DNA of 64,000 nt from Candidatus Melainabacteria bacterium 17Bon1m (GTDB taxonomy: Bacteria > Cyanobacteriota > Vampirovibrionia > Obscuribacterales > Obscuribacteraceae), in assembly GCA_032128875.1 (NCBI GenBank), contig JAVLKG010000005.1, positions 448,001 to 512,000 of the forward strand, given 5' to 3'. This document shows positions 1 to 64,000 of this stretch, piece after piece. Made by a program: the position numbers and the translations under genes. How positions within the stretch are numbered: position 1 is the stretch's first letter; each line of letters starts with the position of its first letter. A model generated the notes under the pieces. The model was not told the DNA's origin. It searched no databases and worked only from the letters and a program-made list of their open reading frames with translations.

Positions 1-109
1 GACTCGACAATCGTGTTGGGCATTTTTCAAACTGCTCACATAACCAAACGGTTGACCCTTGCCTCGTTCGGCATAGTCCAAGCGCTAATTGTATGTGCCT
101 TTTGACAAT

Positions 110-1336
110 TTAGGCAGTTGAATTTTTTTCTATGTAAGGACTCGGAAGCAAGTTCCGAATCCCCGCAGCAAACGCACTTTCTGCAAATCGCTCTTGCCGT
201 AGCCGCTGGAAGTTAGCCGTTAAGTCCTTATTCTGACCCGCATCCAAAAGCGTTTTTAGCGCAGGAATGAACAAATTTTCACTAAGTGATTCGAGGGTGA
301 TGCCCAGTGAAAATTCTCTCATCGTGTCTTCTATCAAAGACGGCTTTAGCGCTCTAACAAGAAGCGGTCGCTCGGCCTCGATGTATGTAGGAAAATCATC
401 AGGAAGGCAGAGAAGTGATCGCCTGGCTTGACCCTTTTCGCTTACGAAAGGCAGAAAATTGAGAGTGCATTCTTTAAGCGCAACAACTGTTTCTGACCGC
501 GATAGTCCGCCCAGTATTTCAATTTCAGCTGGTTTTCCGCCAAATTTAAATGGTAAGCAGGCTATTGAACCGAGCAATCTAAGAGAAATCCGTTTTTCTT
601 CCGTCTGCCAGTTAATGGCCTGACATGCCTCGATTAAGGCTTGCGTACCTTCCATAAATTTGGGATTGATCAAAGAACCAATAACAATTTCACCTCGCTT
701 TTCTTTCGAAGCTATAGTTGGCACAAGTGGGTCTGGCTGCGCAGGAAGAGGGATTTCAATTCCGTTAACCGAGTGTTTTTCACTGTAGTAGTTTGCCATC
801 GGCAGCGAAGCAAATCCTGCCGACTGTGCAGATTTGAGCACCTCTACAAATTCTCTGCCTATCTGATTGCAACTCTGTGAGTCATAACCTTCTTCCTGTA
901 AGACGACATCCGGAAGCGACGCAGTAAACGTGGAATACCGAATCTTCAAGGCGTCAGCAACTTTGCGTGTCAGCCAAATATTTGCTGGATGGTCGAGCAC
1001 TGAAACGAGGTAACTAACTTGATTTTTCGCGGCGAATGACGCAATTTCTTCAACATACTTTTCCAGCTTCTTGAAGAACCTTTGTCGGAAAAGCCAATAA
1101 ATTGTTTGCTCCGCTTTTGAAATATTCATAGATCTATTGATTGTCGGCGCACCGGGCAACGGCAATCTCAACACTTTGAATTGCGATATCGCATTTTCTT
1201 GGGCGGGGCTAATTAGGACAATCGCTGCGCGGTCGGGCCCGAGATGCTCCGTTAGACACCGCATGAATCTGCGACCTGTCGCTGCATCGCCAGGCATGAA
1301 TGGGCTGAGTATTAGTATTTTGTCGCCGTCAGTCAA
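110..1336 (-). CDS. GT-B (GT4-like) glycosyltransferase-fold protein, probably degenerate; tandem paralog of 1365..2612
   Basis: 408 aa ORF. Segments KILILSPFMPGDAATG and LKECTLNFLPF...LPDDFPTYIEAERPLL align by eye with the neighbour's KTLIISATPPGKAGTG and LSKCDFAYLPY...FPDKLGTYLTSGVPVL. Confidence 0.65.
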   Translation of the reverse strand: MTDGDKILILSPFMPGDAATGRRFMRCLTEHLGPDRAAIVLISPAQENAISQFKVLRLPLPGAPTINRSMNISKAEQTIYWLFRQRFFKKLEKYVEEIASFAAKNQVSYLVSVLDHPANIWLTRKVADALKIRYSTFTASLPDVVLQEEGYDSQSCNQIGREFVEVLKSAQSAGFASLPMANYYSEKHSVNGIEIPLPAQPDPLVPTIASKEKRGEIVIGSLINPKFMEGTQALIEACQAINWQTEEKRISLRLLGSIACLPFKFGGKPAEIEILGGLSRSETVVALKECTLNFLPFVSEKGQARRSLLCLPDDFPTYIEAERPLLVRALKPSLIEDTMREFSLGITLESLSENLFIPALKTLLDAGQNKDLTANFQRLRQERFAESAFAAGIRNLLPSPYIEKNSTA

Positions 1337-1364
1337 AGGCGAAACCTATCCTTGAGTTTGCCAA

Positions 1365-2612
1365 TTATAGAGGGTGGTTTAATTCATCGGCAGGCACGTC
1401 GAGTAGTTTGGCGATCTGAGTGCGAAACGCCACCAGAGAATATTCAGACTCGAGTGCTTGATTTCGAGCTTGCCATGCGAGGTTGCGAAATTCCAAATCC
1501 GTAACTAGCCGAGAAATAGAATCAAGAATGTCTCTATGTTCCAGGCTGTGGCAAGTTAGACCAATGGGGTATTTCGCAAAGAAGTCTGTGGGGGTAGAAG
1601 CTCTCGGTCCGTGAAAGAGCACCGGCACGCCACTAGTCAGATAGGTACCCAGCTTGTCGGGAAAACATGTGCGAACTGATAAAGCGCGCGATTCATCGAA
1701 CCAGTAAGGCAGATAGGCGAAGTCGCATTTCGACAGCTCTTCAACTACAGACTCTTGATCTCGAAAACCTAACAATTGAATCGAAGAGTGTTGTTGGTCG
1801 AACTGCGCTGGAATGTAGAAATAGTTGGAGAGAACCTTCAGTGTGACTTGCTTTCCCGCCACTTTCCACTGCACCGAAGATAGTGCTTCGAAAAGTGATT
1901 TAAACTCATCTTGCGCGTAAAGACTGCCACTGAATCCGATGACAATTTGGCGGTCATTTTGCTCAGGAGCAAGACTGCGCTCCTTCTTTGTATCCGTATC
2001 TCGGACCGGGCGAATAAGAGTGATACCTTCGACCGCATAGCGAGCTTTGTACTCGGTGCTCATGCCATCAGACGCAACTGCCAGTGTTTTCGCGCGTTTG
2101 ACGCATGCAGCAAACTGAGACATAACTTTCTCTTTGGTGCTCTCATCAAATTGCAGAAGTTGCATTGTTGTTTCATGAGGGTCCCAAGCCAGGCAGATCA
2201 ATTCCGCATCCAGCGCCTTAGCGACTGCTTCTGCAATTACGGTTACAGTTGGACTGGCCAGCACAGCAAACACTTGTTTGCATCCCTGCTGCTTGCCAAA
2301 TTCGATTGCGCGCTGTTTAACCAATTCAACCTCGCGCCAGTAGTTTTGCCGTTTTTTGCGCAGCGAGATCTCTTTTAGTATTGGTAATTTGCTGGATGGT
2401 CTTAGCAGTTCTGTGGGCAGTTTTACTCGCTTTATACTCATGTCTTTGATGTCATTTGTGTCGCCGGGAAGCGCATAGTTCAATGATTCAAGGACGAAAA
2501 AAGATATTGTATCTTTTGGAAACGCAAGACAAATTTCGCGCAACAGTGCTTCGCCTGTTCCGGCTTTGCCCGGTGGAGTGGCTGAAATTATCAGTGTTTT
2601 TGGAATAGGCAT
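1365..2612 (-). CDS. GT4-like glycosyltransferase
   Basis: C-terminal Rossmann motifs IGFSGSLY and FPDKLGTYLTSGVPVL. Start moved to ATG at 2612 (MPIPK) because the longer ORF (2699) overlaps the upstream gene. Confidence 0.75.
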   Translation of the reverse strand: MPIPKTLIISATPPGKAGTGEALLREICLAFPKDTISFFVLESLNYALPGDTNDIKDMSIKRVKLPTELLRPSSKLPILKEISLRKKRQNYWREVELVKQRAIEFGKQQGCKQVFAVLASPTVTVIAEAVAKALDAELICLAWDPHETTMQLLQFDESTKEKVMSQFAACVKRAKTLAVASDGMSTEYKARYAVEGITLIRPVRDTDTKKERSLAPEQNDRQIVIGFSGSLYAQDEFKSLFEALSSVQWKVAGKQVTLKVLSNYFYIPAQFDQQHSSIQLLGFRDQESVVEELSKCDFAYLPYWFDESRALSVRTCFPDKLGTYLTSGVPVLFHGPRASTPTDFFAKYPIGLTCHSLEHRDILDSISRLVTDLEFRNLAWQARNQALESEYSLVAFRTQIAKLLDVPADELNHPL

Positions 2613-2661
2613 TAATGAGGCGGCATCAAGCGTTTCATCAAGCTGCCTCCATAACAGGGCA

Positions 2662-3792
2662 TTACTTCTGCCAATAAACCGCCGCACCATCAACTTCAAT
2701 GAGAGGTGCTTCTATTTTTCGCTCGTACCTAAAATCTATAATTGCCTTTTTGCAGGTTTCTAATAAATAGTCATCAACAATTACAAATCCATTTTCGGAA
2801 ACCTTGTCGTACAAGGCGTTTAGTGCGTCCATTGTTGATTCGTAAAGGTCGCCATCCAATCTCAAAATAGCTAGTCTTTTGATCGGCGCCACTGGCAGCG
2901 TGTCTTTGAACCAACCTTTTAGGAAGTGCACTTGATCGTCTAAAAGTCCAAATTTCTCAAAGTTCTGTTTCACTGTCTCAATTGAAACGGCCAATTCTTT
3001 CAGAGTCCAGTGGGGATCTCCTTTGTCAGCCGGATACTTTTCTGCATCGGGTTTTGGTAAACCTTCGAACGAGTCAGCAACCCAGATTTTTCTGTCATTT
3101 TGCAAGTAAGCACGACATATTGCTCGCATGTAGATACACGCACCACCACGCCAAACTCCAGTTTCTATAAAGTCCCCAGGTATGTTTTGCTTTATCACTT
3201 TCTCGCAAAGAAACCTGAGATTAGCCATTCTGGCGCGCCCGATCATTGTCACTGCCTCAGAAGGCCAATCCCAACCAATTTCTCTCAAGTCAGGGTTGAA
3301 ATCATCTGAAGAGCCAACCTGTAGTGGTTTGTCTCGATACAAGAGACCTACCAGAGCCTTTTCTAGAAGGTCTAAATAGAGTTTGGTGGAAGTGCTATCA
3401 AAACCTTGTGCCTCAGAATCTCCAACCTTCAAATGCTCGAGTTTTGAGTCAATGGCATACTCCATTGTCGAAAGCTTACCTAGCACTCGTGCAAAACTTT
3501 GCCCGACTTGCTGTTTGAGGTGAGCAACCTCTCCTCTCAATAATTCTCGCTCTCTGGTGAGAGTGGCATTATCTGCGCGAAGCTCACGACACTCAGCTTT
3601 TGCGAGTTCAAGCTTCTCTTGAAGATCTTTGATTTGACCAATGATACTGTCGTATCGGTTTCGAATCGCCGGGATTGAGAGCGCGACCGAACGTACAAGA
3701 GTTTTCGTCACATCAAACCCCTTTGAATTACCGGACCTAGACTCCTGAATCGGTATGTTAAAACCTTCTACGCCGGTTTGTATTTCATTCAA
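2662..3792 (-). CDS. TylF/MycF/NovP-family sugar O-methyltransferase with N-terminal coiled coil
   Basis: Motifs GDFIETGVWRGG, DSFEGLP, KGWFKDTLP, LRLDGDLYESTMDAL, VDDY. Heptad-like N-terminal segment QIKDLQEKLELAKAECRELRADNATLTRERELLRGEVAHLKQQ. Confidence 0.92.
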   Translation of the reverse strand: MNEIQTGVEGFNIPIQESRSGNSKGFDVTKTLVRSVALSIPAIRNRYDSIIGQIKDLQEKLELAKAECRELRADNATLTRERELLRGEVAHLKQQVGQSFARVLGKLSTMEYAIDSKLEHLKVGDSEAQGFDSTSTKLYLDLLEKALVGLLYRDKPLQVGSSDDFNPDLREIGWDWPSEAVTMIGRARMANLRFLCEKVIKQNIPGDFIETGVWRGGACIYMRAICRAYLQNDRKIWVADSFEGLPKPDAEKYPADKGDPHWTLKELAVSIETVKQNFEKFGLLDDQVHFLKGWFKDTLPVAPIKRLAILRLDGDLYESTMDALNALYDKVSENGFVIVDDYLLETCKKAIIDFRYERKIEAPLIEVDGAAVYWQK

Positions 3793-3967
3793 TTAATATG
3801 CCAACTGCGGACCAGTGGTCATTCTGCTAAGTTTTTAGCCTTTGAATTGCCAAAAGGGATTTTGCAGTTCGCGACATCACGATCATTCGGTATACCATTT
3901 CCTATCTCATTGCTTGGCTACCGTATATGCGTTTGATGTAATCAGCGCAGCCGCGTACGTCAAGCCT

Positions 3968-3984
3968 CGGTTAAGTCTTAGTAA
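3968..3984 (+). promoter_or_regulatory. Putative transcription-factor site, copy 1 (CGGTTAAGTCTTAGTAA)
   Basis: 16/17 match to 20222..20238. Both copies are in divergent intergenic regions, ~80-90 bp upstream of a sugar-nucleotide gene. Confidence 0.45.
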
Positions 3985-4074
3985 GGGTATTGTCATGAGC
4001 CCCTTTTCAGCTCTTTTCAGATTACTCTTCTATGGCAATATTGAAGTAGTCAATAGACGAGGTCACGCTTCTCA

Positions 4075-5454
4075 ATGGGTTCCGGTAACAAGCTATTCGG
4101 TGCATACGACATCCGCGGCACATACGGTCAGGCACTCAACGAAGATTTTGCCTTCAAGCTCGGTAGAGCATTTGGGCGATTTCTCTCTCCTGTCGAGCGT
4201 TTACGGGTTTTGGTCGGTCACGATAGCCGTACACACTCTCCTGGGTTGGCCGAAGCGCTGACCGCCGGTTTGACGACCGCTGGGCATGACGTTGTTAACC
4301 TGTCTGTTGCTTCCACCCCGATGATCGCCTGGTTTGGAGCCACCAACGGCTTTGACGCGAGCATCGCTGTTACAGCCAGCCACCTGGGCAAGGAGCACAA
4401 TGGCTTCAAGCTTTACACGGGCAAGGCCAACCCCATCGGTGCCGGCAACGGGCTCAAGGAAATAGAGAAGATATTGAACGAACTGGAGCCGGTCAACGGC
4501 AAGAAACCCGGTTCGGTTTCCCAGATTGATGGAGTCCAACAATACATCGAGTACTTAACGTCGATGCTGGCGCCTCACCGCCGTTTGAAAGTGGCAATTG
4601 ACGTTGGGCACGGCGCTGCTGCTCCTGAAGTCACAGAACTGCTTAGAGCTTGCAAGAGCGTTGATTTTATTGCCCTTGCTTGCAGTGTAGATGGAGAGTT
4701 TCCAGCCCGTTCGCCAAATCCCCTCGATGAAGGCGCTCTTGCTGAATTGTCGAAGCTGGTCGTCGATGAGAAGTGCGACTTCGGTGTTGCGTTCGACGGC
4801 GACGCCGACAGGGCTATTTTCGTTGACGAAAAGGGCACAATGATCGCTACCGATCTAATGATCGGTTTGGTAGGCGCTCATCTGATCGAGAACAAAGGTG
4901 CCGGCACTGTTGTGTTCGATCTTCGCGCCAGCCGTTCTGTTGGCGAACATATTGAAAGCCTGGGCGGAAAAGCCGTGCGTACCGGCGTCGGTACTATGTT
5001 TATCAAAAACAACATGGTCGAACATAAGGCAATTTTTGCCGGAGAGCTTTCTGGCCACTACTACTACGGCGACATGTATGACAGCGATAATGCCATGCGC
5101 ACGTTGATTGAAGTCATCAATCTTGTATCGCGTAAGGGACATCCGCTTTCCGCACATATAGAGCCGCTTTCTCGCTATTCTTCTAGTGGCGAAATCAATT
5201 TGCGCGTGGCCGGAATCGAGCAAGTTTTGCGCCATCTTGATGAAGCCATCACAGGTGGTGCCAAAGACCATATCGATGGTTTGTCGGTAAACTTTCCGCA
5301 GTGGTGGTTTGCAGCTCGTGGTTCTCAAACTGAGCCGGTCTTGAGGCTGACTGTCGGAGCCGTTAACCGAGAGATTTTGGAAGAACAGACTAAACATTTG
5401 ATTGGAGTTATCAATCAAGTGAAAGTGCCTGTCGTAACTTCCGACTGCAATTAG
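4075..5454 (+). CDS. manB: Phosphomannomutase/phosphoglucomutase
   Basis: AYDIRG N-terminus, TASH catalytic Ser loop, FDGDADR metal loop, GELSGH sugar loop, R-x-S-x-TEPVLR. Confidence 0.9.
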   Translation: MGSGNKLFGAYDIRGTYGQALNEDFAFKLGRAFGRFLSPVERLRVLVGHDSRTHSPGLAEALTAGLTTAGHDVVNLSVASTPMIAWFGATNGFDASIAVTASHLGKEHNGFKLYTGKANPIGAGNGLKEIEKILNELEPVNGKKPGSVSQIDGVQQYIEYLTSMLAPHRRLKVAIDVGHGAAAPEVTELLRACKSVDFIALACSVDGEFPARSPNPLDEGALAELSKLVVDEKCDFGVAFDGDADRAIFVDEKGTMIATDLMIGLVGAHLIENKGAGTVVFDLRASRSVGEHIESLGGKAVRTGVGTMFIKNNMVEHKAIFAGELSGHYYYGDMYDSDNAMRTLIEVINLVSRKGHPLSAHIEPLSRYSSSGEINLRVAGIEQVLRHLDEAITGGAKDHIDGLSVNFPQWWFAARGSQTEPVLRLTVGAVNREILEEQTKHLIGVINQVKVPVVTSDCN

Positions 5455-5666
5455 AAAAGATGACCCTCGAACATTTAACCGACTTCACCTGAAGCTCGGC
5501 AGTCTTTGTTTGAAATTATTTTAAGACGCGCGACGCTACCGCCTGTCGTGCTTTTCAGGCTGTTGCACAAGGTTCCTAAGTGCCTCTAACTAAACTTGCC
5601 AACAAGTACTTTAGAATCCTCATTTAACGGAAATTCCGACTAAACAAAGGCAACTCATAGGCATAT

Positions 5667-8600
5667 ATGCCTCGTCGCACGGATATCTCTAAAATCCTCA
5701 TCATTGGCTCCGGTCCTATCCGCATAGGTCAAGCTTGCGAGTTTGACTATTCCGGAACCCAGGCGTGCCAGGCGCTCCGCCAGGAGGGCTTTGAGGTCGT
5801 TCTGGTCAATTCCAACCCGGCGACCATCATGACCGACCCAGAAGTCGCTCAGCGGACTTATATAGAACCTTTGACCACAGAATTTGTGGAAGCGGTAATT
5901 GCACGCGAACGTCCGCAAGCGTTACTGCCGACAATGGGCGGGCAAACGGCTTTGAACATTGCGGTGAATTTGCACGACCAAGGCATTCTTCAGCGCTACG
6001 GTGTTGAACTAATCGGCGCAACTATGGAAGCGATCAATGTCGCTGAGGACAGGGCTCTTTTCCGCAGCAAGATGATAGAAATCGGCGAACCTGTGCCGCG
6101 TTCATTCATTGCGCATTCGCTAGAAGAAGTCGAAGAACACAAAGACGAGATCCCTTTGCCTTGCATCATTCGTCCTGCTTTTACTCTCGGTGGCACCGGC
6201 AGTGGTGCGGCTGACACTTACGAACAATTAGTGGCGGCCTGCCGCATCGGTTTGGCTGCAAGCCCTGTCAGTGAAGTTCTTATCGAAGAAAGCGTTTACG
6301 GCTGGAAGGAAATGGAACTCGAGGTCGTACGCGATAAGAAGGATAACTTCATCGTCGTTTGCGGCATAGAAAACCTCGATCCGATGGGCGTTCACACCGG
6401 CGATTCGATTACCGTCGCGCCGATACAAACGCTTAGCGATCGCGAGTATCAAAAGCTTAGAGATGCCGCAGCGAAGATTATCAGAGCGATTGGAGTCGAT
6501 TGTGGTGGTTCCAATATTCAATTCGCCGTCAACCCGGTGAATGGTGATTACATCGTCATCGAGATGAATCCGCGCGTGTCGCGTTCGTCCGCACTGGCAA
6601 GTAAGGCGACGGGCTATTCCATTGCTAAAGTAGCTGCGAAGCTCGCAGTCGGCTTTACGCTTGATGAACTCAAGAATGAAGTGGCCGGAATTTCAGCTTG
6701 TTTTGAGCCATCAATTGATTATGTGGTGACCAAAATCCCTCGCTTCAATTTCGATAAGTTCTACGGTGCAAAAGATGGTCTAGGTACTGAGATGCGCTCG
6801 GTGGGCGAGGTTATGGCGGTCGGTACTACTTTTGCCGAATCCATGCATAAGGCTCTGAGAAGTTTGGAACTCAATCTGGCTGGATTTACCGAAACGCCTG
6901 GACGTGCCGCAGCTACTCGTGAGCTATTGACCCAGAGACTGGCGACTCCGTCGCGCTATCGTCTCACCGATATCGCCACTGCTTATGCCCAGGGGTGGTC
7001 GGTTGAGGATGTGCAAAAGGTCTCGAAAATAGATCCGTGGTTTCTCCATAATTTGAAAGAAATTTGCGACAACGAGCGCGGTGCGCGAGCCGTAATTGCA
7101 AAAATCATTGAGAATTTCGGTGTCAAAGCACTCTTCCGCGAGTTTGAAGCGGGCTTGCTTTTGCGTCTCAAGCGCGAGTTCTTCAGCGATGCTCAAATTG
7201 CATCATTTATCAATTCGGCAGTTGGGCGTGAAGTTGCCACTGAAGGTGCCATTTACGCTTTTCGCCAACGCCTCGATTTGCGCCCGGTGTATAAGGCCAT
7301 CGACACTTGCGCCGGCGAGTTTCCCACTCAAACGAATTACTTGTACTCGACATTTGCTCCGGCTCGAGAAGAATACAAAGCTGACGACTCCCAGAAAGTG
7401 ATCATCCTGGGCAGTGGCCCGAATCGCATCGGACAAGCCATCGAGTTTGACTACTGCTGCGTTCAAGCCAGCTTGGCTATAAAAGAGCAAGGCAAGAAGT
7501 CGATCATTGTTAATTGCAATCCTGAAACAGTCTCAACAGACTACGATGTTTCTGATGTTCTCTACTTTGAGCCGCTGACTCTTGAATCAGTGAGCAATAT
7601 TCTTGCCGTAGAAAAGCCGCTTGGAGTGATTGTGCAATTCGGTGGACAAACGCCGCTCAATCTTGCCGAGAAGCTGGAAGCCCGTGGATTCAAGATTTTG
7701 GGAACTTCGGTGAAAGCAATCAAGCTTGCCGAAGATCGCTCCAGTTTTAGAACAGTTTTGTCCGAGCTGGGCATCAGGCAGCCGGAAGGCGCCATTGTTC
7801 ATACCCGTGACGAGGCGCTGAAAGCTGCACGCTTGTTGGGCTTCCCTGTTCTGCTACGACCGAGCTTTGTTCTTGGTGGAAAAGCGATGCACATTGCTCG
7901 CTCTTCGGACCACTTGCTCGAATTGATTGATTCTATTTTTGCGGCGTCGCCGGATCAGCCACTTTTGATCGATCGCTTTTTACAGCATGCTGTTGAAGTT
8001 GACGTTGATGCACTTTCAGATGGCGAGACGACTATCGTAGCCGGCATAATGGAGCACATCGAAGAAGCCGGAGTTCACTCCGGAGACAGTTCGTGCGTGC
8101 TGCCTTCGGTGTCTTTGTCCGAAGAATCAAAATCTCGCATTGTCGCTGCTACCGAAGCAATTGCTGAAAAACTGTCCGTCAAAGGTTTGATGAACGTTCA
8201 GTACGCTATCAAAGACGGTGAGCTTTACGTGCTTGAGGTAAACCCGCGTGCCTCGCGCACTGTTCCATTCGTTTCAAAAGCAACCGGAGTATCGTGGGCA
8301 AAGTTGGCGACCCGAGTGATCATGGGTGAAAAGTTGAGCGACTTGAAGCCGCTTATTCAGCCGGTCGACAATGGTTATGCCGTTAAGTCTGTCGTCATTC
8401 CTTTTGAGCGATTTGTCGATGCACAAGTTTGCCTCGGTCCTGAGATGCGCTCAACCGGTGAGGTTATGGGCCAGGGGGCGAGCTTCGAGGAGGCTTATGC
8501 CCGCGCGCAAATCGCGTCAGGAAAAGCCTTGCCAGTCAATGGACCGGTTCTTATTGCTGCCTCGGAGCATTTGATTGGTGAGGCGCTAAGTGTTGTTGAT

Positions 8601-8993
8601 GTTTTCCGGCGGCATGGCACCGAAGTGATTGTCACTTCCGAGGTTGCTGATTCATTCGATCCCATGAATGCTGATGCGGAAATTATTGATTTGACCAATT
8701 GGCGCATAGAGGACATAGCTGCCTGGATGAAGAAGGCTAACGTCAAACGCGTGGTCAGTTTGTCACCTTTCGACAAACTCTGTCCTGTTCAGGCGAAAGT
8801 TCGAAGAGCTGCCGTGGGACAGGCGATTCCATTGAGCATGACCACCAGAGATGCAATTGGTGTTAGCCAGGCAACAATGACGGTCTCGAAAATGAGTTTG
8901 CAGTTGAAAGCGATTCAAGAGCGCCGTGCTGCGGCTCCTCAGCCTCAATTCGCGGGCGCACCGGCAGCGCCGGTTGGCCAATTTACTATTTGA
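5667..8993 (+). CDS. carB: Carbamoyl-phosphate synthase large subunit
   Basis: [40 protein letters not shown], second ATP-grasp [36 protein letters not shown]. The C-terminal allosteric domain is diverged. Confidence 0.97.
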
Positions 8994-9014
8994 AAAATTT
9001 AACCGCCTTTCAAC

Positions 9015-9060
9015 CTGATATTTCAGTCAGGACTAGAGGTTGGCCTAAGGCTTATCATTG
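9015..9060 (+). promoter_or_regulatory. Putative promoter/operator element, copy 1, upstream of the carbamoyltransferase
   Basis: CTGATATTTCAGTCAGGACTA-N4-TTGGC..AAGG..TATCATTG; near-identical copy at 31148..31192. TATCAT is -10-like. Confidence 0.55.
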
Positions 9061-9107
9061 TGCCGGCGGCTTTCTTGCCGTCTTGCCACTAATCGGAAGG
9101 CGATAAC

Positions 9108-10946
9108 GTGACCGGAAAAGTTCGAATACTGGGGATCTCGGCTTATTACCATGACTCCGCCGCTTGCCTTGTAGAAGACGGTGTCATTGTTGCTGCGGCG
9201 CAAGAAGAGCGTTTCACACGGATAAAGGGCGATTCTAGTTTCCCTCACAATGCAGTTGGTTTTTGCCTTGAAACTGGCGGGATTACCGAAAAGGACATTG
9301 ATTATGTCGTTTTCTACGAGAATCCATACGCCAAGTTCGACCGACTTTTAACCACCTATCACGCTACTGTTCCGGCGAGTTTACCTTCATACCTGCGCAG
9401 TTTGCCGGTATGGTTGACTCAGAAATTGTGGATGAGAAAACAGATTTCCGAAGAGTTGGGCGTGAAAAAGCATGTCTACTTCTGCGATCACCACTTGTCG
9501 CACGCAGCCAGCGCCTTTTTTCCATCGCCATTTGAAGAAGCTGCGGTGCTTACGATCGATGGCGTCGGTGAATGGTCTACGACCACTTACGGCATAGGCA
9601 AAGGCGACGATCTGAAGCTGCTCAAGCACATTCGTTTTCCTAACTCACTTGGGTTGCTTTATTCGGCATTTACGTACTACACCGGCTTCAAAATCAATAG
9701 CGGTGAGTACAAATTGATGGGTCTTGCGCCTTACGGCAAGCCAATTTATGCACAGATGATCATGGAAAAACTGATCACCGTTGATGAAGAAGGTGCAGTT
9801 GCTCTTAACCAACATTACTTTGACTATGTTGGTGGACTGACCATGACTAATGCTCGTTTTGATGAGCTTTTCGGCGGACCTCCTCGGGAGCCGGAATCAA
9901 TCATTCGCCAGAAGGAAATGGATATTGCCGCGAGTATTCAGAAAGTTTTGAATGACGTCCTCATCATCATGGCTCGTCATGTGAAGGAAGCAACAGGAGC
10001 CAAAAACCTGGTGTTGGCCGGTGGAGTAGCGCTGAATGTAGTGTCTACTGGAATACTTTCGCGCGAAAAAATCTTCGAGCAAATCTGGATTCAACCGGCG
10101 GCTGGAGATGCCGGTGGCGCGCTTGGCGCTTGCCTCTGGATGTGGCATCAGGTTTTGGGCAAAGGCAGAACCGTTCAAAAGCCTGACTCCATGTCCGGTG
10201 CTTTCCTTGGTCTGGAAATCCCCGATTATTCCGAAGAGGATGATGCCGTGCTTCGCCGAATGGGCGCTGTTTGGCAAGAGATGGATGAAGAGACTCTGCA
10301 AGACGCAATTGCCGAGGCTATCGACAATGGAGAGATCGTTGCTGTAGCTAGAGGCCGCGCTGAATTTGGACCAAGGGCGTTAGGAAGCCGTTCTATTCTT
10401 GCCGATGCGCGCAGTCAGAAAATGCAAAGCCACTTGAACTTGCAGGTGAAGTTCCGCGAGAGCTTCCGACCTTTCGCTCCGATGGTTCTGGCTGAAGACG
10501 CTGAGGAATACTTTGATATTCCGCAAGAAAGTCCGTATATGTTGCTCTGTTACCCGGTTTTGGAAAAACAGAGAATTGCTGTGCAGGATAAGGGGCTGTT
10601 CGGAATCGATCTGTTGAAACAACCCCGCTCTAAGTTGCCGGCAATCACTCACGTGGATTACTCGGCTCGTGTGCAGACAATTGACAGAGACAGAAATCCG
10701 TTTATTCATTCTGTCATCAGCAAATTCAAAAGCCGCTCCGGCTGCTCGGTAATCGTCAACACGTCATTCAACGTGAGGGGCGAGCCGATTGTGAACACCG
10801 CAGAAGATGCATATCGCTGCTTTATGGCCACGGAAATGGACTGCGTGGTGATTGGAAATCGTTTCTTTAGAAGAAAGGACCAGCAGGAAAAACCGCTCAG
10901 CGAAGAAGAAAGATCTGCCTGGTTGAGGAGGTTCGACCTTGACTAA
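9108..10946 (+). CDS. O-carbamoyltransferase, NodU/CmcH/SxtI family
   Basis: LGISAYYHDSAA, QEERFTRIK, HHLSHAASAF, DGVGE, GEYKLMGLAPYG, AGGVALN, AGDAG, EFGPRALGSRS, KFRESFRPFAP, THVDYSARVQT, NTSFNVRGEPIV. Confidence 0.96.
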   Translation: MTGKVRILGISAYYHDSAACLVEDGVIVAAAQEERFTRIKGDSSFPHNAVGFCLETGGITEKDIDYVVFYENPYAKFDRLLTTYHATVPASLPSYLRSLPVWLTQKLWMRKQISEELGVKKHVYFCDHHLSHAASAFFPSPFEEAAVLTIDGVGEWSTTTYGIGKGDDLKLLKHIRFPNSLGLLYSAFTYYTGFKINSGEYKLMGLAPYGKPIYAQMIMEKLITVDEEGAVALNQHYFDYVGGLTMTNARFDELFGGPPREPESIIRQKEMDIAASIQKVLNDVLIIMARHVKEATGAKNLVLAGGVALNVVSTGILSREKIFEQIWIQPAAGDAGGALGACLWMWHQVLGKGRTVQKPDSMSGAFLGLEIPDYSEEDDAVLRRMGAVWQEMDEETLQDAIAEAIDNGEIVAVARGRAEFGPRALGSRSILADARSQKMQSHLNLQVKFRESFRPFAPMVLAEDAEEYFDIPQESPYMLLCYPVLEKQRIAVQDKGLFGIDLLKQPRSKLPAITHVDYSARVQTIDRDRNPFIHSVISKFKSRSGCSVIVNTSFNVRGEPIVNTAEDAYRCFMATEMDCVVIGNRFFRRKDQQEKPLSEEERSAWLRRFDLD

Positions 10947-11610
10947 GACTGCATTAGCTGAAAGAAACGAAGTTGCCTTCAGACCCAATCGCAATGCGCG
11001 GGGCTCAGGTCATGTGAGCTCTTACATGAAGCGCTTGAACGTGCGCAGAGAGCGCGCGGCTTTGAAAAACAACGTTATTTTTGGACTGACAATCGGCTGG
11101 GTGCTCACTTTGATGGGCGCTTTCAAAACTTACATTTTGCTTGAAAGCGGCGTGTCGCAGCTGATGCTGGTCGCTGGTGTGGCATTCCTCGGCACCACGC
11201 TTGTTGCGCCCGGACTGATGATTTATCCGCATAAAGTCATGAAAGGGATCGCTACTTTTGTTGGCACCAATTTGTTCAAAGGAATTCTTTGTGTTGTTTA
11301 TTTCCTGACTATCCTGCCTGCAGGACTTATCTACCAGAAGAAAAACAATCACGAACCCTTTTACTCATGGGCAGCGGGTAATGCTCCTAAGATTGAAGGA
11401 TGGACGGAAAAAATTGCCTCTGACGAAAATGGTAAGTCTTCCGAATACAGCTTGCCTGGTTGGCTGCAACCACTCTCTGTCGTGATCTATTTCGCGCGCA
11501 ACAGTCAGTTGCTTTTCCTTCCTTGCTTGATCGTACTTCTCATGCTCGGATTGATCGGAGTTTTTGTTCAAAGCAGTGCGTTGGCTCCATTTATATACAC
11601 ACTGTTCTAA
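10939..11610 (+). CDS. SxtJ-like membrane protein fused to an SxtK-like (DUF5989-type) C-terminal membrane peptide
   Basis: Three hydrophobic segments including N..ILCVVYFLTILPAGL (SxtJ-like), then LPCLIVLLMLGLIGVFVQSSALAPFIYTLF (SxtK-like). Overlaps the carbamoyltransferase stop, the usual context of these families. Confidence 0.8.
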   Translation: MTKTALAERNEVAFRPNRNARGSGHVSSYMKRLNVRRERAALKNNVIFGLTIGWVLTLMGAFKTYILLESGVSQLMLVAGVAFLGTTLVAPGLMIYPHKVMKGIATFVGTNLFKGILCVVYFLTILPAGLIYQKKNNHEPFYSWAAGNAPKIEGWTEKIASDENGKSSEYSLPGWLQPLSVVIYFARNSQLLFLPCLIVLLMLGLIGVFVQSSALAPFIYTLF

Positions 11611-11634
11611 GAAGCTGTTTTAAGAGGAAGAGAG

Positions 11635-13215
11635 TTGCTGGAATTAGCTAGCAAGCCAAAAACAAGCAAAGCAGCTCCGCGTCATTTGTCCGCGGGGACT
11701 GTTGCTCTAACGTCCATCGGCTACTTTGCTGCGTCGCTTGCGATTATCGTCGGTGCTGCATTTGCTCTTGACCGCTGGATTATTCCCGAGATGGAAAATC
11801 GCGGTTATCTCGAATCTCATTTGTGGGCGGATGAAAATCATCAGCTCAATCACTTCACCTATGTGAAGAATGAAGCGCGTAAGGAAAACCCTGTCTGGCG
11901 TTCGCAGTATATTCCCGTAACTGCAGAGCATCCTGGCAAACAGCGAATTCTCGTTATCGGCGATTCATTTGTTTGGGGGGATGGTTCTAACAATGTGAAC
12001 ACCCTCTGGTGGCGCCAATTAGAGCTCGAGCTACAACATCGTGGCTACAACAACGTTGAAATCGTTGCGGCCGGATTGAATGGTGCCAGTACGCACGACC
12101 AGCTGAATTGGTTGGGTTCGATCTTGCCGAAATACACGCCAGATCTTGTGATATTTGGCTGCGTCACCAATGACGCCGATGAAAAGGATGCTAGCGGTAA
12201 GTCTTATGTGCGCATGATTCCGAAAGAATTGCCCGCACGAGAAAGTGCTGATTCTAAGCTGAACAGTCTCTTGCCAAATCTGTCCGGACAGTTGGAGCAG
12301 ATAAGTAAACTCTCGCGCCTGGCTCATTTGAGTCAGAAGTCCACAGCATTGGAATATGCAGATTGGGAACTTGCCTTGTTGAAAGGACAGAATTTCAAAG
12401 CGTATCAAAATACCGTTTCGTCTCTTGCTAATCAATTGAAAACCGCTGGTGTACCGGCCTTTGTAATTTCGCTTCCGGCTGGTTTTCAAAACAAGACAAA
12501 AGAAAACACAGCCGGCGGACAAAACTTCTTCGATAGTGTGAAGGCCTACAATGAGCAGCGTTTTTCCGCTTTTGCGCCAGTGTTCAAGTCCTCGGGTCTA
12601 CTCTTTGTTGATACGACCGAAGCATTCGCAAAGGCTGCATCTGCCGATCCCCGTTTGAAGTCGAGTGGCTCGCCTCTGCGTCTGGGAATAAATCCCAGCA
12701 ATGGACATCCTGGTCCGTTCTCGACCCACTTCTATGCTGTTTCTGCTGCCGATACTATCGAGCGAAATTTCCCTGCTCTCTTGACCAAAACAGCCAGTGC
12801 ATCCAATTCGACTGTTTCCAGATCAGGCGTTGAGATAAACGACTGCATGCCGCCGTATATGAACGTGCGTGCTGATGAGAAAGAGGCTGGCAGTTTTCAG
12901 TTCACCTATCCGCCTGATGTTGCTGAACATACTTTGTTCATGCCGTTGCGTCGCCGTCACGTTCAACTGTCCTTAAAAAAACCAGCTCAAGTTCATACCG
13001 TTGAAATCAGCGGAGACAACCTATCTGCTGCACAGATTTATCCGAGCTTTTTCGATGCCAAACTTGGCTACACGCCGGACGAATTCTCATCGTTGCCACT
13101 TAAAAAGGGAAATGTGCTTACCTGGAATTTGGGCGACAAACAACTGAGCGCACTCAAGATCCGCGCTAGCTTTAATGGCGGCAATCAGGCGCTCAAAATC
13201 CATTTTACGAACTAG
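11635..13215 (+). CDS. Membrane-anchored SGNH/GDSL-fold protein
   Basis: N-terminal TM helix; block I RILVIGDSFVWG, block II GLNG, block III TND, block V-like PSNGHP. Paralog at 23468..25024. Confidence 0.85.
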   Translation: MLELASKPKTSKAAPRHLSAGTVALTSIGYFAASLAIIVGAAFALDRWIIPEMENRGYLESHLWADENHQLNHFTYVKNEARKENPVWRSQYIPVTAEHPGKQRILVIGDSFVWGDGSNNVNTLWWRQLELELQHRGYNNVEIVAAGLNGASTHDQLNWLGSILPKYTPDLVIFGCVTNDADEKDASGKSYVRMIPKELPARESADSKLNSLLPNLSGQLEQISKLSRLAHLSQKSTALEYADWELALLKGQNFKAYQNTVSSLANQLKTAGVPAFVISLPAGFQNKTKENTAGGQNFFDSVKAYNEQRFSAFAPVFKSSGLLFVDTTEAFAKAASADPRLKSSGSPLRLGINPSNGHPGPFSTHFYAVSAADTIERNFPALLTKTASASNSTVSRSGVEINDCMPPYMNVRADEKEAGSFQFTYPPDVAEHTLFMPLRRRHVQLSLKKPAQVHTVEISGDNLSAAQIYPSFFDAKLGYTPDEFSSLPLKKGNVLTWNLGDKQLSALKIRASFNGGNQALKIHFTN

Positions 13216-13263
13216 TCAGATACTGATTGTACTGATATCTATCACAATCACTCTCTGAACTGC

Positions 13264-14763
13264 CTACTGCGGCATTCTGAGTTGGTCTGAATCGATGATT
13301 TTTCCCAGGTTGGAAATCGAATCGTTGATTTGCAGCATTGAAAATTCGACGGTGGGCGATGACTGTAAAAGAGTCCGCGCCATATCGCGCGCTTGCACGC
13401 GTATTTCCGGTACAGCTACAGTCTCGCCGCGCAATCCAAGCGTGTTTGTGCCCAGAGTGAATATCACTCTGCTGGGCTTTTGATTTGCATCAAGAACGGC
13501 GCCATCGGTGCGCACGTTGATGCCTAAGCCGGTAGCGTGAGGTTGGACGATTCCGCGTGTCAGTAAAGACTGAGCCAATGTTGATTTGGATTTGCGGAAA
13601 TCCGGAGTGAAGCCGGAGCAATTGAGCATGAGGTTGACTTTCAGCTGATGCGGCTGGCCGCCTCCTCGCGGCATTATCGTCGCGATTAGTGCTTCAGAAG
13701 TTTCGTTGACGCTGTAGAGTCTTCCAGCCATCACTTTCAGCTTTCCTGACTGAATGAGCTGCTCTATTGCATCACCAATTTCCGGCGCCATACGATGACG
13801 GTGAACATCCCAATACGTGCGAATATGCCTCAGGAAGCGCCTCTTTTGCTTATCGGTCAAGGAAGCCCAGAGCGCTTGCGAATGGGGTCTTAGCGAGTCG
13901 ATGACTTGTCTCCAGTCGCTAACTTCCATTTTGACTGTTGAGGCATTGTCGAAAAGTTGCTCGAAAGAACCGTTTCTTATGGATTCTTTCACTGCTTTGA
14001 AGAGCAGATTGAGATCGCCATACAGCTCTTGATTCAATTCGGTTTGGGCAAAAGCCGGCACTGAAGTTTTTGAATGAGCGCGGGGCAGGAGTCCGTGGCG
14101 AGAAACCGCATATATCGTGCCTTTGAAGCCGCTGTGGACAAGTTCTAGCGTTTTGTCCACCGTGGTCAGGCCTGTCCCTATCAAAAGTGCATCGCCTGCA
14201 ATGGTATCGAAGCTGGTGGCATTAGGCTTCCAGGGATTGCCGATATATCTTTCTGATGCGGCGATTCCTTGCGATATTCCAGAAGGTGCCGAAGGGCTGA
14301 AATTGCCAGTCGCCAGCACTACTTTGTCGGCTACAATGACTTCGCCGCTCGCCAATTTTAGTACGGCCTTTGTCTCGTCCTGAATAAGTTTTACCGACAG
14401 GACTTCGTCTTCCACTCGCTCGAATGTGACTAGAGACGGCAGATTGTTCGTCGCCGCGTGCAATATGTTTTCCACGTATTCGCCATAGAGCGCACGAGAA
14501 ACAAAAGCTGTTTCACTCAGCCTTGGATACTTTGTCCGTGCCCACTTTAGAAAGTGCAGTGGCTCGTCAGGAAACGCGCTCATACGACCGGCAGGGACAT
14601 TCAGCAAATGTCCTGGGAATTGCGTGGAATAAGCCACACCTTTGCCGGCTTTTTCTGCCGGTTCGATAAGTGCGACTTTGATTGGTGTGCGCGCTTGCTG
14701 GATAAGGTTAACGGCTGTAAGAGTGCCAGTAAAGCCACCACCAATAATTGCCACTGTAATCAT
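13264..14763 (-). CDS. FAD/NAD(P)-binding protein (YdhS-like)
   Basis: VAIIGGGFTG, GVAYST..HLLNVPAGRMSAF, IGTGLT, SRHGLLP, WDVHRHRMAP, ETVAVPEIR. Confidence 0.85.
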   Translation of the reverse strand: MITVAIIGGGFTGTLTAVNLIQQARTPIKVALIEPAEKAGKGVAYSTQFPGHLLNVPAGRMSAFPDEPLHFLKWARTKYPRLSETAFVSRALYGEYVENILHAATNNLPSLVTFERVEDEVLSVKLIQDETKAVLKLASGEVIVADKVVLATGNFSPSAPSGISQGIAASERYIGNPWKPNATSFDTIAGDALLIGTGLTTVDKTLELVHSGFKGTIYAVSRHGLLPRAHSKTSVPAFAQTELNQELYGDLNLLFKAVKESIRNGSFEQLFDNASTVKMEVSDWRQVIDSLRPHSQALWASLTDKQKRRFLRHIRTYWDVHRHRMAPEIGDAIEQLIQSGKLKVMAGRLYSVNETSEALIATIMPRGGGQPHQLKVNLMLNCSGFTPDFRKSKSTLAQSLLTRGIVQPHATGLGINVRTDGAVLDANQKPSRVIFTLGTNTLGLRGETVAVPEIRVQARDMARTLLQSSPTVEFSMLQINDSISNLGKIIDSDQLRMPQ

Positions 14764-14794
14764 GCAAAAGACCTTAAAACAACCAGTTGATGAG

Positions 14795-15823
14795 TTAGCG
14801 GCTCGATGCGGCAGCGCTTAATGCTTCTGCCAATGAATCTTCTTTTGCAGCTTTGCTCTCTCTGCCTTCGTTGAGACTTGAGCTGGCCATATTGCCTTCG
14901 AAGCCTCTGCCCAGCTTCTCTCCAATGAGATAGGTCGGGCGTCCACGCAACTCTTCCAGAGCAGTGGACAAGTAAATGGCGACAAGACCGGTTGAGAGGA
15001 CTTGCACGCCGGACAAGACTAACAAACCGGACATGATGAAGACGAACGGTTGTGAGGCTGGTGGGCTGGCGAATGCGATCGCCAGTGTAAGCAGCCCGAG
15101 GACGGTAAGGATGCCTCCAGCCACAGGGATCAAAAAGAGCGGTGCAACGCTGAAGGCAAGTATGCCGTCAAAGGCGAGGCGCAGAAGCCTTCTGATTGTA
15201 TAAGTGCTTTCCCCGAGTTCTCGGGCTCCTCTATCGACAGGAATTCCCACTTGCTTGAAGCCCAGCCAAGGCACAAGACCGCGCAAGAAGCGCTTCTTCT
15301 CGGGCAGACGGCGCAGTGCATCGACGACTTTTCTGTCGATAAGTCGGAAGTCTCCGGTATCACGTGGAATATCTACGGCCGATACGGAGGAAAGAACACG
15401 ATAGTAGAGGAATGCGAAAAGGCGCTTCGGCACGCTGTCTTTGCGAGTCGAGCGAGTTGCATAAATGACGTCATAGCCGCGGCGCCAGAGATCCATCATT
15501 TGTGGAATCAGCTCAGGCGGATCTTGCAAATCGGAATCGATATTGACGACCGCTCTGCCATCGGAGTGATCCATACCTGCCGTAATTGCAGCTTGCTGTC
15601 CGAAATTGCGAGACAGATTGATCAGTTTCACATAAGGAAACTCACCGGCAATTTCTCTCAAGGCGCGCGTCGTGCGCTCGCCCGAGCCGTCATTTACGAA
15701 AACTACTTCGTATTTGATCGAGACGGCCAAAAGAATTTCTTCCAGCCGCTGGAGCAGCCGAATTAGATTGCGTGGGTCTTCGTTATAAACAGCGACTACT
15801 ACTGATAGGTCAGGTGTTGCCAC
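14795..15823 (-). CDS. GT2 polyprenol-phosphate glycosyltransferase (GtrB/ArnC-like)
   Basis: VYNE, NDGS, SRNFGQQAAITAG, DSDLQDPP, GDFRLIDR, two C-terminal TM helices, RPTY. Confidence 0.9.
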   Translation of the reverse strand: MATPDLSVVVAVYNEDPRNLIRLLQRLEEILLAVSIKYEVVFVNDGSGERTTRALREIAGEFPYVKLINLSRNFGQQAAITAGMDHSDGRAVVNIDSDLQDPPELIPQMMDLWRRGYDVIYATRSTRKDSVPKRLFAFLYYRVLSSVSAVDIPRDTGDFRLIDRKVVDALRRLPEKKRFLRGLVPWLGFKQVGIPVDRGARELGESTYTIRRLLRLAFDGILAFSVAPLFLIPVAGGILTVLGLLTLAIAFASPPASQPFVFIMSGLLVLSGVQVLSTGLVAIYLSTALEELRGRPTYLIGEKLGRGFEGNMASSSLNEGRESKAAKEDSLAEALSAAASSR

Positions 15824-15967
15824 GAGGGTGTTTCCAGAAACTGTAAACCTGTGAGATTGACTCTCAACAACCTTCGAATTGTCTTACAAATTCGAGCCTG
15901 AGGTCAACTTGTCAGCTTCTAATGTCAAGACGATGGACGGCTTGTAAAGCCCGCACCTGTGGGGTTG

Positions 15968-16906
15968 CTAAGCTGGATTTAAGGAAGTGATCCAGTCCCA
16001 TGTTTGGCGAAGACCCGCACCCAGCTCTGTTTCAGGGGCCCAGTTCAAATGTTTTTTGGCAAGCTTAATGTCAAGAACATTGGCTGGAACGTCGACGCCC
16101 CTGGCTGGGGTGTAGTTTACGCTCACCGGTCGGTCTATATTTTTCTTTATCTCCGCCACGATTTCATTTAACGAATAGCCGCGGCCGGCTCCAATATTGA
16201 ATATCCGAGGGTCATTCGGACCAGCTTGGTATTCTGCCGCAGACACGAGTGCTTTTGCCGTATCGGTTACATAGATGTAGTCACGGATAACTTCGCCATC
16301 GCCGAATATGTTGATGGGCTTGTTTTCGGATATCGCACCAAGGAAAACGCCGATTGCACCCTGCTTTGCATGAGGATTTTGCAAGACACCATAGGGATTG
16401 GAAAGCCTCAGTACGACATACTCCTGACCCCACTGGGTGTAGAACAAATAAAGATACTTCTCGATTGCTAATTTGGTGATTCCATACGAGCAAATAGGCT
16501 CATTCGTGTGGTCTTCGGGAATCGGAATAGTTTTTGGTATGCCGTAGATTGTGCCGCCGGAAGAGATGAAGACCACCTTTTTGACGTTGGAATTGCGGCA
16601 TGCTTGGAAGAGTTGGACTGAATCTTCGACATTCGATTTTATGTCATAGATAGGGTCTTCGTTGGATGTTTGCGGAACCGTGGTGTATGCGAGGTGGAAA
16701 ACCCAATCGATCCCCTCGACTGCCGCAGCCACTTCTCCGTGATTGCCAAGGTCGCCGCTCAGGTTTTCGACTTCCTTGCGCGACTCTCTAAAGCGGCTAG
16801 GGTAGCGGTCTAAGACCCGCACCGAATGCCCCTGCAGAAGCAGTTGATCAACTAAGTGGCAGCCAATAAAGCCATTGCCGCCGATTACTAGCGTTTTCAT
16901 GTGCAT
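15968..16906 (-). CDS. NAD-dependent epimerase/dehydratase
   Basis: GGNGFIG, SSGGTIYG, YGITK (YxxxK), RDYIYV. Confidence 0.9.
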   Translation of the reverse strand: MHMKTLVIGGNGFIGCHLVDQLLLQGHSVRVLDRYPSRFRESRKEVENLSGDLGNHGEVAAAVEGIDWVFHLAYTTVPQTSNEDPIYDIKSNVEDSVQLFQACRNSNVKKVVFISSGGTIYGIPKTIPIPEDHTNEPICSYGITKLAIEKYLYLFYTQWGQEYVVLRLSNPYGVLQNPHAKQGAIGVFLGAISENKPINIFGDGEVIRDYIYVTDTAKALVSAAEYQAGPNDPRIFNIGAGRGYSLNEIVAEIKKNIDRPVSVNYTPARGVDVPANVLDIKLAKKHLNWAPETELGAGLRQTWDWITSLNPA

Positions 16907-16957
16907 AATGTTAGCACGTGGTGAAATCGGCTCCCTTTCATACGTTTCAGCAATTGC

Positions 16958-18361
16958 TCAGGCAGATGTCGGAATTTTCAGAAATGGGGCGTATATCTTT
17001 TCAATGTCATCAACCATCACTTGCACGCTTCGCTCGTCCTTTATGTTGGAACGGAATTTTTCGAGCAGTCCTTTCTCCGTGACTACTCTCAATAGCTGCT
17101 GCTTCAACGACTCGACTGAATTTAGAGTGAACAATAATCCAGTGTTGTCGTGATCGATGATTTCGGCCATGCCGCCCAAATCAGTGGCAATGAGCGGTGT
17201 TTTCGTTGCCAGGGCAGACTGCATTACGAGAGGCGTATTTTCGTACCACCTAGATGGAATCACCAGAACATCAATGTTAGAGAGTATTTCGCCAAATTTC
17301 TCTTGCGGGAAAGTGCCTTTGAAAGCAATCTTTTTTGAGTTGGAAGAACCATCTTGAGCCATGTCTAAGAGCTTCTTTCCATACTCTGGAAATTGGTCTG
17401 TCGAGCCGTAAATGGACAGGTTGCATTTTTCGTCTTCAGGCAGGGCGAGGAAGGCTTTGATAAGTAAGTCCACGCCTTTGTGTTCAAACAGAGTACCGAT
17501 GAAAGCAATTCGTACAAGTGGGGACTCGGACTTCTTCGTATGCGGTGTGAGCGCATCGAGCCGAATTCCGAAAGGCACGTGATGAATCAGTTTTTCGTCT
17601 ATGCCGTTTTCAACGAAAACATCACCCATGAGTTTTGTCGGCACGAGTATTGCCTGCAACTTGTTGGCTGCTGCTCGCAGTTTGCCGGGGCGGCTCAGGG
17701 TCGCCTTTGTCGCGTCAGGAAGTTTTGTTGCAATATAGGCTGAGTATGCTGCTTTCACTGCCGCATCCTGCACTGCCGATGCACCCTTTGTCGAAGGATA
17801 TTTTGCCCCCAGCGCTTCCTTAAACTCAGACAGGGGCGGAAACAACCTGGGCGTATAACAGTCAAGGCACTTTATTGCTCCCGGTCCAGGTCCCCGGCAA
17901 ACCGTACCGTCAGGTCGTTTTAGCTGCACTATCGGGCAGACGAACCAGAAGTCTGTCGAGTAAAACACTACAGGAATGCTCATTTCCCTTGCAACATCGA
18001 TAATTGCGGCTGAGTGATTCTGAGCATGGACAATTTGCACCAAATCCGGTTTGAAGTCGTTCAAAAGCTCTTTGAAATGCGCCGCCACGTGCGGGTGATC
18101 GTACTCGAAGGAGAAGCGATATCCCTTGAGCCTGAGCGCTTCTTCGATGACATGTACTCTAATTCCTTCGTACACATAATTGGACGTTTCGCAATCATGA
18201 GTTTCTTTTCTGCGTGCATCAACATCAGGCGGATTGGCAGTGACGATGAGGACGTCGTAGCCGCGTTCTTTCAATTCCTTGGCGATGTTCAACGTGAGCA
18301 CTTCAGTGCCCGCGCGGTGTTCGGGAAAGAACTTATGAACGGTTAGTAGGACCCTTTTCAT
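16958..18361 (-). CDS. GT4 glycosyltransferase with Cys-rich insert
   Basis: KRVLLTVHKFFPEHRAGTE, FIGTLFEHKG, PSRWYENTPLV. Start set at ATG 18361. Confidence 0.9.
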   Translation of the reverse strand: MKRVLLTVHKFFPEHRAGTEVLTLNIAKELKERGYDVLIVTANPPDVDARRKETHDCETSNYVYEGIRVHVIEEALRLKGYRFSFEYDHPHVAAHFKELLNDFKPDLVQIVHAQNHSAAIIDVAREMSIPVVFYSTDFWFVCPIVQLKRPDGTVCRGPGPGAIKCLDCYTPRLFPPLSEFKEALGAKYPSTKGASAVQDAAVKAAYSAYIATKLPDATKATLSRPGKLRAAANKLQAILVPTKLMGDVFVENGIDEKLIHHVPFGIRLDALTPHTKKSESPLVRIAFIGTLFEHKGVDLLIKAFLALPEDEKCNLSIYGSTDQFPEYGKKLLDMAQDGSSNSKKIAFKGTFPQEKFGEILSNIDVLVIPSRWYENTPLVMQSALATKTPLIATDLGGMAEIIDHDNTGLLFTLNSVESLKQQLLRVVTEKGLLEKFRSNIKDERSVQVMVDDIEKIYAPFLKIPTSA

Positions 18362-18419
18362 GATTTGGCTTCGCGCGCAGCTTGAATGAACAAGCAAAAA
18401 CGCTTATTGCCCGCACAGT

Positions 18420-20009
18420 TTATTGCACTGCAATCGGTTGTTTTTCCTGTGTGCGTATTTGCTTACCCGCTGCCTCTTCCAGCATGGATGCCAGGCTCAT
18501 AGTCACGCTGAATTGCTCTTTTTGCTGCGCTTCTATTGCGTCTTCCATGCGAGCTATAAACGCCGGAGCAGTGGCATGTTTGCCAGCCGCTTTTCTGTAG
18601 CCTGCAACAAAAATGGTTGCAGCGGCCAGGCGCGGGCGTTTTTTCAGGAAGCGGAACCAGTGACGGGCGCGAAAGGCCAGCGATTGCTTTGAGAGCGTTT
18701 CGAACATCATCTGCTCGTAAGCGCACAAGACTTCCAGTGCATCTCTCAAACTTCTCTGTGTTCCTCTCATGTAGAGTGGGTCCGCTTTGCGAGCCTGATA
18801 ATGAGCTTTTGCTTGCTCGTATAGTGCGACCTTTTCTTCGGCTTTGCGAGCCAAGTTGAGGTTTGACGCCACAAACTCGCGAGCGTTCTTGCCGAATTGC
18901 AAGCGCATTTTTTCGTCTTTCAAAAGAGTGATAATTGCGTCTGCGAGCGCTTCTGCGGAGCGAGGTGGGACAATCAATCCACGCTCGTTGTGCAGGGCAT
19001 ATTCGCCCATGCCACCAGCAGTAGTGGCGACGACCGGTTTGCCGCTGGCCAGTCCCTCGATGCAGGTGAAAGGCGCATTGTCATACAAAGAGGGCACAAC
19101 GCACAGGTCGGCGGAGCGAACATAATTGGGCATTTCCATGAGCGGAATATGCGGAATGAATGTCACTTTGTCCAAGCAGTTGTTTTCTGCCAGGCGTTTT
19201 TTAAGCCAGGCGAGCATGGAGCCGCCTCCCGGTGCTGCATTGGTGTCGGCCCCTACGCAGATGAATCTGACATTCGGAACAGCTTTCACAACAGCCGGCA
19301 TCGCCTCGACCAGATAGTGAATGCCTTTGCGCTCTTCCAGGCGTCCTGCAAAGAAAACAGTAAGATTGCCGTCCGCTTGAAGGGCACGCGGACCTTCCGG
19401 CTTGAATTTGTCTGTGTCGACCGGGTATTTGATCACCTTTATGCGTTCAAATGGATAGCCGGTATCTTCAGCAACAAAGCCCGCCAGGTTGGCGCTCGGG
19501 GATATGACTTGATCTGCGAGCAAAATGCCTATGCGCTCGAGAATGCAAATCAGACGATTATCGAAGGACGGCGTCACGCCATGGAAACAATCACTGATGA
19601 ATTTGGAATGTGGAGTGTGCAGGTGAATGACGAGAGGTAATTCGCGCGTCATTGCATGGAATAGACCGCCTGCCAGGTGTTCCGGCACTTCGACGACTTC
19701 AAACGGCTTTTCTTTGTGCAATTCCATGAATCGCATCCAGAGCGCCACTGTCGTCTTGATTACATAGTGGCTCGCCGGCGCGGCGACGAGTGTGAGGTTG
19801 AGTTCTTCCAGCAGATGCTTCCAGGCGACGCGATGCACCAGCACTCCCTCTTCTCTGGAAGAGCGCGCGGCGTCTCCTGCAGACAGCGAGATGACTTCAA
19901 CGTCGTGCCCTGCTCTTGTGAGCGCATGGGCAATGTGATAATTGAAAGCGCCGACGCCGCCCCAACCTGTATCGGGCGGATATTCTCGCGAAATTAAGCA
20001 GATTCTCAT
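18420..20009 (-). CDS. GT4 glycosyltransferase with C-terminal extension
   Basis: MRICLISREYPPDTGWGG, FAGRLEERKG, PSLYDNAPFTCIEGLASGKP. Confidence 0.92.
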   Translation of the reverse strand: MRICLISREYPPDTGWGGVGAFNYHIAHALTRAGHDVEVISLSAGDAARSSREEGVLVHRVAWKHLLEELNLTLVAAPASHYVIKTTVALWMRFMELHKEKPFEVVEVPEHLAGGLFHAMTRELPLVIHLHTPHSKFISDCFHGVTPSFDNRLICILERIGILLADQVISPSANLAGFVAEDTGYPFERIKVIKYPVDTDKFKPEGPRALQADGNLTVFFAGRLEERKGIHYLVEAMPAVVKAVPNVRFICVGADTNAAPGGGSMLAWLKKRLAENNCLDKVTFIPHIPLMEMPNYVRSADLCVVPSLYDNAPFTCIEGLASGKPVVATTAGGMGEYALHNERGLIVPPRSAEALADAIITLLKDEKMRLQFGKNAREFVASNLNLARKAEEKVALYEQAKAHYQARKADPLYMRGTQRSLRDALEVLCAYEQMMFETLSKQSLAFRARHWFRFLKKRPRLAAATIFVAGYRKAAGKHATAPAFIARMEDAIEAQQKEQFSVTMSLASMLEEAAGKQIRTQEKQPIAVQ

Positions 20010-20221
20010 CGTCCCTCTTCACTTTCGGGTTCGGGCAGCGCCCAGAGCCACGTCCAGCCAGCATGCATGCCATTCGGCTTATAACATGGCATCTTATACA
20101 ATGTCATGGTCCTATTCATTAGGCCCAATTTACAGGTGTTTACCGGTCTAAAGCCGAACGTCCGATACCACGAGGCTTTGCAGCTGCCGCACGGTGCGGT
20201 TTGGCGGCGGCAAAATACCGC

Positions 20222-20238
20222 CGGTTAAGTCTTGGTAA
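20222..20238 (+). promoter_or_regulatory. Putative transcription-factor site, copy 2 (CGGTTAAGTCTTGGTAA)
   Basis: 16/17 match to 3968..3984; upstream of galE. Confidence 0.45.
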
Positions 20239-20260
20239 TGATTGCCCCTCTGAATTTTTC

Positions 20261-20295
20261 CATCAATTTCAGTTAGGCTTCCACTGGAATTGATG
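20261..20295. repeat. Inverted repeat/hairpin just upstream of galE
   Basis: CATCAATTTCAGT-N9-ACTGGAATTGATG, 13-bp arms with one mismatch (G-U in + strand RNA). Confidence 0.5.
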
Positions 20296-20318
20296 CTTAA
20301 ACCAGGGGTAACAACTCA

Positions 20319-21302
20319 ATGATTCTTGTCACCGGAGGCGCCGGGTACATCGGCAGTCACTTCGTTCGATACTACACGCAGTGCCGTCCGGCAGAAAAAA
20401 TTGTTGTTCTGGATAATCTGGTCGAAGGGCATCTTGAAGCTCTGGAAGGGCTATCGAATGTACACTTCGAACGTGCAGATATTAACGACTTCGATGCAGT
20501 AAAGGAGATTCTGAAAAAACATTCGGTAGATGCAGTCGTTCATTTTGCATCGTACTGCTACGTTGGAGAGTCACAAGAAAACCCCAGCAAGTACTACGAA
20601 AACAACGTTGTGGGATCCATCAGTCTATTTCGCGCGATGGATGAATGTGGTGTAAAGAAGCTTGTTTTTTCTTCGAGTTGTGCGACATACGGTGTGCCTA
20701 CAAAGTTGCCGATTGATGAGACTCATCCACAAAATCCTATCAACGTGTACGGATTGACGAAATTTTTGATCGAAAGAATTCTCGAAGGTTATGCCTATAC
20801 GAAGGACTGGAGTTTTACCGCTCTTAGGTATTTCAATGCTGCCGGAGCCCATCCGGAGGCTCTAATTGGCGAAAGCCACGCACCGGAAACACACATAATT
20901 CCGCTTGCCTTAAAGACTGCATTGGGCACAAAAGAACAACTGCATGTGTATGGAGATGACTATGAAACTCCTGATGGCAGCTGTATTCGCGATTATATCC
21001 ATGTGGAAGATTTGGCCTCGGCGCATTTACTGGCCGTGGAAAAATTATCTGAACAAAAGGGTGGACAATTCATCAACCTCGGCACTGCCCATGGTGCATC
21101 AGTAAAAGAAATCGTCGCTTTATGCGAAGAAATCACGGGCAAAAAAATCAATCATTCTTTCAGTCCTCGACGCTCTGGCGATCCCGCACGCCTGGTGGCC
21201 GATCCTGGCAAGGCTGTCAGTTATTTGGGATGGCGGCCGCAACATGATTTGCGTTCGATTATTGAGACCGCTTGGAAGTGGGAGCAAAACAAACGTTACT
21301 AA
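20319..21302 (+). CDS. galE: UDP-glucose 4-epimerase
   Basis: TGGAGYIGSH, VGES, FSSSCATYG, YGLTK, LRYFNAAGA, DGSCIRDYIHV. Confidence 0.93.
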   Translation: MILVTGGAGYIGSHFVRYYTQCRPAEKIVVLDNLVEGHLEALEGLSNVHFERADINDFDAVKEILKKHSVDAVVHFASYCYVGESQENPSKYYENNVVGSISLFRAMDECGVKKLVFSSSCATYGVPTKLPIDETHPQNPINVYGLTKFLIERILEGYAYTKDWSFTALRYFNAAGAHPEALIGESHAPETHIIPLALKTALGTKEQLHVYGDDYETPDGSCIRDYIHVEDLASAHLLAVEKLSEQKGGQFINLGTAHGASVKEIVALCEEITGKKINHSFSPRRSGDPARLVADPGKAVSYLGWRPQHDLRSIIETAWKWEQNKRY

Positions 21303-21303
21303 G

Positions 21304-23286
21304 ATGAATTCTGACGAACGGGTCGAAGCTCTCGCACGCGGGGTATTGATTCTCGCCTGCTCGCTTGCCGCTTTTGGTCTTGCCTTTGTGCTTCCTGACG
21401 GAAAACCGTTTGCCGATCAGGGCTTTAATTGGTATGTAAATTCCGGACAGCACAATCTGCTGGCGCCCAGAATTGCGTATGTCTTCTTTTGTCTTTCCCT
21501 CTCTATTTGCGCCGTGCTTCTCAATCGTGGAAAGACACTCTGCTTAGGTTTTACAAGAAGTCATTTCCCCATTCTTTCAGCCGTTGTTTACTTGTCGGTT
21601 CTCGCCTTTGGCGCTGCTGCTCTCATTCCTTTCGTCAATCAACTGGCAATATTGGGTGTATCGGTCATTCTCGTCTGCGTATCTGTTTTCGCCTTCCGGA
21701 TTTTGCCTCGAAGAACCGTTGATTTGCTGCTTTTGATTTCTGCCGTCGCCGCTTTTCTTATTGCATTGGTGCCTGGGCTGTCTTCGCTCCCAGACCTCTC
21801 TTCGCACTTCCCGGAATCAATTGCCGATATCGAAGCACACCAGGCACTTTCCACTGCTGCAAATGTTCAGCTCGCTCAAGGCGCAAAGCTTTTCCAGGCG
21901 GTTTCTGCCCGCTACGGCATTTTATGGCAATCGCTTCTCGGGGCTTGGACAACGCTCGTACATCCGCTAACGGTGGGTGATTCGATCATGTTTACTCGTT
22001 GGCTACACACTTTGTTTTTTGCATTTGCGTCATTTGCTTATTTCAAATTCTCTCGCAACAAAGTTATTGCAGCGTGTCTGGCAATTCTTTTCATCGCACC
22101 CTGGATGGAGCTCAGGCAGCCGCTTTTCGTTTTCCCTCAAGTGTCATCTTGGCGTTATTTTGGATTTGCGGCCGTACCACTGATAGTTCTTCTTTTAGAG
22201 CGGACCGCTGCTAAGACAAAGTTCTTTATATTGGGCATTACCGCAGGTCTTTGTCTTTTGTCTGACTTCGCTTCCGGTATTTCAATCGCCGTAGGGCTTC
22301 TGGCATATACCTGCTTTTTGAAACAGCAAGACGCTCGACTTAAATTGATTGGTTTGTATCTGGGTGGAATCATCATCTCAATTGCTGTTTTCTTTGGCAC
22401 CTTTGCTGCGATTTTCGGCTATGTGCCTTCTGCATCAGCGTTCATGATCGACCTAAAGAACACTATCTGGGAAGCTGCCGGCGGCACTGCTCCTGCTCTC
22501 AGCTATCCATTCGACCCGCTCGCTATTTTGATTCTTGTGCACACTGCATATGTATGCCTTTCGATTGTGTCGCAAGCAAAAGGTTCAGTTTCGCCGCGAA
22601 ACGCATTGCGGCTCTCTATCGGAATAATTTCGTTGTTGTGGTTTGTGCATTATGTGAATGAACCGAATACTTTTGCATTGCGAGCTTGCCGTGTGCTTTA
22701 TGCGTTCTTTTTGATTGACCTGTTTCGAATTCTGTTGGTCACTAAAAAGTTTCGCTTGCATGCAAAAGAACCGCTCTGGATGGCGCGTTTGCTGCTGCTT
22801 GCCATTGTCGTTCCGGCTGCTGTCTTGTCGTACCAGCCGGCTGCCGAAAAGGCTTGGGCAATGGTGGCTGGAGAGACCCGCAAAGACAGTGCCAAAGTGC
22901 TTGTTTCCGGCGTCTGGTTGCCGGAAGAAGTTGGTCGCGCATTGCAGCAAAAGGCGAAGTTTATCCAACGAATTTCGGGTCAAAAGCCCATCTATTACTT
23001 GACTGCAGACAGTTCTTTTATTCCGGTACTGTCGCAAAAAGTTTCCGCTGCACCTGTGGCGGACCCGACCAACTTGGTTTTTGCAAAGCAGTGCGATCGG
23101 CTCGTACAAGCAATAACAAATGCAGGAGCGAATGAAATTTTTGTGGACGATCCTGATTTTGTCACGTCGAAAGGCGTGGTGCGACGGAGCTGTTTTGATT
23201 ATTTGCGCGTCCTTCTCTCTCGAAATTACCAGCTTGTAAGCACGTCTGACGGCTGGCAGGTCTGGCAGAAAAAACAACGCCAGTAG
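21304..23286 (+). CDS. Polytopic membrane protein, possible GT-C-fold glycosyltransferase
   Basis: More than 10 hydrophobic segments plus a C-terminal soluble domain. ATG directly after the galE stop. No diagnostic motif recognised. Confidence 0.55.
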   Translation: MNSDERVEALARGVLILACSLAAFGLAFVLPDGKPFADQGFNWYVNSGQHNLLAPRIAYVFFCLSLSICAVLLNRGKTLCLGFTRSHFPILSAVVYLSVLAFGAAALIPFVNQLAILGVSVILVCVSVFAFRILPRRTVDLLLLISAVAAFLIALVPGLSSLPDLSSHFPESIADIEAHQALSTAANVQLAQGAKLFQAVSARYGILWQSLLGAWTTLVHPLTVGDSIMFTRWLHTLFFAFASFAYFKFSRNKVIAACLAILFIAPWMELRQPLFVFPQVSSWRYFGFAAVPLIVLLLERTAAKTKFFILGITAGLCLLSDFASGISIAVGLLAYTCFLKQQDARLKLIGLYLGGIIISIAVFFGTFAAIFGYVPSASAFMIDLKNTIWEAAGGTAPALSYPFDPLAILILVHTAYVCLSIVSQAKGSVSPRNALRLSIGIISLLWFVHYVNEPNTFALRACRVLYAFFLIDLFRILLVTKKFRLHAKEPLWMARLLLLAIVVPAAVLSYQPAAEKAWAMVAGETRKDSAKVLVSGVWLPEEVGRALQQKAKFIQRISGQKPIYYLTADSSFIPVLSQKVSAAPVADPTNLVFAKQCDRLVQAITNAGANEIFVDDPDFVTSKGVVRRSCFDYLRVLLSRNYQLVSTSDGWQVWQKKQRQ

Positions 23287-23404
23287 CTGCCCCGCAATCG
23301 GCGCAGCAAAGCCCTTCCAATCACGCGAGGGCCCTAGGCAACACTCGCGTACAGGGCTCTCGCACTACCACCACCTGTGGTGCGCAAAATCCTATATATC
23401 TATT

Positions 23405-23424
23405 ATACATACGCGCGTATGTAT
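23405..23424. repeat. Perfect 20-bp palindrome in a convergent intergenic gap
   Basis: ATACATACGCGCGTATGTAT equals its own reverse complement. Confidence 0.75.
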
Positions 23425-23467
23425 GTCAATCGAAAAGTCAGTCCTACTGCTCTCGCTCTAGTCTTGC

Positions 23468-25024
23468 TTACTTCACTTCCAGAATCAAACCGCGATTAGC
23501 TCCTATGACTTTCGCAGATATGTTGATAGTGTTTATCCCTCGACCTTTTGCTTCCGGTAATTTCCAGGAGAGCCACGAGCCATTTTTGTTTCCGAGACTG
23601 AACATTTCGCCATTGTCGAAATGTTTTGCTGCATCCACATTCGTTATGTAGAGCGATGCGCCCTTGAGCCCTGTGCCTCCTAGGGTAATTTCCTTCGCAT
23701 TGATAGGCGTTTCTAAATTGAGCTCGATGAATGGCTTTCTCAAAGGCATATTGCGGAAGTCGTCCGCCAATTTCATTGGATATACAACAACAATTTTGTT
23801 GTCTGTCTGTTGGATTTGTAAATTGGGCGGAATGCAGTCGTTGACGCGTAACTGGGCGTCTTTCGATGTGGGCTCACTGGACTTTGTGCCAAGAATCGGC
23901 GCAAAATCCTTTTCTAAAACATCAGCCGCATGAACACCGTAAGCATATGTTGCCCATCTGTTCGGATGCGCGTTGGCAGGATTTACGCCAAAGGACAGGA
24001 CACCCTTTTTTACAAGGCTGTCTTCTTTTCTGGCTGCGTTGATCCATGTGTCGTAGCTGTCTACAACACGAACATCGCGATCCTCGAAGGCTTTTTTGAT
24101 CGGCGGAAAAACGCGATCATAATGTGCCTTGATTCCGTCGAAGTCGACTTTTCCAGGGCACTCATATGGCAAAAGCATGATGAATGAAGGGATGGAGAGG
24201 CTGTGCAGATAATTTGCTGTATTGTCGAGCGTTTTGCCGTACATGCTCCAGTTCTCGCCGGAAAGCAGGCTAAACTCCCAATTGGGCGGGTTATCCTTTG
24301 TGAATTCACCTGAGCGTGTCTTACGCAGATAAGCTTCCCGCAACGCGATCAGTTGATGTGAAAGATGTGGGTACAGTCCTTTGAATGCTTCGAGTAATCC
24401 ATTTTGGCGATGAGGACGGAATAGCAACTTCTGGTCGAAGTCTGCTGTTTGCATTCGCGACATTTCGTCTGCGTCATTGGGAATATATCCCCAAATCACG
24501 AGGTCAGGCTTGAATTTCGGGATTACCTTTTTGGCAGCATCGAGTTCTAAGCGCGTGTTTAAGCCCTGCATTCCGGCTGCGATTATTTCTACATCTTTGT
24601 AGCCGCGACGCTCCAATTCTCTGGCCAGCTGACGCCACCAGATGTCGTTCATGTTGTTGTAACCATGACCCCATACGAAAGAATCGCCAATTACCAGAAT
24701 GCGATGAGCTTTGGCAGACTTCTCTGCGACCGGCCACAAACTGGAGTGCCAGACAGGATTTTGATTGAGATCTGCTTTATTCCTGGCGTGTGCCCAGTAA
24801 TAGATGAAATCGTCCTCTTCTGTCCACGACGCTGAAACGATTTTGCCTTCGTCTTCCAAGGCAGGGATGATCAAGCGATCAAGCACAACAGAGACAAGCA
24901 AGATGAATGCCAGCGAAATCGAGAAATACTTAACGCTAAGTTGCGGAAATATTGCCGCTTTCGTATGAGGTTTCTCTGATTTTTCAGCGCTAATTTTTTG
25001 AGTCACTTCGCCGGCAGCAATCAC
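23468..25024 (-). CDS. Membrane-anchored SGNH/GDSL-fold protein, paralog of 11635..13215
   Basis: LDRLIIP, NPVWHS, RILVIGDSFVWG, WWRQL..EL.RRGY, NDADE, GVNPANAHPN, VNDCIPP, MPLRK, all matching the paralog. Confidence 0.85.
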   Translation of the reverse strand: MIAAGEVTQKISAEKSEKPHTKAAIFPQLSVKYFSISLAFILLVSVVLDRLIIPALEDEGKIVSASWTEEDDFIYYWAHARNKADLNQNPVWHSSLWPVAEKSAKAHRILVIGDSFVWGHGYNNMNDIWWRQLARELERRGYKDVEIIAAGMQGLNTRLELDAAKKVIPKFKPDLVIWGYIPNDADEMSRMQTADFDQKLLFRPHRQNGLLEAFKGLYPHLSHQLIALREAYLRKTRSGEFTKDNPPNWEFSLLSGENWSMYGKTLDNTANYLHSLSIPSFIMLLPYECPGKVDFDGIKAHYDRVFPPIKKAFEDRDVRVVDSYDTWINAARKEDSLVKKGVLSFGVNPANAHPNRWATYAYGVHAADVLEKDFAPILGTKSSEPTSKDAQLRVNDCIPPNLQIQQTDNKIVVVYPMKLADDFRNMPLRKPFIELNLETPINAKEITLGGTGLKGASLYITNVDAAKHFDNGEMFSLGNKNGSWLSWKLPEAKGRGINTINISAKVIGANRGLILEVK

Positions 25025-25256
25025 AATAGGTCCTTCACTGGTTTCATCGACCAGGCACGATGGTTAGCCTGGTTTTCTTTCTTAGGCCTGCCAAGCATTC
25101 TATATTTGTCCAATACTCAAGACGTTAGTCGAATCTAAAGAAGCATCTTTGGTTATAGATGTTTCTGCCTTACTGTCTCAATTTGCTGTATATTCTCCAA
25201 AATTGATTTTTTCGTTCCTGATCTGAAAAACGCGCTGAGCGCTAGGTTCTCATTAG

Positions 25257-28139
25257 TTGCAACAGTTGATTGACTCGTGGAATGCATTGTCAGAGCGCAA
25301 GAGAGACGGCGTTTGTCTTTTGCTGCTCACGTTGTTTTGTTTAATTGTTTTCTACAAGACCGTGTTTTTGGGTCAGCAGATTAGCCGAATATTCGAAATT
25401 GCCAATATCGACTATTTGTTCAGGCAAGCCTTGGCTGTTCCAATCAAGTATGACCAGCACTGCATGTTCGCCAAAGTGTGCGCATACCTGTTGATTGGTA
25501 CAACTTGGAGAGAAGGCATAATGCCGTTTTGGAATCCGTACATAGGGTGCGGTGCTCCATTCATGGCCGAGCTGCAGTCTGTTGTGTTGTCACCGTGGAC
25601 GTTGTTCTACGTTTTGTGGCCCAGTCTTCAGATGCACAGCTATCTGCTTGTTGCACAGCAGGTTTTGGGAGCGATCGGAATGTTCCTCGCTGCGCGCGCT
25701 TTAGGGCTTTCGCGTTTTGCTTCAGTATTGGCTGCCGTTGTGCATTTGTGTTGCGCTCACCAGCAGTGGCGCCTCGAGTTGCAGATGAATCATTCTTTCT
25801 ATCCGCTTACCGTTTGGTGTTTTGTTCGTCTGTATCAGACGAAGCATTTTTTATGGGCTCTGGCAGCAGGCGCTGGATGTGCGGCGCAAATTCTTTCCGG
25901 CGACGCACAAGTAAGTTTGCTTTCCATAACCACCGTCAGCGTTCTTTTTGTCTTGATGAACCTTCTTGGCGAAGCCAGGCAAGAAGCGTTTTTCAAGCGT
26001 GCGATTGAGGGCGGCGTTTGGTTGTCGCTGGCAGGAATTAACGCAATTTGTTTGGCGTCTCCAGTCTTTCTCGGCTTTGTAGAATGGGTCAAGATAGGCG
26101 ATTTGTCTAAGCACCATGCCTATTATGCAGTTGGAAATCCCGCTCCCTGGCAGAGTCTTGTCTATACTCTGATGCACCCCGGTTATGGCGGTTCATCGTT
26201 GTACGCCGGTTGTTTGACTCTGCCCTTGATTGTCTTTTCACTGCTTGCAATAAAGCAAAAACGCCCTTTCTATCTCAGCGTTTTGCTTACTGCAATTTAT
26301 GCTTTCATGAGCGCGTCTCGCACGGGACCGTTTCCTTTACTGGACTCGAAACTCGGTCTCATGGGACTTTCTCGATTCGAGGGAATGGAGGTTTTCCTTG
26401 TCCAAATCGCTTTTCTCATGGCGTTTGGCCTGGATGAACTGGCCAGATGCAAGTGGACTGTGAGAAATTGGGTTTTTCTTGCGGCCGTTGCCTCCTCTAT
26501 TGCGTCTCTTGCAATTCCTCCTTATCTCGCGAAGATAGGCGTAAATCTCGAAGCGTTTACGTTCGACTTTCATTCGGAAGGATACGGCTTTCAATCGCAA
26601 CAGTGGTATTTCGATCTTGCCTTGGTTTGTGCCTTTTGGGTTCTTCTAGTTCTCGTAAATAGCTATCGAGCAAAGCTGAAGAGCATCGCAGTTATTTTGC
26701 TTTTTGTTATTCCACTGTGCATAAACACAAGCAGCGAGGTCTTCGCTTGCAAAAATGCCTTGCCTAGTTATCCCAAATTCAAGTATCCGAAGACAGAATT
26801 ACTCCAATTTCTTGCTGAGAAAAAAGAGCGCATTGTTCCTATTGGATATAACCTGTTAAGACCAAACAACAATGTTGTTTATAAAATCTCGAGCATGGCG
26901 TGGGCTGGACCTCTTGTGCCTCCGCGGCTGCACAAATTCATAATAGCTGCAGGTGGGCACGCTGATCCATTTACAAAACTGTTTACCCCTGGCCCTCTAA
27001 ACCATCTGCTCGATTTGGCGAGCATCCGATACATCCTTAGTTTTGCTCCTGTGCGCAGTCTGAGCGAACCATATACTTTCGAATCACCTACCGCGCAACC
27101 TGTGAAATTCAAAATTGAACAACGGGTAAGAATGGATGCTGCAAAACTTTTCTACGACTCTCCAAAGGGCGAATTTGGCGGATATATAGACTGGTATGTG
27201 CAAGAGGGCGAAGGCGAGAACTTCGCTTTCCAGATTGCTCTCTTTGACTCTAAAACTGGCAGGGTGTATTGGACTGGCGGACCATTTTATGTCCGTCAGA
27301 CAGAGCGCTTGAAGCGCGATACGCGTCCAAAAACATACAGCCGCATGCCGCTGGACGGCATTGTTCCCAACCATGTGCCCGACTCTACAGATTTATGCGT
27401 GGGAATCACTGTCCAGCAGATTCCTGAGATGAATGAGCTCGAGCCGCAAAGTGGCGGAACGCTTGTTAGTAAAACCATGTTCAAGGTCGCAGATTTTAGA
27501 AAACAATCTCTGCCTTTGGATGCGGCGCGACGCTTCAAAATGGTCAAGGAAGTGCCTGTCAGCTTTGTTCGGGTCTATGAAAACAGAAAGGCAATGCCGA
27601 CTGCATATCTTGTGCACAAAACCGTTCTGAAAGAGAAAGAAGACGAAGTTCTTGCAGAAGTGACAAACCAGGCGTTTGATGCGCGATCTGTTGCCGTAAT
27701 CGAAGACAAGAATTTACCGCCATTGACTGGAGCCGATAAGCCGTCCGCCGCCGATGAAGTCACTTCGGTGAGAACCGACAACAATACTTTGTCTGTTGAT
27801 GTGAAAACTGATAAGCCTGGTTTTTTGGTGGTAACCGACCAATATTTCCCTGGGTGGCATGCTGTTGTGGATGGTGCAGAGGTTGCGATCGCGCACGCCA
27901 ATTACCTATTTAAGGGCATTCCCATTGGTCCTGGCACGCACAAAATCATCTTCTATTTCCGCCCGACATTTTGGAATCTTTCGCTCGTTTTATTGGCTCT
28001 CTGTTTCATTCTGAACACTGCAGCCTTTATCTTCCAGCAAAAGCGGCGCAAGGACATTGCTTCGCCTGCTTACGGCAGCGCTTCAACACCTTCCGGGTCT
28101 TTATCTGGAGGTGGTGGAGGCGAGGACGAGCAAAATTGA
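25257..28139 (+). CDS. YfhO-family (GT-C) membrane glycosyltransferase
   Basis: PFWNPYIGCGAPF, many TMs, C-terminal LVVTDQYFPGWHAVVDG..ANYLFKGIPIGPGTHKI followed by a TM. Confidence 0.85.
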   Translation: MQQLIDSWNALSERKRDGVCLLLLTLFCLIVFYKTVFLGQQISRIFEIANIDYLFRQALAVPIKYDQHCMFAKVCAYLLIGTTWREGIMPFWNPYIGCGAPFMAELQSVVLSPWTLFYVLWPSLQMHSYLLVAQQVLGAIGMFLAARALGLSRFASVLAAVVHLCCAHQQWRLELQMNHSFYPLTVWCFVRLYQTKHFLWALAAGAGCAAQILSGDAQVSLLSITTVSVLFVLMNLLGEARQEAFFKRAIEGGVWLSLAGINAICLASPVFLGFVEWVKIGDLSKHHAYYAVGNPAPWQSLVYTLMHPGYGGSSLYAGCLTLPLIVFSLLAIKQKRPFYLSVLLTAIYAFMSASRTGPFPLLDSKLGLMGLSRFEGMEVFLVQIAFLMAFGLDELARCKWTVRNWVFLAAVASSIASLAIPPYLAKIGVNLEAFTFDFHSEGYGFQSQQWYFDLALVCAFWVLLVLVNSYRAKLKSIAVILLFVIPLCINTSSEVFACKNALPSYPKFKYPKTELLQFLAEKKERIVPIGYNLLRPNNNVVYKISSMAWAGPLVPPRLHKFIIAAGGHADPFTKLFTPGPLNHLLDLASIRYILSFAPVRSLSEPYTFESPTAQPVKFKIEQRVRMDAAKLFYDSPKGEFGGYIDWYVQEGEGENFAFQIALFDSKTGRVYWTGGPFYVRQTERLKRDTRPKTYSRMPLDGIVPNHVPDSTDLCVGITVQQIPEMNELEPQSGGTLVSKTMFKVADFRKQSLPLDAARRFKMVKEVPVSFVRVYENRKAMPTAYLVHKTVLKEKEDEVLAEVTNQAFDARSVAVIEDKNLPPLTGADKPSAADEVTSVRTDNNTLSVDVKTDKPGFLVVTDQYFPGWHAVVDGAEVAIAHANYLFKGIPIGPGTHKIIFYFRPTFWNLSLVLLALCFILNTAAFIFQQKRRKDIASPAYGSASTPSGSLSGGGGGEDEQN

Positions 28140-28292
28140 CATATGACGAGTTTTTAATTTTTGGCATTCTCGGTTGGAAGACATGACCGGTTGTTGCTCG
28201 TCTTGCTTCTTTTCACATACCTAATATGCAGTTCAGCCGCTTCCTCTTGTTTAGTGCTATAAAATCGTTGCTCAAGGTGGGCAAGGATATTA

Positions 28293-29039
28293 ATGAACTC
28301 CACGTTAACTCGCTCCAATGCCGTCGAGGTACGCAGAAAGTCAACCGCCGTTGCTTTCTCGGCCGTAATCACGTTGTACAACGAAGAGGGCAATATTGAG
28401 CCTCTGACGCGCTCGCTAATCGCGTCTTTCCGCGAGCACATGAAGGATATTCCGTTTGAACTCGTGCTGGTTATTAACGGCTCTGAAGATAGAACCGGGC
28501 AGATAGCTCTGGAATTGGAGAAAGAGTTCAAGGAATTGACGTTGGTCATGGTCAAGAAAAATCGTGGCTATGGCGGTGGAACCCTGGCTGGTTTGATGAA
28601 TGCCAGCGGCGATGTGGTCGGCTTTCTTGACGGCGATCAGCAAGTGGCTGCAGAGGATGTGGCGCGCGTCTTTAAAGCTTGCATTGAGAGCGATTACGAT
28701 ATCGTCAAAATTCTTCGTGTGGTCCGTGGTGATGGACCATTGAGAGCTTTTCAGAGCCGGTGTTTCAATACTCTTTTCCGTTTGATGTTCGGCGGTACTA
28801 GCCTTGATGTGAATAGCAAGCCAAAGGTGTTGAAGCGAGCCGCTTTGGAAAGAATGAATTTAAGGTCGACGGACTGGTTCCTCGATGCCGAGGTAATGAT
28901 TGAAGCTGTACGGCTCAATCTCTCGGTGCTAGAGATTCCGGTAACTTGGCTGGAAAGAGAACACGGCAGTTCGAATATACGGCTTTCTAGTGCCGTAGAG
29001 TTTTTCAAAAACATGATTAGGTATAAGTATGGCGGATAA
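28293..29039 (+). CDS. GT2 glycosyltransferase (DPM1-like)
   Basis: LYNEEGNI, NGSEDRT, NRGYGG, DGDQQ, FLDAE. Confidence 0.88.
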   Translation: MNSTLTRSNAVEVRRKSTAVAFSAVITLYNEEGNIEPLTRSLIASFREHMKDIPFELVLVINGSEDRTGQIALELEKEFKELTLVMVKKNRGYGGGTLAGLMNASGDVVGFLDGDQQVAAEDVARVFKACIESDYDIVKILRVVRGDGPLRAFQSRCFNTLFRLMFGGTSLDVNSKPKVLKRAALERMNLRSTDWFLDAEVMIEAVRLNLSVLEIPVTWLEREHGSSNIRLSSAVEFFKNMIRYKYGG

Positions 29040-29904
29040 GGTATCAGGCGCTAAAGTTGTTATTCTCGCGGGCGGGCAAGGGCTGCGTATGCGCGAGGAA
29101 ACTGAGACCAGGCCTAAGCCGATGGTTGAGGTCGGTGGGCAACCGATCATGATGCATATCATGAGACAGTACGCCAGTTACGGCTACAAAGACTTCGTCA
29201 TCTGCCTTGGTTACCGCGGTGAAGTAATCAAAAAATATTTCCTCGATTATCACTTTTTGACTAGCGATTTTACAGTCAATCTTGGCTCCGGCGGCGGTGC
29301 CACCTTCCATGGTGACATAGAGGAAGCTGATTGGTCTGTTACTCTTGCTGACACAGGACTTTCTTCGGAAACGGGCAGCCGCTTCAAGCAGATTCAAAAG
29401 TACGTAAAAGGTGCTGATTTGATCATGCTTACCTATGGTGACGGATTGGCCAATGTAGATATTTCGAAGCTAGTTGAGTTTCACCGCTCGCACGGCAAGA
29501 TCGGCACTGTGACTGGAGTATTGCCGCCATCACCTTTTGGTGAAATGAAACTGTCCGGCAGTGCCGTTGAAGTTTTTGCGGAAAAACCAAATCATGCCGA
29601 CAAGTTCATCAATGGTGGATTCTTTGTTTTTGACCAGCGTATTTTTGACTATGTTAGCGATGCCACCGATTGCAGTCTGGAAAGAGATTGCTTGAAAAAT
29701 GTCGCAACGGATGGCGAATTGATGATGTTCCGTCATGAAGGCTTCTGGCAGTGTCTGGATACGCAGCGCGATCTGGTTCAATTCCAAAAGCTGCTCTCCA
29801 CAGGAAAAGCTCCCTGGCTCACCGAGCGTTCTGCTAAATCGCAATCACCGGTGCCGGCAACGATGTTCCAAAACAAACCAATCAACTTTGCGCCGCCTGC
29901 CTGA
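29029..29904 (+). CDS. rfbF: Glucose-1-phosphate cytidylyltransferase
   Basis: ILAGGQGLR..EET..PKPMVEVG, LTYGDG, INGGFFV, HEGFWQCLDT. Confidence 0.92.
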   Translation: MADKVSGAKVVILAGGQGLRMREETETRPKPMVEVGGQPIMMHIMRQYASYGYKDFVICLGYRGEVIKKYFLDYHFLTSDFTVNLGSGGGATFHGDIEEADWSVTLADTGLSSETGSRFKQIQKYVKGADLIMLTYGDGLANVDISKLVEFHRSHGKIGTVTGVLPPSPFGEMKLSGSAVEVFAEKPNHADKFINGGFFVFDQRIFDYVSDATDCSLERDCLKNVATDGELMMFRHEGFWQCLDTQRDLVQFQKLLSTGKAPWLTERSAKSQSPVPATMFQNKPINFAPPA

Positions 29905-29955
29905 TCGAAGGCAAAAGTCATCAGTGTCGTAATTGTCTAAGCTCAAACGGCAGCA

Positions 29956-30966
29956 TCAAGAGATGCTTGCCATGTCACTTTTACCTTTGACTAGTTCTTT
30001 GTACCAGCCGACAGTTTCTTGCAATCCGGCTTTGAAATCATATTGCGGTTTCCAGCCAAGCATTGCACTGATTTTGGTTGCATCGAGGAATTGTTCTTCT
30101 ATTTCTCGAGTGGCGGTACCTTGAATAATCGGCTTGAGATCTTCTCTGCCGGTTACCTCTAAGATTTTGTCTACACATTCGAGCACCGACATTGGTGCTT
30201 GATTGCTGATATTGAAAGCTTCTCCGTGCACCGAGGCGTCGTTCCACATGCGCTCGGCTAGAGTCAAATACGCGTTGACGGCGTCTTTAATGTACAAGTA
30301 GTCCCGCACAGGCTTGCCATTCGAGCGGATTGTGACTGGCTGCCCGCGCAACACGTGCGAAAGTGTGTCCGGAACGATGCGGCTCATGTTCAAATCGCCT
30401 GCGCCAAATAGATTGCCGCAACGCGTGGTGCAAACCGGCACTTTATAGGAAATGGCATAACTGCGCGCGATCAAATCAGCACAGCTCTTCGATACGTCAT
30501 AAGGAAAACGCCCCTGCATTGGTGCATCTTCGATATAGGGAAGCACTTCTTGGTCGCCATAGGCTTTGTCTGACGACGCCAGAATAATGCCGCGCAGCCG
30601 CCTGTCGTTCATGTCGGAAGTCTGCCCCAGCTGTCTTGCTGTTTCTAAGACGTTCCAGGTGCCTTCGATATTCGATTTGAAAGTATCGAGGGGGTTAGTG
30701 TTGGCGATGCCCACTATACTTTGCGCAGCAAGGTGAAAAATGAATTCGATATTGCGATCTTTGACAATCCGGAGCAGCAAATCAAGGTCTTCAACACTGC
30801 CTTCAATCAATTCAGCGTCCTTTTTGACGTCATGAATCATTGATTCAGGCTTGTATTGGCGGTCTAAGCCAATTACTTTGGCGCCCCTTTCCACCAATGT
30901 TTTACTCAACCAGCTTCCTAGAAAGCCGGCGCAGCCGGTGACGAGTACGGTTTTATCTTGAAACAT
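29956..30966 (-). CDS. CDP-glucose 4,6-dehydratase-like NAD-dependent dehydratase
   Basis: VLVTGCAGFLG, FHLAAQ, SSDKAYG, YDVSKSC, RCGNLFG. Adjacent to rfbF. Start set at ATG 30966. Confidence 0.8.
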   Translation of the reverse strand: MFQDKTVLVTGCAGFLGSWLSKTLVERGAKVIGLDRQYKPESMIHDVKKDAELIEGSVEDLDLLLRIVKDRNIEFIFHLAAQSIVGIANTNPLDTFKSNIEGTWNVLETARQLGQTSDMNDRRLRGIILASSDKAYGDQEVLPYIEDAPMQGRFPYDVSKSCADLIARSYAISYKVPVCTTRCGNLFGAGDLNMSRIVPDTLSHVLRGQPVTIRSNGKPVRDYLYIKDAVNAYLTLAERMWNDASVHGEAFNISNQAPMSVLECVDKILEVTGREDLKPIIQGTATREIEEQFLDATKISAMLGWKPQYDFKAGLQETVGWYKELVKGKSDMASIS

Positions 30967-31147
30967 TGTGAGAAGATGCCCGAGTGAAGGCGCTGAACGC
31001 CTCATTATAAAAGACACTTGTGCGACTTTCGAGATGCTAAGGCGAAAAAGGCGCTTCTCGGTTTTGTTATTTTTGCCTAATCAACCCGGTCGCCTTGCCC
31101 AGCGCGACTTTCCATGAGCGTGGAATTGTTCTTTCAATGTGTGCAAT

Positions 31148-31192
31148 CTGATATTTGAGTCAGGACTACAAATTGGCAAAGGACTATCATTG
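31148..31192 (+). promoter_or_regulatory. Putative promoter/operator element, copy 2, upstream of a GT4 gene
   Basis: CTGATATTTGAGTCAGGACTA-N4-TTGGC.AAGG..TATCATTG; matches 9015..9060. Confidence 0.55.
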
Positions 31193-31243
31193 AAATCACT
31201 TTTCTATCAACCCTCATTTACACCTTTGTTTTAGACGTTTCTT

Positions 31244-32788
31244 GTGCGCATTTGCCTGATTTCTCGCGAATATCCTCCTGATACTGGATTTGGTGGTATC
31301 GCTACTTTCACGCGCCACCTGGCGCAAGGATTGAAATCTATCGGCCACGACGTGGTGGTAGTGGCGCTTGCAAAGGAAGGCAAAGACGCTGAATTGCAGG
31401 ACGATCTGGGTATCCCGGTCCACAGAGTTGTACCGTTACCGATCGGTGCTGATTTAGGCTGGACGGCTTTTTGTATGCCATATAGCCGCTATGTAATGCG
31501 CACAAGTTCCGCACTGTATGCCAAATTCGATGAATTGAATGCGATGCAGCGATTTGACGCAGTTGATACACCCGAACTTCTTGCAGAAGGCTATTTCCCC
31601 GCAATCACCAAGTGCACTCCGCTTACTATCAGGCTTTACACACCGCACTCAAAATTTATTGCAGAAAAACTGCACAACGTAACCGATACATTTGACCATC
31701 AATATGTAGCGGCAGTTGAGAGAATCGCAATGCTTTCGGCTGACGTGATTACTTCACCCAGTCTCGATCTTGCTCAGTTTGTCGCCGGCGATCTCGGTAT
31801 TAAGGTCGAAGATATCGACATTGTCTACAATCCGATTGACGCCTCAGAATTCAGCCCCGACGGCGAATCCGCAGACATCGGTCCGAAGGGGCGTACGGTC
31901 TTATTCGTTGGCCGGCTTGAAGCTCGCAAGGGCATTCATTATCTTATCGATGCCATCCCGCAGGTCGTTGCCGCTGTACCCGACGCAAGATTTGTCATTA
32001 TCGGCGATGACACAGCCAATGCTCCCGGGCAAAAATCAGTCCTCACCGAGATAAAGGAGCGTCTGGAGAAGACCGGGTGCTCTGATTCAGTGACTTTTAT
32101 CAATCGGATTCCACTCGCCGATTTGCCCAAGCACTATAGAGCTGCAGCTGTATGCGTGGTTCCTTCTCTGTACGACAATTCTCCATACACCTGCCTGGAA
32201 GCGATGTCTTGCGGACGGGCCGTGATTGGTACCGACGGCGGTGGTACGAAGGAATATATTGTGCATGGTGAGTCGGGTCTGATCGTCCCTGTTAAGGATG
32301 CCGGAGCTCTCGCGTCGGGGATAATCAAGCTTTTGAGTGACGAGAAAGAGCGGGCTCGTATTGAGACAAATGCAAGAAGGCGAGTATTGGAAGTTTTTGA
32401 TCGCGCTGAAATTGCAAGGAAGACTGCGGAGCTATATAAAAAAGCCGCCCTGCGCTTCTCAGAAGTTCAGACAAGCGCCTACCAGGGCGCGCCGAGCGAT
32501 GTGCTGCTGGATGCTGACGAATTTCTCTATCAGCACGACAGAATGATCCGTGACCTCATTTTAGATAGTTCCATTCGAGCTTATTGGAGGGAAACTATGA
32601 AGACGGCCGCAGTACGCCCTCGACTGACATTGGTTCGGATGGCTCTGTCCATTCTCAAGGCAGCAGGAATGGGTTCCATGAAGTTTGTCAGGCGTTTGGA
32701 TTTACAGGTTCGAGAGAAAGAACGTGAACGGCTGCCTTTGCTTTCTCAAAGAAAGCCTCCGGCTGAACAGCAGAAAGTAGTTGTCTAA
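31244..32788 (+). CDS. GT4 glycosyltransferase, paralog of 18420..20009
   Basis: MRICLISREYPPDTGFGG, FVGRLEARKG, PSLYDNSPYTCLEAMSCG. Confidence 0.92.
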   Translation: MRICLISREYPPDTGFGGIATFTRHLAQGLKSIGHDVVVVALAKEGKDAELQDDLGIPVHRVVPLPIGADLGWTAFCMPYSRYVMRTSSALYAKFDELNAMQRFDAVDTPELLAEGYFPAITKCTPLTIRLYTPHSKFIAEKLHNVTDTFDHQYVAAVERIAMLSADVITSPSLDLAQFVAGDLGIKVEDIDIVYNPIDASEFSPDGESADIGPKGRTVLFVGRLEARKGIHYLIDAIPQVVAAVPDARFVIIGDDTANAPGQKSVLTEIKERLEKTGCSDSVTFINRIPLADLPKHYRAAAVCVVPSLYDNSPYTCLEAMSCGRAVIGTDGGGTKEYIVHGESGLIVPVKDAGALASGIIKLLSDEKERARIETNARRRVLEVFDRAEIARKTAELYKKAALRFSEVQTSAYQGAPSDVLLDADEFLYQHDRMIRDLILDSSIRAYWRETMKTAAVRPRLTLVRMALSILKAAGMGSMKFVRRLDLQVREKERERLPLLSQRKPPAEQQKVVV

Positions 32789-35637
32789 GCGTTATTTCGC
32801 AGCTTTAGCAAGTAAGCACCTGCAATGGCTGCAAGCGTGGCTGCCGCAATGGCTAGACCTGCATAAAATGCGAGAGGAATGTATTCAAAGCGAATTTGAT
32901 GTTCTCCCGCCGGGACCTTAACTGCTCGGAAATTGACATTGGCTCGGTACATCGGCACTTCATGTCCGTCTACATAGCTATGCCAGCCGTTGTAGAAGGT
33001 ATCAGTGAGGATCAAGAATGCCTCTCTATCGCATTTGGTTTTGACCAATACTGTTTGAGCATCTGGCCGCTCAATCAATGCCGGCTCGACTGAATCGCTG
33101 GGCGCTTGAAGCTGCAGTTCTTTTGCGGGCGCCTCGATGATGGTTTTGAGATGGGCGTCAAAACCGGAATCTTTCATTTTTTGAAAGGCATCATTGAGTG
33201 AGTCTGCTGCAACGACGTTTAACGCCAGATAAGCCTGCGGCAGTGCCTTGGTGTTTTTATAAAGCAAGATTCCTTCATTGTCTTCTTTGACGAACCGCAG
33301 GCGTGCGTAGCTCAGATCTTGGAAGTTATTGTCTTGAGGAGTAACTTTCAGGAGTTCAACACCATTGGCTCTGATTGGCATAGACGTTTTCAGCGGCAAC
33401 ATGCTCTCTGCCAGTGCACTGTATAGATTGAGCACCAGATAAATATTTCCTCTCCTCTGCTGAAATTCTGGTATCAAAATAGACAGCAGTTGAGTCGATT
33501 CTGATTCGCCCACTTTGCCGACTTCAGACCTGTCTCCGCGTGCAAGAATCTTTCCTGACTCATCCAAAACGTCAATTTCAGCGGCTAAATGAGCAGTATC
33601 TTTGGCTATCAATTCCCAGTCGAACTTGCAGAAAACTTCTCCGTTTGTCGAAAGGCAGTACTCGCCATTTTTCATAACTACTGGATCGAGTAAGTGCTGA
33701 GGCGCTCCATTGAGACAGGCAAATGGTTTGTAATTCAGCGGCTTGTCGGCAATCGAATTAATTGGCCAGCGCGTGATTAAGTATTGGACGCTGGCAGTGT
33801 CGTAAACAGTCGGCAGTGTAAAACCACGATTGGACCATTTTTCACTCCTGCTATCTGCAGTTTTTGCCCGGTTTAGTTTGTGCAGTGCTGCGATCGAGCG
33901 AGGGATAAGTGGTCCATGGATGCGAAAATCTCGCAAACCGTATGAAAGGGCGATATTAGGAAAAAAGACGAAGTGGCATGCGGCGCTCATGCGCTCGCCG
34001 CTCTTTCTGATTTCTTTAATAGCACCGGTGTCTCTATAACTGAACGGGAAGGTGGGTGGCAAAGCAGCTCGACTCGAGTCTCCAAGGCTGAGGAGGTTGG
34101 CGCCGAGTAGGCAGAAGGGTAAAAGAGCAATAGCACCTTTTGGTAACTTGGCAAAATATGCAATCGCTATTAGTGCAAGCGTAATTCCAATTGACACTGC
34201 ACCTTTCAGAGCTTCCGATTTCAATATTGCAGGAACCGGCAAAGTGCCGTCGTAGCCAGGCAGAGGCATATGAGAGTTGAGCAAGAGAAATGGGGCAAGG
34301 GCAAGAACAAGGGCGATTGCAGTAAGACAGATCAGCGCTTTTTTGCTTTTACTTTGAATTTGTTCGCTAATCGAATCGATGCCGTGCGCCGAAAGCAGAG
34401 TCAATACCATTAGAAGAGGTGCATGCAAATATCGCGGAGGAATAAGGCTGCAGACCTGTATTTTTTCCAGAGCCGAGGGCAGGCAGCACCAAACACCGAG
34501 AAAGAGGGCAATAGCGAGCAGCCCTAGATTTTTTCTATGGCCGAAGACGATTGCAAACACCGCCGTCAAAATTGCAATTACTCCGATAAAGACGCTGCCA
34601 CCGGTATTTACAGGTGTGATTAACCCGGCGATCAGTGTTAGTGCTGTGTTTTTTTGAATTGCAAATTCGTGAAACTTGTACGAGTCTGCATTGGCGACGA
34701 GTTCCATAAAAGGCAGCAGCAATGGAGCGCTCAAACAAATTCCGATTATTCCGGCTAGAAAAATATTTTTTCCGACCTGCTCTGGAGGTGCTGCTGGAGT
34801 GTGTTTTCGAGCGGCGAGCATGATTAGCAAAGAATTGAATGTCGCAAGAAAAAAGAATTCAGGGTGCATCGAGGCTATGGCGACTGCCGTCGATGCTCCC
34901 AGCAATGCCACTTTTATGAAGCTCTTGGAGTTGCCCAGGTATACGAAAGCTGATGCCAGAAGGGGAAACATTTGCACTTCATTTGGCAATTCCAGTTCGC
35001 GCAGAATAAACGGACTGAGCCCATAAGCAATAGCTCCGAAAGCAGCGGCGCCGCGCGAAAAGGAAAACAACCTGCAAAGCATAAACATCGATAACGCCGC
35101 AATCAGGCTTTTAATAGCGATGCCGAGATTGTAGAGATATGGATTGGCCGCTTGAAATATGCCTCTGAAAGGAGAAAACGTGCAATATTGCAATTCCCCT
35201 AGCGTTGGAAATCCGCAGCCGAAGCAAGGATTCCATAAGGGCAATCGAAGATTCGACATTTCCTTTTGTGCATACAGCTGGAAAGGTATGTGAAATTGAT
35301 ACAACGATGGGTCGAAGCGCGGTCGATGAAACGTGAAGCGCAACGTATTGTTGAAAAAGTAATCTTCCGACGCTAGAACAGGCAGTTTCGAAAGTTCTTT
35401 GCCTGTTACGACGGTGCGGCCGAAACAGCCAAAGAGTATGAATGCCGCAATGATGATGATAGTCGCCGTCTCAACGGACTTCGGGCGTTGGGTTTCCAAT
35501 TGAGTAGCTTGAGCCTTTCTGCGGAGATATTGTCGGCCGCACGATTCTACAGTTTGTGCCTGGAGTTGTTGCTCTTGGCAAGTGTCCCTCTCGAGATATG
35601 TATTCAGCCTACATGTAGGAAGTAAAAGTAAATTCAA
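32785..35637 (-). CDS. YfhO-family (GT-C) membrane glycosyltransferase (start uncertain)
   Basis: PLWNPCFGCGFP, many TMs, LILTDTFYNGWHSYVDG..ANVNFRAVKVPAGEHQI followed by a TM. Confidence 0.85.
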   Translation of the reverse strand: MNLLLLPTCRLNTYLERDTCQEQQLQAQTVESCGRQYLRRKAQATQLETQRPKSVETATIIIIAAFILFGCFGRTVVTGKELSKLPVLASEDYFFNNTLRFTFHRPRFDPSLYQFHIPFQLYAQKEMSNLRLPLWNPCFGCGFPTLGELQYCTFSPFRGIFQAANPYLYNLGIAIKSLIAALSMFMLCRLFSFSRGAAAFGAIAYGLSPFILRELELPNEVQMFPLLASAFVYLGNSKSFIKVALLGASTAVAIASMHPEFFFLATFNSLLIMLAARKHTPAAPPEQVGKNIFLAGIIGICLSAPLLLPFMELVANADSYKFHEFAIQKNTALTLIAGLITPVNTGGSVFIGVIAILTAVFAIVFGHRKNLGLLAIALFLGVWCCLPSALEKIQVCSLIPPRYLHAPLLMVLTLLSAHGIDSISEQIQSKSKKALICLTAIALVLALAPFLLLNSHMPLPGYDGTLPVPAILKSEALKGAVSIGITLALIAIAYFAKLPKGAIALLPFCLLGANLLSLGDSSRAALPPTFPFSYRDTGAIKEIRKSGERMSAACHFVFFPNIALSYGLRDFRIHGPLIPRSIAALHKLNRAKTADSRSEKWSNRGFTLPTVYDTASVQYLITRWPINSIADKPLNYKPFACLNGAPQHLLDPVVMKNGEYCLSTNGEVFCKFDWELIAKDTAHLAAEIDVLDESGKILARGDRSEVGKVGESESTQLLSILIPEFQQRRGNIYLVLNLYSALAESMLPLKTSMPIRANGVELLKVTPQDNNFQDLSYARLRFVKEDNEGILLYKNTKALPQAYLALNVVAADSLNDAFQKMKDSGFDAHLKTIIEAPAKELQLQAPSDSVEPALIERPDAQTVLVKTKCDREAFLILTDTFYNGWHSYVDGHEVPMYRANVNFRAVKVPAGEHQIRFEYIPLAFYAGLAIAAATLAAIAGAYLLKLRNNA

Positions 35638-35671
35638 TTACATCAGACTTCATAAACACGCCATTAAGCGT

Positions 35672-35688
35672 CATCAGTACTACTGATG
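35672..35688. promoter_or_regulatory. Palindromic putative operator in a divergent intergenic region
   Basis: CATCAGTA-C-TACTGATG, perfect 8-bp arms, ~47 bp upstream of the lipoprotein start. Confidence 0.4.
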
Positions 35689-35735
35689 CGTTACACTCGA
35701 CCCTTCGAGTTACGTGCTGAATCAGGAGACATCTG

Positions 35736-36347
35736 ATGAACTTTTCTAGCATCAAAACAGGCTTTCAGGTTATTTGCATCGCTGCAGTTGTAGCGTCTGT
35801 ATCTGGATGCACTACCAAAGATCAAAACACCGTGACCGGTGGCTATAAAGGTGTTATCAATCTCGACGGCATCAAATTTGGTCTTCCGGAAGACGCAATT
35901 AAGTCTGCGAGCCTCACGTTTGTTCCGGACAGCAACGTAAGTCAAAACGGGTATTCGCAATACCTGAGCCGCGCTTACGACAAGGACAATGGTCAATACT
36001 GCCTGTCCTATTCGAATGGTCAGCCTAGTCAGCTGCGTGTTATCTACAACAGCACACCGGCACCAAAAGAAAGCGCAATGGCTCGTTTGAAAATGATTTT
36101 GCCTTCAAGCGCTCCGGAAGAAACCAAAGTCAATGACGATGAAGTTAAAGCCGGGAAGAAAGAGAATCCAGTTGAATATCACTTCTACGGTGACAATCTG
36201 AAGGCTGAAGTAATTTTCGCCGACAAAGCAGCTACGACCGTAAAGCTCATCGGTGTTCACAACGTCGTCAAGAAAGGCGCTGCTGCCGCTGCTGATAAAG
36301 CAGCCGCCGATAAGACTGCCGCCGACGAAACAAAGAAAGCAGAGTAG
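35736..36347 (+). CDS. Hypothetical lipoprotein
   Basis: AGGAG RBS; signal peptide ending in VSG-C lipobox; Ala/Asp/Lys-rich tail; paralog at 47433..48053. Confidence 0.8.
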   Translation: MNFSSIKTGFQVICIAAVVASVSGCTTKDQNTVTGGYKGVINLDGIKFGLPEDAIKSASLTFVPDSNVSQNGYSQYLSRAYDKDNGQYCLSYSNGQPSQLRVIYNSTPAPKESAMARLKMILPSSAPEETKVNDDEVKAGKKENPVEYHFYGDNLKAEVIFADKAATTVKLIGVHNVVKKGAAAAADKAAADKTAADETKKAE

Positions 36348-36609
36348 CTGTCGCCACTCTGGACTATGGTCCACTCTTGTAGGTCCTGGTTATCCCTGAA
36401 TTTTTCTGGCTGCACTGGCCGGATGAACGAACGCACGCGCTAGTTTCTGAAATTTCGTAGACGGTGAAAAAAGCCGCGGATGCAGCAGAGGCAAAATGTC
36501 CAAGCCTTACCTGAAATCGTTCTACTTTACTACGGCGTGAGTCCTGTTATAGTCAGCTCGGACGAGATTTATCACCCGATTATTGGCGCCCAACAAAGAC
36601 TAACCAAAC

Positions 36610-37416
36610 ATGACGGATTACCTGACACGCCTTGAGCATGAAAGCGTATTCATAATACGCGAGGCTTATAAAAAAGTAAGGAACTTGGCCCTTCTGTGGT
36701 CGATGGGAAAAGATTCGACCGTTCTTCTGCACCTTGTGCGGAAGGCATTCCTGGGTCACGTTCCGATACCTCTGGTGCATATCGACACCAGCTACAAGAT
36801 TCCAGAAATGATCACGTGGCGCGATCAATACGTCAAAGATCACGGGCTGCGGCTTATCGTTGGACAGAACAAAGCTGCCCTAGCTGACGGAATGGGACCT
36901 GATAAAGGTCGTCTTGTTTGTTGCGGCGCTTTGAAGACTCAAGCTTTGCTCGACACGATCAAAGAGAACAACATCGGCGGACTTTTGCTCGGCATCAGGC
37001 GCGACGAAGAAGGCTCGCGCGCAAAAGAGCGCGTTGTTTCTCCGAGACCGGAGAACGGAACCTGGACGTATAAAGATCAGGTCGCCGAAATCTGGAATCA
37101 CTACAATTTGCATTTGCCGGAAGAAGTTCACATGCGTGTCCATCCGCTTTTGAGCTGGACCGAGCTTGATGTCTGGGAATACATCGAAAGAGAAAAATTG
37201 GACATCATGCCGTTGTATTTCAGCAATGCCGATGGGCAGCGCTATAGAAGCTTGGGCTGCTGGCCGTGCACGGGCACTATTGATTCGTGCGCATCGACTA
37301 TTGAATCGATCGTAGACGAAATTCGCACCACAAAAACTTCCGAGCGCGCCGGTCGTGCTCAAGACAACGCTGATACCTATGCAATGCAGAAATTGCGCAG
37401 TCAGGGATACATGTAA
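36610..37416 (+). CDS. cysD: Sulfate adenylyltransferase subunit 2
   Basis: LEHESVFIIRE, SMGKDS PP-loop, HIDT, RRDEEGSRAKER, RSLGC, terminal GYM. Confidence 0.93.
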   Translation: MTDYLTRLEHESVFIIREAYKKVRNLALLWSMGKDSTVLLHLVRKAFLGHVPIPLVHIDTSYKIPEMITWRDQYVKDHGLRLIVGQNKAALADGMGPDKGRLVCCGALKTQALLDTIKENNIGGLLLGIRRDEEGSRAKERVVSPRPENGTWTYKDQVAEIWNHYNLHLPEEVHMRVHPLLSWTELDVWEYIEREKLDIMPLYFSNADGQRYRSLGCWPCTGTIDSCASTIESIVDEIRTTKTSERAGRAQDNADTYAMQKLRSQGYM

Positions 37417-37419
37417 AAG

Positions 37420-39300
37420 ATGACACAGCACGAACAACGAAAAATAGTTATCGTCGGCCATGTCGATCACGGCAAATCGACTCTATTGGGTCGCTTGCTC
37501 ATGGATTTCGGCAAGGTTCCGCAGCAGACTATTGAGAAAGTCAGAAAGGTCTGCGAGTCCCGCGGCGTTCAATTAGAGCCGGCTTTCTTTCTTGATGCGT
37601 TTCAAGAAGAGCAAGAACAAGGCATCAGTATCGATACCACTCGTGTCAATTTTGAATTCGACGGACACCGTTTTCTCCTGATCGATGCGCCTGGTCACCT
37701 GGAGTTTTTGAAGAACATGACCTCCGGCGCCTCTGGTGCCGAAACTGGAATTCTGGTCATCGACGGGCACGAAGGCATCGGTTCGCAAACTCTTCGCCAC
37801 CTGAAAATCTTGGGCATTCTCGGCGTAGGCAAGGTTGTCGTCGTCGTCAACAAAATGGACAAGAGCGGCTACAAGCAGGCGCGCTTCGAAGAAGTCGCTG
37901 CAGAGATTCGTGCACACGTCGAGCGTGAAGGGCAGACATGCCTTGCAGTGGTTCCAATCTCCGCATTGAAAGGTGAAAATCTTACCTCCGCGTGCGAAGG
38001 ATTATCCTGGTATGCCGGACTGCCATTGCTACCGCAGTTGGTGGCAAGCACGACTGCTGTCTCTGTCGACACGGCAGAAGCAGCAGCTGCCGAGCCGCTT
38101 AGAATGGTCTTGCAAGATGTTTATCGTTTTACTGACGAACGCTTTTACGCTGGTCGGATTGTTTCAGGTTCGATCGCACCGGGCGCTCGCGTATTCTTCT
38201 CGCCCTCGGGCAAAGTTTCAACTGTTGAAGCATTGGAGACCTTCCCTCCTCGCGATATGCCGCTGGCGGTGAAGGGCGATTCGGTTGCATTGCGCCTCAA
38301 AGATCAAATCTTTGTTGAGCGTGGAGAAGTTGTTTCTCTGCCGGATCAAACACCGGAAGTAAACAACGAGCTGCAAGCGAAATTGATTTGGTTGAATTCC
38401 GAGCCGCTGGATTGGGCTAACGAATATCTGCTCAAGGTTGGCACTCAAGAAGTCTCTTGCCGCTTGGAACCAAGCAATATGGTTTTCCAGCAGGTCGGCA
38501 ATGGCGATTTCGTTGATGTAGTGATCAAGGCGCAAAAGCCAATCTGTTTTGACAGAAATGGATTTGGCGTGGACAAATTTGTTATCTGCACCACGTACGA
38601 AACAGTTGCTTGCGGCTCGATCATGGCATTGACCACAGCAGCTCCTCAAGGATCTCAGAAGAGCAAAAACATCGTTGTCGAGTCCGGTTTCGTCAAACGC
38701 GAAGAGCACGAAAACCGTCATGGACACAAGGGTACAGTCCTCTGGATGACCGGATTGTCCGGCGCCGGTAAGAGTACTTTGGCTAAAGCCCTGGAAAGAC
38801 GCTTGTTTGCGGCAGGATTCAGAGTGCAAGTTTTGGACGGCGACAATTTGAGAAGCGGCATCTGTGCCGATCTAGGATTTGAGCCAGAAGATCGTGCTGA
38901 AAACATTCGCCGTGTTGCACATCTCTCCAAGCTGTTGTTGAACACCGGCACTGTTGTTATTTCGGCCTGTATCTCACCTTACGAGAAAGACCGCCGCATC
39001 GCCAAAGAAATCATCGGCGCTGAAGACTTCCATGAGCTGTTCATCTTCTGCCCAATTGAAGTTTGCCAGAGCCGCGATCCAAAGGGCCTGTACAAAAAGG
39101 CGTCGGGTGGACAAATCAGCGATTTCTCCGGTTTGAACGCTCCATACCAGCCACCGGCAAACCCGAAATTGCGTCTTGATTCGAGCACCATGAGTATCGA
39201 ATCTGAAGTCGACTCGATCATAGCTATGCTTCAAGCGGAAGGGATTAAACCACCCGTATCGGCAGTTGGAGCCCGTGGTGAACTGGCCTGGAAGCCATGA
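37420..39300 (+). CDS. cysNC: Bifunctional sulfate adenylyltransferase subunit 1 / adenylyl-sulfate kinase
   Basis: GTPase motifs GHVDHGKST, DAPGH, NKMD; APS kinase motifs TGLSGAGKST, LDGDNLR, RDPKGLY. Confidence 0.93.
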   Translation: MTQHEQRKIVIVGHVDHGKSTLLGRLLMDFGKVPQQTIEKVRKVCESRGVQLEPAFFLDAFQEEQEQGISIDTTRVNFEFDGHRFLLIDAPGHLEFLKNMTSGASGAETGILVIDGHEGIGSQTLRHLKILGILGVGKVVVVVNKMDKSGYKQARFEEVAAEIRAHVEREGQTCLAVVPISALKGENLTSACEGLSWYAGLPLLPQLVASTTAVSVDTAEAAAAEPLRMVLQDVYRFTDERFYAGRIVSGSIAPGARVFFSPSGKVSTVEALETFPPRDMPLAVKGDSVALRLKDQIFVERGEVVSLPDQTPEVNNELQAKLIWLNSEPLDWANEYLLKVGTQEVSCRLEPSNMVFQQVGNGDFVDVVIKAQKPICFDRNGFGVDKFVICTTYETVACGSIMALTTAAPQGSQKSKNIVVESGFVKREEHENRHGHKGTVLWMTGLSGAGKSTLAKALERRLFAAGFRVQVLDGDNLRSGICADLGFEPEDRAENIRRVAHLSKLLLNTGTVVISACISPYEKDRRIAKEIIGAEDFHELFIFCPIEVCQSRDPKGLYKKASGGQISDFSGLNAPYQPPANPKLRLDSSTMSIESEVDSIIAMLQAEGIKPPVSAVGARGELAWKP

Positions 39301-39329
39301 AATCAAACGGAGTAGCGGAGTAAAGAGAT

Positions 39330-41108
39330 TTGCAAGGTGCTTTAAGCGGTATTTCTAAAGACTCGGCGCCAGCAAGCCTGCCCGTGGCCGAGAAGCGCGA
39401 AGTAAGCTCAAAAGAATCCGCTGCGTTGGTGCGCACGGATTTCTTGTTAATAGGCTTGCTCATTCTTTTAGAAGCCTTGGTCTTCGGACCGTTTGTCTCA
39501 AAGATCGGCTTTTATCTGGACGACTGGGTCATGGTCTCCCTTTTGCGTGGCGGTCCGCAAGATATTGCCGGTGCCTTTGCCAATTATTTCTTCAATGACC
39601 CTAAGGTGATTATTCGCCCCGTTGAAGTCTTGCACTTTGGATTGCTCTATTTTATTTTCGGCACCAAGCCGCTGGGTTATCACCTGGTCAACGCGTTTTT
39701 CGAAATCTGTGTTTGTGTGCTTCTCTACATGGCGTTGAAGCGCTTCACTGGCAGCCGTTTCCTGTCGTTTGCATCGACTGCGGCTTTTATCTTGTATCCA
39801 ATCAGGGATTCCACTCACTACTGGATATTGTGCAGCTCTGTCTCATTAAGCCTGGGTCTGTATCTGGGCAGTCTCATCTTGTCTTTGAAAGGGCTGCAGG
39901 AGAAAAAGCCAGGGCTCTATATCGCCGCTGCTTTGCCTTTTGCAATTGGCTTGTTCAACTATGAAGTGTTTATGCCTTTTGCTTGCGTGAGCGCCCTCTG
40001 CGTCTTGCTAATGAGCCTGCGAAGCGCCAATCTGTCGAGCTCATTGCGGCAGGCGGTTTATTGTTTTATCCCTCTTTTCGTAAGTGCGCTTGCCTTATTC
40101 GGCTATCAGCGCTTTATCGTGCCGCAACTGGGCATCGGTTTTTTGCACCATTTAGCCATCGACCCTGGTCAAATTTTGCATGTCATTTCGGCTGGTGTCG
40201 GCACTTCAAACATCTTCTCTGCCATGCCGTTTTTCCGTGAGCAAATTTCGGTATTGCTCCTGAATCCGCTCACCAGCTGGAATGTTTTCTCTCTTGCTTT
40301 GATACTCACGGGCACTGCCCTTGCGTCATTCTTCTTGCTCGTCACCGATGCCAGTCAGGTAAAACTGCGAACAATGGCTGAGATTGCCCTTGTTGGGGTG
40401 GCAGCGATTATTACTTCGTTGGCGATTTTCGGTTTGAACAATCAATACGAACCGACTCTTATGACTCTGGTGAACCGCATTTTTACCGGTGCTTCGCTTG
40501 GTTGGAGTTTTATTTTCAGTGCTTCGGTTCTTGCTTGTGCCAGTTTGATCTTTCATCAGATCAAGAGCAAGCTGGCTCTTAAGTCTGCCGCGATAGCGCT
40601 GGCAGGGCTGATGTCTTTTGGTGCGGTTTTCTTTACTCTTGTGAATTGGCAGTTGGCTAATCCATGGGTAGTTTCACAGCGTGCCCAGCAGGATGTGATT
40701 TTTCTTGTCAAAAGTTTGCGCGGCAAGGTCAAGCCATCGGATTCGATCATACTTACGGACTTCCCTCGTTATGTGATGTGGAGTCCGATCTTCGATGGGG
40801 TATGGGACTTTCAATCAATGGTGCGAATCGTTTTGAATGAGCCAAAAATGCGCGCCGGGGTTGTCTCAGATCGTCTGGTCATCGGAAAAGATGACATAAA
40901 AGACATCTCTGTCGGGTATACCTGCGCTACATATCCTATTAAGGACATCAAGCTTCTGGTGCCTGGCCGCAACCAATTGATGCCAGTTACAACGGCGAGG
41001 CAATTCGTTGACTTTGTCGGGGGCAACAGCGCCAAGTCTCTTCTGTCCGCCGATACCGTGGGCAAATGGCAACGTCGCGTTGATGAGTTGGAAGGCGCTG
41101 CTAAGTGA
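39330..41108 (+). CDS. Probable GT-C-fold membrane glycosyltransferase
   Basis: GFYLDDW after the first TM, RP motif, GYHLVN, more than 10 TMs. Confidence 0.65.
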   Translation: MQGALSGISKDSAPASLPVAEKREVSSKESAALVRTDFLLIGLLILLEALVFGPFVSKIGFYLDDWVMVSLLRGGPQDIAGAFANYFFNDPKVIIRPVEVLHFGLLYFIFGTKPLGYHLVNAFFEICVCVLLYMALKRFTGSRFLSFASTAAFILYPIRDSTHYWILCSSVSLSLGLYLGSLILSLKGLQEKKPGLYIAAALPFAIGLFNYEVFMPFACVSALCVLLMSLRSANLSSSLRQAVYCFIPLFVSALALFGYQRFIVPQLGIGFLHHLAIDPGQILHVISAGVGTSNIFSAMPFFREQISVLLLNPLTSWNVFSLALILTGTALASFFLLVTDASQVKLRTMAEIALVGVAAIITSLAIFGLNNQYEPTLMTLVNRIFTGASLGWSFIFSASVLACASLIFHQIKSKLALKSAAIALAGLMSFGAVFFTLVNWQLANPWVVSQRAQQDVIFLVKSLRGKVKPSDSIILTDFPRYVMWSPIFDGVWDFQSMVRIVLNEPKMRAGVVSDRLVIGKDDIKDISVGYTCATYPIKDIKLLVPGRNQLMPVTTARQFVDFVGGNSAKSLLSADTVGKWQRRVDELEGAAK

Positions 41109-42193
41109 AATCATTAGTTTCGATACTCCTGCCTGTTTTCAATGGTGGGAAATTTCTGGAAGCAGCCATAGACAGCGTCTTGGCGCAGACGCATGATAAT
41201 TTCGAGTTGCTTGTCGTCGATGATTGTTCAACGGACGGATCCGTCGCTATAGCCGAACGCTTGAAAGAGCAAGATGCTCGTATCAAGTTTTTCCAGAACG
41301 AGAGCAATGTTGGATTGTTTGCCAACTATAACCGTTGCCTTGAATATGCCTCCGGAGCATACGTAAAACCCTTTGCGCAGGACGATATTCTTGCTCCCGC
41401 TGCAGTCGAGAAAATGTTGCAGGTTCTCGAGCAAGATCAAACAATTGCGCTCACATCATGCGCTCGCAACATAATTGATGCAGAGGGACATGTGACCAAG
41501 ACCCGCTGTGTTATTCCTGAATCTAGGACCTTAAAAGGTCAGGAAGCCATTCTCTACAATATGCTTGCCCTGACAAACTGGATTGGCGAGCCCAGCACCG
41601 TGATGTTTCGAAAGCAATTTACTGGTACTGGATTTGATACCACTCTTTTCCATTATGGCGATCTCGATATGTGGTTTAGAGTTTTGTTGAACGGCGAATA
41701 TCACTTCATTGCCGAGCCACTGGCCAGTTTTAGAACCCACCCGGGCAGTGCGACCAGCAAGAATCTAAGTGGGCTTTTGTTTGCCCTGGACATAATTTCA
41801 ATGTCCGAAAGGTACGCCCAAGTTTTACGAGATACTGGTGTTTCGGATGAACTCTACAAGCGATGTGTATCAGAGTATGCAGCGCTTCAGGTAGATGAGC
41901 TGGTACGCAATGAGGGACTGACGTTGAAAGACGTCATTGCTGCCGCGCGCAAGGGCGCTCGCATAGGAGTTGCAGGCGATGATAAAGAGACAGCATTGAG
42001 AATGATGGATGCTTTCGTCGGGCTGAGCTTTTACACACTGCGTTCACTGACACACACTCTTAGAGAATTGAGTGATGTTCAATGCCGTCTGGGCTCCGAC
42101 AAAGAGTATTTGAGCCGCCGTCTGGAGAATATGGAACAGAGCACGTCCTGGAAGCTCACCGCTCCTATTCGCAAGCTCCTCAGCCAGCAATAG
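41105..42193 (+). CDS. GT2 glycosyltransferase
   Basis: VSILLPVFNG, VVDDCSTD, QDD, IGEPS, DLDMWFR; C-terminal STSWKLTAPIRK tail. Confidence 0.9.
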   Translation: MKSLVSILLPVFNGGKFLEAAIDSVLAQTHDNFELLVVDDCSTDGSVAIAERLKEQDARIKFFQNESNVGLFANYNRCLEYASGAYVKPFAQDDILAPAAVEKMLQVLEQDQTIALTSCARNIIDAEGHVTKTRCVIPESRTLKGQEAILYNMLALTNWIGEPSTVMFRKQFTGTGFDTTLFHYGDLDMWFRVLLNGEYHFIAEPLASFRTHPGSATSKNLSGLLFALDIISMSERYAQVLRDTGVSDELYKRCVSEYAALQVDELVRNEGLTLKDVIAAARKGARIGVAGDDKETALRMMDAFVGLSFYTLRSLTHTLRELSDVQCRLGSDKEYLSRRLENMEQSTSWKLTAPIRKLLSQQ

Positions 42194-42210
42194 TCCTACG
42201 AGTAGTTTTT

Positions 42211-43662
42211 CTAAAACTGGAAGTAGATGAAAGGCGTTGTGCTGTCCGGGCAGAACGTAATTACCAGCATGATTACAACGGCGAAATAGAGCGCTTTTGC
42301 AGGTGCCGGCACACGCTGGAAAAATCCTGTTTGTCTCAGGTATCCGACAACTGGTGTAGCCAAAAGTAAAAGGGCAACGAGCACAATTACAGTCGGAACG
42401 ACAACCGGTAGCTCTGGTCTGAAGACGAGGAAATGACCAGCTTCAGCTTTTGTGAAAATGGGCGAAAGCAGCACCATTTTCTTGACCATGCTGAATGCAG
42501 CGCCGATGTCGGTGATGCGGAAGAATATCCAACCGATGCATACGACGTGGAATGTCAGCAGCATCGACAAAATATTGAACACTTTGCTCTCGAAGAAAGC
42601 ACGTAAATGGCTTGTGTTCTCACGCCATTGACTGAAATTTCTATGAACGATCAAACAAAGCCCGTGGAAGACGCCCCAGACAACGAAGTTCCAAGACGCT
42701 CCGTGCCAGAGCCCTCCGAGCGCCATCGTCAGCAAAAGATTGCGATCTGTCATACGTTTGCTTCCCCGCGAGCCACCGAGCGGAATGAAGAGATAGTCTC
42801 TGAGCCAGGTGGAAAGCGAGATATGCCAGCGCCTCCAGAAGTCGGACATATTGCTGGCGATGTAGGGAAGGTTGAAATTGAGCGGGATATGATAACCAAA
42901 AAGAAGCGCCGAACCCCGCCCGATATCTGTATATCCCGAAAAGTCGAAATAAATTTGGAATGCGAAGGCGTAGGCCATGAGCCAAGTTTCAACAGAGCCG
43001 TAAGACGCGTGCGTTTGAGACATCATGTCGACCAGCACTGCCAGGTTGTCCGCCAAGAGCAGTTTTTTCGCTACACCCATGACGATGAGCGGAATTCCCT
43101 CGTCGAAATAATCAAGACTGAGCTTCTTCTCTTCCTGCATTTGTGCCTGGAAGTCAGGAAACCGCTTAATTGGTCCGGCGATTTGCGTAGGAAAGAAAGC
43201 CGCGAACAATGCGAAAAGAACAAACGAGTCTATCGGCTTGCGACCGCGATTGATTTCAAATAGATAGTGTATAAATTCGAAGACGAAGAAGGAAATTCCG
43301 AGCGGCAGAATGATATTCAGCGCAACATGAGACGTTGAATGCGTTATAGGCCGGAGCAGTGCTTCAAACGTGCTGATGAAGAAGTTCATGTATTTGAAAT
43401 AGGCAAGGCAAAGCAAATTTATTGCAACGCCTGCGCCAAATATCACTTTTCTATTCGCTTCTGCCTTTGTTAGCAGTTTTCCCCAGAGCCAGTTGAATAG
43501 AGTCAGTCCAAGAATAAGCAGACCAAAAATTGGAATCCAGCTCATGTAGAAGATATAACTGGCCACGAGCAGCATGGGCAGGCGAAAACGCTGCGGCAGC
43601 AACCAGTAAAGGAGGACCACAGTGGGGAGAAACAGGAGATATTCAAAGCTCGTGAAAATCAT
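42211..43662 (-). CDS. MBOAT O-acyltransferase, AlgI/PatA type
   Basis: LPLGISFF, FFPTQIAGPI, QIYFDFSGYTD, DFWRRWHISLSTWLRDY, GLWHGA (catalytic His), terminal PFIYFQF. Start set at ATG 43662. Confidence 0.95.
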   Translation of the reverse strand: MIFTSFEYLLFLPTVVLLYWLLPQRFRLPMLLVASYIFYMSWIPIFGLLILGLTLFNWLWGKLLTKAEANRKVIFGAGVAINLLCLAYFKYMNFFISTFEALLRPITHSTSHVALNIILPLGISFFVFEFIHYLFEINRGRKPIDSFVLFALFAAFFPTQIAGPIKRFPDFQAQMQEEKKLSLDYFDEGIPLIVMGVAKKLLLADNLAVLVDMMSQTHASYGSVETWLMAYAFAFQIYFDFSGYTDIGRGSALLFGYHIPLNFNLPYIASNMSDFWRRWHISLSTWLRDYLFIPLGGSRGSKRMTDRNLLLTMALGGLWHGASWNFVVWGVFHGLCLIVHRNFSQWRENTSHLRAFFESKVFNILSMLLTFHVVCIGWIFFRITDIGAAFSMVKKMVLLSPIFTKAEAGHFLVFRPELPVVVPTVIVLVALLLLATPVVGYLRQTGFFQRVPAPAKALYFAVVIMLVITFCPDSTTPFIYFQF

Positions 43663-43865
43663 AAAAAACGACCTGAACAGCTCGTGAATTCGGGCAAAAC
43701 ACTGCGATGGTAGCACGGCTGTCAAGGCGTTCGGGCATCTCTTAGAAAAGGCCTATAGTTAATTGTTTTTCTTATTTACGCGTAATGGCGAAATGCAAGT
43801 TGCCGGGCTGTTGTACTGTCTTTAGTTGCGCCTGGTCGCTTAGAAACTGTAAACAAATTGTGTTA

Positions 43866-46526
43866 ATGTCTCGCCCGCTATTACTCGGCATTTTTGCGCT
43901 CTCACTGGCCGTTAGGCTGTGGTTCAACTTTGTCTTTCCGCACATAAACAATGCTGGTGCTGCAGACGGTTCTGAGTATCTGCGTCTTGCTCACGCTATC
44001 GATCAATATTTGAGTCAGCCAGGTAGCGATCTTTCGATTCTCTCCGGATTTAAGCAGTCTGGACCTATCTTTCCTATCTTCATTCTTCTGTGTCAGAAAG
44101 TCGGAAGTTTTTTCGGTTCGCTCCCACCTTCCTGCGCGCCTTTGTTTGGTCAGTGTCTGCTCGCTGCAATTTCGGATGGCTTCCTTTTCTTGACGGCAAA
44201 TTTGCTCTATGGTCGGCGTTGCGCGCTTATCTGCGCTGCTTTTGCAATCTTCTATCCAGCTTCTATCATCAATTCCGGGCGTCTGTATGCGGAGAGTTTT
44301 TCAACCTCGCTGAGCGTCATTCTGCTCTACATCATGTGCCGAGGTTTTGTAGGAGAAAAGCGCAATTGGCTGCAATTCCTTGGTTTGGGAATGGGCTTGG
44401 CGTCATTGCAATTAGCTCGCTCGGTAATGATCGTGCTTTCCTTTGTCAGTCTGCCATTGACGTTCTTTCAAGAGCGTAAGGCAGCTGCTCTCAAATCTTT
44501 GGGTCTCGTTTTGATTGGCATGGCGCTTGTAATGCTTCCCTGGCTGTGCGCGCAAAAGGCTGTTTTGAATAAAGCCAGTCTGGTTGTCGACCGCGTCGGC
44601 AATTACAATCTTTTTGTTGGAACAAATCCTGATATCAGCGGTTGGCTTTCCTATCCTTACCCTGATGGAACAGGCATTGAAAGCAGGTCTGCGCTTTCCG
44701 TGCTGACAAGCAACGTGAAATTGTCGCTCGGTCGCTCAATAAAATTGATGCTGGATAAGCCATACCGATTGGCGAAATTTCCGTGGAACGACTTTCGCAC
44801 CGATATTGGCTTTTTTACTTTTCCGCTGCAAGTCGCATTTCATCAATTTTTGCTTTTGTTATGTGCGGTAGGCATATGCCTGGCACTCATTACCAATCCC
44901 GATGGAAAGCTGGTCGAGCGAGGGATTTTGAGGGCACGTTTGCTGCTTTTTGCGTATTTTGCCAGTCATGCAATTTACTGGTTTTTCATCACTGTTCCAC
45001 GCTACAACATGACTGCGATACCGGAACTGATTCTGTTTGCAGCAGCGGGTGCGGATGCGCTTATGGCATTGTTCAATGAAAATCGAAAGCGTGCCGTTCT
45101 TGTGTTTAACGCATTCTTGCTATTTTTTCTTTCTGCACGCCTCAATGATATCGGACTTCTTTTTCAAGTCACCGGCTCGCCCTCTCTATCGCTCATCCTT
45201 CTGTGTGCTTTGAAAGCTTTTGCCGCAGCACTGTTTTTCTTCTTCCTCTGGAAAGTCTCACAGCAACCAACTGAGAAGCTAGTCGTTTTTCGCGCGGTGT
45301 TTTTGTCCGTTACTGCGGCCTCAATATTTCTGGTTGCTTACCCTGCTCGCGCAAATGGCAGAGCCCTTGAATGGCAAGCCCAGTTGCTCAATAAAGGAGA
45401 GAAGATTTCGCAGCAATTCGTTTTTAGCAAAGATGATATTGCGGCATTGTCCGATAAGAGATTGTTTTTGCTTTTCGACACTGACGGTCTGCGCGACTTT
45501 ATTGAGAATGGACGAATTACGGTCAATGGTGAACCTTTGCACGCTCCAGTAATTCCCGGAATTTCTTTGACGCAAGAATTTTCCGCGGACAAATACATGG
45601 GCAAAGAGAAGAACCAGCTCTATTTTGAATGTGAGTGGATTTATGAGCGCATGACTGCCTCTGCAGGCATTGCAGCTGGCGACATCAGGCAATGGTTCGT
45701 AGTGCCTTTGCCACTAAATGTGGTGAACAAGATAGCCGCTTCCGGCACTCTTTCGGTGGAAATTGAGAATGTCAGCGGAGCACGTTCGTTCAAACTCTTT
45801 GGTAACTATGAGCCGGTGAAGACCCTGCCATCTGTGAATTCTTCTTCCTGGGAAAAAGCGTTTTATGGAGTGGAGAATGACCTCGGCTTTACCGACAGTC
45901 GGTATGATGTGAAACAAGACACTGTGCGGCATACGAAGGCACAGTTAACGTCCGACAGTAAAGAATCCGACGCTGACTTATCACCCAGTCCTGGCATTCA
46001 GACGGGCTCGTACAATATGCTCTTGTCCGCTGTGCCTCTCAAAAACTTGCCTCACACTTTTAGTTTTAACGCGCCATTGCCGAGAAAATTGAGTTTGAAG
46101 AACCAGGAGGCAAAAACATTTCAGACCGCCTTGCTGAGTCCACCGGCAGCCGGACCGAATGACGTCTGGTTGTTTCGTTTGAAGGGGAAATCTTCAGCGC
46201 CGAACGCACCGCACCCTAATATCCTCGTTGAGCCGAAATTGACGGTTCACCTTTCAAATGATTCCGTGAAAACCATAGATTACCCTTGCCGTTGGCTGCC
46301 GCGAAGTCTCCCCAATTATGCTGAACCAACTGCCTTTGATTATTGTTTTCCAATGATGCCAGGTCTACTAAAGGAGAAGATTGCCAGTATTGAGGTTTCG
46401 CTTGAGCCCAAAGATTTCGGTTCCGCGCCGAACCGTTGGCTGGAAATCGACGACCTTGAGCTCGAAGTAGAGTCTATTTACGGGAATCCTGTCAGTTCCT
46501 ACTTCAAAGAAAGCCGCCTCTACTGA
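43866..46526 (+). CDS. GT-C (PMT/ArnT-like) membrane glycosyltransferase with large C-terminal domain
   Basis: R..ADGSEY after TM1, FYPASI..GRLYAE, NLFVGTNP, PRY. Start set at ATG 43866. Confidence 0.65.
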   Translation: MSRPLLLGIFALSLAVRLWFNFVFPHINNAGAADGSEYLRLAHAIDQYLSQPGSDLSILSGFKQSGPIFPIFILLCQKVGSFFGSLPPSCAPLFGQCLLAAISDGFLFLTANLLYGRRCALICAAFAIFYPASIINSGRLYAESFSTSLSVILLYIMCRGFVGEKRNWLQFLGLGMGLASLQLARSVMIVLSFVSLPLTFFQERKAAALKSLGLVLIGMALVMLPWLCAQKAVLNKASLVVDRVGNYNLFVGTNPDISGWLSYPYPDGTGIESRSALSVLTSNVKLSLGRSIKLMLDKPYRLAKFPWNDFRTDIGFFTFPLQVAFHQFLLLLCAVGICLALITNPDGKLVERGILRARLLLFAYFASHAIYWFFITVPRYNMTAIPELILFAAAGADALMALFNENRKRAVLVFNAFLLFFLSARLNDIGLLFQVTGSPSLSLILLCALKAFAAALFFFFLWKVSQQPTEKLVVFRAVFLSVTAASIFLVAYPARANGRALEWQAQLLNKGEKISQQFVFSKDDIAALSDKRLFLLFDTDGLRDFIENGRITVNGEPLHAPVIPGISLTQEFSADKYMGKEKNQLYFECEWIYERMTASAGIAAGDIRQWFVVPLPLNVVNKIAASGTLSVEIENVSGARSFKLFGNYEPVKTLPSVNSSSWEKAFYGVENDLGFTDSRYDVKQDTVRHTKAQLTSDSKESDADLSPSPGIQTGSYNMLLSAVPLKNLPHTFSFNAPLPRKLSLKNQEAKTFQTALLSPPAAGPNDVWLFRLKGKSSAPNAPHPNILVEPKLTVHLSNDSVKTIDYPCRWLPRSLPNYAEPTAFDYCFPMMPGLLKEKIASIEVSLEPKDFGSAPNRWLEIDDLELEVESIYGNPVSSYFKESRLY

Positions 46527-46543
46527 CCAATCTGAAGCTATAC

Positions 46544-47380
46544 ATGCGAATCTGCCTTTTTACCAATCACTACCCAGCCAATAATCTCAGTGACGCAGAG
46601 TCGGCCTATGTGACCGAATTAGCGCGCGGGTTAGATGCTTTAGGGCATGAAGTGACTGTAATTTGCGCACATTCGAAAGACGCTTCCACAAAAGGAAAGA
46701 TCAGCGTAATCAGCGCTTCGCCCTCTGCGAAAATCAGCAAGTTGCGGCTTGTCCGCCGCCGGTTGCCAAAATCGGCATCTCAGGCTGCTTCTTTGATCGG
46801 CTTTTGGCACGCATTTGCTGAATGTGGAAAAACTTTCGACGTGGTTGAAGCGGGTCAGGGATTGTCCGGCGCACTTTTAAGCGCCTTCTCCAGAGAAACG
46901 CCATCGGTCTTGCGTGTTACCGGCAGACGCGATGCGAAGGATGAAGGGTTGAGCGCCGATCGAGATTTCGACTCTCAGCTAACCAGTTTGATCGACGATT
47001 TTGCCTTTTCTTGCGTCGATATGTTCAGTTGCGCAAGCAGCAATGAAGCAGATTTCCTCGTTCAAAGTCGGCGCAGGGTGGAGCAGATTGCTGTTAATTC
47101 CGCTCGGAAAGAAGGTGATCTGGCGTCATCCGCCGTGGATATATATGAGGCTGCGATTGATCGTTTTTCCCGAATAAAACAGCCTTATCTCTACCGGCAC
47201 GGTGCTCAACGTTTGATCAAAAGCACTGAAGACATGATTTCAATTTATGACCAAATGCTGTATGACCTGCTCTTCAGGGTTTCATACAGATTTCGTTTCG
47301 TCCACTGGCTAAACAAGCTGCGCAGCAATCCTGGAGCGTTCAAAGCTAAATTGCTCCAAAAACTCTGCCAAAAGGCGTGA
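46544..47380 (+). CDS. Truncated GT4 paralog (N-terminal domain plus C-terminal tail, no donor-binding domain)
   Basis: MRICLFTNHYP..ELARGLDALGHEVTV matches 18420/31244, and the tail YDQMLYDLLF..HWL is present. No GRL..KG or E-x7-E region; 278 aa. Confidence 0.7.
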   Translation: MRICLFTNHYPANNLSDAESAYVTELARGLDALGHEVTVICAHSKDASTKGKISVISASPSAKISKLRLVRRRLPKSASQAASLIGFWHAFAECGKTFDVVEAGQGLSGALLSAFSRETPSVLRVTGRRDAKDEGLSADRDFDSQLTSLIDDFAFSCVDMFSCASSNEADFLVQSRRRVEQIAVNSARKEGDLASSAVDIYEAAIDRFSRIKQPYLYRHGAQRLIKSTEDMISIYDQMLYDLLFRVSYRFRFVHWLNKLRSNPGAFKAKLLQKLCQKA

Positions 47381-47432
47381 GACTAAGAATCAGGCTTTTC
47401 CCATCGCGACTAAATCGCAGGAGTCCTAATCT

Positions 47433-48053
47433 ATGAAACATTCGAAACACCTTGGACATTATGTCCAAGCGGGAATGGCAGTTTACATTGCATGCCTTGT
47501 AAGCGCCTGCACGACAGCAGACCCGACAGTATCATCAAAAGCTTATAGGGGCGTAATAAGTCTCGACGCCGTTAGATTTGGATTCACAGAAGACACAGCT
47601 AAATCGGCCAACTTGACCTTTGTTGCCGACCCTAAGGTTGTTGCGCCGTTTTCTCAGTATTTGAGCCGATCTTACGACAATCAGGGCGGTCAGTACATGA
47701 TTGATTATTACAATCACAAACCGATTTCACTGCATGTCATTTACGCAGATAAGCCGATATCTAAGGAAGATGCGTTGGTCAAGCTGAAGGCACTTCTGCC
47801 TCAAAATGCTCCGGAAGAAGGCAGAGTTAAGGAATTCCAAGCGTGGGGCGAGAGCAAAGACCGAGGCGAAAGTCGCATTTATGGCGAGGATTTTAAAGCG
47901 CTATTAATCTTCGCTGATAAAGAGGCAACGAAAGTAAAGATGATTTCTGTATACGCCCAATATAAGCCTAATAATCAGCAAAAGGGCAAAGGCGCCGCGA
48001 CAGCTCCACTTTCCGAAGAGAATGCAGGGGCAAAACCGGATAAGAAAGACTAG
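47433..48053 (+). CDS. Hypothetical lipoprotein, paralog of 35736..36347
   Basis: AGGAG RBS; VSA-C lipobox; YRGVISLD..FG..ED..KSA.LTFV.D and SQYLSR.YD...GQY shared with the paralog. Confidence 0.8.
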   Translation: MKHSKHLGHYVQAGMAVYIACLVSACTTADPTVSSKAYRGVISLDAVRFGFTEDTAKSANLTFVADPKVVAPFSQYLSRSYDNQGGQYMIDYYNHKPISLHVIYADKPISKEDALVKLKALLPQNAPEEGRVKEFQAWGESKDRGESRIYGEDFKALLIFADKEATKVKMISVYAQYKPNNQQKGKGAATAPLSEENAGAKPDKKD

Positions 48054-48179
48054 TGTTAACGATGTTTGAGCTTTGACTCAGACGCGTGGATAAGATGTGT
48101 TTCGTCCTCATGAAATGGCTTACGTGCTAACATCTTGTAATCCCGAAAAGGGCTGTCCAGAACAACCGCATCAGGATCG

Positions 48180-49055
48180 ATGACCGCGACATTAGAACAA
48201 GCCCCGGTAATCTCACCGGAAGAAGATTTGTTTTCGACAGAGCCCGTGCGGATCTCTGCCGAACCGATTACTTCACTGTTGAATCATCATAAGCGCAGCC
48301 TTGTGAAAATGATGGTGTCGCGTGATTTCAAAGGTCGCTATCGGGGCTCCTTGCTTGGCGCTCTCTGGCCCTTCATTCATCCAGTCGGCCATTTGCTTCT
48401 ATATACATTTGTGTTCTGTGTCGTTCTGAAGGTTCGATTTGGAGCGGACGGCTCGACCGGTAATTTTGCTTTGTATCTAATGAGCGGCTTGCTTCCTTGG
48501 GGAGCAATTTCTGAATCCATTGCTCGCTCCACGACATGTATTCTCGAGCAGCCAAACCTTGTTAAACGGGTTGTTTTTCCCTTGGAAGTGATACCAATTG
48601 TGGTGACACTCTCTTCCGCTGCGACTCAAATCGGCGGTATGTTGATTTTGATGGCTTGTGCAATCTTCTATCAAGGTGGCGTTCATCAATCGTTGCTCTT
48701 CCTTCCTGTCATTGCTTTCTCGCAGCTTCTATTCACGACGGGACTCTGTTGGCTGCTTGCCAGTTTGGGTGTCTACGTCCGAGATATGCGTCACCTGATA
48801 TCGCTGGGATTGTCTGTTTGGATGTACATGACTCCGATTGTCTATCCAGCCAGTGCACTGCCAGAGAAGCTCAAGTTTCTTGTTTGGATCAACCCCGTTG
48901 CCGGTATCGTTACGGATTACAGGCGAGTGATTTTAGAAGGCAATCCGCCTGATTTTGCGATGTACGCGTTCTATACGACAATTTCAGTACTGTTCTTTTT
49001 CTCTGGATACTACTTCTTTATGAAGACCAAACGGTCTTTCGCAGACGTGATGTGA
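48180..49055 (+). CDS. wzm: ABC-2 polysaccharide exporter permease
   Basis: RDFKGRYRGSLLGALW, LVKRVVFP, YMTPIVYP, INP, terminal FADVM. Confidence 0.92.
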   Translation: MTATLEQAPVISPEEDLFSTEPVRISAEPITSLLNHHKRSLVKMMVSRDFKGRYRGSLLGALWPFIHPVGHLLLYTFVFCVVLKVRFGADGSTGNFALYLMSGLLPWGAISESIARSTTCILEQPNLVKRVVFPLEVIPIVVTLSSAATQIGGMLILMACAIFYQGGVHQSLLFLPVIAFSQLLFTTGLCWLLASLGVYVRDMRHLISLGLSVWMYMTPIVYPASALPEKLKFLVWINPVAGIVTDYRRVILEGNPPDFAMYAFYTTISVLFFFSGYYFFMKTKRSFADVM

Positions 49056-49828
49056 TTTCTATGTATTCGATTCAACTGTCGAACATCTCGAAGAAATACA
49101 ATATTTACGACCGGCCGACCGATCGTTTGAAAGAATTGCTTTTGCGCAATAGTCGCTCATACCATCGAGAGTTTTGGGCGCTTCGCGATGTCTCGTTCAA
49201 TGTCGAGCGTGGTGACTCTGTCGCTTTGCTCGGCCCAAACGGATCAGGTAAATCGACCTTGCTGCAAATTGTGGCTGGAGTTCTTCAACCATCAAAAGGT
49301 CGCATCGCTACCCGCGGCAGAATTACCTCAATTCTTGAGCTCGGTTCCGGGTTTCAACCGGATTACACTGGGCGAGAAAATGTGATTTTGAACGGTATTA
49401 TCCTTGGCATTCCGGAAAAGGAAATTCATCGCAAACTTGATGAAATTGCCGAATTTGCCGAAGTTGGTGATTTCTTCGATCAACCGATTAGAACCTATTC
49501 TTCAGGTATGGTCGTTCGATTGGCATTCGCTTCGATGATCAACGTCGACCCTGAAATTCTTGTTGTTGACGAAGCGATGGCGGTTGGTGACAGGCGTTTT
49601 CAGCTCAAGTGTTTGGACAAAATCCGTGAGTTGCGCAACCGCGGAACAACTCTGATGTTTGTCACGCACGAGCCGAACATGGTTTATAAATATTGCCAGA
49701 ACGCAGTGCTATTGAACGGCGGACAGATGATTCTCAAAGGCTCCTCAGAAGAGGTCGTGCCTGCCTATGAAGAGTTGATGTCAGAGAATGGAGTCGTTGC
49801 GAAAAAGGTTTTCGTCGCCGCGCAGTAA
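49052..49828 (+). CDS. wzt: ABC polysaccharide exporter ATPase without C-terminal carbohydrate-binding domain
   Basis: FWALRDVSF, GPNGSGKST, YSSGMVVRLAF, ILVVDE..AVGD; 258 aa. Confidence 0.92.
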   Translation: MISMYSIQLSNISKKYNIYDRPTDRLKELLLRNSRSYHREFWALRDVSFNVERGDSVALLGPNGSGKSTLLQIVAGVLQPSKGRIATRGRITSILELGSGFQPDYTGRENVILNGIILGIPEKEIHRKLDEIAEFAEVGDFFDQPIRTYSSGMVVRLAFASMINVDPEILVVDEAMAVGDRRFQLKCLDKIRELRNRGTTLMFVTHEPNMVYKYCQNAVLLNGGQMILKGSSEEVVPAYEELMSENGVVAKKVFVAAQ

Positions 49829-49832
49829 TTTT

Positions 49833-52244
49833 CTAGTGCACAGAGAATGATATGCATGCAGATGGAGCGCCCATTTGCGCGCCATTCTTATCACGCGCGA
49901 TTGCTCTTATCTGGAAGAATCCGGCTCCGGCGAAGTCGGCACGGTTCAGCAGGTGTTCTGCTTTACTCCCTTTGAGTTGCAGCTTTTTATCCACTGCTAC
50001 TGAGATTTGATCGTCTTTGAAATTGTCGAAGAAGTAGTTAGCTTTGCTTACTTCCAGGGTAATGTCAGCAACGTTTTCCATTGCGGATGCATCGACGCTT
50101 ATTTGTGCTTTGTCGTTGCCGGCACACCAATATGAACCGTTTTCGTTGACGCTTAATCCGGCGACTGTAATCTGAGGGCGGCAGCGCTCTTCCGGCTGTA
50201 TCCTCAACGATTTGACTACCGAATTGCCTGAAGGCATGGTCAAAAACAAATCGTTGATTGTCGAGTTTTGAAACCATTTCCAGTTGCTTGAAAGAGGCAC
50301 GTAAATCGTTTGGAACTGCCCCTTGCCGGTCTCAGGAAGCGTTACTGCACTGATGTGCCGTTGTGCATCAGCACTTGCCGAAATAAACGCATCAATCTGT
50401 TTTTTACCTTCGCCAGGCAGACTTTCAGTCTTAATCTCTATGACGGCAAAGTCGTCTTTGAGTGGATTCAACTGCAGTTGCGCCAGTTGAATGCCCTGGG
50501 TGCCGTCATTTCTGTCGAAGGCGAGACCATCTTGCTCAATTGATAGCAGGCCAGCCTTGCCGCCGGTTTTTATTCCTTGCATTTGACTGCCGGGAGTAAT
50601 TTTGAAGTCTGCTGCCGTCGCGCCTGCATAGACGACTTTATTGAACTTTCGGTTCTCGCTGGACCAAACGAATATTTCTGCACCGCTAGAAGCCAGTGAT
50701 TTGAACCTTTGCGCATTCATTTTATATTCCGGAGAATACATTTCCGGATCGAAAGTTGCAAAAGCTCTTTTCGGTCGAACCTCTGCAAACGGCGGATGTA
50801 CGGAGGACTTGAATGTATCTCCGTTCAAAATCATGTGGGTTCCTTTTGACTCTTTTGGAATGCCAAGAAAAACTGCCGGCACGCTAGTTTCATTTTTGAG
50901 AATTTCTCGCGCCGCCAGTGCTGTGGCCTTTACTTCTTTTCCGGCGTTAACCCATATCAGGTCTGTCTTTGTAGCTACATAACCCCATACAAGGGCAAGT
51001 GATACTGCCACCGCTGACGATACCGTAAAGAGTGAGCGGTCCAAAAGCTTTTCATCACTGTCATCGTTTTGAAATAGAGCAACTGCCAAAAGAGTTGACA
51101 ATGGCATAGTGAAAAAGAATAAGAAGCGAGCGCCTTCCAGGTTGTAGCCGATGCCCCACAGCTTATAAATTGGCAGGAGGGTGGTGACAAACCAGCCCGC
51201 GAGGAATATCAACAACTTGAGCGGTACCTGGCGTGCCAGAAGTCGAACGGCGAAGTTGCAGAAAAGCAAGCAGTAGAGGACAAGAAGAAAGCCCCAGATC
51301 AGATTCGCTGACTGAAAGTGCCCTTGCACCAGAGGAAATGCAATTCTTTGAAGGGTGTCGATATCGAGCCACCGGGCAATGGCATTCTGCTCCTGACTGG
51401 CTCCAAATCCGGCTACATAACCGCCGACCAGCGTTCCAAGGCACAAAAAACGAACGATGAAATAGGCAACGGTCGCTGCCAGAAATGGCCAAGAAAAGGC
51501 GAAGGCGCGCTTAAATGAGATCGCCGGATTGCCGTCCTGGCGGTTTTCTTCCGGCACGTAAAGCCAGCCGACGAGAAATGCAATTACAGGAATGCCGATC
51601 GCCATCTCTTTGACGAGCAGCCCCGAAATGAATGCAGCAACGGCAATACCTGTAATTAGTCGAGATTTCGACTTGCGCAAGAGCAGGATTGCCAGAAGTG
51701 ATATTTCGTAGAAGAAGGCGCTGATGATATCTACGCGACCAAGAACCCAGGAGACACTCTCGCAGTGAAGCGGACTGAGCGCAAAAAGTCCTGCTGCGGT
51801 GAGAGCCGTCAGCCGATTGCGCAGCACACTCTTGCTCGACCCAAGTTGTAAAACAATCAGATAGAGAAGAGCGGCATCAAGAAAGTAGAAGAGCAGGTTT
51901 GTTGCGTAAAAACCAACGGCATTTGCTTTCCATACGAAGAAGTCGATCAGCAAAGACAATAGAAGGAAAGGGCGATAAACGCTCATCCCCGGAATTTGCA
52001 TGTAATTGCCTGTGAAATTAGCAAGAAAAAGATTGGGCTCGGCTGTGCACATCCTGTATAAATAGCGGATTTCGCCCAAATCATCTGCAAGAAAGTAGCT
52101 GCTTATGGTCCGTCCGAATACTGCAATGACGCAAATCAGAATCAGAAGCAAGTCGATATAAATGCGCGACGGCACTGATTTGAGAAAAGCCCCCTGACGC
52201 GGCTGGCTTTCGCTCGTACTTTCTGTTTGTAAGGTGTTGTTCAT
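49833..52244 (-). CDS. Probable GT-C-fold membrane glycosyltransferase
   Basis: YFLADD after TM1, YRP, PLHCESVSWVLGR.D, KE motif; large soluble C-terminal region. Confidence 0.7.
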   Translation of the reverse strand: MNNTLQTESTSESQPRQGAFLKSVPSRIYIDLLLILICVIAVFGRTISSYFLADDLGEIRYLYRMCTAEPNLFLANFTGNYMQIPGMSVYRPFLLLSLLIDFFVWKANAVGFYATNLLFYFLDAALLYLIVLQLGSSKSVLRNRLTALTAAGLFALSPLHCESVSWVLGRVDIISAFFYEISLLAILLLRKSKSRLITGIAVAAFISGLLVKEMAIGIPVIAFLVGWLYVPEENRQDGNPAISFKRAFAFSWPFLAATVAYFIVRFLCLGTLVGGYVAGFGASQEQNAIARWLDIDTLQRIAFPLVQGHFQSANLIWGFLLVLYCLLFCNFAVRLLARQVPLKLLIFLAGWFVTTLLPIYKLWGIGYNLEGARFLFFFTMPLSTLLAVALFQNDDSDEKLLDRSLFTVSSAVAVSLALVWGYVATKTDLIWVNAGKEVKATALAAREILKNETSVPAVFLGIPKESKGTHMILNGDTFKSSVHPPFAEVRPKRAFATFDPEMYSPEYKMNAQRFKSLASSGAEIFVWSSENRKFNKVVYAGATAADFKITPGSQMQGIKTGGKAGLLSIEQDGLAFDRNDGTQGIQLAQLQLNPLKDDFAVIEIKTESLPGEGKKQIDAFISASADAQRHISAVTLPETGKGQFQTIYVPLSSNWKWFQNSTINDLFLTMPSGNSVVKSLRIQPEERCRPQITVAGLSVNENGSYWCAGNDKAQISVDASAMENVADITLEVSKANYFFDNFKDDQISVAVDKKLQLKGSKAEHLLNRADFAGAGFFQIRAIARDKNGAQMGAPSACISFSVH

Positions 52245-52506
52245 TGCTCAATTTTGTAAGCCGGTCACTATTCTAGCGCGAGAAGGTGTCACGGCTTGAG
52301 AACCTGAGCTGGGGACGTACACGGAGCTTCGCATGTTAAATTTTTCTATGGCAAAAGGCGGCATTTGGGAAGGGGAGTTGCTTTTCCCCTAGTCATATCT
52401 TTCAGTTAACGCATTGAAAACGGCGCCGTAACAACGTTCAAGCTAGAATTGAGCTGGGTCTTAATGACCCGACCAAACTTGGATACCCGATATTAGCGAT
52501 AACCGT

Positions 52507-54213
52507 GTGCAAAGTACCGCCGACGATTCTCCAGACAAGACGGATGTCTCTTTAGCAGAGCCGCAAGCGAGTCGCCGCTCTCTAAGCCTTTCTGTAGCTT
52601 GTGCGCTGGTAGTATCGCTGCTCTTTTCCAGCTTGCTTTTCTATTGGTACTGCCTAGATAACAGGCAGCCGTCAATGGACGAAGCCGGGCATATCCTTTG
52701 TGCCTTCAAATACACTGACCTTTTCAACCACCCTCACATTCTCAAGCTCTGGTGGTACAAGAAGCTTCTCACGGTCAACAATTTCTATCCGCCGGCTGTC
52801 TACGCCTTCAACGGAATGCTGAAGCTTTGCTTGGGTCCGGCCCATTTTGTCGATTGCCTTTCGCTTTGCATTTACGACTTCATTCTGACTATTTCAGTCT
52901 TTGCTACGGCGTTGCTTTTGACCGGTAGGCGGTTGGCAGGAATTTTTGCTGCGATAGTCGTCAATCTGTACAGTGAGCTGATTTTCTTGAGCCACACGTA
53001 TTTGCTCGACTTTCAAGTGGCTGCCATGATTTCGGTCGGTGTTCTATCGCTTGTGTGGTGGAGCAAAAAGCCTGATTGGAAAAGAACAGCTGTCTGCAGC
53101 CTTGCGCTGACTCTTGTTTTGGCGACTAAGCAAGTTGCCGGTGCCTTCCTGGCTGGTCCAGGCTTCTATTACCTTTTGACACTCTTAATCCGCAAGCCAC
53201 CCGGCTGGAAGCTGCAAATCGTCCAATTGATTAGCATGGCAGTGATTGCCGTCTTGCTTATGGTTCCGTGGGCAGTGGCAAGCTATGGATTTATCTCGGA
53301 ATTTGCTGAGACAAACAAAAAGGTGATCACCTCCACTGAAGGCGCTATTACACTTCCGCAGGCATTGCAGCGTGGCATTCGATATTACTCGTTTGCGCTG
53401 CCGCAGATGATGACGCCGCTTCTTTTAGCTTATGCTGCCGCTGCATTTTGCTTTATTGGAAAGGCTTTGCATTTGCGCCTTTTGCCTGTTCTTTTGACTG
53501 CTGCAGGCGTCCTCATAATCAGTCTATTGCCCTGGCAGTACCCACATCATCGCTATATTGCGGGCGCTTTGATTGTCCCTGCAATTTACACAGGAGCACT
53601 GTTCTTGCGGATGTGGGATTTCAAATTCAAGCCCTTTGCTCCACTTTCCAAAATTGTGGTTTGTGCGCTGGTTGCGCTCGGGCTGCTGCAATACTTTTCG
53701 CTCTGTTTCTTCCCCTATCCTTTTAGCCAGCCCGCTTTCATGTCCGGTCTCTCTGACGCTCTGGATGCGAAATCAAGTTCGATGGGCACTAGTGACAAAG
53801 GAAAAGCAAATCCGGTGCCATTCCAAGACTGGGGACACAAGTGGGTTTTAGAAACGATCGCCAAACGCGATCCTGATCAGGCTGTGTGGTTGAACGTTAT
53901 GGCTAACCATGTTGAATACAACCCGCATACTTTTACATTGATGGGTAAGGCGATCGGAAGTGCAGTCAGACCTACTAGCTCCCGCACCTGGACTGTTCTA
54001 GGTGACACAGTCACTTACAGCCCGGAGTCGGCTTTGTATTATCAGTGGTATTTGCTCAAGTCCGGATATGCTGGGCTGCGCTTGCTAAATCCCGAGTCGG
54101 AGAAAGCAAATGCCGACATACTGAAATTTGTAAAAGAGTCGGGCAAATTTGAGCTGATCGCTGAAAAGAAAGTGCCTGACGGCAGCGAGATATTGCTGTA
54201 CAGGCAGAAGTAG
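52507..54213 (+). CDS. GT-C (ArnT/PMT-like) membrane glycosyltransferase
   Basis: PSMDEAGH after TM1, YPP, LLDF, LATK, PW, RY motifs. Confidence 0.75.
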   Translation: MQSTADDSPDKTDVSLAEPQASRRSLSLSVACALVVSLLFSSLLFYWYCLDNRQPSMDEAGHILCAFKYTDLFNHPHILKLWWYKKLLTVNNFYPPAVYAFNGMLKLCLGPAHFVDCLSLCIYDFILTISVFATALLLTGRRLAGIFAAIVVNLYSELIFLSHTYLLDFQVAAMISVGVLSLVWWSKKPDWKRTAVCSLALTLVLATKQVAGAFLAGPGFYYLLTLLIRKPPGWKLQIVQLISMAVIAVLLMVPWAVASYGFISEFAETNKKVITSTEGAITLPQALQRGIRYYSFALPQMMTPLLLAYAAAAFCFIGKALHLRLLPVLLTAAGVLIISLLPWQYPHHRYIAGALIVPAIYTGALFLRMWDFKFKPFAPLSKIVVCALVALGLLQYFSLCFFPYPFSQPAFMSGLSDALDAKSSSMGTSDKGKANPVPFQDWGHKWVLETIAKRDPDQAVWLNVMANHVEYNPHTFTLMGKAIGSAVRPTSSRTWTVLGDTVTYSPESALYYQWYLLKSGYAGLRLLNPESEKANADILKFVKESGKFELIAEKKVPDGSEILLYRQK

Positions 54214-54217
54214 AATG

Positions 54218-55606
54218 CTACTTGCTTCCTGCTGTTTCGCGATTGCGGAATTTTTTCAGCCAGTGAGAAACTCGAAATCTGAACGAACGCACGAATAGTA
54301 AGTCATAGAGCCATTGATCGAGCCCTTTTGTTATTGAACGCCCTTGCAAAATCACATTCTGCATGCGCTCGATTTTTTGTTTTCGCCTGCTTGTTTTGAA
54401 CTCTTCGATAGCATCTTGGTAGTTTTTGACTATTCTGTCAGCGTTGGATTTGCGGCAATGATTGGCAAGGATATACTTGCGTGCCTCGGTTGCGAGCTTG
54501 GTGCGCAATTGCTCGTCTTTGAGCAACTCGACTAATTTCGCTGCCACTGCACCAACGGTGAAATCAGCCGGCTGGTGTAAAAACTCATTGTTGGAAAGAA
54601 AATCTAGATTTGAGCAGTTGCTTTCTATAACGATTGGTTTTCCACAAGAAAGTGGTTCCAACACCGCATAAGGAGCCAGGCTCTTCCAGTCGAGAACAAG
54701 GCCGCAAACACTGTTGCGCCATAGACCGGGCATCAGTAACCGCGACATCATGTGATTGATTACCATGTCGCACTGGATGCCGGATTGGGCAAGAGCAGCT
54801 TTCATTTCGCTCTCGCTGCTCTCTGAATAGATATCGTGAGCGACGATTGTCAGCCAGAGATCTGGGATTTCCTTTTTGACTGCGGTGACTATTTCGCTGA
54901 CGAGACTTTTGTATTTGTCAGATTCTATGGAAGTGTGGATAAGTAGAGCTGGTCTGCCTTTTGTATCGATTGCCAAAGGACCTTCCGGAGAGAAATCGGC
55001 GGTGTTGAGTGAGTAATTGCTGCGGTGGATTTGTTCGCCTTTTCCATTTTCAGTATTGACCTTCGGATTACCGATGGTTGTGACAGCTGTGGTGCTATTA
55101 GCCGAAAGCGAGCGCAGCGTGCTGGAAATCAACTTCTCAAACTTAAATCCGGAGTCGCCAATCAAGTCCAGTTCTCTCGACAAAAATGCCGGAGGGTTGT
55201 CGTATACGCGAGCCACAACCGGGCAGTCAGACATTATCGAAGCGACAAGACTTTCTGCAGAAAATTCTGCTACATCGACGATATCGAAATCCGTTGTTTC
55301 GCTGGCTTTTAAAAATGCCTGCCAGGATGACAGGTTGAGATTCATCAGCACTCTTGCTTGCGGCAGAGAGTTGGCGACCAGGCTGCTGTTGCTGCCATGG
55401 CTGCGCCAATCCGTGCGAATCACTTTCAATCCGTCTTGAACGGTTTCAGCCACGTGCTTTTCAGCGCAGGCAATAACCTCGACCTGGCATCCCCTTTGAT
55501 AAAGTTCTTCCGCCAATTCCATCGCATCGCGCCCTGGTCCGTACCAGCCGAAATCCGGCGGGAAGTGCGGCGTTATCATGCAAACTTTGAGTGGTTCTTT
55601 GTGCAT
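54218..55606 (-). CDS. Degenerate GT4 paralog
   Basis: KVCMITPHFPPDFGWYG and FSPEGP resemble 18420/31244. GRL..KG is replaced by HTSIESDK and PSLYDN by LDWKSL. Shared tail DQWLYDLLF..FRFR..HWL. Confidence 0.7.
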   Translation of the reverse strand: MHKEPLKVCMITPHFPPDFGWYGPGRDAMELAEELYQRGCQVEVIACAEKHVAETVQDGLKVIRTDWRSHGSNSSLVANSLPQARVLMNLNLSSWQAFLKASETTDFDIVDVAEFSAESLVASIMSDCPVVARVYDNPPAFLSRELDLIGDSGFKFEKLISSTLRSLSANSTTAVTTIGNPKVNTENGKGEQIHRSNYSLNTADFSPEGPLAIDTKGRPALLIHTSIESDKYKSLVSEIVTAVKKEIPDLWLTIVAHDIYSESSESEMKAALAQSGIQCDMVINHMMSRLLMPGLWRNSVCGLVLDWKSLAPYAVLEPLSCGKPIVIESNCSNLDFLSNNEFLHQPADFTVGAVAAKLVELLKDEQLRTKLATEARKYILANHCRKSNADRIVKNYQDAIEEFKTSRRKQKIERMQNVILQGRSITKGLDQWLYDLLFVRSFRFRVSHWLKKFRNRETAGSK

Positions 55607-55612
55607 CGTCTC

Positions 55613-56500
55613 TTAGTTGTTCACCGCAAGAACATCGTAGATTTCCGCTTGTGGAAGTGAAACTCGCTTGAGCGTTGCGAATGTCTTTCTGTCGACCACG
55701 GCTAATTGTGCAGAAGGTATGCACTCATCGCCGTCTTTTGTATCGGCTCGGTGACGCAGGCTGCTCAAGCCCACGTAGATTTTGTCTTTTATGATTTCCA
55801 TTCCGCGTGGAAAAGTGCCTGGAAAGGAGATCATCTTCTTTTCGTCTTTGTTGTGATAGCTGACGCCTTCACCACGAGAATCGCATACATAGACGGCACC
55901 GTTTTCGTCGCGTCGAGGCGTGTGTGGCGCGGAATAACCGTCGAAAAGAGTCTCGCGCGTTTTCACATCATAGAGAATTCCAGAACCCTGGGTGCGACCT
56001 TTGTAACCTCTGTAAGTAGTGAATTTGCCGAAAGCCGTTGCCACTAATCTGCCGTCCCAAACATCAAGGCAGTTGATGTGGCAGGAATCTCCGTATCCAT
56101 GCATTGGCCAGCTTTCGCGCACTCGTCCGGTCATATCTACAATGGCTACTTCGTTGGTACCGGTCGAAACAACGTAAAGCTGATCGTCAATTATGCGCAC
56201 ATCATGGATGTCACCTAATTTACTGCTGATTATTGTTTGCACCGGTTTACCGGGCTCGTAAATGAGCAGGTTCATGCAAGAAGCTGACATGACTGAAACG
56301 TAGAGCTTGTTGCCCTCCAGCCATAATCCGCTGCATCCTGGCAAGGAGAAGCAATATGCTTTGCCCTTCTCAAGCAATACCAGTCCGTCTTTCTCGCCTG
56401 AGTTCGGAATAGAAATTAGGAGTGTATCGTCGATACCCTCGTATTCGGTTGATTCCAAGACTTCGCACGGAATCGTTGATTTCAAAAACTCAGTAAGCAA
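55613..56500 (-). CDS. TIGR03032/DUF4915-like beta-propeller protein
   Basis: DIHDV, DSCHINCL, SAPHTPR, PGTFPRG, YVGLS, EIYDV. Confidence 0.7.
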   Translation of the reverse strand: MLTEFLKSTIPCEVLESTEYEGIDDTLLISIPNSGEKDGLVLLEKGKAYCFSLPGCSGLWLEGNKLYVSVMSASCMNLLIYEPGKPVQTIISSKLGDIHDVRIIDDQLYVVSTGTNEVAIVDMTGRVRESWPMHGYGDSCHINCLDVWDGRLVATAFGKFTTYRGYKGRTQGSGILYDVKTRETLFDGYSAPHTPRRDENGAVYVCDSRGEGVSYHNKDEKKMISFPGTFPRGMEIIKDKIYVGLSSLRHRADTKDGDECIPSAQLAVVDRKTFATLKRVSLPQAEIYDVLAVNN

Positions 56501-56689
56501 CTGTGTCTACCCTGGCATGTCCCGCTTGGCGGCAATCGAGGCGCCTGGAGACTCTATATCGTCAGTCGCGCACAATTGTATCAACTGGCGATCACCGGCA
56601 ATTGTCGGTAATGTGATTATGTTCTGAACTATCGCTTCAGCTGGTTAAACTTTTTCCATGTTCTATACGTGTATATGGATATATAGAGG

Positions 56690-57985
56690 TCAGATAGCTT
56701 CGACTGTTTCATCTCCCGCCTCTGCGGCGGCTTTTTTGCGGCGGGCGCCATTTTCATCGGTCAGTTCGAGCGATATCTCATTCATGATTTCTCTTGCTTT
56801 ACCCATCAATCGCTCCTTTCTTTCCGGGGCTATTTCTGCCAGGTAAGTATCAAGTGCCACCATGGGCGATGACACTACTGATTCATTCAACTGCGGCAGA
56901 CGAGCCCGCGAGTGGCTGACTATAATTTCCGGCAGAAATTTCGCTGAAAGCGCGGAACTCGCGGCTTTTCGCAGTAAGTCTTCTCGCACATCGGGCAATT
57001 GGGTTTGATCGATTTTATAGCGCAGGCGCAGTACGCAGCCTGGCAAAATGCCTGTTTGAATCTTTTTCACCAGGTCTGCAGTTGGGTCTTCGGACTTCGT
57101 GACGTCAATGTCCAGAGTAATAAAAGGGCGAGGATTCACTGATATGAAGCGCCACTTTGTATTGCCTCTTTCCAGATCTACATGGATAAATCCTTTGTCC
57201 TGGCTTTCCTCTCCAAAGTCGACTCTTTCAAGGCTGCCTGAGTAAACGATGATCGGGTGGTTTTCTTTAATGGTTTGGAATTTGTGCACGTGCCCCAAGG
57301 CGACATAATCTACTTTCGGATGGACAAAAATGTCTGTTGGAAAAGTCTGCGTGTACCCGATAAGAAGTTCCTCTTCAATGCCTGCAGTGGCGGTATCTAC
57401 AGTCATGTGAGCAGTCACAACCGTGGCAATGTCCGGATCTAAATCCTGGAAATAGCCTGCCAGAAGCAGCCGAACATGATCGACAAGAATTCTATCCAGC
57501 TCTCTTGCCGACTTATCCGCATATTTATCCAGCGTCATGAGCTGGTGCTTGGTGAGATGCGGCAACCCCACCAACTGCATTGGTCCATTTTTTGTTTCTA
57601 GTTTGATTGAAACAGGCTGATCGACGGTGATAACGCCTGGTACTTCTAGACTTTGGAAGACGGAAAGAGAATGACTCGTTGTAGAACGAAGAATCTGATC
57701 GTGATTGCCGACGACAAGAATTGTCTGGATGTCGGCTTGAGACAGGCGACGCAACTGCCGCGCAAACATCTTTTGATAAACGGGCTCAGGTGACGCATTT
57801 CGGTAAGCGTCCCCAGAAAAAAGAAACACGTCCACCTTGTTTTCGATCGCGTGGTCGACAACTCTGGAAAGTGCTTCAACGAAGTCCTCGAAGCGAATGT
57901 TTAAGCCCGTGACCGGGTTCACCCGACCGTGCGATTCGCCGGAGCCGAAGTGAATATCTGAGACATGGACTAAAGAAGGGGGCAT
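56690..57985 (-). CDS. sbcD: SbcD/Mre11-family nuclease subunit
   Basis: Metallophosphoesterase motifs SDIHFG, GDAY, GNHD, ALGHVH, YSGSLERVDFGE. Start set at ATG 57985. Confidence 0.9.
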   Translation of the reverse strand: MPPSLVHVSDIHFGSGESHGRVNPVTGLNIRFEDFVEALSRVVDHAIENKVDVFLFSGDAYRNASPEPVYQKMFARQLRRLSQADIQTILVVGNHDQILRSTTSHSLSVFQSLEVPGVITVDQPVSIKLETKNGPMQLVGLPHLTKHQLMTLDKYADKSARELDRILVDHVRLLLAGYFQDLDPDIATVVTAHMTVDTATAGIEEELLIGYTQTFPTDIFVHPKVDYVALGHVHKFQTIKENHPIIVYSGSLERVDFGEESQDKGFIHVDLERGNTKWRFISVNPRPFITLDIDVTKSEDPTADLVKKIQTGILPGCVLRLRYKIDQTQLPDVREDLLRKAASSALSAKFLPEIIVSHSRARLPQLNESVVSSPMVALDTYLAEIAPERKERLMGKAREIMNEISLELTDENGARRKKAAAEAGDETVEAI

Positions 57986-58265
57986 GATCCTGGGATTCCT
58001 TCGGGGTGGCTGAATTGCTTTGCCGCTAATCAAGCATTATAAGCAACGATACGATGTAAAGGGTTGTTCTTGGCTGTAGGAAATTCCCAAAGATGAGCGC
58101 GTTTTTCTCTAAGATGCCGATAGTGGAATATTTCTAACCCCTGATAAACACACAATTTCACCTTTTGCTGCGAAAATCTGCTTCTGCTGTCGCGGCACGC
58201 ATGGTGCAGTGCGATGCCGGTTTGTATTTGAGTACGCGGGCGCACATTACGCACCCCTGAGTATC

Positions 58266-58958
58266 GTGGGCGAAAACCATCTTGTTTCGATAATCCTTCC
58301 GGTCTGCAATCAAGCAGACCATATTGAGCCGATTATCAATGAATACGTAAAAGCGCTTGAAAAAGTTCAATCTGCTTACGAAATAATTCTCGTTACTAAT
58401 GGCTGCAAGGATGGGTCGGCTGAAGTTTGTCGGCGGCTTGCCGAGATTAATCCTTCCATTCGTAGCATCGATAGCGAGAGCGGCGGCTGGGGGCTGGCTG
58501 TGCGTTTAGGTCTGAAGGAATCAAAAGGCGATCTCATTTGTTACACCAATTCGGCGCGCACCTCTCCTGAGCATCTGGTATTGCACATCTTGTATTCGAT
58601 TGTCTTTCCTTCAGTCGTTGTTAAAGCCAACCGCAAAATTCGCGACAATTGGCGCCGCCGCCTTGGTTCGCTCATATATAATCTCGAATGCCGAGCCTTC
58701 TTCGATTTGCCCACCTGGGATATTAATGGCACACCGAAAGTGTTTCCACGTCATTTTGAAAAATTGATGGCACTCAAACGAGATGACGATCTCATAGACG
58801 CGGAATTCAACTGGATCTGCAGGAAGGAAGGATATCCGGTCATCGAAGTGCCTGTGCTTTCCACCAAGCGTCACGGTGGAAAATCCACCACAAACTATGG
58901 CTCTGCGCTCAAAATGTATTGGGGCGCATATCAATTGTGGAGTGAGGGCAAAAACTGA
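58266..58958 (+). CDS. GT2 glycosyltransferase (DPM1-like)
   Basis: VSIILPVCNQ, NGCKDGS, GWGLAVRLG, DINGTPK. Likely GTG start at 58266. Confidence 0.8.
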   Translation: MGENHLVSIILPVCNQADHIEPIINEYVKALEKVQSAYEIILVTNGCKDGSAEVCRRLAEINPSIRSIDSESGGWGLAVRLGLKESKGDLICYTNSARTSPEHLVLHILYSIVFPSVVVKANRKIRDNWRRRLGSLIYNLECRAFFDLPTWDINGTPKVFPRHFEKLMALKRDDDLIDAEFNWICRKEGYPVIEVPVLSTKRHGGKSTTNYGSALKMYWGAYQLWSEGKN

Positions 58959-60247
58959 TGGCGCGCACATCCTCTCGTTCCAAATCTGATGAACTGGAGG
59001 GTCTTTGGGCGCGTCACAGCGCAGAGTGGCGTGATACCGCGCAGATAGCAAGTTTTTGGAAAGAGGCAGGCAACACCGATCCAGAACTCTTAAAACACAA
59101 AGTGAAAGGTGACTTCTTCGGGCTTTTGAGCAAGCTCAGAATTTCGTTGCTTGTCAGTCGTGAGTACGAGCATTTACTTTTGTGTTTGTCCTCAGATGCC
59201 GGAAAGCCGCAAATTTCTTACTTCCCTTTGCCTCATCCGTCCGGCGTGACTGTCGATCACGTTCGAAAAAGCGTATATGTGGCCAGCACGCGCAATCCTA
59301 ACCAATTATTGGAAATGCGCCCACTGTCCGGGTTTCTTCCTCGACTTGATGTCGAATCGGAATGGCGACCGGGTATACCCTGCCCGCTAATAATCACTCG
59401 CAGTTTGTATTTGCCTGGTTGTGTGTATATGCACGATCTGGCGCTTATTAACGGTGTTTTGCACGGCAATGCTGTTGGTCATAACGCTGTCATTTCTATA
59501 GATTTTTCAGATGGTTTCAAAAGAGTCTGGTGGCCCAAGTGTATTGAGAATGAGAGGGGACCAGTGTTTGAGCAAAACCACATTCAACTCAATTCGATAG
59601 CTGCAGGAAAGACGCTGAAGGATTCTTTCTTCTCCGCTTCGTCCACCAGTCTTGCAAAACTTAGACCAGGGCACGAGAAATACCCCGTCGACCGTCGCGG
59701 GGTGATTTTTTCAGGACGCACAAGAGAGCCGGTGTGCACCGGATTAACGCGCCCGCACTCTGCTCGCTTGAACGGCAAACAGTTGTTTGTTGATAATTCC
59801 GGATATGGTGAATTGGTCCGAGTGACCGATGGGAAGCCGGAAGTTGTCGCACGCCTGGGAGGCTGGACGAGAGGGTTGTGTATTAGCGGCGATATTGCAT
59901 TCGTTGGGACTTCGCGTGTTATCCCCAGATTTAAGCAATACGCGCCTGGGCTCGAGGTAGAAAAGAGTATCTGCGGAGTGCACGCCATCAGTTTGAAGAC
60001 TGGAAAAGTACTGGCCAGCTTGACGTGGGCATCCGGTAATCAAATTTTTGCTGTCGAATGCATGCCTGAGAGCTTGTCGACTGCACTACCTTTTTCTTTG
60101 AAACGTAACAGCGAGCGAGAGAAGTTTGTTTTCTACGCATTTGAGACTGATTCTGCACCCTCTGGCAAAAGAATGAAGCCGCATAAATCGACATCTGCGG
60201 TGAAAACTGGTAGATCTTCTAAGACTTTCGGTGAGGCAAAAAAATGA
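58958..60247 (+). CDS. TIGR03032/DUF4915-like protein
   Basis: MHDLA, W.P....E.NHIQLNS, GLTRPHSAR, NSGYGEL, GWTRGL, FVGTSR; overlaps both neighbours. Confidence 0.75.
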   Translation: MARTSSRSKSDELEGLWARHSAEWRDTAQIASFWKEAGNTDPELLKHKVKGDFFGLLSKLRISLLVSREYEHLLLCLSSDAGKPQISYFPLPHPSGVTVDHVRKSVYVASTRNPNQLLEMRPLSGFLPRLDVESEWRPGIPCPLIITRSLYLPGCVYMHDLALINGVLHGNAVGHNAVISIDFSDGFKRVWWPKCIENERGPVFEQNHIQLNSIAAGKTLKDSFFSASSTSLAKLRPGHEKYPVDRRGVIFSGRTREPVCTGLTRPHSARLNGKQLFVDNSGYGELVRVTDGKPEVVARLGGWTRGLCISGDIAFVGTSRVIPRFKQYAPGLEVEKSICGVHAISLKTGKVLASLTWASGNQIFAVECMPESLSTALPFSLKRNSEREKFVFYAFETDSAPSGKRMKPHKSTSAVKTGRSSKTFGEAKK

Positions 60248-61194
60248 CCAGCGATTTTCGTTTATTGATGCTGTCTGCAATGTATGAGAATGGCGGCAAT
60301 ACCACTCACCGTTTTCTCGATGGGCACCCGCAACTTTACGTTTATCCTTATGAGTCTCAACCTGGAACCCGCCTGGTAAACGACCATCTCAGTTCGATGT
60401 TTCCGGTCAAGTATCGCTGGCCCTCATTCGCATTGGATGCAAGCCCTGCAGAAGATTACAAAGCGATTATTGACGAAGAGTGCAAAGTGCGCGCGTTGAC
60501 TCCAAAAGTCAGCAAGTTCAGACATATGCCATTCGATTTTTCCGACCAAGAGCGTCAAAGACTTTACGTCGAGCACGTTGTAAGAACCGGTCGTTCACGG
60601 GCAAACAATATGGCGGCATTTTTCCAAGCAACCTTCGAGGCGTGGAAAGACTACAAGCGCAGTGGGCGCGAAGCTGTCTATGTTGGCTACAGCCCGATCA
60701 TCGTCGTCGATGCAGAAAAGATTTTGACTGATATGCCTAATAGTCACGTGCTTCACGTGGTTCGCAATCCGTGGTCTGCATATGCTGACACTAAGAAGCG
60801 CCCGGTGCCTCATTCCCTGCAGCATTACATGTTGGGTTGGACGCTTAATCAATATCATGCATTGATGTACCAAGAGAAATTCCCAGATCGCATGCACATC
60901 GTGAGAGCAGAAGATGTAATGGAAGATCCTAAGAAAACTCTAGGTGCGGTGCTGGAGAAGATGGGATTGGAAACATCCGATACGCTCAAAGCGCCTACTT
61001 GGAACGGCGAAAAACTGGAAGAAATCTTCCCCTGGGGAACGATCCGTAAAGCTACACCAGAAGCCAATATCGCAACTGCAAACGAGCTTTCGAAAGAAGA
61101 AAAGGAAGCGATTGCTGCTTATACTTTCCAATATCTCGATGTATTCGACTACAGATCGATCCTCGAGAAAAAGCTTTTGATTGCTGCGAAGTAA
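60244..61194 (+). CDS. Sulfotransferase-fold protein with atypical PAPS-binding motifs
   Basis: RFLDGHPQL..YE, HVVRNP, VRAEDVMEDP..TL match the sulfotransferase layout. The 5'-PSB loop position reads YENGGNT. Confidence 0.7.
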   Translation: MTSDFRLLMLSAMYENGGNTTHRFLDGHPQLYVYPYESQPGTRLVNDHLSSMFPVKYRWPSFALDASPAEDYKAIIDEECKVRALTPKVSKFRHMPFDFSDQERQRLYVEHVVRTGRSRANNMAAFFQATFEAWKDYKRSGREAVYVGYSPIIVVDAEKILTDMPNSHVLHVVRNPWSAYADTKKRPVPHSLQHYMLGWTLNQYHALMYQEKFPDRMHIVRAEDVMEDPKKTLGAVLEKMGLETSDTLKAPTWNGEKLEEIFPWGTIRKATPEANIATANELSKEEKEAIAAYTFQYLDVFDYRSILEKKLLIAAK

Positions 61195-61201
61195 GGGCTA
61201 A

Positions 61202-62161
61202 CTAACTGTCGTCTGCAGCTAGTTCGATCGCCATGTGCTCAATTACCGGCATCGCTTTGATCAGACCGGCGCGCAGATTGTCACAGGTTTTTTGCGCGCT
61301 TTCTACGCTGCGCTCTCCATCGACGCTGACGACCATTTCGACGCGCAGACGATGGCCGGAGAATCGTGCTTTTACGCTTTCCACGCCCTTCACTCCTGCT
61401 TGTTTGAGCGCAGTTTCGCTGATTGCAGCAAGTAATTGCGGATCTACCTCGTCGACAAGCCGTTTTACAATAGTTCCGGCTAATTCCCATCCGGCCCAGA
61501 GAGTCAAGACAGCCATAAAAAGTCCGACGATAGAATCTGTTTGCGGAAAGCCCATCCAGATTCCAGCGCAGCCGGCAATGACCGAGAGGCTAGTGAGCCC
61601 GTCCAGACGTGCGTGATAGCCATCTGCAATCAGCGCAGCACTACCGATTTCCCTGCCGATTTTAAGCCGAAAAAGTGCCACCGCTTCATTGCCTAGAAAA
61701 CCAACGAAGGCAGCGCCCAATACTGCCGGCAGATGTTGAACTTTTTCAGGATGAATCAATCGCAAAACTGATTCGAAGCCGACGATCAGCCCGCTGATGA
61801 TTATCGACGCTACTATGAAAATGCCGGCTAAATCTTCGAAGCGTCCAAATCCATGTGAGTATCGTTTGTCCGGTTGCAGCTTTTGAAGAAAAAACGCCAG
61901 CCACAAGGGAAGCGCGCTGAGTGCGTCGCTAAAATTGTGTATCGAGTCACCTAAGAGCGCCATGCTGCCGGATAAAGATACGACAACAAATTGAATTACA
62001 GCGGTCAAAGTGAGCACGATTACCGACCATTCCGTCGCCATGCTGCCGGATTCGGAGGTTAGTAAATATTGGCTGAGAGCGTCTTGAGCAGTGTTTTTTT
62101 CGTCAGGACCGTTTCTAATTTCGACACTGTCAGTACCGTCGATTTCGCGGAAACTTTGCAT
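61202..62161 (-). CDS. Cation diffusion facilitator family transporter
   Basis: SMALLGDSIHNFSD, GFGRFEDLAG, ALIADGYHARLD, C-terminal dimerisation domain. Confidence 0.9.
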   Translation of the reverse strand: MQSFREIDGTDSVEIRNGPDEKNTAQDALSQYLLTSESGSMATEWSVIVLTLTAVIQFVVVSLSGSMALLGDSIHNFSDALSALPLWLAFFLQKLQPDKRYSHGFGRFEDLAGIFIVASIIISGLIVGFESVLRLIHPEKVQHLPAVLGAAFVGFLGNEAVALFRLKIGREIGSAALIADGYHARLDGLTSLSVIAGCAGIWMGFPQTDSIVGLFMAVLTLWAGWELAGTIVKRLVDEVDPQLLAAISETALKQAGVKGVESVKARFSGHRLRVEMVVSVDGERSVESAQKTCDNLRAGLIKAMPVIEHMAIELAADDS

Positions 62162-62295
62162 ATTTTTGCGTTGGGGACCGAGCCGGTCTAGAATATCTCC
62201 TGTCTTATATAAACCCCGGTAGGGTCGTTCTAACCTGCCCTATATGGGGGATTGGTAGTTATTGGTCATTGGCGCATCGCGCAGAGGCAAACCTA

Positions 62296-63897
62296 ATGGG
62301 AAAAAAGCGCTCACACAGAGAACCGCAGCACGCACAGGCTGTGAGAAAAGGAGCGCTTGTCGAATTGACGATAACCTCCATGGCGCCGGGTGGTGAAGCA
62401 TTTGGAAAGGCAGACCAACTGCCCGTTTTCATCAGTCGCGGCGCGCCCGGCGATGTAGCTGAAGTCGAGCTTTTCGATGTCAGAAAAAAGTTTGCCAAAG
62501 GCAAGATTGAGCGGCTTATAAGCCCGTCGCCAGACCGTGCCGAACCGCCCTGCAAGCTTTTCAAAGTTTGCGGCGGCTGCCAGTGGCAACATATTTCTTA
62601 CGACAAGCAAACTGAGCATAAGACGAGTATCGTAAAACAGGCGATTGCGCACCTCGGTGGTTTGTCCGAGTCCGTTGTCGAACCTTGTGTTGCGGCGCAA
62701 GATGCGCTTTTTTACCGCAACAAAGTTCAATTTCCAGTGCGCAATCCGGCTGGATCAAACCGCATTCTTGCAGGCTACTTCAAGCAAGATTCGCATGAAT
62801 TGGTCAATATCAAACACTGTCCAGTGCAGTCCGGTGAGCTAGACGCCATGCTTGAAACCGTGAAGGAAGTACTGGAAGAATATGAGATCACCGCCTATGA
62901 CGAACGTAGTCGGAATGGTCTATTGAGGCATATTCACGCGCGACAGAGCCGTGCAGATAGGAAGATTTTGTTGACGCTGGTTTTGAACTGTGCTGAAGAG
63001 AATGAACCGGAAACGCTTGGTGAGCTGGCTGAGCTGATTATGCTTAGAGATGAAAACATCGTTGGCGTGGCGGTGAATTATAACGATCGACCGGGAAATC
63101 GCATTCTGGGTGATAAAACAAAATTGGTTGCGGGCGTCGATTATATCGATGAAGTTTTGAAGACAAGCAATCCAAAGCTGCCGAACAAGTTACAGACAGG
63201 CTTGACGTTCAAGTTGTCTCCGACGAGTTTCTTTCAAGTCAATACTGAACAAGCTGCAAGACTCTTGGAGATAGTCTATTTGCAAGCATATGGTCACTTG
63301 CCAGAAGGCGGGAAGCTGGGTGTTGTAATTGATGCATATGCAGGTGTGGGGGCATTCTCGCTCTGGTTGGCGAGCGGGTGCGAACGTCTGATTGCTGTTG
63401 AAGATTACGGGCAGGCGGTAATTGATGGGCGCATCAACGCGCAAAACAATAAAGTAAGTAATGTGGAATTCGTGGAAGGTGATGTTGCGGAGGTCTTGCC
63501 GCAATTTGCAGACATGGGCGAAAAAATCGACCTTGTTGTTCTGGATCCGCCACGTAAGGGGTTAGAACCCGAGGTGGTCAGGTCTCTTCTAGAGCTGGCG
63601 CCGCCGCGAATTATCTATGTAAGCTGCAATCCATCTACGCTGGCGCGCGACCTCAAGTATTTGGCGCAAGGATTTGTACCTGAAACCGCCACTGTGTCTA
63701 ATAATGAATCGCCTGAAGAAGCCACCGACGGCGAGGGTACGGGATTGGAGCGGCCTGCGGCAAAAGTGGCGCAAGGCAAGCCCGGCAAATTTGGGTATAA
63801 AGCAGTGCGGATTCAACCGATTGACCTATTTCCTCAGACCTATCATGTCGAATCCGTGGCGACTTTAGAAAGGGTTTTACTCGATGGTTCTGTCTAG
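62296..63897 (+). CDS. rlmD: 23S rRNA (uracil-1939-C5)-methyltransferase
   Basis: TRAM domain, C..F..CGGCQWQH Fe-S Cys motif, SFFQVN, DAYAGVG, LDPPRKG, YVSCNP.TLARD, DLFPQTYHVE. Start set at ATG 62296. Confidence 0.93.
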   Translation: MGKKRSHREPQHAQAVRKGALVELTITSMAPGGEAFGKADQLPVFISRGAPGDVAEVELFDVRKKFAKGKIERLISPSPDRAEPPCKLFKVCGGCQWQHISYDKQTEHKTSIVKQAIAHLGGLSESVVEPCVAAQDALFYRNKVQFPVRNPAGSNRILAGYFKQDSHELVNIKHCPVQSGELDAMLETVKEVLEEYEITAYDERSRNGLLRHIHARQSRADRKILLTLVLNCAEENEPETLGELAELIMLRDENIVGVAVNYNDRPGNRILGDKTKLVAGVDYIDEVLKTSNPKLPNKLQTGLTFKLSPTSFFQVNTEQAARLLEIVYLQAYGHLPEGGKLGVVIDAYAGVGAFSLWLASGCERLIAVEDYGQAVIDGRINAQNNKVSNVEFVEGDVAEVLPQFADMGEKIDLVVLDPPRKGLEPEVVRSLLELAPPRIIYVSCNPSTLARDLKYLAQGFVPETATVSNNESPEEATDGEGTGLERPAAKVAQGKPGKFGYKAVRIQPIDLFPQTYHVESVATLERVLLDGSV

Positions 63898-64000
63898 CAT
63901 CTGGAAGCGTCCCGACGGCTCACGTGAGCCTTTGCCGCCCAATTTGGTGGTTGTTCACAGGAAAGATATCTCGCCCGTGGCGGTTCAGGAGATTTGCGCC

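Follow-up and report, generated by a model that had tools for sequence, protein, structure and literature searches.

Four genes lying on one strand of a large surface-glycan island raise the question of how a carbamoyl group, activated in the cytoplasm, might be placed on a glycan outside it. The window (the whole 64,000-nucleotide stretch of DNA that was analysed) carries genes for GT2 and GT4 enzymes, epimerases and an ABC-2 exporter together with sulfation and methylation genes, and no toxin genes were seen in it. A sequence-only reading of this DNA had claimed four co-oriented genes and had proposed that they form a carbamoyl relay across the membrane. The gene set itself is borne out, since the coordinates of the open reading frames and the Pfam and NCBIfam assignments of all four proteins agree with the gene names. 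The features concerned are as follows:

5667..8993, + strand: carB, carbamoyl-phosphate synthase large subunit, 1108 aa (NCBIfam NF003671, Pfam CPSase_L domains)
9108..10946, + strand: CmcH/NodU-type O-carbamoyltransferase, 612 aa (PF02543 and PF16861)
10939..11610, + strand: SxtJ-SxtK fusion membrane protein, 223 aa, TTG start (PF19451 and hhalign to SxtJ)
11590..11607, + strand: terminal hexapeptide FIYTLF, including Tyr220, with TAA at 11608-11610 (direct sequence reading)
11635..13215, + strand: N-terminally anchored SGNH protein, 526 aa (PF13472, Lipase_GDSL_2)
23471..25024, - strand: second SGNH/beta-sandwich paralogue, 518 aa (BLASTP; tblastn of the genome)
42211..43725, - strand: MBOAT, 504 aa, ending PFIYFQF-stop, a comparator in the window but outside the cassette (PF03062, E 2.5e-30)

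The reading to which we lean, with confidence somewhat short of even, is that the operon would be a module for the extracytoplasmic O-carbamoylation of surface glycans by way of a tyrosine carbamate.

Proposed carbamoyl supply and activation

The first gene product matches the CarB equivalog model NF003671 at 1484.6 bits (cut-off 599). It is a second, dedicated copy: another carB, 55% identical to it, lies on contig C2, as does the sole carA of the genome, distant from the operon. A carB gene also stands immediately 5' of the carbamoyltransferase gene in other Melainabacteria loci (L006, L007, L009, L012, L014, L019-L023). The carbamoyltransferase has the N-terminal Kae1-like and C-terminal YrdC-like domains of the CmcH/NodU family (Carbam_trans_N, PF02543, E 8e-92; Carbam_trans_C, PF16861, E 6.6e-68) and is the single PF02543 match of the genome. 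Its score of 144 bits against a cut-off of 1000 for the NodU equivalog means that it is not NodU itself. The N-terminus, MTGKVRILGISAYYHD, contains no hydrophobic leader, in agreement with the earlier claim that a signal peptide is lacking, and the enzyme is presumed to be cytoplasmic; its C-terminus (...WLRRFDLD) is kept in relatives.

TobZ-type enzymes activate carbamoyl phosphate as carbamoyl-AMP. By analogy, CarB would yield carbamoyl phosphate, the cytoplasmic CmcH-type enzyme would activate it in the same form, and this enzyme would dock on a cytoplasmic loop of the SxtJ-SxtK protein, whose gene overlaps that of the carbamoyltransferase by 8 nt.

The SxtJ-SxtK protein and its FIYTLF tail

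The C-terminal part of the third protein belongs to DUF5989/SxtK (PF19451), which matches residues 184-223, to the very C-terminus, at 37.7 bits (cut-off 27, E 2.1e-9); the 54-aa tail region by itself scores 41.3 bits. Pfam SxtJ (PF19588) gave no match to residues 30-169 at E up to 0.01. Compared by hhalign with 25 cyanobacterial SxtJ proteins, all PF19588-positive, the N-terminal part aligned over 89 columns at 96.7% probability (E 4.7e-10), and its nearest Atlas clusters, which serve as leads only, are SxtJ clusters (scores 0.84-0.86). By profile comparison, then, a divergent SxtJ probably makes up the N-terminal part, fused to K; the label SxtJK given in the sequence-only reading holds for K by Pfam and is favoured for J by hhalign, and the Pfam SxtJ model does not bear it out. 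Homologues starting with MTK... at the equivalent position support the TTG start.

Standalone DUF5989 proteins, of 47-59 aa, run in the order amphipathic helix, R-K-K, TM helix and tail. In the AF2 model of the fusion protein the helices near the C-terminus span residues 145-158 and 164-193, and four hydrophobic segments occur in the whole protein. Mean K+R counts are 5.1 at the N-terminus, 0.1 in loop 1, 2.0 in loop 2, 6.9 in loop 3 and 0 in the tail, a charge bias that favours a tail lying outside the cytoplasm. A plain four-span model with the N-terminus inside would put the tail in the cytoplasm, and a tail-out model needs one segment that does not span.

Bases 11590-11607 encode F-I-Y-T-L-F and are followed by TAA, so that the motif forms a free C-terminus of the FXYXXF type. 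The MBOAT of the window, for which the nearest NCBIfam model is DltB with a score under the cut-off, ends TTPFIYFQF-stop on the minus strand, and its last six codons therefore lie at 42214-42231; both endings, P-FIYTLF-stop and P-FIYFQF-stop, are as first reported. The genome has 18,222 stop-to-stop frames that reach 100 aa or more. An F.Y..F ending occurs in 15 of them, namely all 14 MBOAT matches, each with a tail of the form F[IV]YFQF, plus the SxtJ-SxtK fusion; the remaining 18,207 frames lack it, and the motif is therefore more than chance. FXYXXF is the acyl-shuttle motif, and Neisseria PatA ends FIYANF, according to the available portion of PMC12148441; DltX from L. plantarum, a protein of 49 aa, ends FIYNEF in the accessible text of PMC13653941.

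The tail is also retained across the family. Homologues of the fusion protein keep the VQSSALAPFIYTLF tail down to 33% identity, and 26 of 27 fused homologues end in [FL]IY[TP]LF; a fused homologue from Schlesneria ends FIYTIG. Loss of the tyrosine or of the free C-terminus among homologs was named by the sequence-only reading as a finding that would speak against a shuttle; both are conserved, the motif ending 13/13 short DUF5989 homologues and F[IV]YTLF ending 60/60 sampled DUF5989 ORFs (30/30 cyanobacterial and 30/30 proteobacterial, with FVYTLF in one of the latter). Among the best 150 of 5,810 representatives, the motif is the exact end in 127 and is followed by unrelated residues in 23, which are probably read-through gene calls. 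Judged by these sequences, no part of the DUF5989 family is better conserved than the tail, which is nearly invariant.

Alignment of DUF5989 with MBOAT tails, which had been suggested as a check, stays within the tail itself: hhalign against the final 60 aa of all 14 MBOATs gave a probability of 16% with the tail alone aligned, and the same comparison with the tails removed found nothing. No DltX-like chain turned up when PDB sequences were searched with the DUF5989 profile. The likeness of DUF5989 to MBOAT tails spans about seven residues. A convergent tail, serving as a membrane-insertion, lipid-contact or quality-control signal of C-terminal TM helices in a cassette whose role has nothing to do with the MBOAT paradigm, would suit a short, hydrophobic motif and the lack of detectable homology outside it. 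Such a signal is nevertheless quite improbable given the confinement of the pattern to so few long frames, the invariance of the tyrosine and of its distance to the C-terminus, and a set of activating enzyme and N-anchored SGNH protein that parallels Dlt and PatAB as described in the parts available of PMC12148441 and PMC13653941. Under the favoured carbamate reading, the invariant tyrosine in the FIYTLF tail would bear the carbamoyl group as an O-carbamoyl ester, and this tail would lie on the outward-facing side of the membrane like the DltX and MBOAT acyl-shuttle tails.

The SGNH protein, the constant core and the proposed relay

The fourth protein (PF13472, E 4.1e-8) begins with a TM helix and stalk, continues into an SGNH domain that bears a helical insertion, and closes with a beta-sandwich. 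Its N-terminus is K/R-rich and followed by a long helix at residues 20-55, and the catalytic serine and histidine are kept, which upholds its description as an N-anchored SGNH protein. SGNH blocks I (GDS), II (G), III (GxND) and V (His) are all present, the residues invariant in 15 SGNH sequences being S111 (GDS), G147/G150, N179 (GxND) and H358 (NPxNGHP); the Asp three residues N-terminal to the block V His is not conserved. The fold is confirmed structurally. For the AF2 model (pLDDT 82.6) the closest fold is CgnD (PDB 8a2n; Z 17.1, rmsd 3.7, 238 aligned residues, helical insertion included), PatB matches at Z 15.0 (192 aligned residues, rmsd 3.4), and another of the nearest folds is the acetyl-mannan esterase 6hfz, which has two domains. 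Since esterases score Z 13-15, the fold is equally near to transferase and esterase kinds. The modelled beta-sandwich appears sugar-binding-like, as in a carbohydrate esterase. By hhalign the SGNH domain matches cyanobacterial SxtL-like proteins at 97.4% over 265 columns. Another candidate partner for this shuttle is the paralogue at 23471..25024, which is 33% identical over its full length (BLASTP E 3e-95) and keeps the GDS, ND and His motifs.

Predicted complexes of the SGNH and SxtJ-SxtK proteins reached ipSAE 0.48, 0.51 and 0.51, where the highest of 3 controls scored 0.00, with partner pLDDT at least 54 and at least 62% of contacts common to the runs; the tool's verdict is weak support, and in the calibration for scores up to 0.60 the mark is reached by 7/80 solved complexes and 2/110 mismatched pairs. 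In the fused clade, the tail would pass the carbamoyl group to Ser111 of the anchored SGNH protein or of a paralogue, and the SGNH protein would move it to a hydroxyl of an exported glycan held by the beta-sandwich domain. Transfer from a tyrosine carbamate to serine is chemically plausible, as serine hydrolases are known to be carbamoylated on their serine by aryl carbamates. No MBOAT occurs in the operon, as had been claimed, nor in 26 related loci, and the nearest MBOAT in the genome is ~29 kb off; with no other known conduit in the operon either, SxtJ would have to stand in for the MBOAT in the membrane passage of the carbamoyl group.

Gene neighbourhoods separate a constant core from a variable partner. 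At fused-JK loci, which come from five phyla, CmcH is immediately 5' in 23/24 and an SGNH homologue is present in 25/26. Across 401 Cyanobacteriota genomes, PF02543 also occurs in 71 of the 74 with DUF5989 and lies inside 5 kb of 63 of the 75 DUF5989 matches; an adjacent SGNH gene was seen at 18/30 cyanobacterial loci, which span just 1.5 kb on each side. All 20 proteobacterial loci carry CmcH-SxtJ-SxtK, and 5 of them have an SGNH profile match inside 7 kb. In L012 and L015 the gene after the second JK copy encodes a GT4 glycosyltransferase, not an SGNH protein. CmcH-SxtJ-SxtK is a constant core and SGNH is optional outside the fused clade; an SGNH step is therefore not obligatory family-wide, and the co-occurrence that had been put forward as a check extends to all four proteins at nearly all fused loci, and to the core at the proteobacterial ones.

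This distribution suits a shuttle whose tyrosine passes its carbamoyl group straight to the acceptor, or to partners that vary, the clade's SGNH proteins being add-ons that widen or edit the choice of acceptor. The tail evidence counts for it just as for the favoured reading, 15/20 proteobacterial loci have no SGNH gene within 7 kb, the second JK copies lack a neighbouring one, and the genome encodes four SGNH paralogues for one JK and one CmcH. We nonetheless consider it rather improbable: SGNH is adjacent in nearly all fused-clade loci, a partner could be encoded elsewhere in the proteobacterial genomes, and the systems characterised in the available text of PMC12148441 all discharge the acyl-tyrosine through an SGNH or DltD-type enzyme.

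CmcH-family enzymes of known function carbamoylate small-molecule hydroxyls directly. Such chemistry would fit a scaffold, in which SxtJ-SxtK only tethers CmcH at the inner face and CmcH there carbamoylates the glycan directly, while it is lipid-linked or nascent and has yet to be exported. On this view the tail serves protein contact or stability and is no covalent carrier, and the SGNH protein outside acts as an esterase, trimming off carbamoyl or acetyl groups. The constant core with its optional SGNH, the absence of an evident membrane conduit, older proposals that SxtI works with SxtJ/K and that SxtL is a hydrolase, and the hydrolase activity described for CgnD in the part available of PMC10070186 all point this way. 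A pure tether, however, leaves unexplained both why an exact acyl-shuttle hexapeptide at a free C-terminus should be the best-conserved part of a family of thousands and why the terminal pattern is otherwise restricted to MBOATs in this genome, and the charge bias would place the tail on the side opposite CmcH; the scaffold is accordingly judged unlikely, though the likeliest of the three alternatives.

The carbamoyl relay first proposed for this locus thus keeps the tail, the gene order and, in the fused clade, the SGNH partner, and loses any likeness to MBOATs beyond the tail and an obligatory SGNH step. Points against it are that tail-limited likeness, the four hydrophobic segments that allow an inward tail, the optional SGNH, the missing conduit, CgnD as a hydrolase and SxtL as a proposed decarbamoylase.

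Likeness to known systems

The cassette resembles Dlt (DltX-DltB-DltD, for teichoic acid D-alanylation) in having a single-pass microprotein (DUF5989, 47-59 aa; DltX, 49 aa; available text of PMC13653941) with FIYxxF at a free C-terminus, a partner enzyme that has a single N-terminal TM helix and a Ser-His domain outside the cytoplasm (here predicted), and a cytoplasmic ATP-dependent enzyme that activates the group for transfer. It differs in lacking an MBOAT and a carrier protein, in that the group would be carbamoyl instead of an acyl ester, and in pairing (here fusing) the microprotein with SxtJ, which has no Dlt counterpart. Standalone DUF5989 agrees in size and layout with DltX and with PatA's last two helices as described in the portions available of PMC12148441 and PMC13653941.

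The MBOAT-SGNH O-acetyltransferases of the PatA/PatB, AlgI/AlgJ and WssH/WssI type likewise show a peripheral helix, a last TM helix and then the hexapeptide (for PatA, PMC12148441 in its accessible part), and the present SGNH protein is structurally close to PatB. The tail is borne by a 4-helix protein here and by an MBOAT there, the likeness being limited to the tail, and the cassette donor would not be an acyl-CoA.

CgnD belongs to the crocagin cluster, which also encodes a carbamoyltransferase, CgnI; it differs in having been purified as a soluble protein and is described as a slow leader peptidase/slow hydrolase (PMC10070186, available text). At the sequence level there is no match, a profile search (A3) at E up to 1 not having retrieved CgnD.

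Gene order is shared with the sxtI-sxtJ-sxtK-sxtL segment of cyanobacterial saxitoxin clusters, as the sequence-only reading had supposed and the table in PMC2679770 bears out: a carbamoyltransferase of 612 aa (the length implied by the 1839 bp of sxtI, and that of the operon enzyme), SxtJ, SxtK and a GDSL/SGNH protein. SxtK is DUF5989, and the N-terminal half of the fusion matches SxtJ by profile. Here, in contrast, J and K are fused, the SGNH protein has an extra beta-sandwich, and the genes stand in a glycan island of a non-photosynthetic cyanobacterial relative; the cyanobacterial loci compared are not identified as toxin clusters. Reviews propose SxtL as a decarbamoylase. The literature, as had been stated, assigns no mechanism to SxtJ or SxtK, and no paper was found that links the carbamoyl cassette to an acyl-shuttle tail. 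If the tyrosine-carbamate reading is true, it would give these two long-unexplained proteins a testable mechanism.

The carbamoyltransferase cassette and its glycan island

The four co-oriented genes that the sequence-only reading had grouped into one cassette, encoding CarB, a carbamoyltransferase, a membrane protein ending in FIYTLF and an SGNH protein, are borne out by their open reading frames together with Pfam and NCBIfam searches. The MBOAT that served as a comparator outside the cassette lies on the minus strand and ends as had been claimed.

Cassette genes and the comparator MBOAT in the window
5667-8993, plus strand: carB, name confirmed by Pfam and NCBIfam
9108-10946, plus strand: CmcH/NodU-type carbamoyltransferase (CmcH), name confirmed by Pfam and NCBIfam
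10939-11610, plus strand: 223-aa membrane protein (JK), with an 8-nt overlap with the carbamoyltransferase gene
11590-11607, plus strand: FIYTLF codons of JK, then TAA
11635-13215, plus strand: 526-aa SGNH protein, name confirmed by Pfam and NCBIfam
42211-43725, minus strand: MBOAT, C-terminus PFIYFQF-stop

The entire window is a surface-glycan island. It encodes GT2 and GT4 glycosyltransferases, sugar epimerases/dehydratases, a phosphomannomutase, a nucleotidyltransferase, a TylF-type O-methyltransferase (2665-3792), sulfate activation by a CysD-like protein and a CysN/C fusion plus a sulfotransferase (36610-39297 and 60244-61191), an ABC-2 exporter pair (48180-49825) and two YfhO-like membrane proteins of ~950 aa each (25257-28136 and 32788-35637), and heavy decoration of the island's glycan is probable. 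Fourteen MBOATs occur in the genome, all ending in F[IV]YFQF and nine with Pro immediately ahead of the motif; this is an unusually large envelope acyltransferase set for one genome. The operon carB has no carA of its own. A second carB, with 55% identity to the operon copy, is carried by another contig (C2:952655-955855), as is the single carA of the genome (C2:1001049-1001423), ~45 kb from that second carB. Carbamoyltransferases that partner SxtJ and SxtK have in common a C-terminus of the form W-L-x-[RK]-F-[DEA]-L-D (window 10920-10946), and this conserved end may be a docking element.

The most likely reading of the cassette, though a tentative one, is that the island's glycan is O-carbamoylated extracytoplasmically via a tyrosine carbamate on the JK tail; in this clade, the anchored SGNH protein and its paralogues would then unload the carbamate. 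The chemistry of a tyrosine carbamate is reasonable in that serine hydrolases are carbamoylated by aryl carbamates. CmcH can be placed in the cytoplasm since it lacks a leader and depends on ATP and carbamoyl phosphate. The weak link of the relay is thus its first step, from CmcH to an outside tail: no known conduit is present, and SxtJ would therefore have to supply one.

Identity, tail and topology of the membrane protein

The only Pfam match in JK is DUF5989 (SxtK), at residues 184-223, and the N-terminal part of the protein has no Pfam match to SxtJ. When that part was compared, profile to profile, with 25 cyanobacterial SxtJ sequences (all PF19588-positive), it matched at 96.7% probability (E 4.7e-10, 89 columns); JK is therefore a fusion of SxtJ and SxtK. 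Among 76 candidates for long DUF5989 fusions with CmcH, SGNH or MBOAT partners, none scored, which is weak evidence.

The expectation that the FIYTLF tail would be conserved at a free C-terminus across homologues held, and conservation within the family peaks at the tail. An [FL]IY[TP]LF end was found in 26 of 27 fused homologues, which span five phyla and identities down to 30%; the sole one off the pattern, from Schlesneria sp. (locus L027, 8001-8606), ends in FIYTIG. All 13 short homologues (47-83 aa) end in SALAPFIYTLF, and the same uniformity was seen in DUF5989 ORFs from Cyanobacteriota genomes (FIYTLF in 30/30) and from Pseudomonadota genomes (F[IV]YTLF in 30/30). Searched with a profile, 1.84 billion representatives clustered at 50% identity yielded 5,810 DUF5989 members at E up to 0.001. 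Among the best 150 of these 5,810 representatives, the match reaches the last residue in 127, while the remaining 23 have extra residues beyond the motif that are mutually unrelated and resemble read-through in gene calling. In the window's own genome, a terminal F.Y..F occurs in 15 of 18,222 stop-to-stop frames of at least 100 aa; 14 of these frames coincide with the 14 MBOAT matches, which are all that the genome has, and the fifteenth is JK.

The AF2 model of JK in its 194-aa form (pLDDT 72.5) has helices at 2-36, 43-60, 62-106, 145-158 and 164-193, and a fold search with the JK model was uninformative, returning only generic helical hairpins (Z no higher than 7.2). By hydropathy, three segments are strong and a fourth is weaker. 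The mean number of K+R residues over 27 sequences is 5.1 ahead of helix 1; loops 1, 2 and 3 have 0.1, 2.0 and 6.9, respectively, loop 3 being 58 aa long, and the tail has 0. A four-span model with the N-terminus inside shows no charge bias (7.1 inside versus 7.0 outside) and leaves the tail inside, whereas any three-span model shows a strong bias (~12-15 inside versus 0.1-2.1 outside) and places the tail outside. The standalone proteins are consistent with the latter arrangement: SxtK carries R-K-K ahead of its helix and no charge behind it, and SxtJ has a very basic C-terminus, as for a cytoplasmic loop 3 and an outside tail. Hydropathy and charge together allow JK either four or three spans; on the charge pattern we infer that loop 3 would be cytoplasmic and the tail outside. 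An invariant tyrosine in helix 3 (Tyr92 in the 194-aa numbering) was considered as a trans-membrane relay and rejected because standalone SxtJ often has Phe or Ala at that position.

Distribution of the cassette and the place of the SGNH protein

CmcH lies directly upstream of fused JK in 23 of the 24 loci with upstream sequence (26 loci in total), and homologues of the 526-aa SGNH protein are present in 25 of the 26, at times two or three per locus. Exceptions to this pattern are second JK copies in two Obscuribacterales/Melainabacteria genomes, which have a GT4 glycosyltransferase gene behind them in place of the SGNH gene (L012, 8001-10227; L015, 8001-10233), the one in L015 also being without an adjacent carbamoyltransferase. 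Source names of close homologues include Candidatus Obscuribacterales and Melainabacteria, and in Melainabacteria loci carB stands ahead of CmcH. Among 401 sampled Cyanobacteriota genomes, DUF5989 was found in 74, the CmcH domain PF02543 in 87 and both in 71, with 63 of 75 DUF5989 matches no more than 5 kb from PF02543, counts that are not independent because many of the genomes are close kin. DUF5989 was likewise found in 68 of 401 sampled Pseudomonadota genomes. Within 7 kb on each side of 20 proteobacterial DUF5989 genes, CmcH adjoins all 20 and SxtJ was seen at 16, while an SGNH profile match occurs at only five; GDSL domains were confirmed by Pfam in L093, L095 and L102, and most of the remaining loci have glycan-synthesis or unrelated neighbour genes by Pfam. 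Cyanobacterial loci, with a context of only 1.5 kb on each side, have an adjacent SGNH gene in 18 of 30 cases (ten confirmed by Pfam and eight recognized by position, length and GDS motif). The SGNH gene is thus frequent but optional and the CmcH-DUF5989 pairing constant, so that CmcH-SxtJ-SxtK is the constant unit; of the four-gene co-occurrence originally proposed, these three members stand and the SGNH protein becomes an optional fourth. A shuttle that operates without need for an SGNH protein, favoured by these proteobacterial counts and opposed by the near-constant SGNH gene of the fused loci, is quite improbable.

Several loci depart from the common arrangement. Some cyanobacteria (L043-L046; genomes G184, G113, G023 and G038) have the SxtJ-SxtK pair alone, followed by RNase III, with the carbamoyltransferase hundreds of kilobases off or on another contig. 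In a Rivularia MAG (L025, 6160-7993), the carbamoyltransferase that precedes JK is divided between two overlapping frames, possibly by a frameshift or an assembly error. In the proteobacterial locus L095 (5904-13445), CmcH-SxtJ-SxtK-SGNH is directly beside an MBOAT with a FIYFDF tail and two more SGNH genes; acetylation and carbamoylation systems are there side by side. An 850-aa MptE-like protein adjoins the cassette in two further proteobacterial loci (L109, 2610-5159; L111, 2387-4930). The MptE-like family is linked to flagellin glycosylation.

Residues S111 (GDS), G147/G150, N179 (GxND) and H358 (NPxNGHP) are invariant in 15 homologues of the SGNH protein, and the customary Asp three residues ahead of the His is not conserved. 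In the AF2 model (pLDDT 82.6), a long N-terminal helix (20-55) precedes an SGNH domain that has a helical insertion, and a beta-sandwich forms the C-terminal part. The model's top Foldseek match is a two-domain acetyl-mannan esterase; a second structural comparison ranked CgnD of the crocagin pathway first (PDB 8a2n, Z 17.1, 238 aligned residues), ahead of PatB at Z 15.0 and numerous esterases at Z 13-15, and a search of PDB sequences with the SGNH profile returned generic GDSL esterases only (best E 2.6e-5). The gene cluster of CgnD also encodes a carbamoyltransferase, CgnI, and CgnD was described as a very slow 'protease'/hydrolase in vitro that PMSF failed to label (PMC10070186). A possible carbamoyl-related role of CgnD may merit attention. 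The modelled SGNH fold does not distinguish transferases from hydrolases. In the main rival explanation, which is rather unlikely, SxtJ-SxtK serves only as a membrane tether for CmcH, and the SGNH protein would be an esterase. Complex prediction for the SGNH protein with JK gave ipSAE values of 0.48, 0.51 and 0.51, whereas the highest of three controls reached 0.00. Of the proposed docking of the tail into the SGNH site, contact between the two proteins thereby gains weak support from modelling, while the result is silent on the tail entering the active site.

The genome encodes four proteins of this SGNH/beta-sandwich type versus one JK and one CmcH, and none of the three further paralogues adjoins an MBOAT.

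Further full-length SGNH/beta-sandwich paralogues (29-33% identity)
Window 23471-25024, minus strand: paralogue within the island
C5:393187-394707: paralogue on contig C5
C10:43173-44645: paralogue on contig C10

Comparison with tyrosine shuttles and the saxitoxin cassette

The tyrosine acyl-shuttle of MBOAT systems has been established only recently: an FXYXXF motif is conserved at the C-termini of DltX and PatA-type MBOATs, and its tyrosine is acylated and then hands the group on to a serine of the partner, an SGNH protein or DltD (PMC12148441; PMC13653941). NgPatA ends in FIYANF (PMC12148441), while DltX of L. plantarum has 49 residues and ends in FIYNEF, and DltD has one N-terminal TM helix (PMC13653941). 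Standalone DUF5989 matches DltX in size and layout, with an amphipathic helix, a conserved R-K-K, a TM helix and the tail. In hhalign, DUF5989 aligned with the C-terminal 60 aa of the 14 MBOATs at 16% probability through the tail only, and after removal of the tails no match to the 14 C-termini was found; homology of DUF5989 to MBOAT C-termini is therefore not supported. The comparison of C-termini that had been suggested thus yields a FIYxxF tail common to both families and a likeness that ends there. Pure convergence, favoured by this confined likeness and opposed by the rarity of such ends in the genome, is very unlikely. A PDB sequence search with the DUF5989 profile gave a single chance match (E 1.3), and a Pfam scan of both tails at E up to 10 found no DltX-type family. 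A role for SxtK as tail supplier to a tail-less MBOAT, as DltX is for DltB, was dropped because the L095 MBOAT has its own FIYFDF and all 14 MBOATs of the genome are tailed.

The saxitoxin cluster has the same gene order as the cassette, namely sxtI (1839 bp), sxtJ, sxtK and sxtL (GDSL) (PMC2679770). Since those clusters were described, SxtJ and SxtK have been noted next to carbamoyltransferase genes with no mechanism given in the literature consulted, and reviews to 2025 and a 2026 preprint say only that they "work in conjunction". No literature link between DUF5989/SxtK and an acyl shuttle was found, and a mention in Kellmann 2008, Schultz 2023 or supplements is possible. In its general form, the proposal that DUF5989/SxtK is a carbamoyl DltX, acting with SxtJ and independently of any MBOAT to deliver to the outer face of the membrane, in the form of a tyrosine carbamate, a carbamoyl group supplied by a cytoplasmic carbamoyltransferase, is somewhat doubtful. 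If it were true, SxtL-type SGNHs would be terminal carbamoyltransferases and not decarbamoylases, the device would be widespread (74/401 Cyanobacteriota and 68/401 Pseudomonadota genomes; 5,810 clusters), and the travel of these cassettes as units into glycan islands and natural-product clusters would be explained; envelope polymers could also be carbamoylated outside the cytoplasm. If it were false, the invariant tail would still need an explanation. With a very large family that carries the shuttle hexapeptide alongside an activating enzyme and often an anchored SGNH protein, the old puzzle of SxtJ and SxtK is now directly testable. The cassette itself is already known; the mechanism, an MBOAT-free tyrosine shuttle carrying carbamoyl, would be new if the reading holds. 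Compared with the DltX and PatA systems, a protein of 3-4 helices would then replace the 11-helix MBOAT as the membrane-crossing part, and the tyrosine shuttle would be bound neither to MBOATs nor to acyl esters.

Follow-up and report, generated by a model that had tools for sequence, protein, structure and literature searches.

A carbamoyltransferase cassette with a fused SxtJ/SxtK-like membrane protein

On the forward strand of the window, i.e., the whole 64,000-nucleotide stretch analyzed here, a gene for a CarB paralog (carbamoyl-phosphate synthase large subunit, 1108 aa; 5667..8993, from the ORF listing) precedes a carbamoyltransferase cassette and likely supplies it with carbamoyl phosphate. 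A second CarB copy with 55% identity is found elsewhere in the genome, and 8 of 20 related loci have a CarB homolog upstream of the cassette; these loci were found via the pattern of the N-terminal half of the fused protein described below and represent the fused clade only. The carbamoyltransferase is a 612-aa NodU/SxtI-type O-carbamoyltransferase (9108..10946, +; Pfam and NCBIfam), matched by Carbam_trans_N (308.8 bits) and Carbam_trans_C (228 bits) in Pfam and, under the model cut-off, by NodU in NCBIfam (E 6.5e-42). It is directly followed by the ORF of interest, hereafter J::K (10939..11610, +), an order kept in 18 of the 20 related loci. J::K is a single ORF of 223 aa plus stop without interruption in the ORF listing, with a TTG start, a linker reading ..GWTEKIASDENGKSSEY.., and a C-terminus reading ..ALAPFIYTLF, just as the initial annotation had described it (one uninterrupted 223-aa frame with this linker and an APFIYTLF end). 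Its delineation is supported by the ORF listing, Pfam, hhalign, recurrence in relatives, and public contigs.

The next gene encodes an SxtL-like SGNH/GDSL protein (526 aa; 11635..13215, +), identified from Pfam, alignment, AF2, and Foldseek, with an N-terminal transmembrane anchor, an SGNH domain, and a C-terminal beta domain (about aa 400-526). This protein keeps S111, G150, N179, and H358, and is matched by Pfam Lipase_GDSL_2 at 34.4 bits. A PDB sequence search returned one chance-level match only; the best Foldseek match of its AF2 model (pLDDT 79.4, pTM 0.81) was 6hfz (E 3e-7), an esterase of two domains that acts on acetylated mannans. The N-terminal helix is preceded by four K/R residues, and one relative is fused to FG-GAP repeats, an extracellular repeat type. 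Along with the beta domain and the likeness to an esterase, this suggests that the SGNH protein is located outside the cytoplasm and acts on glycans. The gene adjoins the cassette in 18 of the 20 fused loci, and is present in two or three copies in some cassettes (L044-L047, L060). Neighboring genes in the locus code for GT2 and GT4 enzymes, epimerases, YfhO-like proteins, and a sugar methyltransferase; J::K is the membrane component of a four-part cassette inside a surface-glycan locus.

SGNH genes are also associated with split systems, in which J and K are separate: the SGNH gene lies between J and K in L058, and follows K in L059 and L060, where the carbamoyltransferase is absent within 8 kb. 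For the J-K pairs in L057 and L061, no carbamoyltransferase and no SGNH gene is present within 8 kb, and the second J::K copies of two relatives (L038 and L041) are followed by a GT4 gene, not an SGNH gene.

Frame, start codon, and assembly support

A single frame of this kind could in principle stem from a sequencing or assembly error, or from two genes being merged in the gene call, and the initial annotation had called for a check of the former. Public contigs from two runs and two studies (X2 and X6) cover positions 10700-11900 in a single piece, and contigs from two further runs (X10 and X13) tile the same interval. Across these four runs from four studies, no indel was found in 10700-11900 and no stop or frameshift separates the two halves, the sole difference being one substitution at 10829, inside the gene upstream of J::K. 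Relatives show it too: 30 of 31 close clusters carry the fused frame, as do 144 of the family's 150 best representatives. The indel-free contigs and this recurrence exclude an assembly error as the source of the fused frame, and we found no point in favor of an artefact of either type, which we consider already refuted and to which we give practically no weight. Contig X2, which covers the J::K region, comes from an RNA library, although contigs cannot demonstrate transcription.

The start codon (TTG 10939) is less certain than the frame. A Shine-Dalgarno-like GAGGAGG (10925..10931, +), seen in the sequence within the 3' end of the carbamoyltransferase gene, sits 7 nt 5' of this TTG, and the J::K start overlaps the carbamoyltransferase stop codon (overlap of 8 nt). 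An alternative gene call begins at M30; however, Y29 is kept in 85% of 125 J::K relatives, which places the start upstream of M30.

Family identity of the two halves

The initial annotation had proposed an SxtJ-like N-terminal half and an SxtK-like C-terminal half, and both assignments were borne out, although by different routes. For the C-terminal half, aa 184-223 score 37.7 bits against Pfam DUF5989 (PF19451; E 2.1e-9, model positions 10-49 of 49), above the gathering score of 27 bits, and J::K reached 40.8 bits in the genome search with this model. An hhalign comparison of the fused proteins to 19 stand-alone K proteins yielded a probability of 98.6% (E 8.8e-16, aa 180-223). J::K also displays the K-type arrangement of one transmembrane helix followed by a C-terminal ..APFIYTLF, a tail identical in the 19 stand-alone K proteins. 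The K part corresponds to the C-terminal 44 residues of the 223-aa protein, compared to about 50-55 aa for the stand-alone microprotein.

For the N-terminal half, the Pfam SxtJ model (PF19588, gathering score 24.4 bits) gave no match to the window J::K at E<=1, and 5 of 19 J::K relatives scanned with it reached 17.2-22.3 bits, all under the gathering score. Nevertheless, an hhalign comparison between 125 fused proteins and 15 stand-alone J proteins, which public sources list as "SxtJ family membrane protein", yielded a probability of 97.5% (E 6.6e-12, aa 48-147, 100 columns). An HMM of the J::K N-terminal half matched the ORF directly 5' of stand-alone DUF5989 in 22 of 30 cyanobacterial loci, and all 10 such upstream ORFs tested scored 49.8-80 bits on PF19588. 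The position of the gene fits SxtJ as well, with a NodU-type carbamoyltransferase before it and K after. We thus call the J part SxtJ-like based on profile-profile comparison and not on the Pfam SxtJ model. J::K had no meaningful match in NCBIfam, and the K profile had no match at E<=10 in a PDB sequence search. Two fold searches with the J::K model, in which Foldseek against PDB gave no hit at E<=0.001 and a wide VIA-align search gave generic helical hairpins only (residues 25-95, Z <=7.6), do not inform on the novelty of the fold. Overall, it is near certain that 10939..11610 encodes an SxtJ-family membrane domain naturally fused to an SxtK/DUF5989 microprotein, an arrangement that is conserved.

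This cassette closely follows the sxtI-J-K-L order, i.e., carbamoyltransferase, J, K, and a GDSL/SGNH gene (sxtL), with a carbamoyltransferase of 612 aa compared to 1839 bp for sxtI, a tail identical to that of SxtK, and the J homology described above. In saxitoxin clusters, as in many cyanobacteria that are not toxic, SxtJ (PF19588) and SxtK (PF19451/DUF5989) are the products of two small ORFs downstream of sxtI; unlike these, J and K form one polypeptide here, and the J part is too diverged for PF19588. The genomic context also differs, being a glycan locus and not a toxin cluster, and the SGNH protein has a C-terminal beta domain in addition to what is found in SxtL. The upstream enzyme contains both Pfam domains of NodU/NolO/CmcH/TobZ-type O-carbamoyltransferases; to our knowledge, the characterized members of this type use soluble or lipid-linked acceptors directly, without J, K, or SGNH partners.

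Distribution and age of the fusion

The J and K halves occur together in 144 of the 150 best representatives at 50% identity, and the fused family comprises at least 144 clusters at this identity level, drawn from Cyanobacteriota, Acidobacteriota, and Clostridia. Of the 401 Cyanobacteriota and 301 Acidobacteriota genomes sampled, 74 and 122 contained DUF5989, and the fused form was found in 2 and 3 of these, respectively. J and K are unfused in 72 of the 74 Cyanobacteriota genomes, and are separate small genes after the carbamoyltransferase in the loci inspected, in agreement with the premise of the initial annotation. In a tree of J domains, a single branch separates fused from split forms. 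The fusion is a real and old family and a minority form, not a rarity of the source genome. The length of open frames is a misleading proxy for fusion in high-GC genomes: all 10 long frames checked in Acidobacteriota, as well as one from Cyanobacteriota (G240), proved to be split genes in different frames, and another candidate (G271) fell below the cut-off and is not a family member. One 801-aa protein (P0165) combines carbamoyltransferase, J, and K in a single chain; it is a single sequence, and one indel could account for it.

The initial annotation had read the fusion as Rosetta-stone evidence for a complex, and the conservation and depth on which such an argument depends are found in the fused family. 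Conserved fusion is genetic evidence for J and K acting as one unit, from which we infer a physical J-K complex.

Regions, conserved residues, and membrane topology

The N-terminal region of J::K (aa 1-45; 10939..11073, +), defined from alignment, charge profile, and an AF2 helix starting at residue 28, comprises a clade-specific segment (residues 1-28) and a conserved, K/R-rich segment predicted to be cytoplasmic (residues 29-45). It is followed by the SxtJ-like membrane domain (aa 46-147; 11074..11379, +), supported by hhalign (97.5%), hydropathy, and AF2 helices. In this domain, hydropathy indicates three hydrophobic segments (46-67, 74-93, and 111-132), the last two separated by an amphipathic basic stretch (aa 94-110), and AF2 predicts helices at 28-66, 72-89, and 91-136, the last being one straight helix. 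A polar linker of about 30 residues (aa 148-179; 11380..11475, +), predicted as coil and delimited by alignment, AF2, and hydropathy, includes E153, G154, W155, and K158, which are conserved in close relatives. The SxtK/DUF5989-like part (aa 180-223; 11476..11607, +), supported by PF19451 (37.7 bits), hhalign (98.6%), and P195, then consists of a short amphipathic helix, a transmembrane helix (192-211) containing the invariant P195, and the tail. The C-terminal hexapeptide F218-I-Y220-T-L-F223 (11590..11607, +; alignment) fits the pattern FXYXXF.

Across 125 aligned fused proteins, only P195, Y220, and F223 are invariant (125/125 each), and the J part is without any invariant polar residue for in-membrane catalysis. 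The ending x-x-Y-x-x-F is shared by at least 137 of the 150 best representatives, the first position of the motif varying between F, L, and M over the fused family, and proteins that share the invariant Tyr and terminal Phe are only 20-40% identical. The tail itself is modelled at low confidence (AF2 pLDDT 46-56).

On which side of the membrane this tail lies depends on the type of evidence considered. Hydropathy indicates four hydrophobic segments, and a carbamoyltransferase::J::K fusion requires the N-terminus to be inside; together, these would place the tail in the cytoplasm, opposite to the SGNH domain. However, K/R fractions are high at aa 133-136, after the third segment (0.74, 0.50, 0.50, and 0.57), and J::K is basic at aa 187-189, ahead of the last helix, with an uncharged tail. 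Similarly, about 8 K/R make the end of stand-alone J basic, and in stand-alone K the helix is preceded by ERKK and followed by no charges. Under the positive-inside rule, these charges would rather place the linker inside and the Tyr tail outside. Hydropathy and charge thus leave the predicted topology of J::K ambiguous.

A possible carbamoyl-tyrosine relay and its alternatives

The FXYXXF motif is defined in PMC12148441, the accessible text of which reports that its Tyr is acylated in PatA and DltX. Like DltX and the PatA tail as described there, J::K has a transmembrane helix followed by a C-terminal FXYXXF with an invariant Tyr, and this motif is free in DltX and SxtK while fused to a membrane partner in PatA/AlgI and J::K (PMC12148441). 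Also shared with the Dlt and Pat systems, as far as that text describes them, are a membrane-anchored SGNH partner and a donor activated in the cytoplasm (PMC12148441). Unlike these systems, J::K lacks an MBOAT and a conserved His, its membrane partner is about 100 residues long, the transferred group would be carbamoyl instead of acetyl or D-alanyl, and a relay through J::K is a prediction from sequence. The DltX model PF12459 matched neither J::K (E<=1) nor the 19 stand-alone K proteins (E<=10), nor anything else in the genome, and the J part had no MBOAT match in Pfam at E<=1 and no invariant His. The parallel to DltX drawn in the initial annotation is thus retained for the FXYXXF motif after a transmembrane helix and for the SGNH neighbor, but not as detectable homology to DltX nor for an MBOAT-like J part.

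We infer from this likeness the following mechanism. The CarB paralog would feed a cassette of carbamoyltransferase, J::K, and SGNH enzyme, in which the cytoplasmic carbamoyltransferase would dock at the cytoplasmic face of the J part. Enzymes of the NodU/TobZ type form carbamoyl-AMP, from which they move the carbamoyl to hydroxyl groups; here, the acceptor would be Tyr220 of the FIYTLF tail, yielding O-carbamoyl-tyrosine. The tail would then offer the carbamoyl to the SGNH enzyme, anchored in the membrane with its catalytic Ser111 outside the cytoplasm, and this enzyme would transfer it onto a hydroxyl of an envelope or exopolysaccharide sugar. Serine hydrolases are known to be carbamoylated on their serine by aryl carbamates. 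Such a relay would do for carbamoyl groups what the DltB/DltX/DltD and PatA/PatB acyl-tyrosine shuttle does for acyl groups, using a small membrane partner that is not an MBOAT, and the fusion would render covalent two subunits that are separate in most bacteria. Based on the structural model, it would need helix 91-136 not to cross the membrane. A carbamoyl-tyrosine relay through J::K to the SGNH enzyme is our best explanation of the cassette, with a probability of about 0.4.

The stop/start overlap, the upstream carbamoyltransferase in 18 of 20 loci, and the P0165 triple fusion all support this relay, as do the invariance of P195, Y220, and F223, the location of FXYXXF at the extreme C-terminus right after a transmembrane helix, the SGNH adjacency in fused loci and K/J-SGNH pairing in split ones (L058, L059, and L060), the retained Ser, Gly, Asn, and His of the SGNH protein together with its suggested location outside the cytoplasm, and the glycan-type genes around the cassette. 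The family matches of both halves and their joint presence in 144 of the 150 best representatives likewise count in its favor. In particular, the invariant Tyr tail and the esterase-like enzyme encoded beside it suggest a relay decorating surface sugars. However, PF12459 matches neither K nor J::K, the L057 and L061 pairs have neither enzyme nearby, the tail is poorly modelled, and P0165 may reflect a single indel. The absence of an MBOAT match in J also counts against the relay, as do the absence of an invariant polar residue in J and the GT4 neighbors of the second J::K copies. The last two would instead fit a less likely alternative, in which J::K only tethers the carbamoyltransferase to the membrane near glycan assembly or export, direct carbamoylation of a sugar or lipid-linked intermediate takes place in the cytoplasm, the tail serves for docking or packing, and the SGNH protein trims or edits. 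The overlap and triple fusion that link the carbamoyltransferase to J also fit such a scaffold, and NodU-type enzymes are known to act directly on sugar hydroxyls. Yet this would leave unexplained both an invariant fourth-last Tyr and terminal Phe across proteins 20-40% identical, and the recurrent K-SGNH pairing without a carbamoyltransferase within 8 kb (L059 and L060).

Two other scenarios concern the side on which Tyr220 is located and the role of the SGNH protein. If all four hydrophobic segments are true transmembrane helices, counting from an inside N-terminus leads to an inside C-terminus, which argues against the relay; Tyr220 would then be carbamoylated in the cytoplasm, where the enzyme able to load it resides, as a carrier or regulatory pseudo-substrate, with the aromatic-rich linker (PFYSW..EGW) facing outward and contacting the SGNH protein, and no carbamoyl crossing on the tail. 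The basic residues at aa 133-136 and 187-189, the uncharged tail, and the similar charges of stand-alone J and K, which place basic parts in the cytoplasm and the Tyr tail outside and hence favor the relay, make this arrangement rather improbable. Less probable still, J and K may be accessory subunits of the carbamoyltransferase without any carrier role, and the SxtL-like SGNH protein a decarbamoylase or esterase removing groups. In the accessible text of its source papers, this sxt-based view is a prediction made without experiments. A transferase would also account more readily than a dedicated remover for an SGNH gene that accompanies the adder in most cassettes and occurs two or three times in some.

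Should the relay prove real, it would represent a new route for modifying envelope polymers outside the cytoplasm, as well as a second, non-MBOAT way of moving an activated group over the membrane, and many Cyanobacteriota and Acidobacteriota would have it. Conversely, if it is not, the fused family still provides a single-chain target for structural work on J-K. The match of the cassette to the Dlt/Pat logic makes the J-K unit specifically and cheaply testable by experiment. In the portion of the literature available to our searches, both a carbamoyl version of the DltX shuttle and periplasmic glycan carbamoylation returned incidental matches only, and no mention of DUF5989 was found in the literature searched.

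More broadly, and tentatively, SxtI-J-K-L-type cassettes, whether split or fused, may constitute a widespread transmembrane carbamoyl relay, with a K whose FXYXXF tail the carbamoyltransferase would load as O-carbamoyl-tyrosine, a small non-MBOAT J holding it, and an SGNH protein as terminal transferase onto an extracytoplasmic acceptor. The acyl-tyrosine shuttle would then extend beyond MBOATs and beyond acyl groups, sxtJ and sxtK would gain a function, and SxtL-like proteins would be carbamoyl transferases and not decarbamoylases. According to the accessible text of PMC2885083 and PMC2684587, no function has been assigned to the ORFs sxtJ and sxtK since the first description of the saxitoxin cluster. 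In public sources, stand-alone K proteins are named "DUF5989 family protein / SxtK".

Integrity and start of the fused gene

The J::K gene (10939..11610, +) is a single uninterrupted ORF of 223 codons, from a TTG start to a TAA stop. It includes both the linker and the C-terminus quoted in the initial annotation. Its TTG is preceded at 7 nt by a Shine-Dalgarno-like GAGGAGG (10925-10931, +) and overlaps the TAA stop (10944-10946) of the upstream 612-aa gene. An alternative gene call in a public collection begins at M30; since Y29 is kept in 85% of 125 J::K relatives, the true start must precede M30 and is either TTG 10939 or, possibly, GTG 11014.

Sixteen public sequencing runs from several studies contained half or more of the words sampled from positions 10700-11900. 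For four runs from four studies (X2, which may derive from the source sample of the window DNA, X6, X10, and X13), contigs either spanned this region in one piece (X2 and X6) or tiled it (X10 and X13). No indel or joint was found across it in these contigs, and the sole difference was one substitution at 10829, within the upstream gene. In addition, the DUF5989 domain (PF19451) ends the same architecture in 30 of 31 close protein clusters (33–100% identity, 194–237 aa), the exception being a 155-aa fragment from a 736-bp contig. Given this four-run agreement and the independent clusters sharing the architecture, a sequencing artefact or an assembly error, the latter raised in the initial annotation, was rejected.

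Identity of the two halves

DUF5989 matches aa 184-223 of J::K at 37.7 bits (Pfam cut-off 27). The Pfam SxtJ model (PF19588, cut-off 24.4) had no match to J::K at E ≤ 1 and reached just 17.2–22.3 bits, below the cut-off, in five of 19 relatives. Half-specific HMMs were thus evaluated on 30 loci with stand-alone K genes, obtained through a PF19451 search of 401 Cyanobacteriota genomes. The N-half HMM, built from 17 fused proteins, matched the ORF directly upstream of K in 22 of these loci (E 4e-8 to 2e-3 among 795 ORFs), and the C-half HMM matched K in all 30. The ten upstream ORFs tested (134–149 aa) all scored 49.8–80 bits on PF19588 and are publicly named “SxtJ family membrane protein”, next to a “DUF5989 family protein” or “SxtK”. 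Profile–profile comparison of 125 fused proteins yielded probabilities of 97.5% with 15 stand-alone J proteins (E 6.6e-12, aa 48-147) and 98.6% with 19 stand-alone K proteins (E 8.8e-16, aa 180-223). These separate matches delineate the ORF as J, a linker of ~30 residues, and K. The proposal that the halves match the two families separately thus holds, directly with Pfam for the K half and, for the J half, by profile–profile comparison but not with PF19588. J::K belongs to DUF5989 at Pfam’s threshold, and its homology to SxtJ lies below that of the Pfam model.

Distribution and history of the fusion

When 1.84 billion representatives were searched exhaustively by profile, 1329 matched at E ≤ 1e-3, of which 198 reached E ≤ 1e-10 and 96 reached E ≤ 1e-30. 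Among the best 150 representatives, both half-HMMs matched 144 and the J half alone matched six, at least 137 ended in x-x-Y-x-x-F, and the commonest tails were FIYTLF (76), LIYTLF (18), FIYTIF (11), and MIYTLF (9). Named sources were MAGs of Obscuribacterales/Melainabacteria, Acidobacteria, and Clostridia, with the protein always annotated as “hypothetical protein”, and genomes provided further fused loci in Rivularia, a MAG labelled Drouetiella, and Thermoanaerobaculia. Binatota and Nitrospirota appear in a protein atlas as mere leads for the fused form.

Within genomes, the fused form is a minority. DUF5989 exceeded its cut-off in 74 of 401 Cyanobacteriota genomes, with a fusion in two only, the window’s genome and G378; a long frame in G240 was rejected as a fusion, since it covers two genes read in different frames. 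The Thermoanaerobaculia genome, so named by its record title, belongs to a phylum that we take to be Acidobacteriota; in a sample of that phylum, DUF5989 was over cut-off in 122 of 301 genomes (121 of 300 without G555, which is flagged unpublished and on which no other result depends), three of them fused (G401, G413, and G432). Ten long open frames checked in that sample were all split genes. These frequencies, which the initial annotation had proposed to survey, agree with its statement that J and K normally occur as separate genes.

In an unrooted maximum-likelihood tree of the J domain (98 columns; 69 of the 125 fused rows, kept after thinning, plus 27 split rows), one branch parts fused from split proteins (SH-aLRT 87). 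A single label change is enough, a count equally low in 0 of 500 shuffles. Because the tree is unrooted and its fused rows were gathered by similarity to the fused profile, one ancient fusion and one fission are both compatible with this topology, and neither is proved. We found no description of the fused architecture in the literature searched, nor any mention of DUF5989. Overall, we consider the fusion real and the Rosetta-stone argument that J and K would act as one complex sound.

Separately, one 801-aa metagenome protein (P0165, a single sequence from one contig of 22,998 bp) combines Carbam_trans_N, Carbam_trans_C, a J-like part, and DUF5989 in one chain, which reflects either a triple fusion or one indel where the stop and start overlap.

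Genomic context of fused and split genes

In the window, Pfam identifies a NodU/SxtI-type carbamoyltransferase (9108..10946) upstream of J::K and an SGNH/GDSL protein with an N-terminal anchor helix (11635..13215) downstream. This cassette mirrors the gene order and lengths of sxtI (1839 bp), sxtJ (405 bp), sxtK (165 bp), and sxtL (1281 bp), as tabulated in PMC2679770; in the available parts of the literature on SxtJ and SxtK, both are treated as unknown ORFs. The SGNH protein has invariant G109-D110-S111, G150, and N179 and a nearly invariant H358 across 21 homologs, including cyanobacterial SxtL-like proteins. Its AlphaFold2 model (pLDDT 79.4, pTM 0.81) includes an additional C-terminal beta domain, and its top Foldseek match was 6hfz, a two-domain esterase acting on acetylated mannans (E 3e-7), followed by TesA and acetyl-xylan esterases.

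Across 20 related fused loci, the carbamoyltransferase is directly upstream of J::K in 18 (one is cut, one lacks it), and an SGNH gene comes after J::K in 14 and before the carbamoyltransferase in eight; 18 loci have at least one SGNH gene next to the cassette. In L038 and L041 (each at 6001-6678), the two that lack SGNH, J::K is a second copy and a GT4 gene follows it. The L041 copy has no carbamoyltransferase alongside. No second copy was found at the matching place in the window (31017-31244, between an epimerase and a GT4 gene), and the window’s genome has a single DUF5989 match. With 1.5-kb flanks, 22 of the 30 split cyanobacterial loci show a carbamoyltransferase fragment upstream, and 12 have an SGNH homolog detectable downstream. 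Split orders seen with wider flanks include carbamoyltransferase-J-SGNH-K in a Vampirovibrionia-class genome (L058), K-SGNH (L059), J-carbamoyltransferase-K in three Acidobacteriota genomes (L064, L067, and L070), J-K-SGNH-SGNH lacking a carbamoyltransferase within 8 kb (L060), and GT4-J-K-RNase III with neither enzyme in that range (L057 and L061).

A CarB paralog (5667-8993, +) lies upstream of the carbamoyltransferase, and the genome’s second CarB copy (L053) is 55% identical to it. CarB is also upstream of the cassette in eight of the 20 fused loci, suggesting that carbamoyl phosphate is supplied by a dedicated enzyme. Further genes of the locus encode a TylF-type O-methyltransferase (2662-3792, −), two ~950-aa YfhO-like membrane proteins (25257-28139, +; 32785-35637, −), a CysN/CysC fusion (37420-39300, +), a phosphomannomutase, GT2 and GT4 transferases, epimerases, and a nucleotidyltransferase. 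Based on the methyltransferase and CysN/CysC, the glycan may carry methyl and sulfate groups in addition to carbamoyl. Five large ORFs of this glycan locus (110-1336, −; 1365-2699, −; 21244-23286, +; 23468-25024, −; 39330-41108, +) had no Pfam match at E ≤ 1e-5.

A conserved tail and a possible carbamoyl-tyrosine relay

Only P195, Y220, and F223 are invariant in the 125 fused proteins, while G49, G80, P91, L117, Y121, P127, W144, G204, F209, P217, I219, and T221 are kept in at least 90%. The tail F218-I-Y220-T-L-F223 fits the FXYXXF “acyl shuttle” motif of DltX and PatA, in which, according to PMC12148441, the Tyr is acylated and then transfers its group to a Ser in the partner SGNH enzyme. 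The same source describes this motif as free in DltX and fused to a membrane protein in PatA and other MBOATs, and the tail-bearing protein of sxt-type cassettes is likewise free (K) or fused (J::K). Both systems combine an activating enzyme in the cytoplasm with a small, tail-bearing membrane protein and an anchored SGNH enzyme. The parallel drawn in the initial annotation is thus supported by motif, free and fused forms, and SGNH partner, but not by the DltX model, which matched neither J::K nor stand-alone K, nor anything in the window’s genome.

From this shared logic we propose a carbamoyl-tyrosine relay, in which Tyr220 would be loaded with a carbamoyl group on the outer face of the membrane, the tail would contact the anchored SGNH enzyme for a Tyr-to-Ser transfer, and this enzyme would pass the carbamoyl to an extracytoplasmic glycan. 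Aryl carbamates carbamoylate serine hydrolases, which makes the Tyr-to-Ser step plausible. Literature searches for a carbamoyl version of the DltX shuttle or for periplasmic O-carbamoylation returned nothing but incidental mentions. Homology, conservation, synteny, and motif are direct observations; Tyr220 loading, its side of the membrane, SGNH contact, and the acceptor are inferred. We regard the mechanism as attractive and testable, yet unproven.

Several observations weigh against it. J is not an MBOAT and offers no conserved polar residue as a candidate catalyst for loading a Tyr on the outer face; the lack of a DltX model match and the existence of some J-K pairs that lack both enzyme neighbors are further weak points. 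Topology is also at issue. Hydropathy delineates four hydrophobic segments (46-67, 74-93, 111-132, and 192-211), and with the N-terminus inside and all four crossing, the tail would lie inside. Charges, however, argue for a linker inside and a tail outside: K/R-rich stretches occur at 29-45, 99-114, 133-136, 170-172, and 187-189, loop 68-73 is acidic, tail 212-223 is uncharged, stand-alone K has ERKK ahead of its helix and no charge behind, and the C-terminal tail of stand-alone J is strongly basic. This arrangement would require that the long helix 91-136 not cross the membrane. AlphaFold2, run on the 125-protein alignment (mean pLDDT 82.8, pTM 0.65; low confidence at the last residues), placed helices at 28-66, 72-89, 91-136, 174-187, 191-211, and 215-222 and modelled the linker (137-173) as coil; no solved structure resembled this model beyond a generic helical hairpin.

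Additional features were observed in the partner proteins. The SGNH partner in the Thermoanaerobaculia MAG (L049:1233-4166) has 978 aa with C-terminal FG-GAP repeats, that of Rivularia (L050 and L051) carries a ~330-aa N-terminal extension with extra TM helices, and two or three paralogous SGNH genes surround the carbamoyltransferase and J/K genes in L044-L047 and L060. Carbamoyltransferases partnered with J/K (L062-L073; window 10923-10943) share a C-terminal W-x-x-x-F-(E/D/P)-L-D, here RRFDLD, whose coding sequence overlaps both the ribosome-binding site and the start of the gene that follows. Finally, stand-alone SxtJ tails (L062-L071 and the stand-alone J alignment) are basic with an aromatic last residue and often a Tyr four or five residues earlier (e.g., ..RYAKRY, ..RYEKGF, ..RYQRQF, and in cyanobacteria ..SMEKPF/Y). 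Their counterpart in the fused family is PFYxW, with the Tyr in only 57%, and the stand-alone tail could represent a second, cytoplasmic tyrosine arm.
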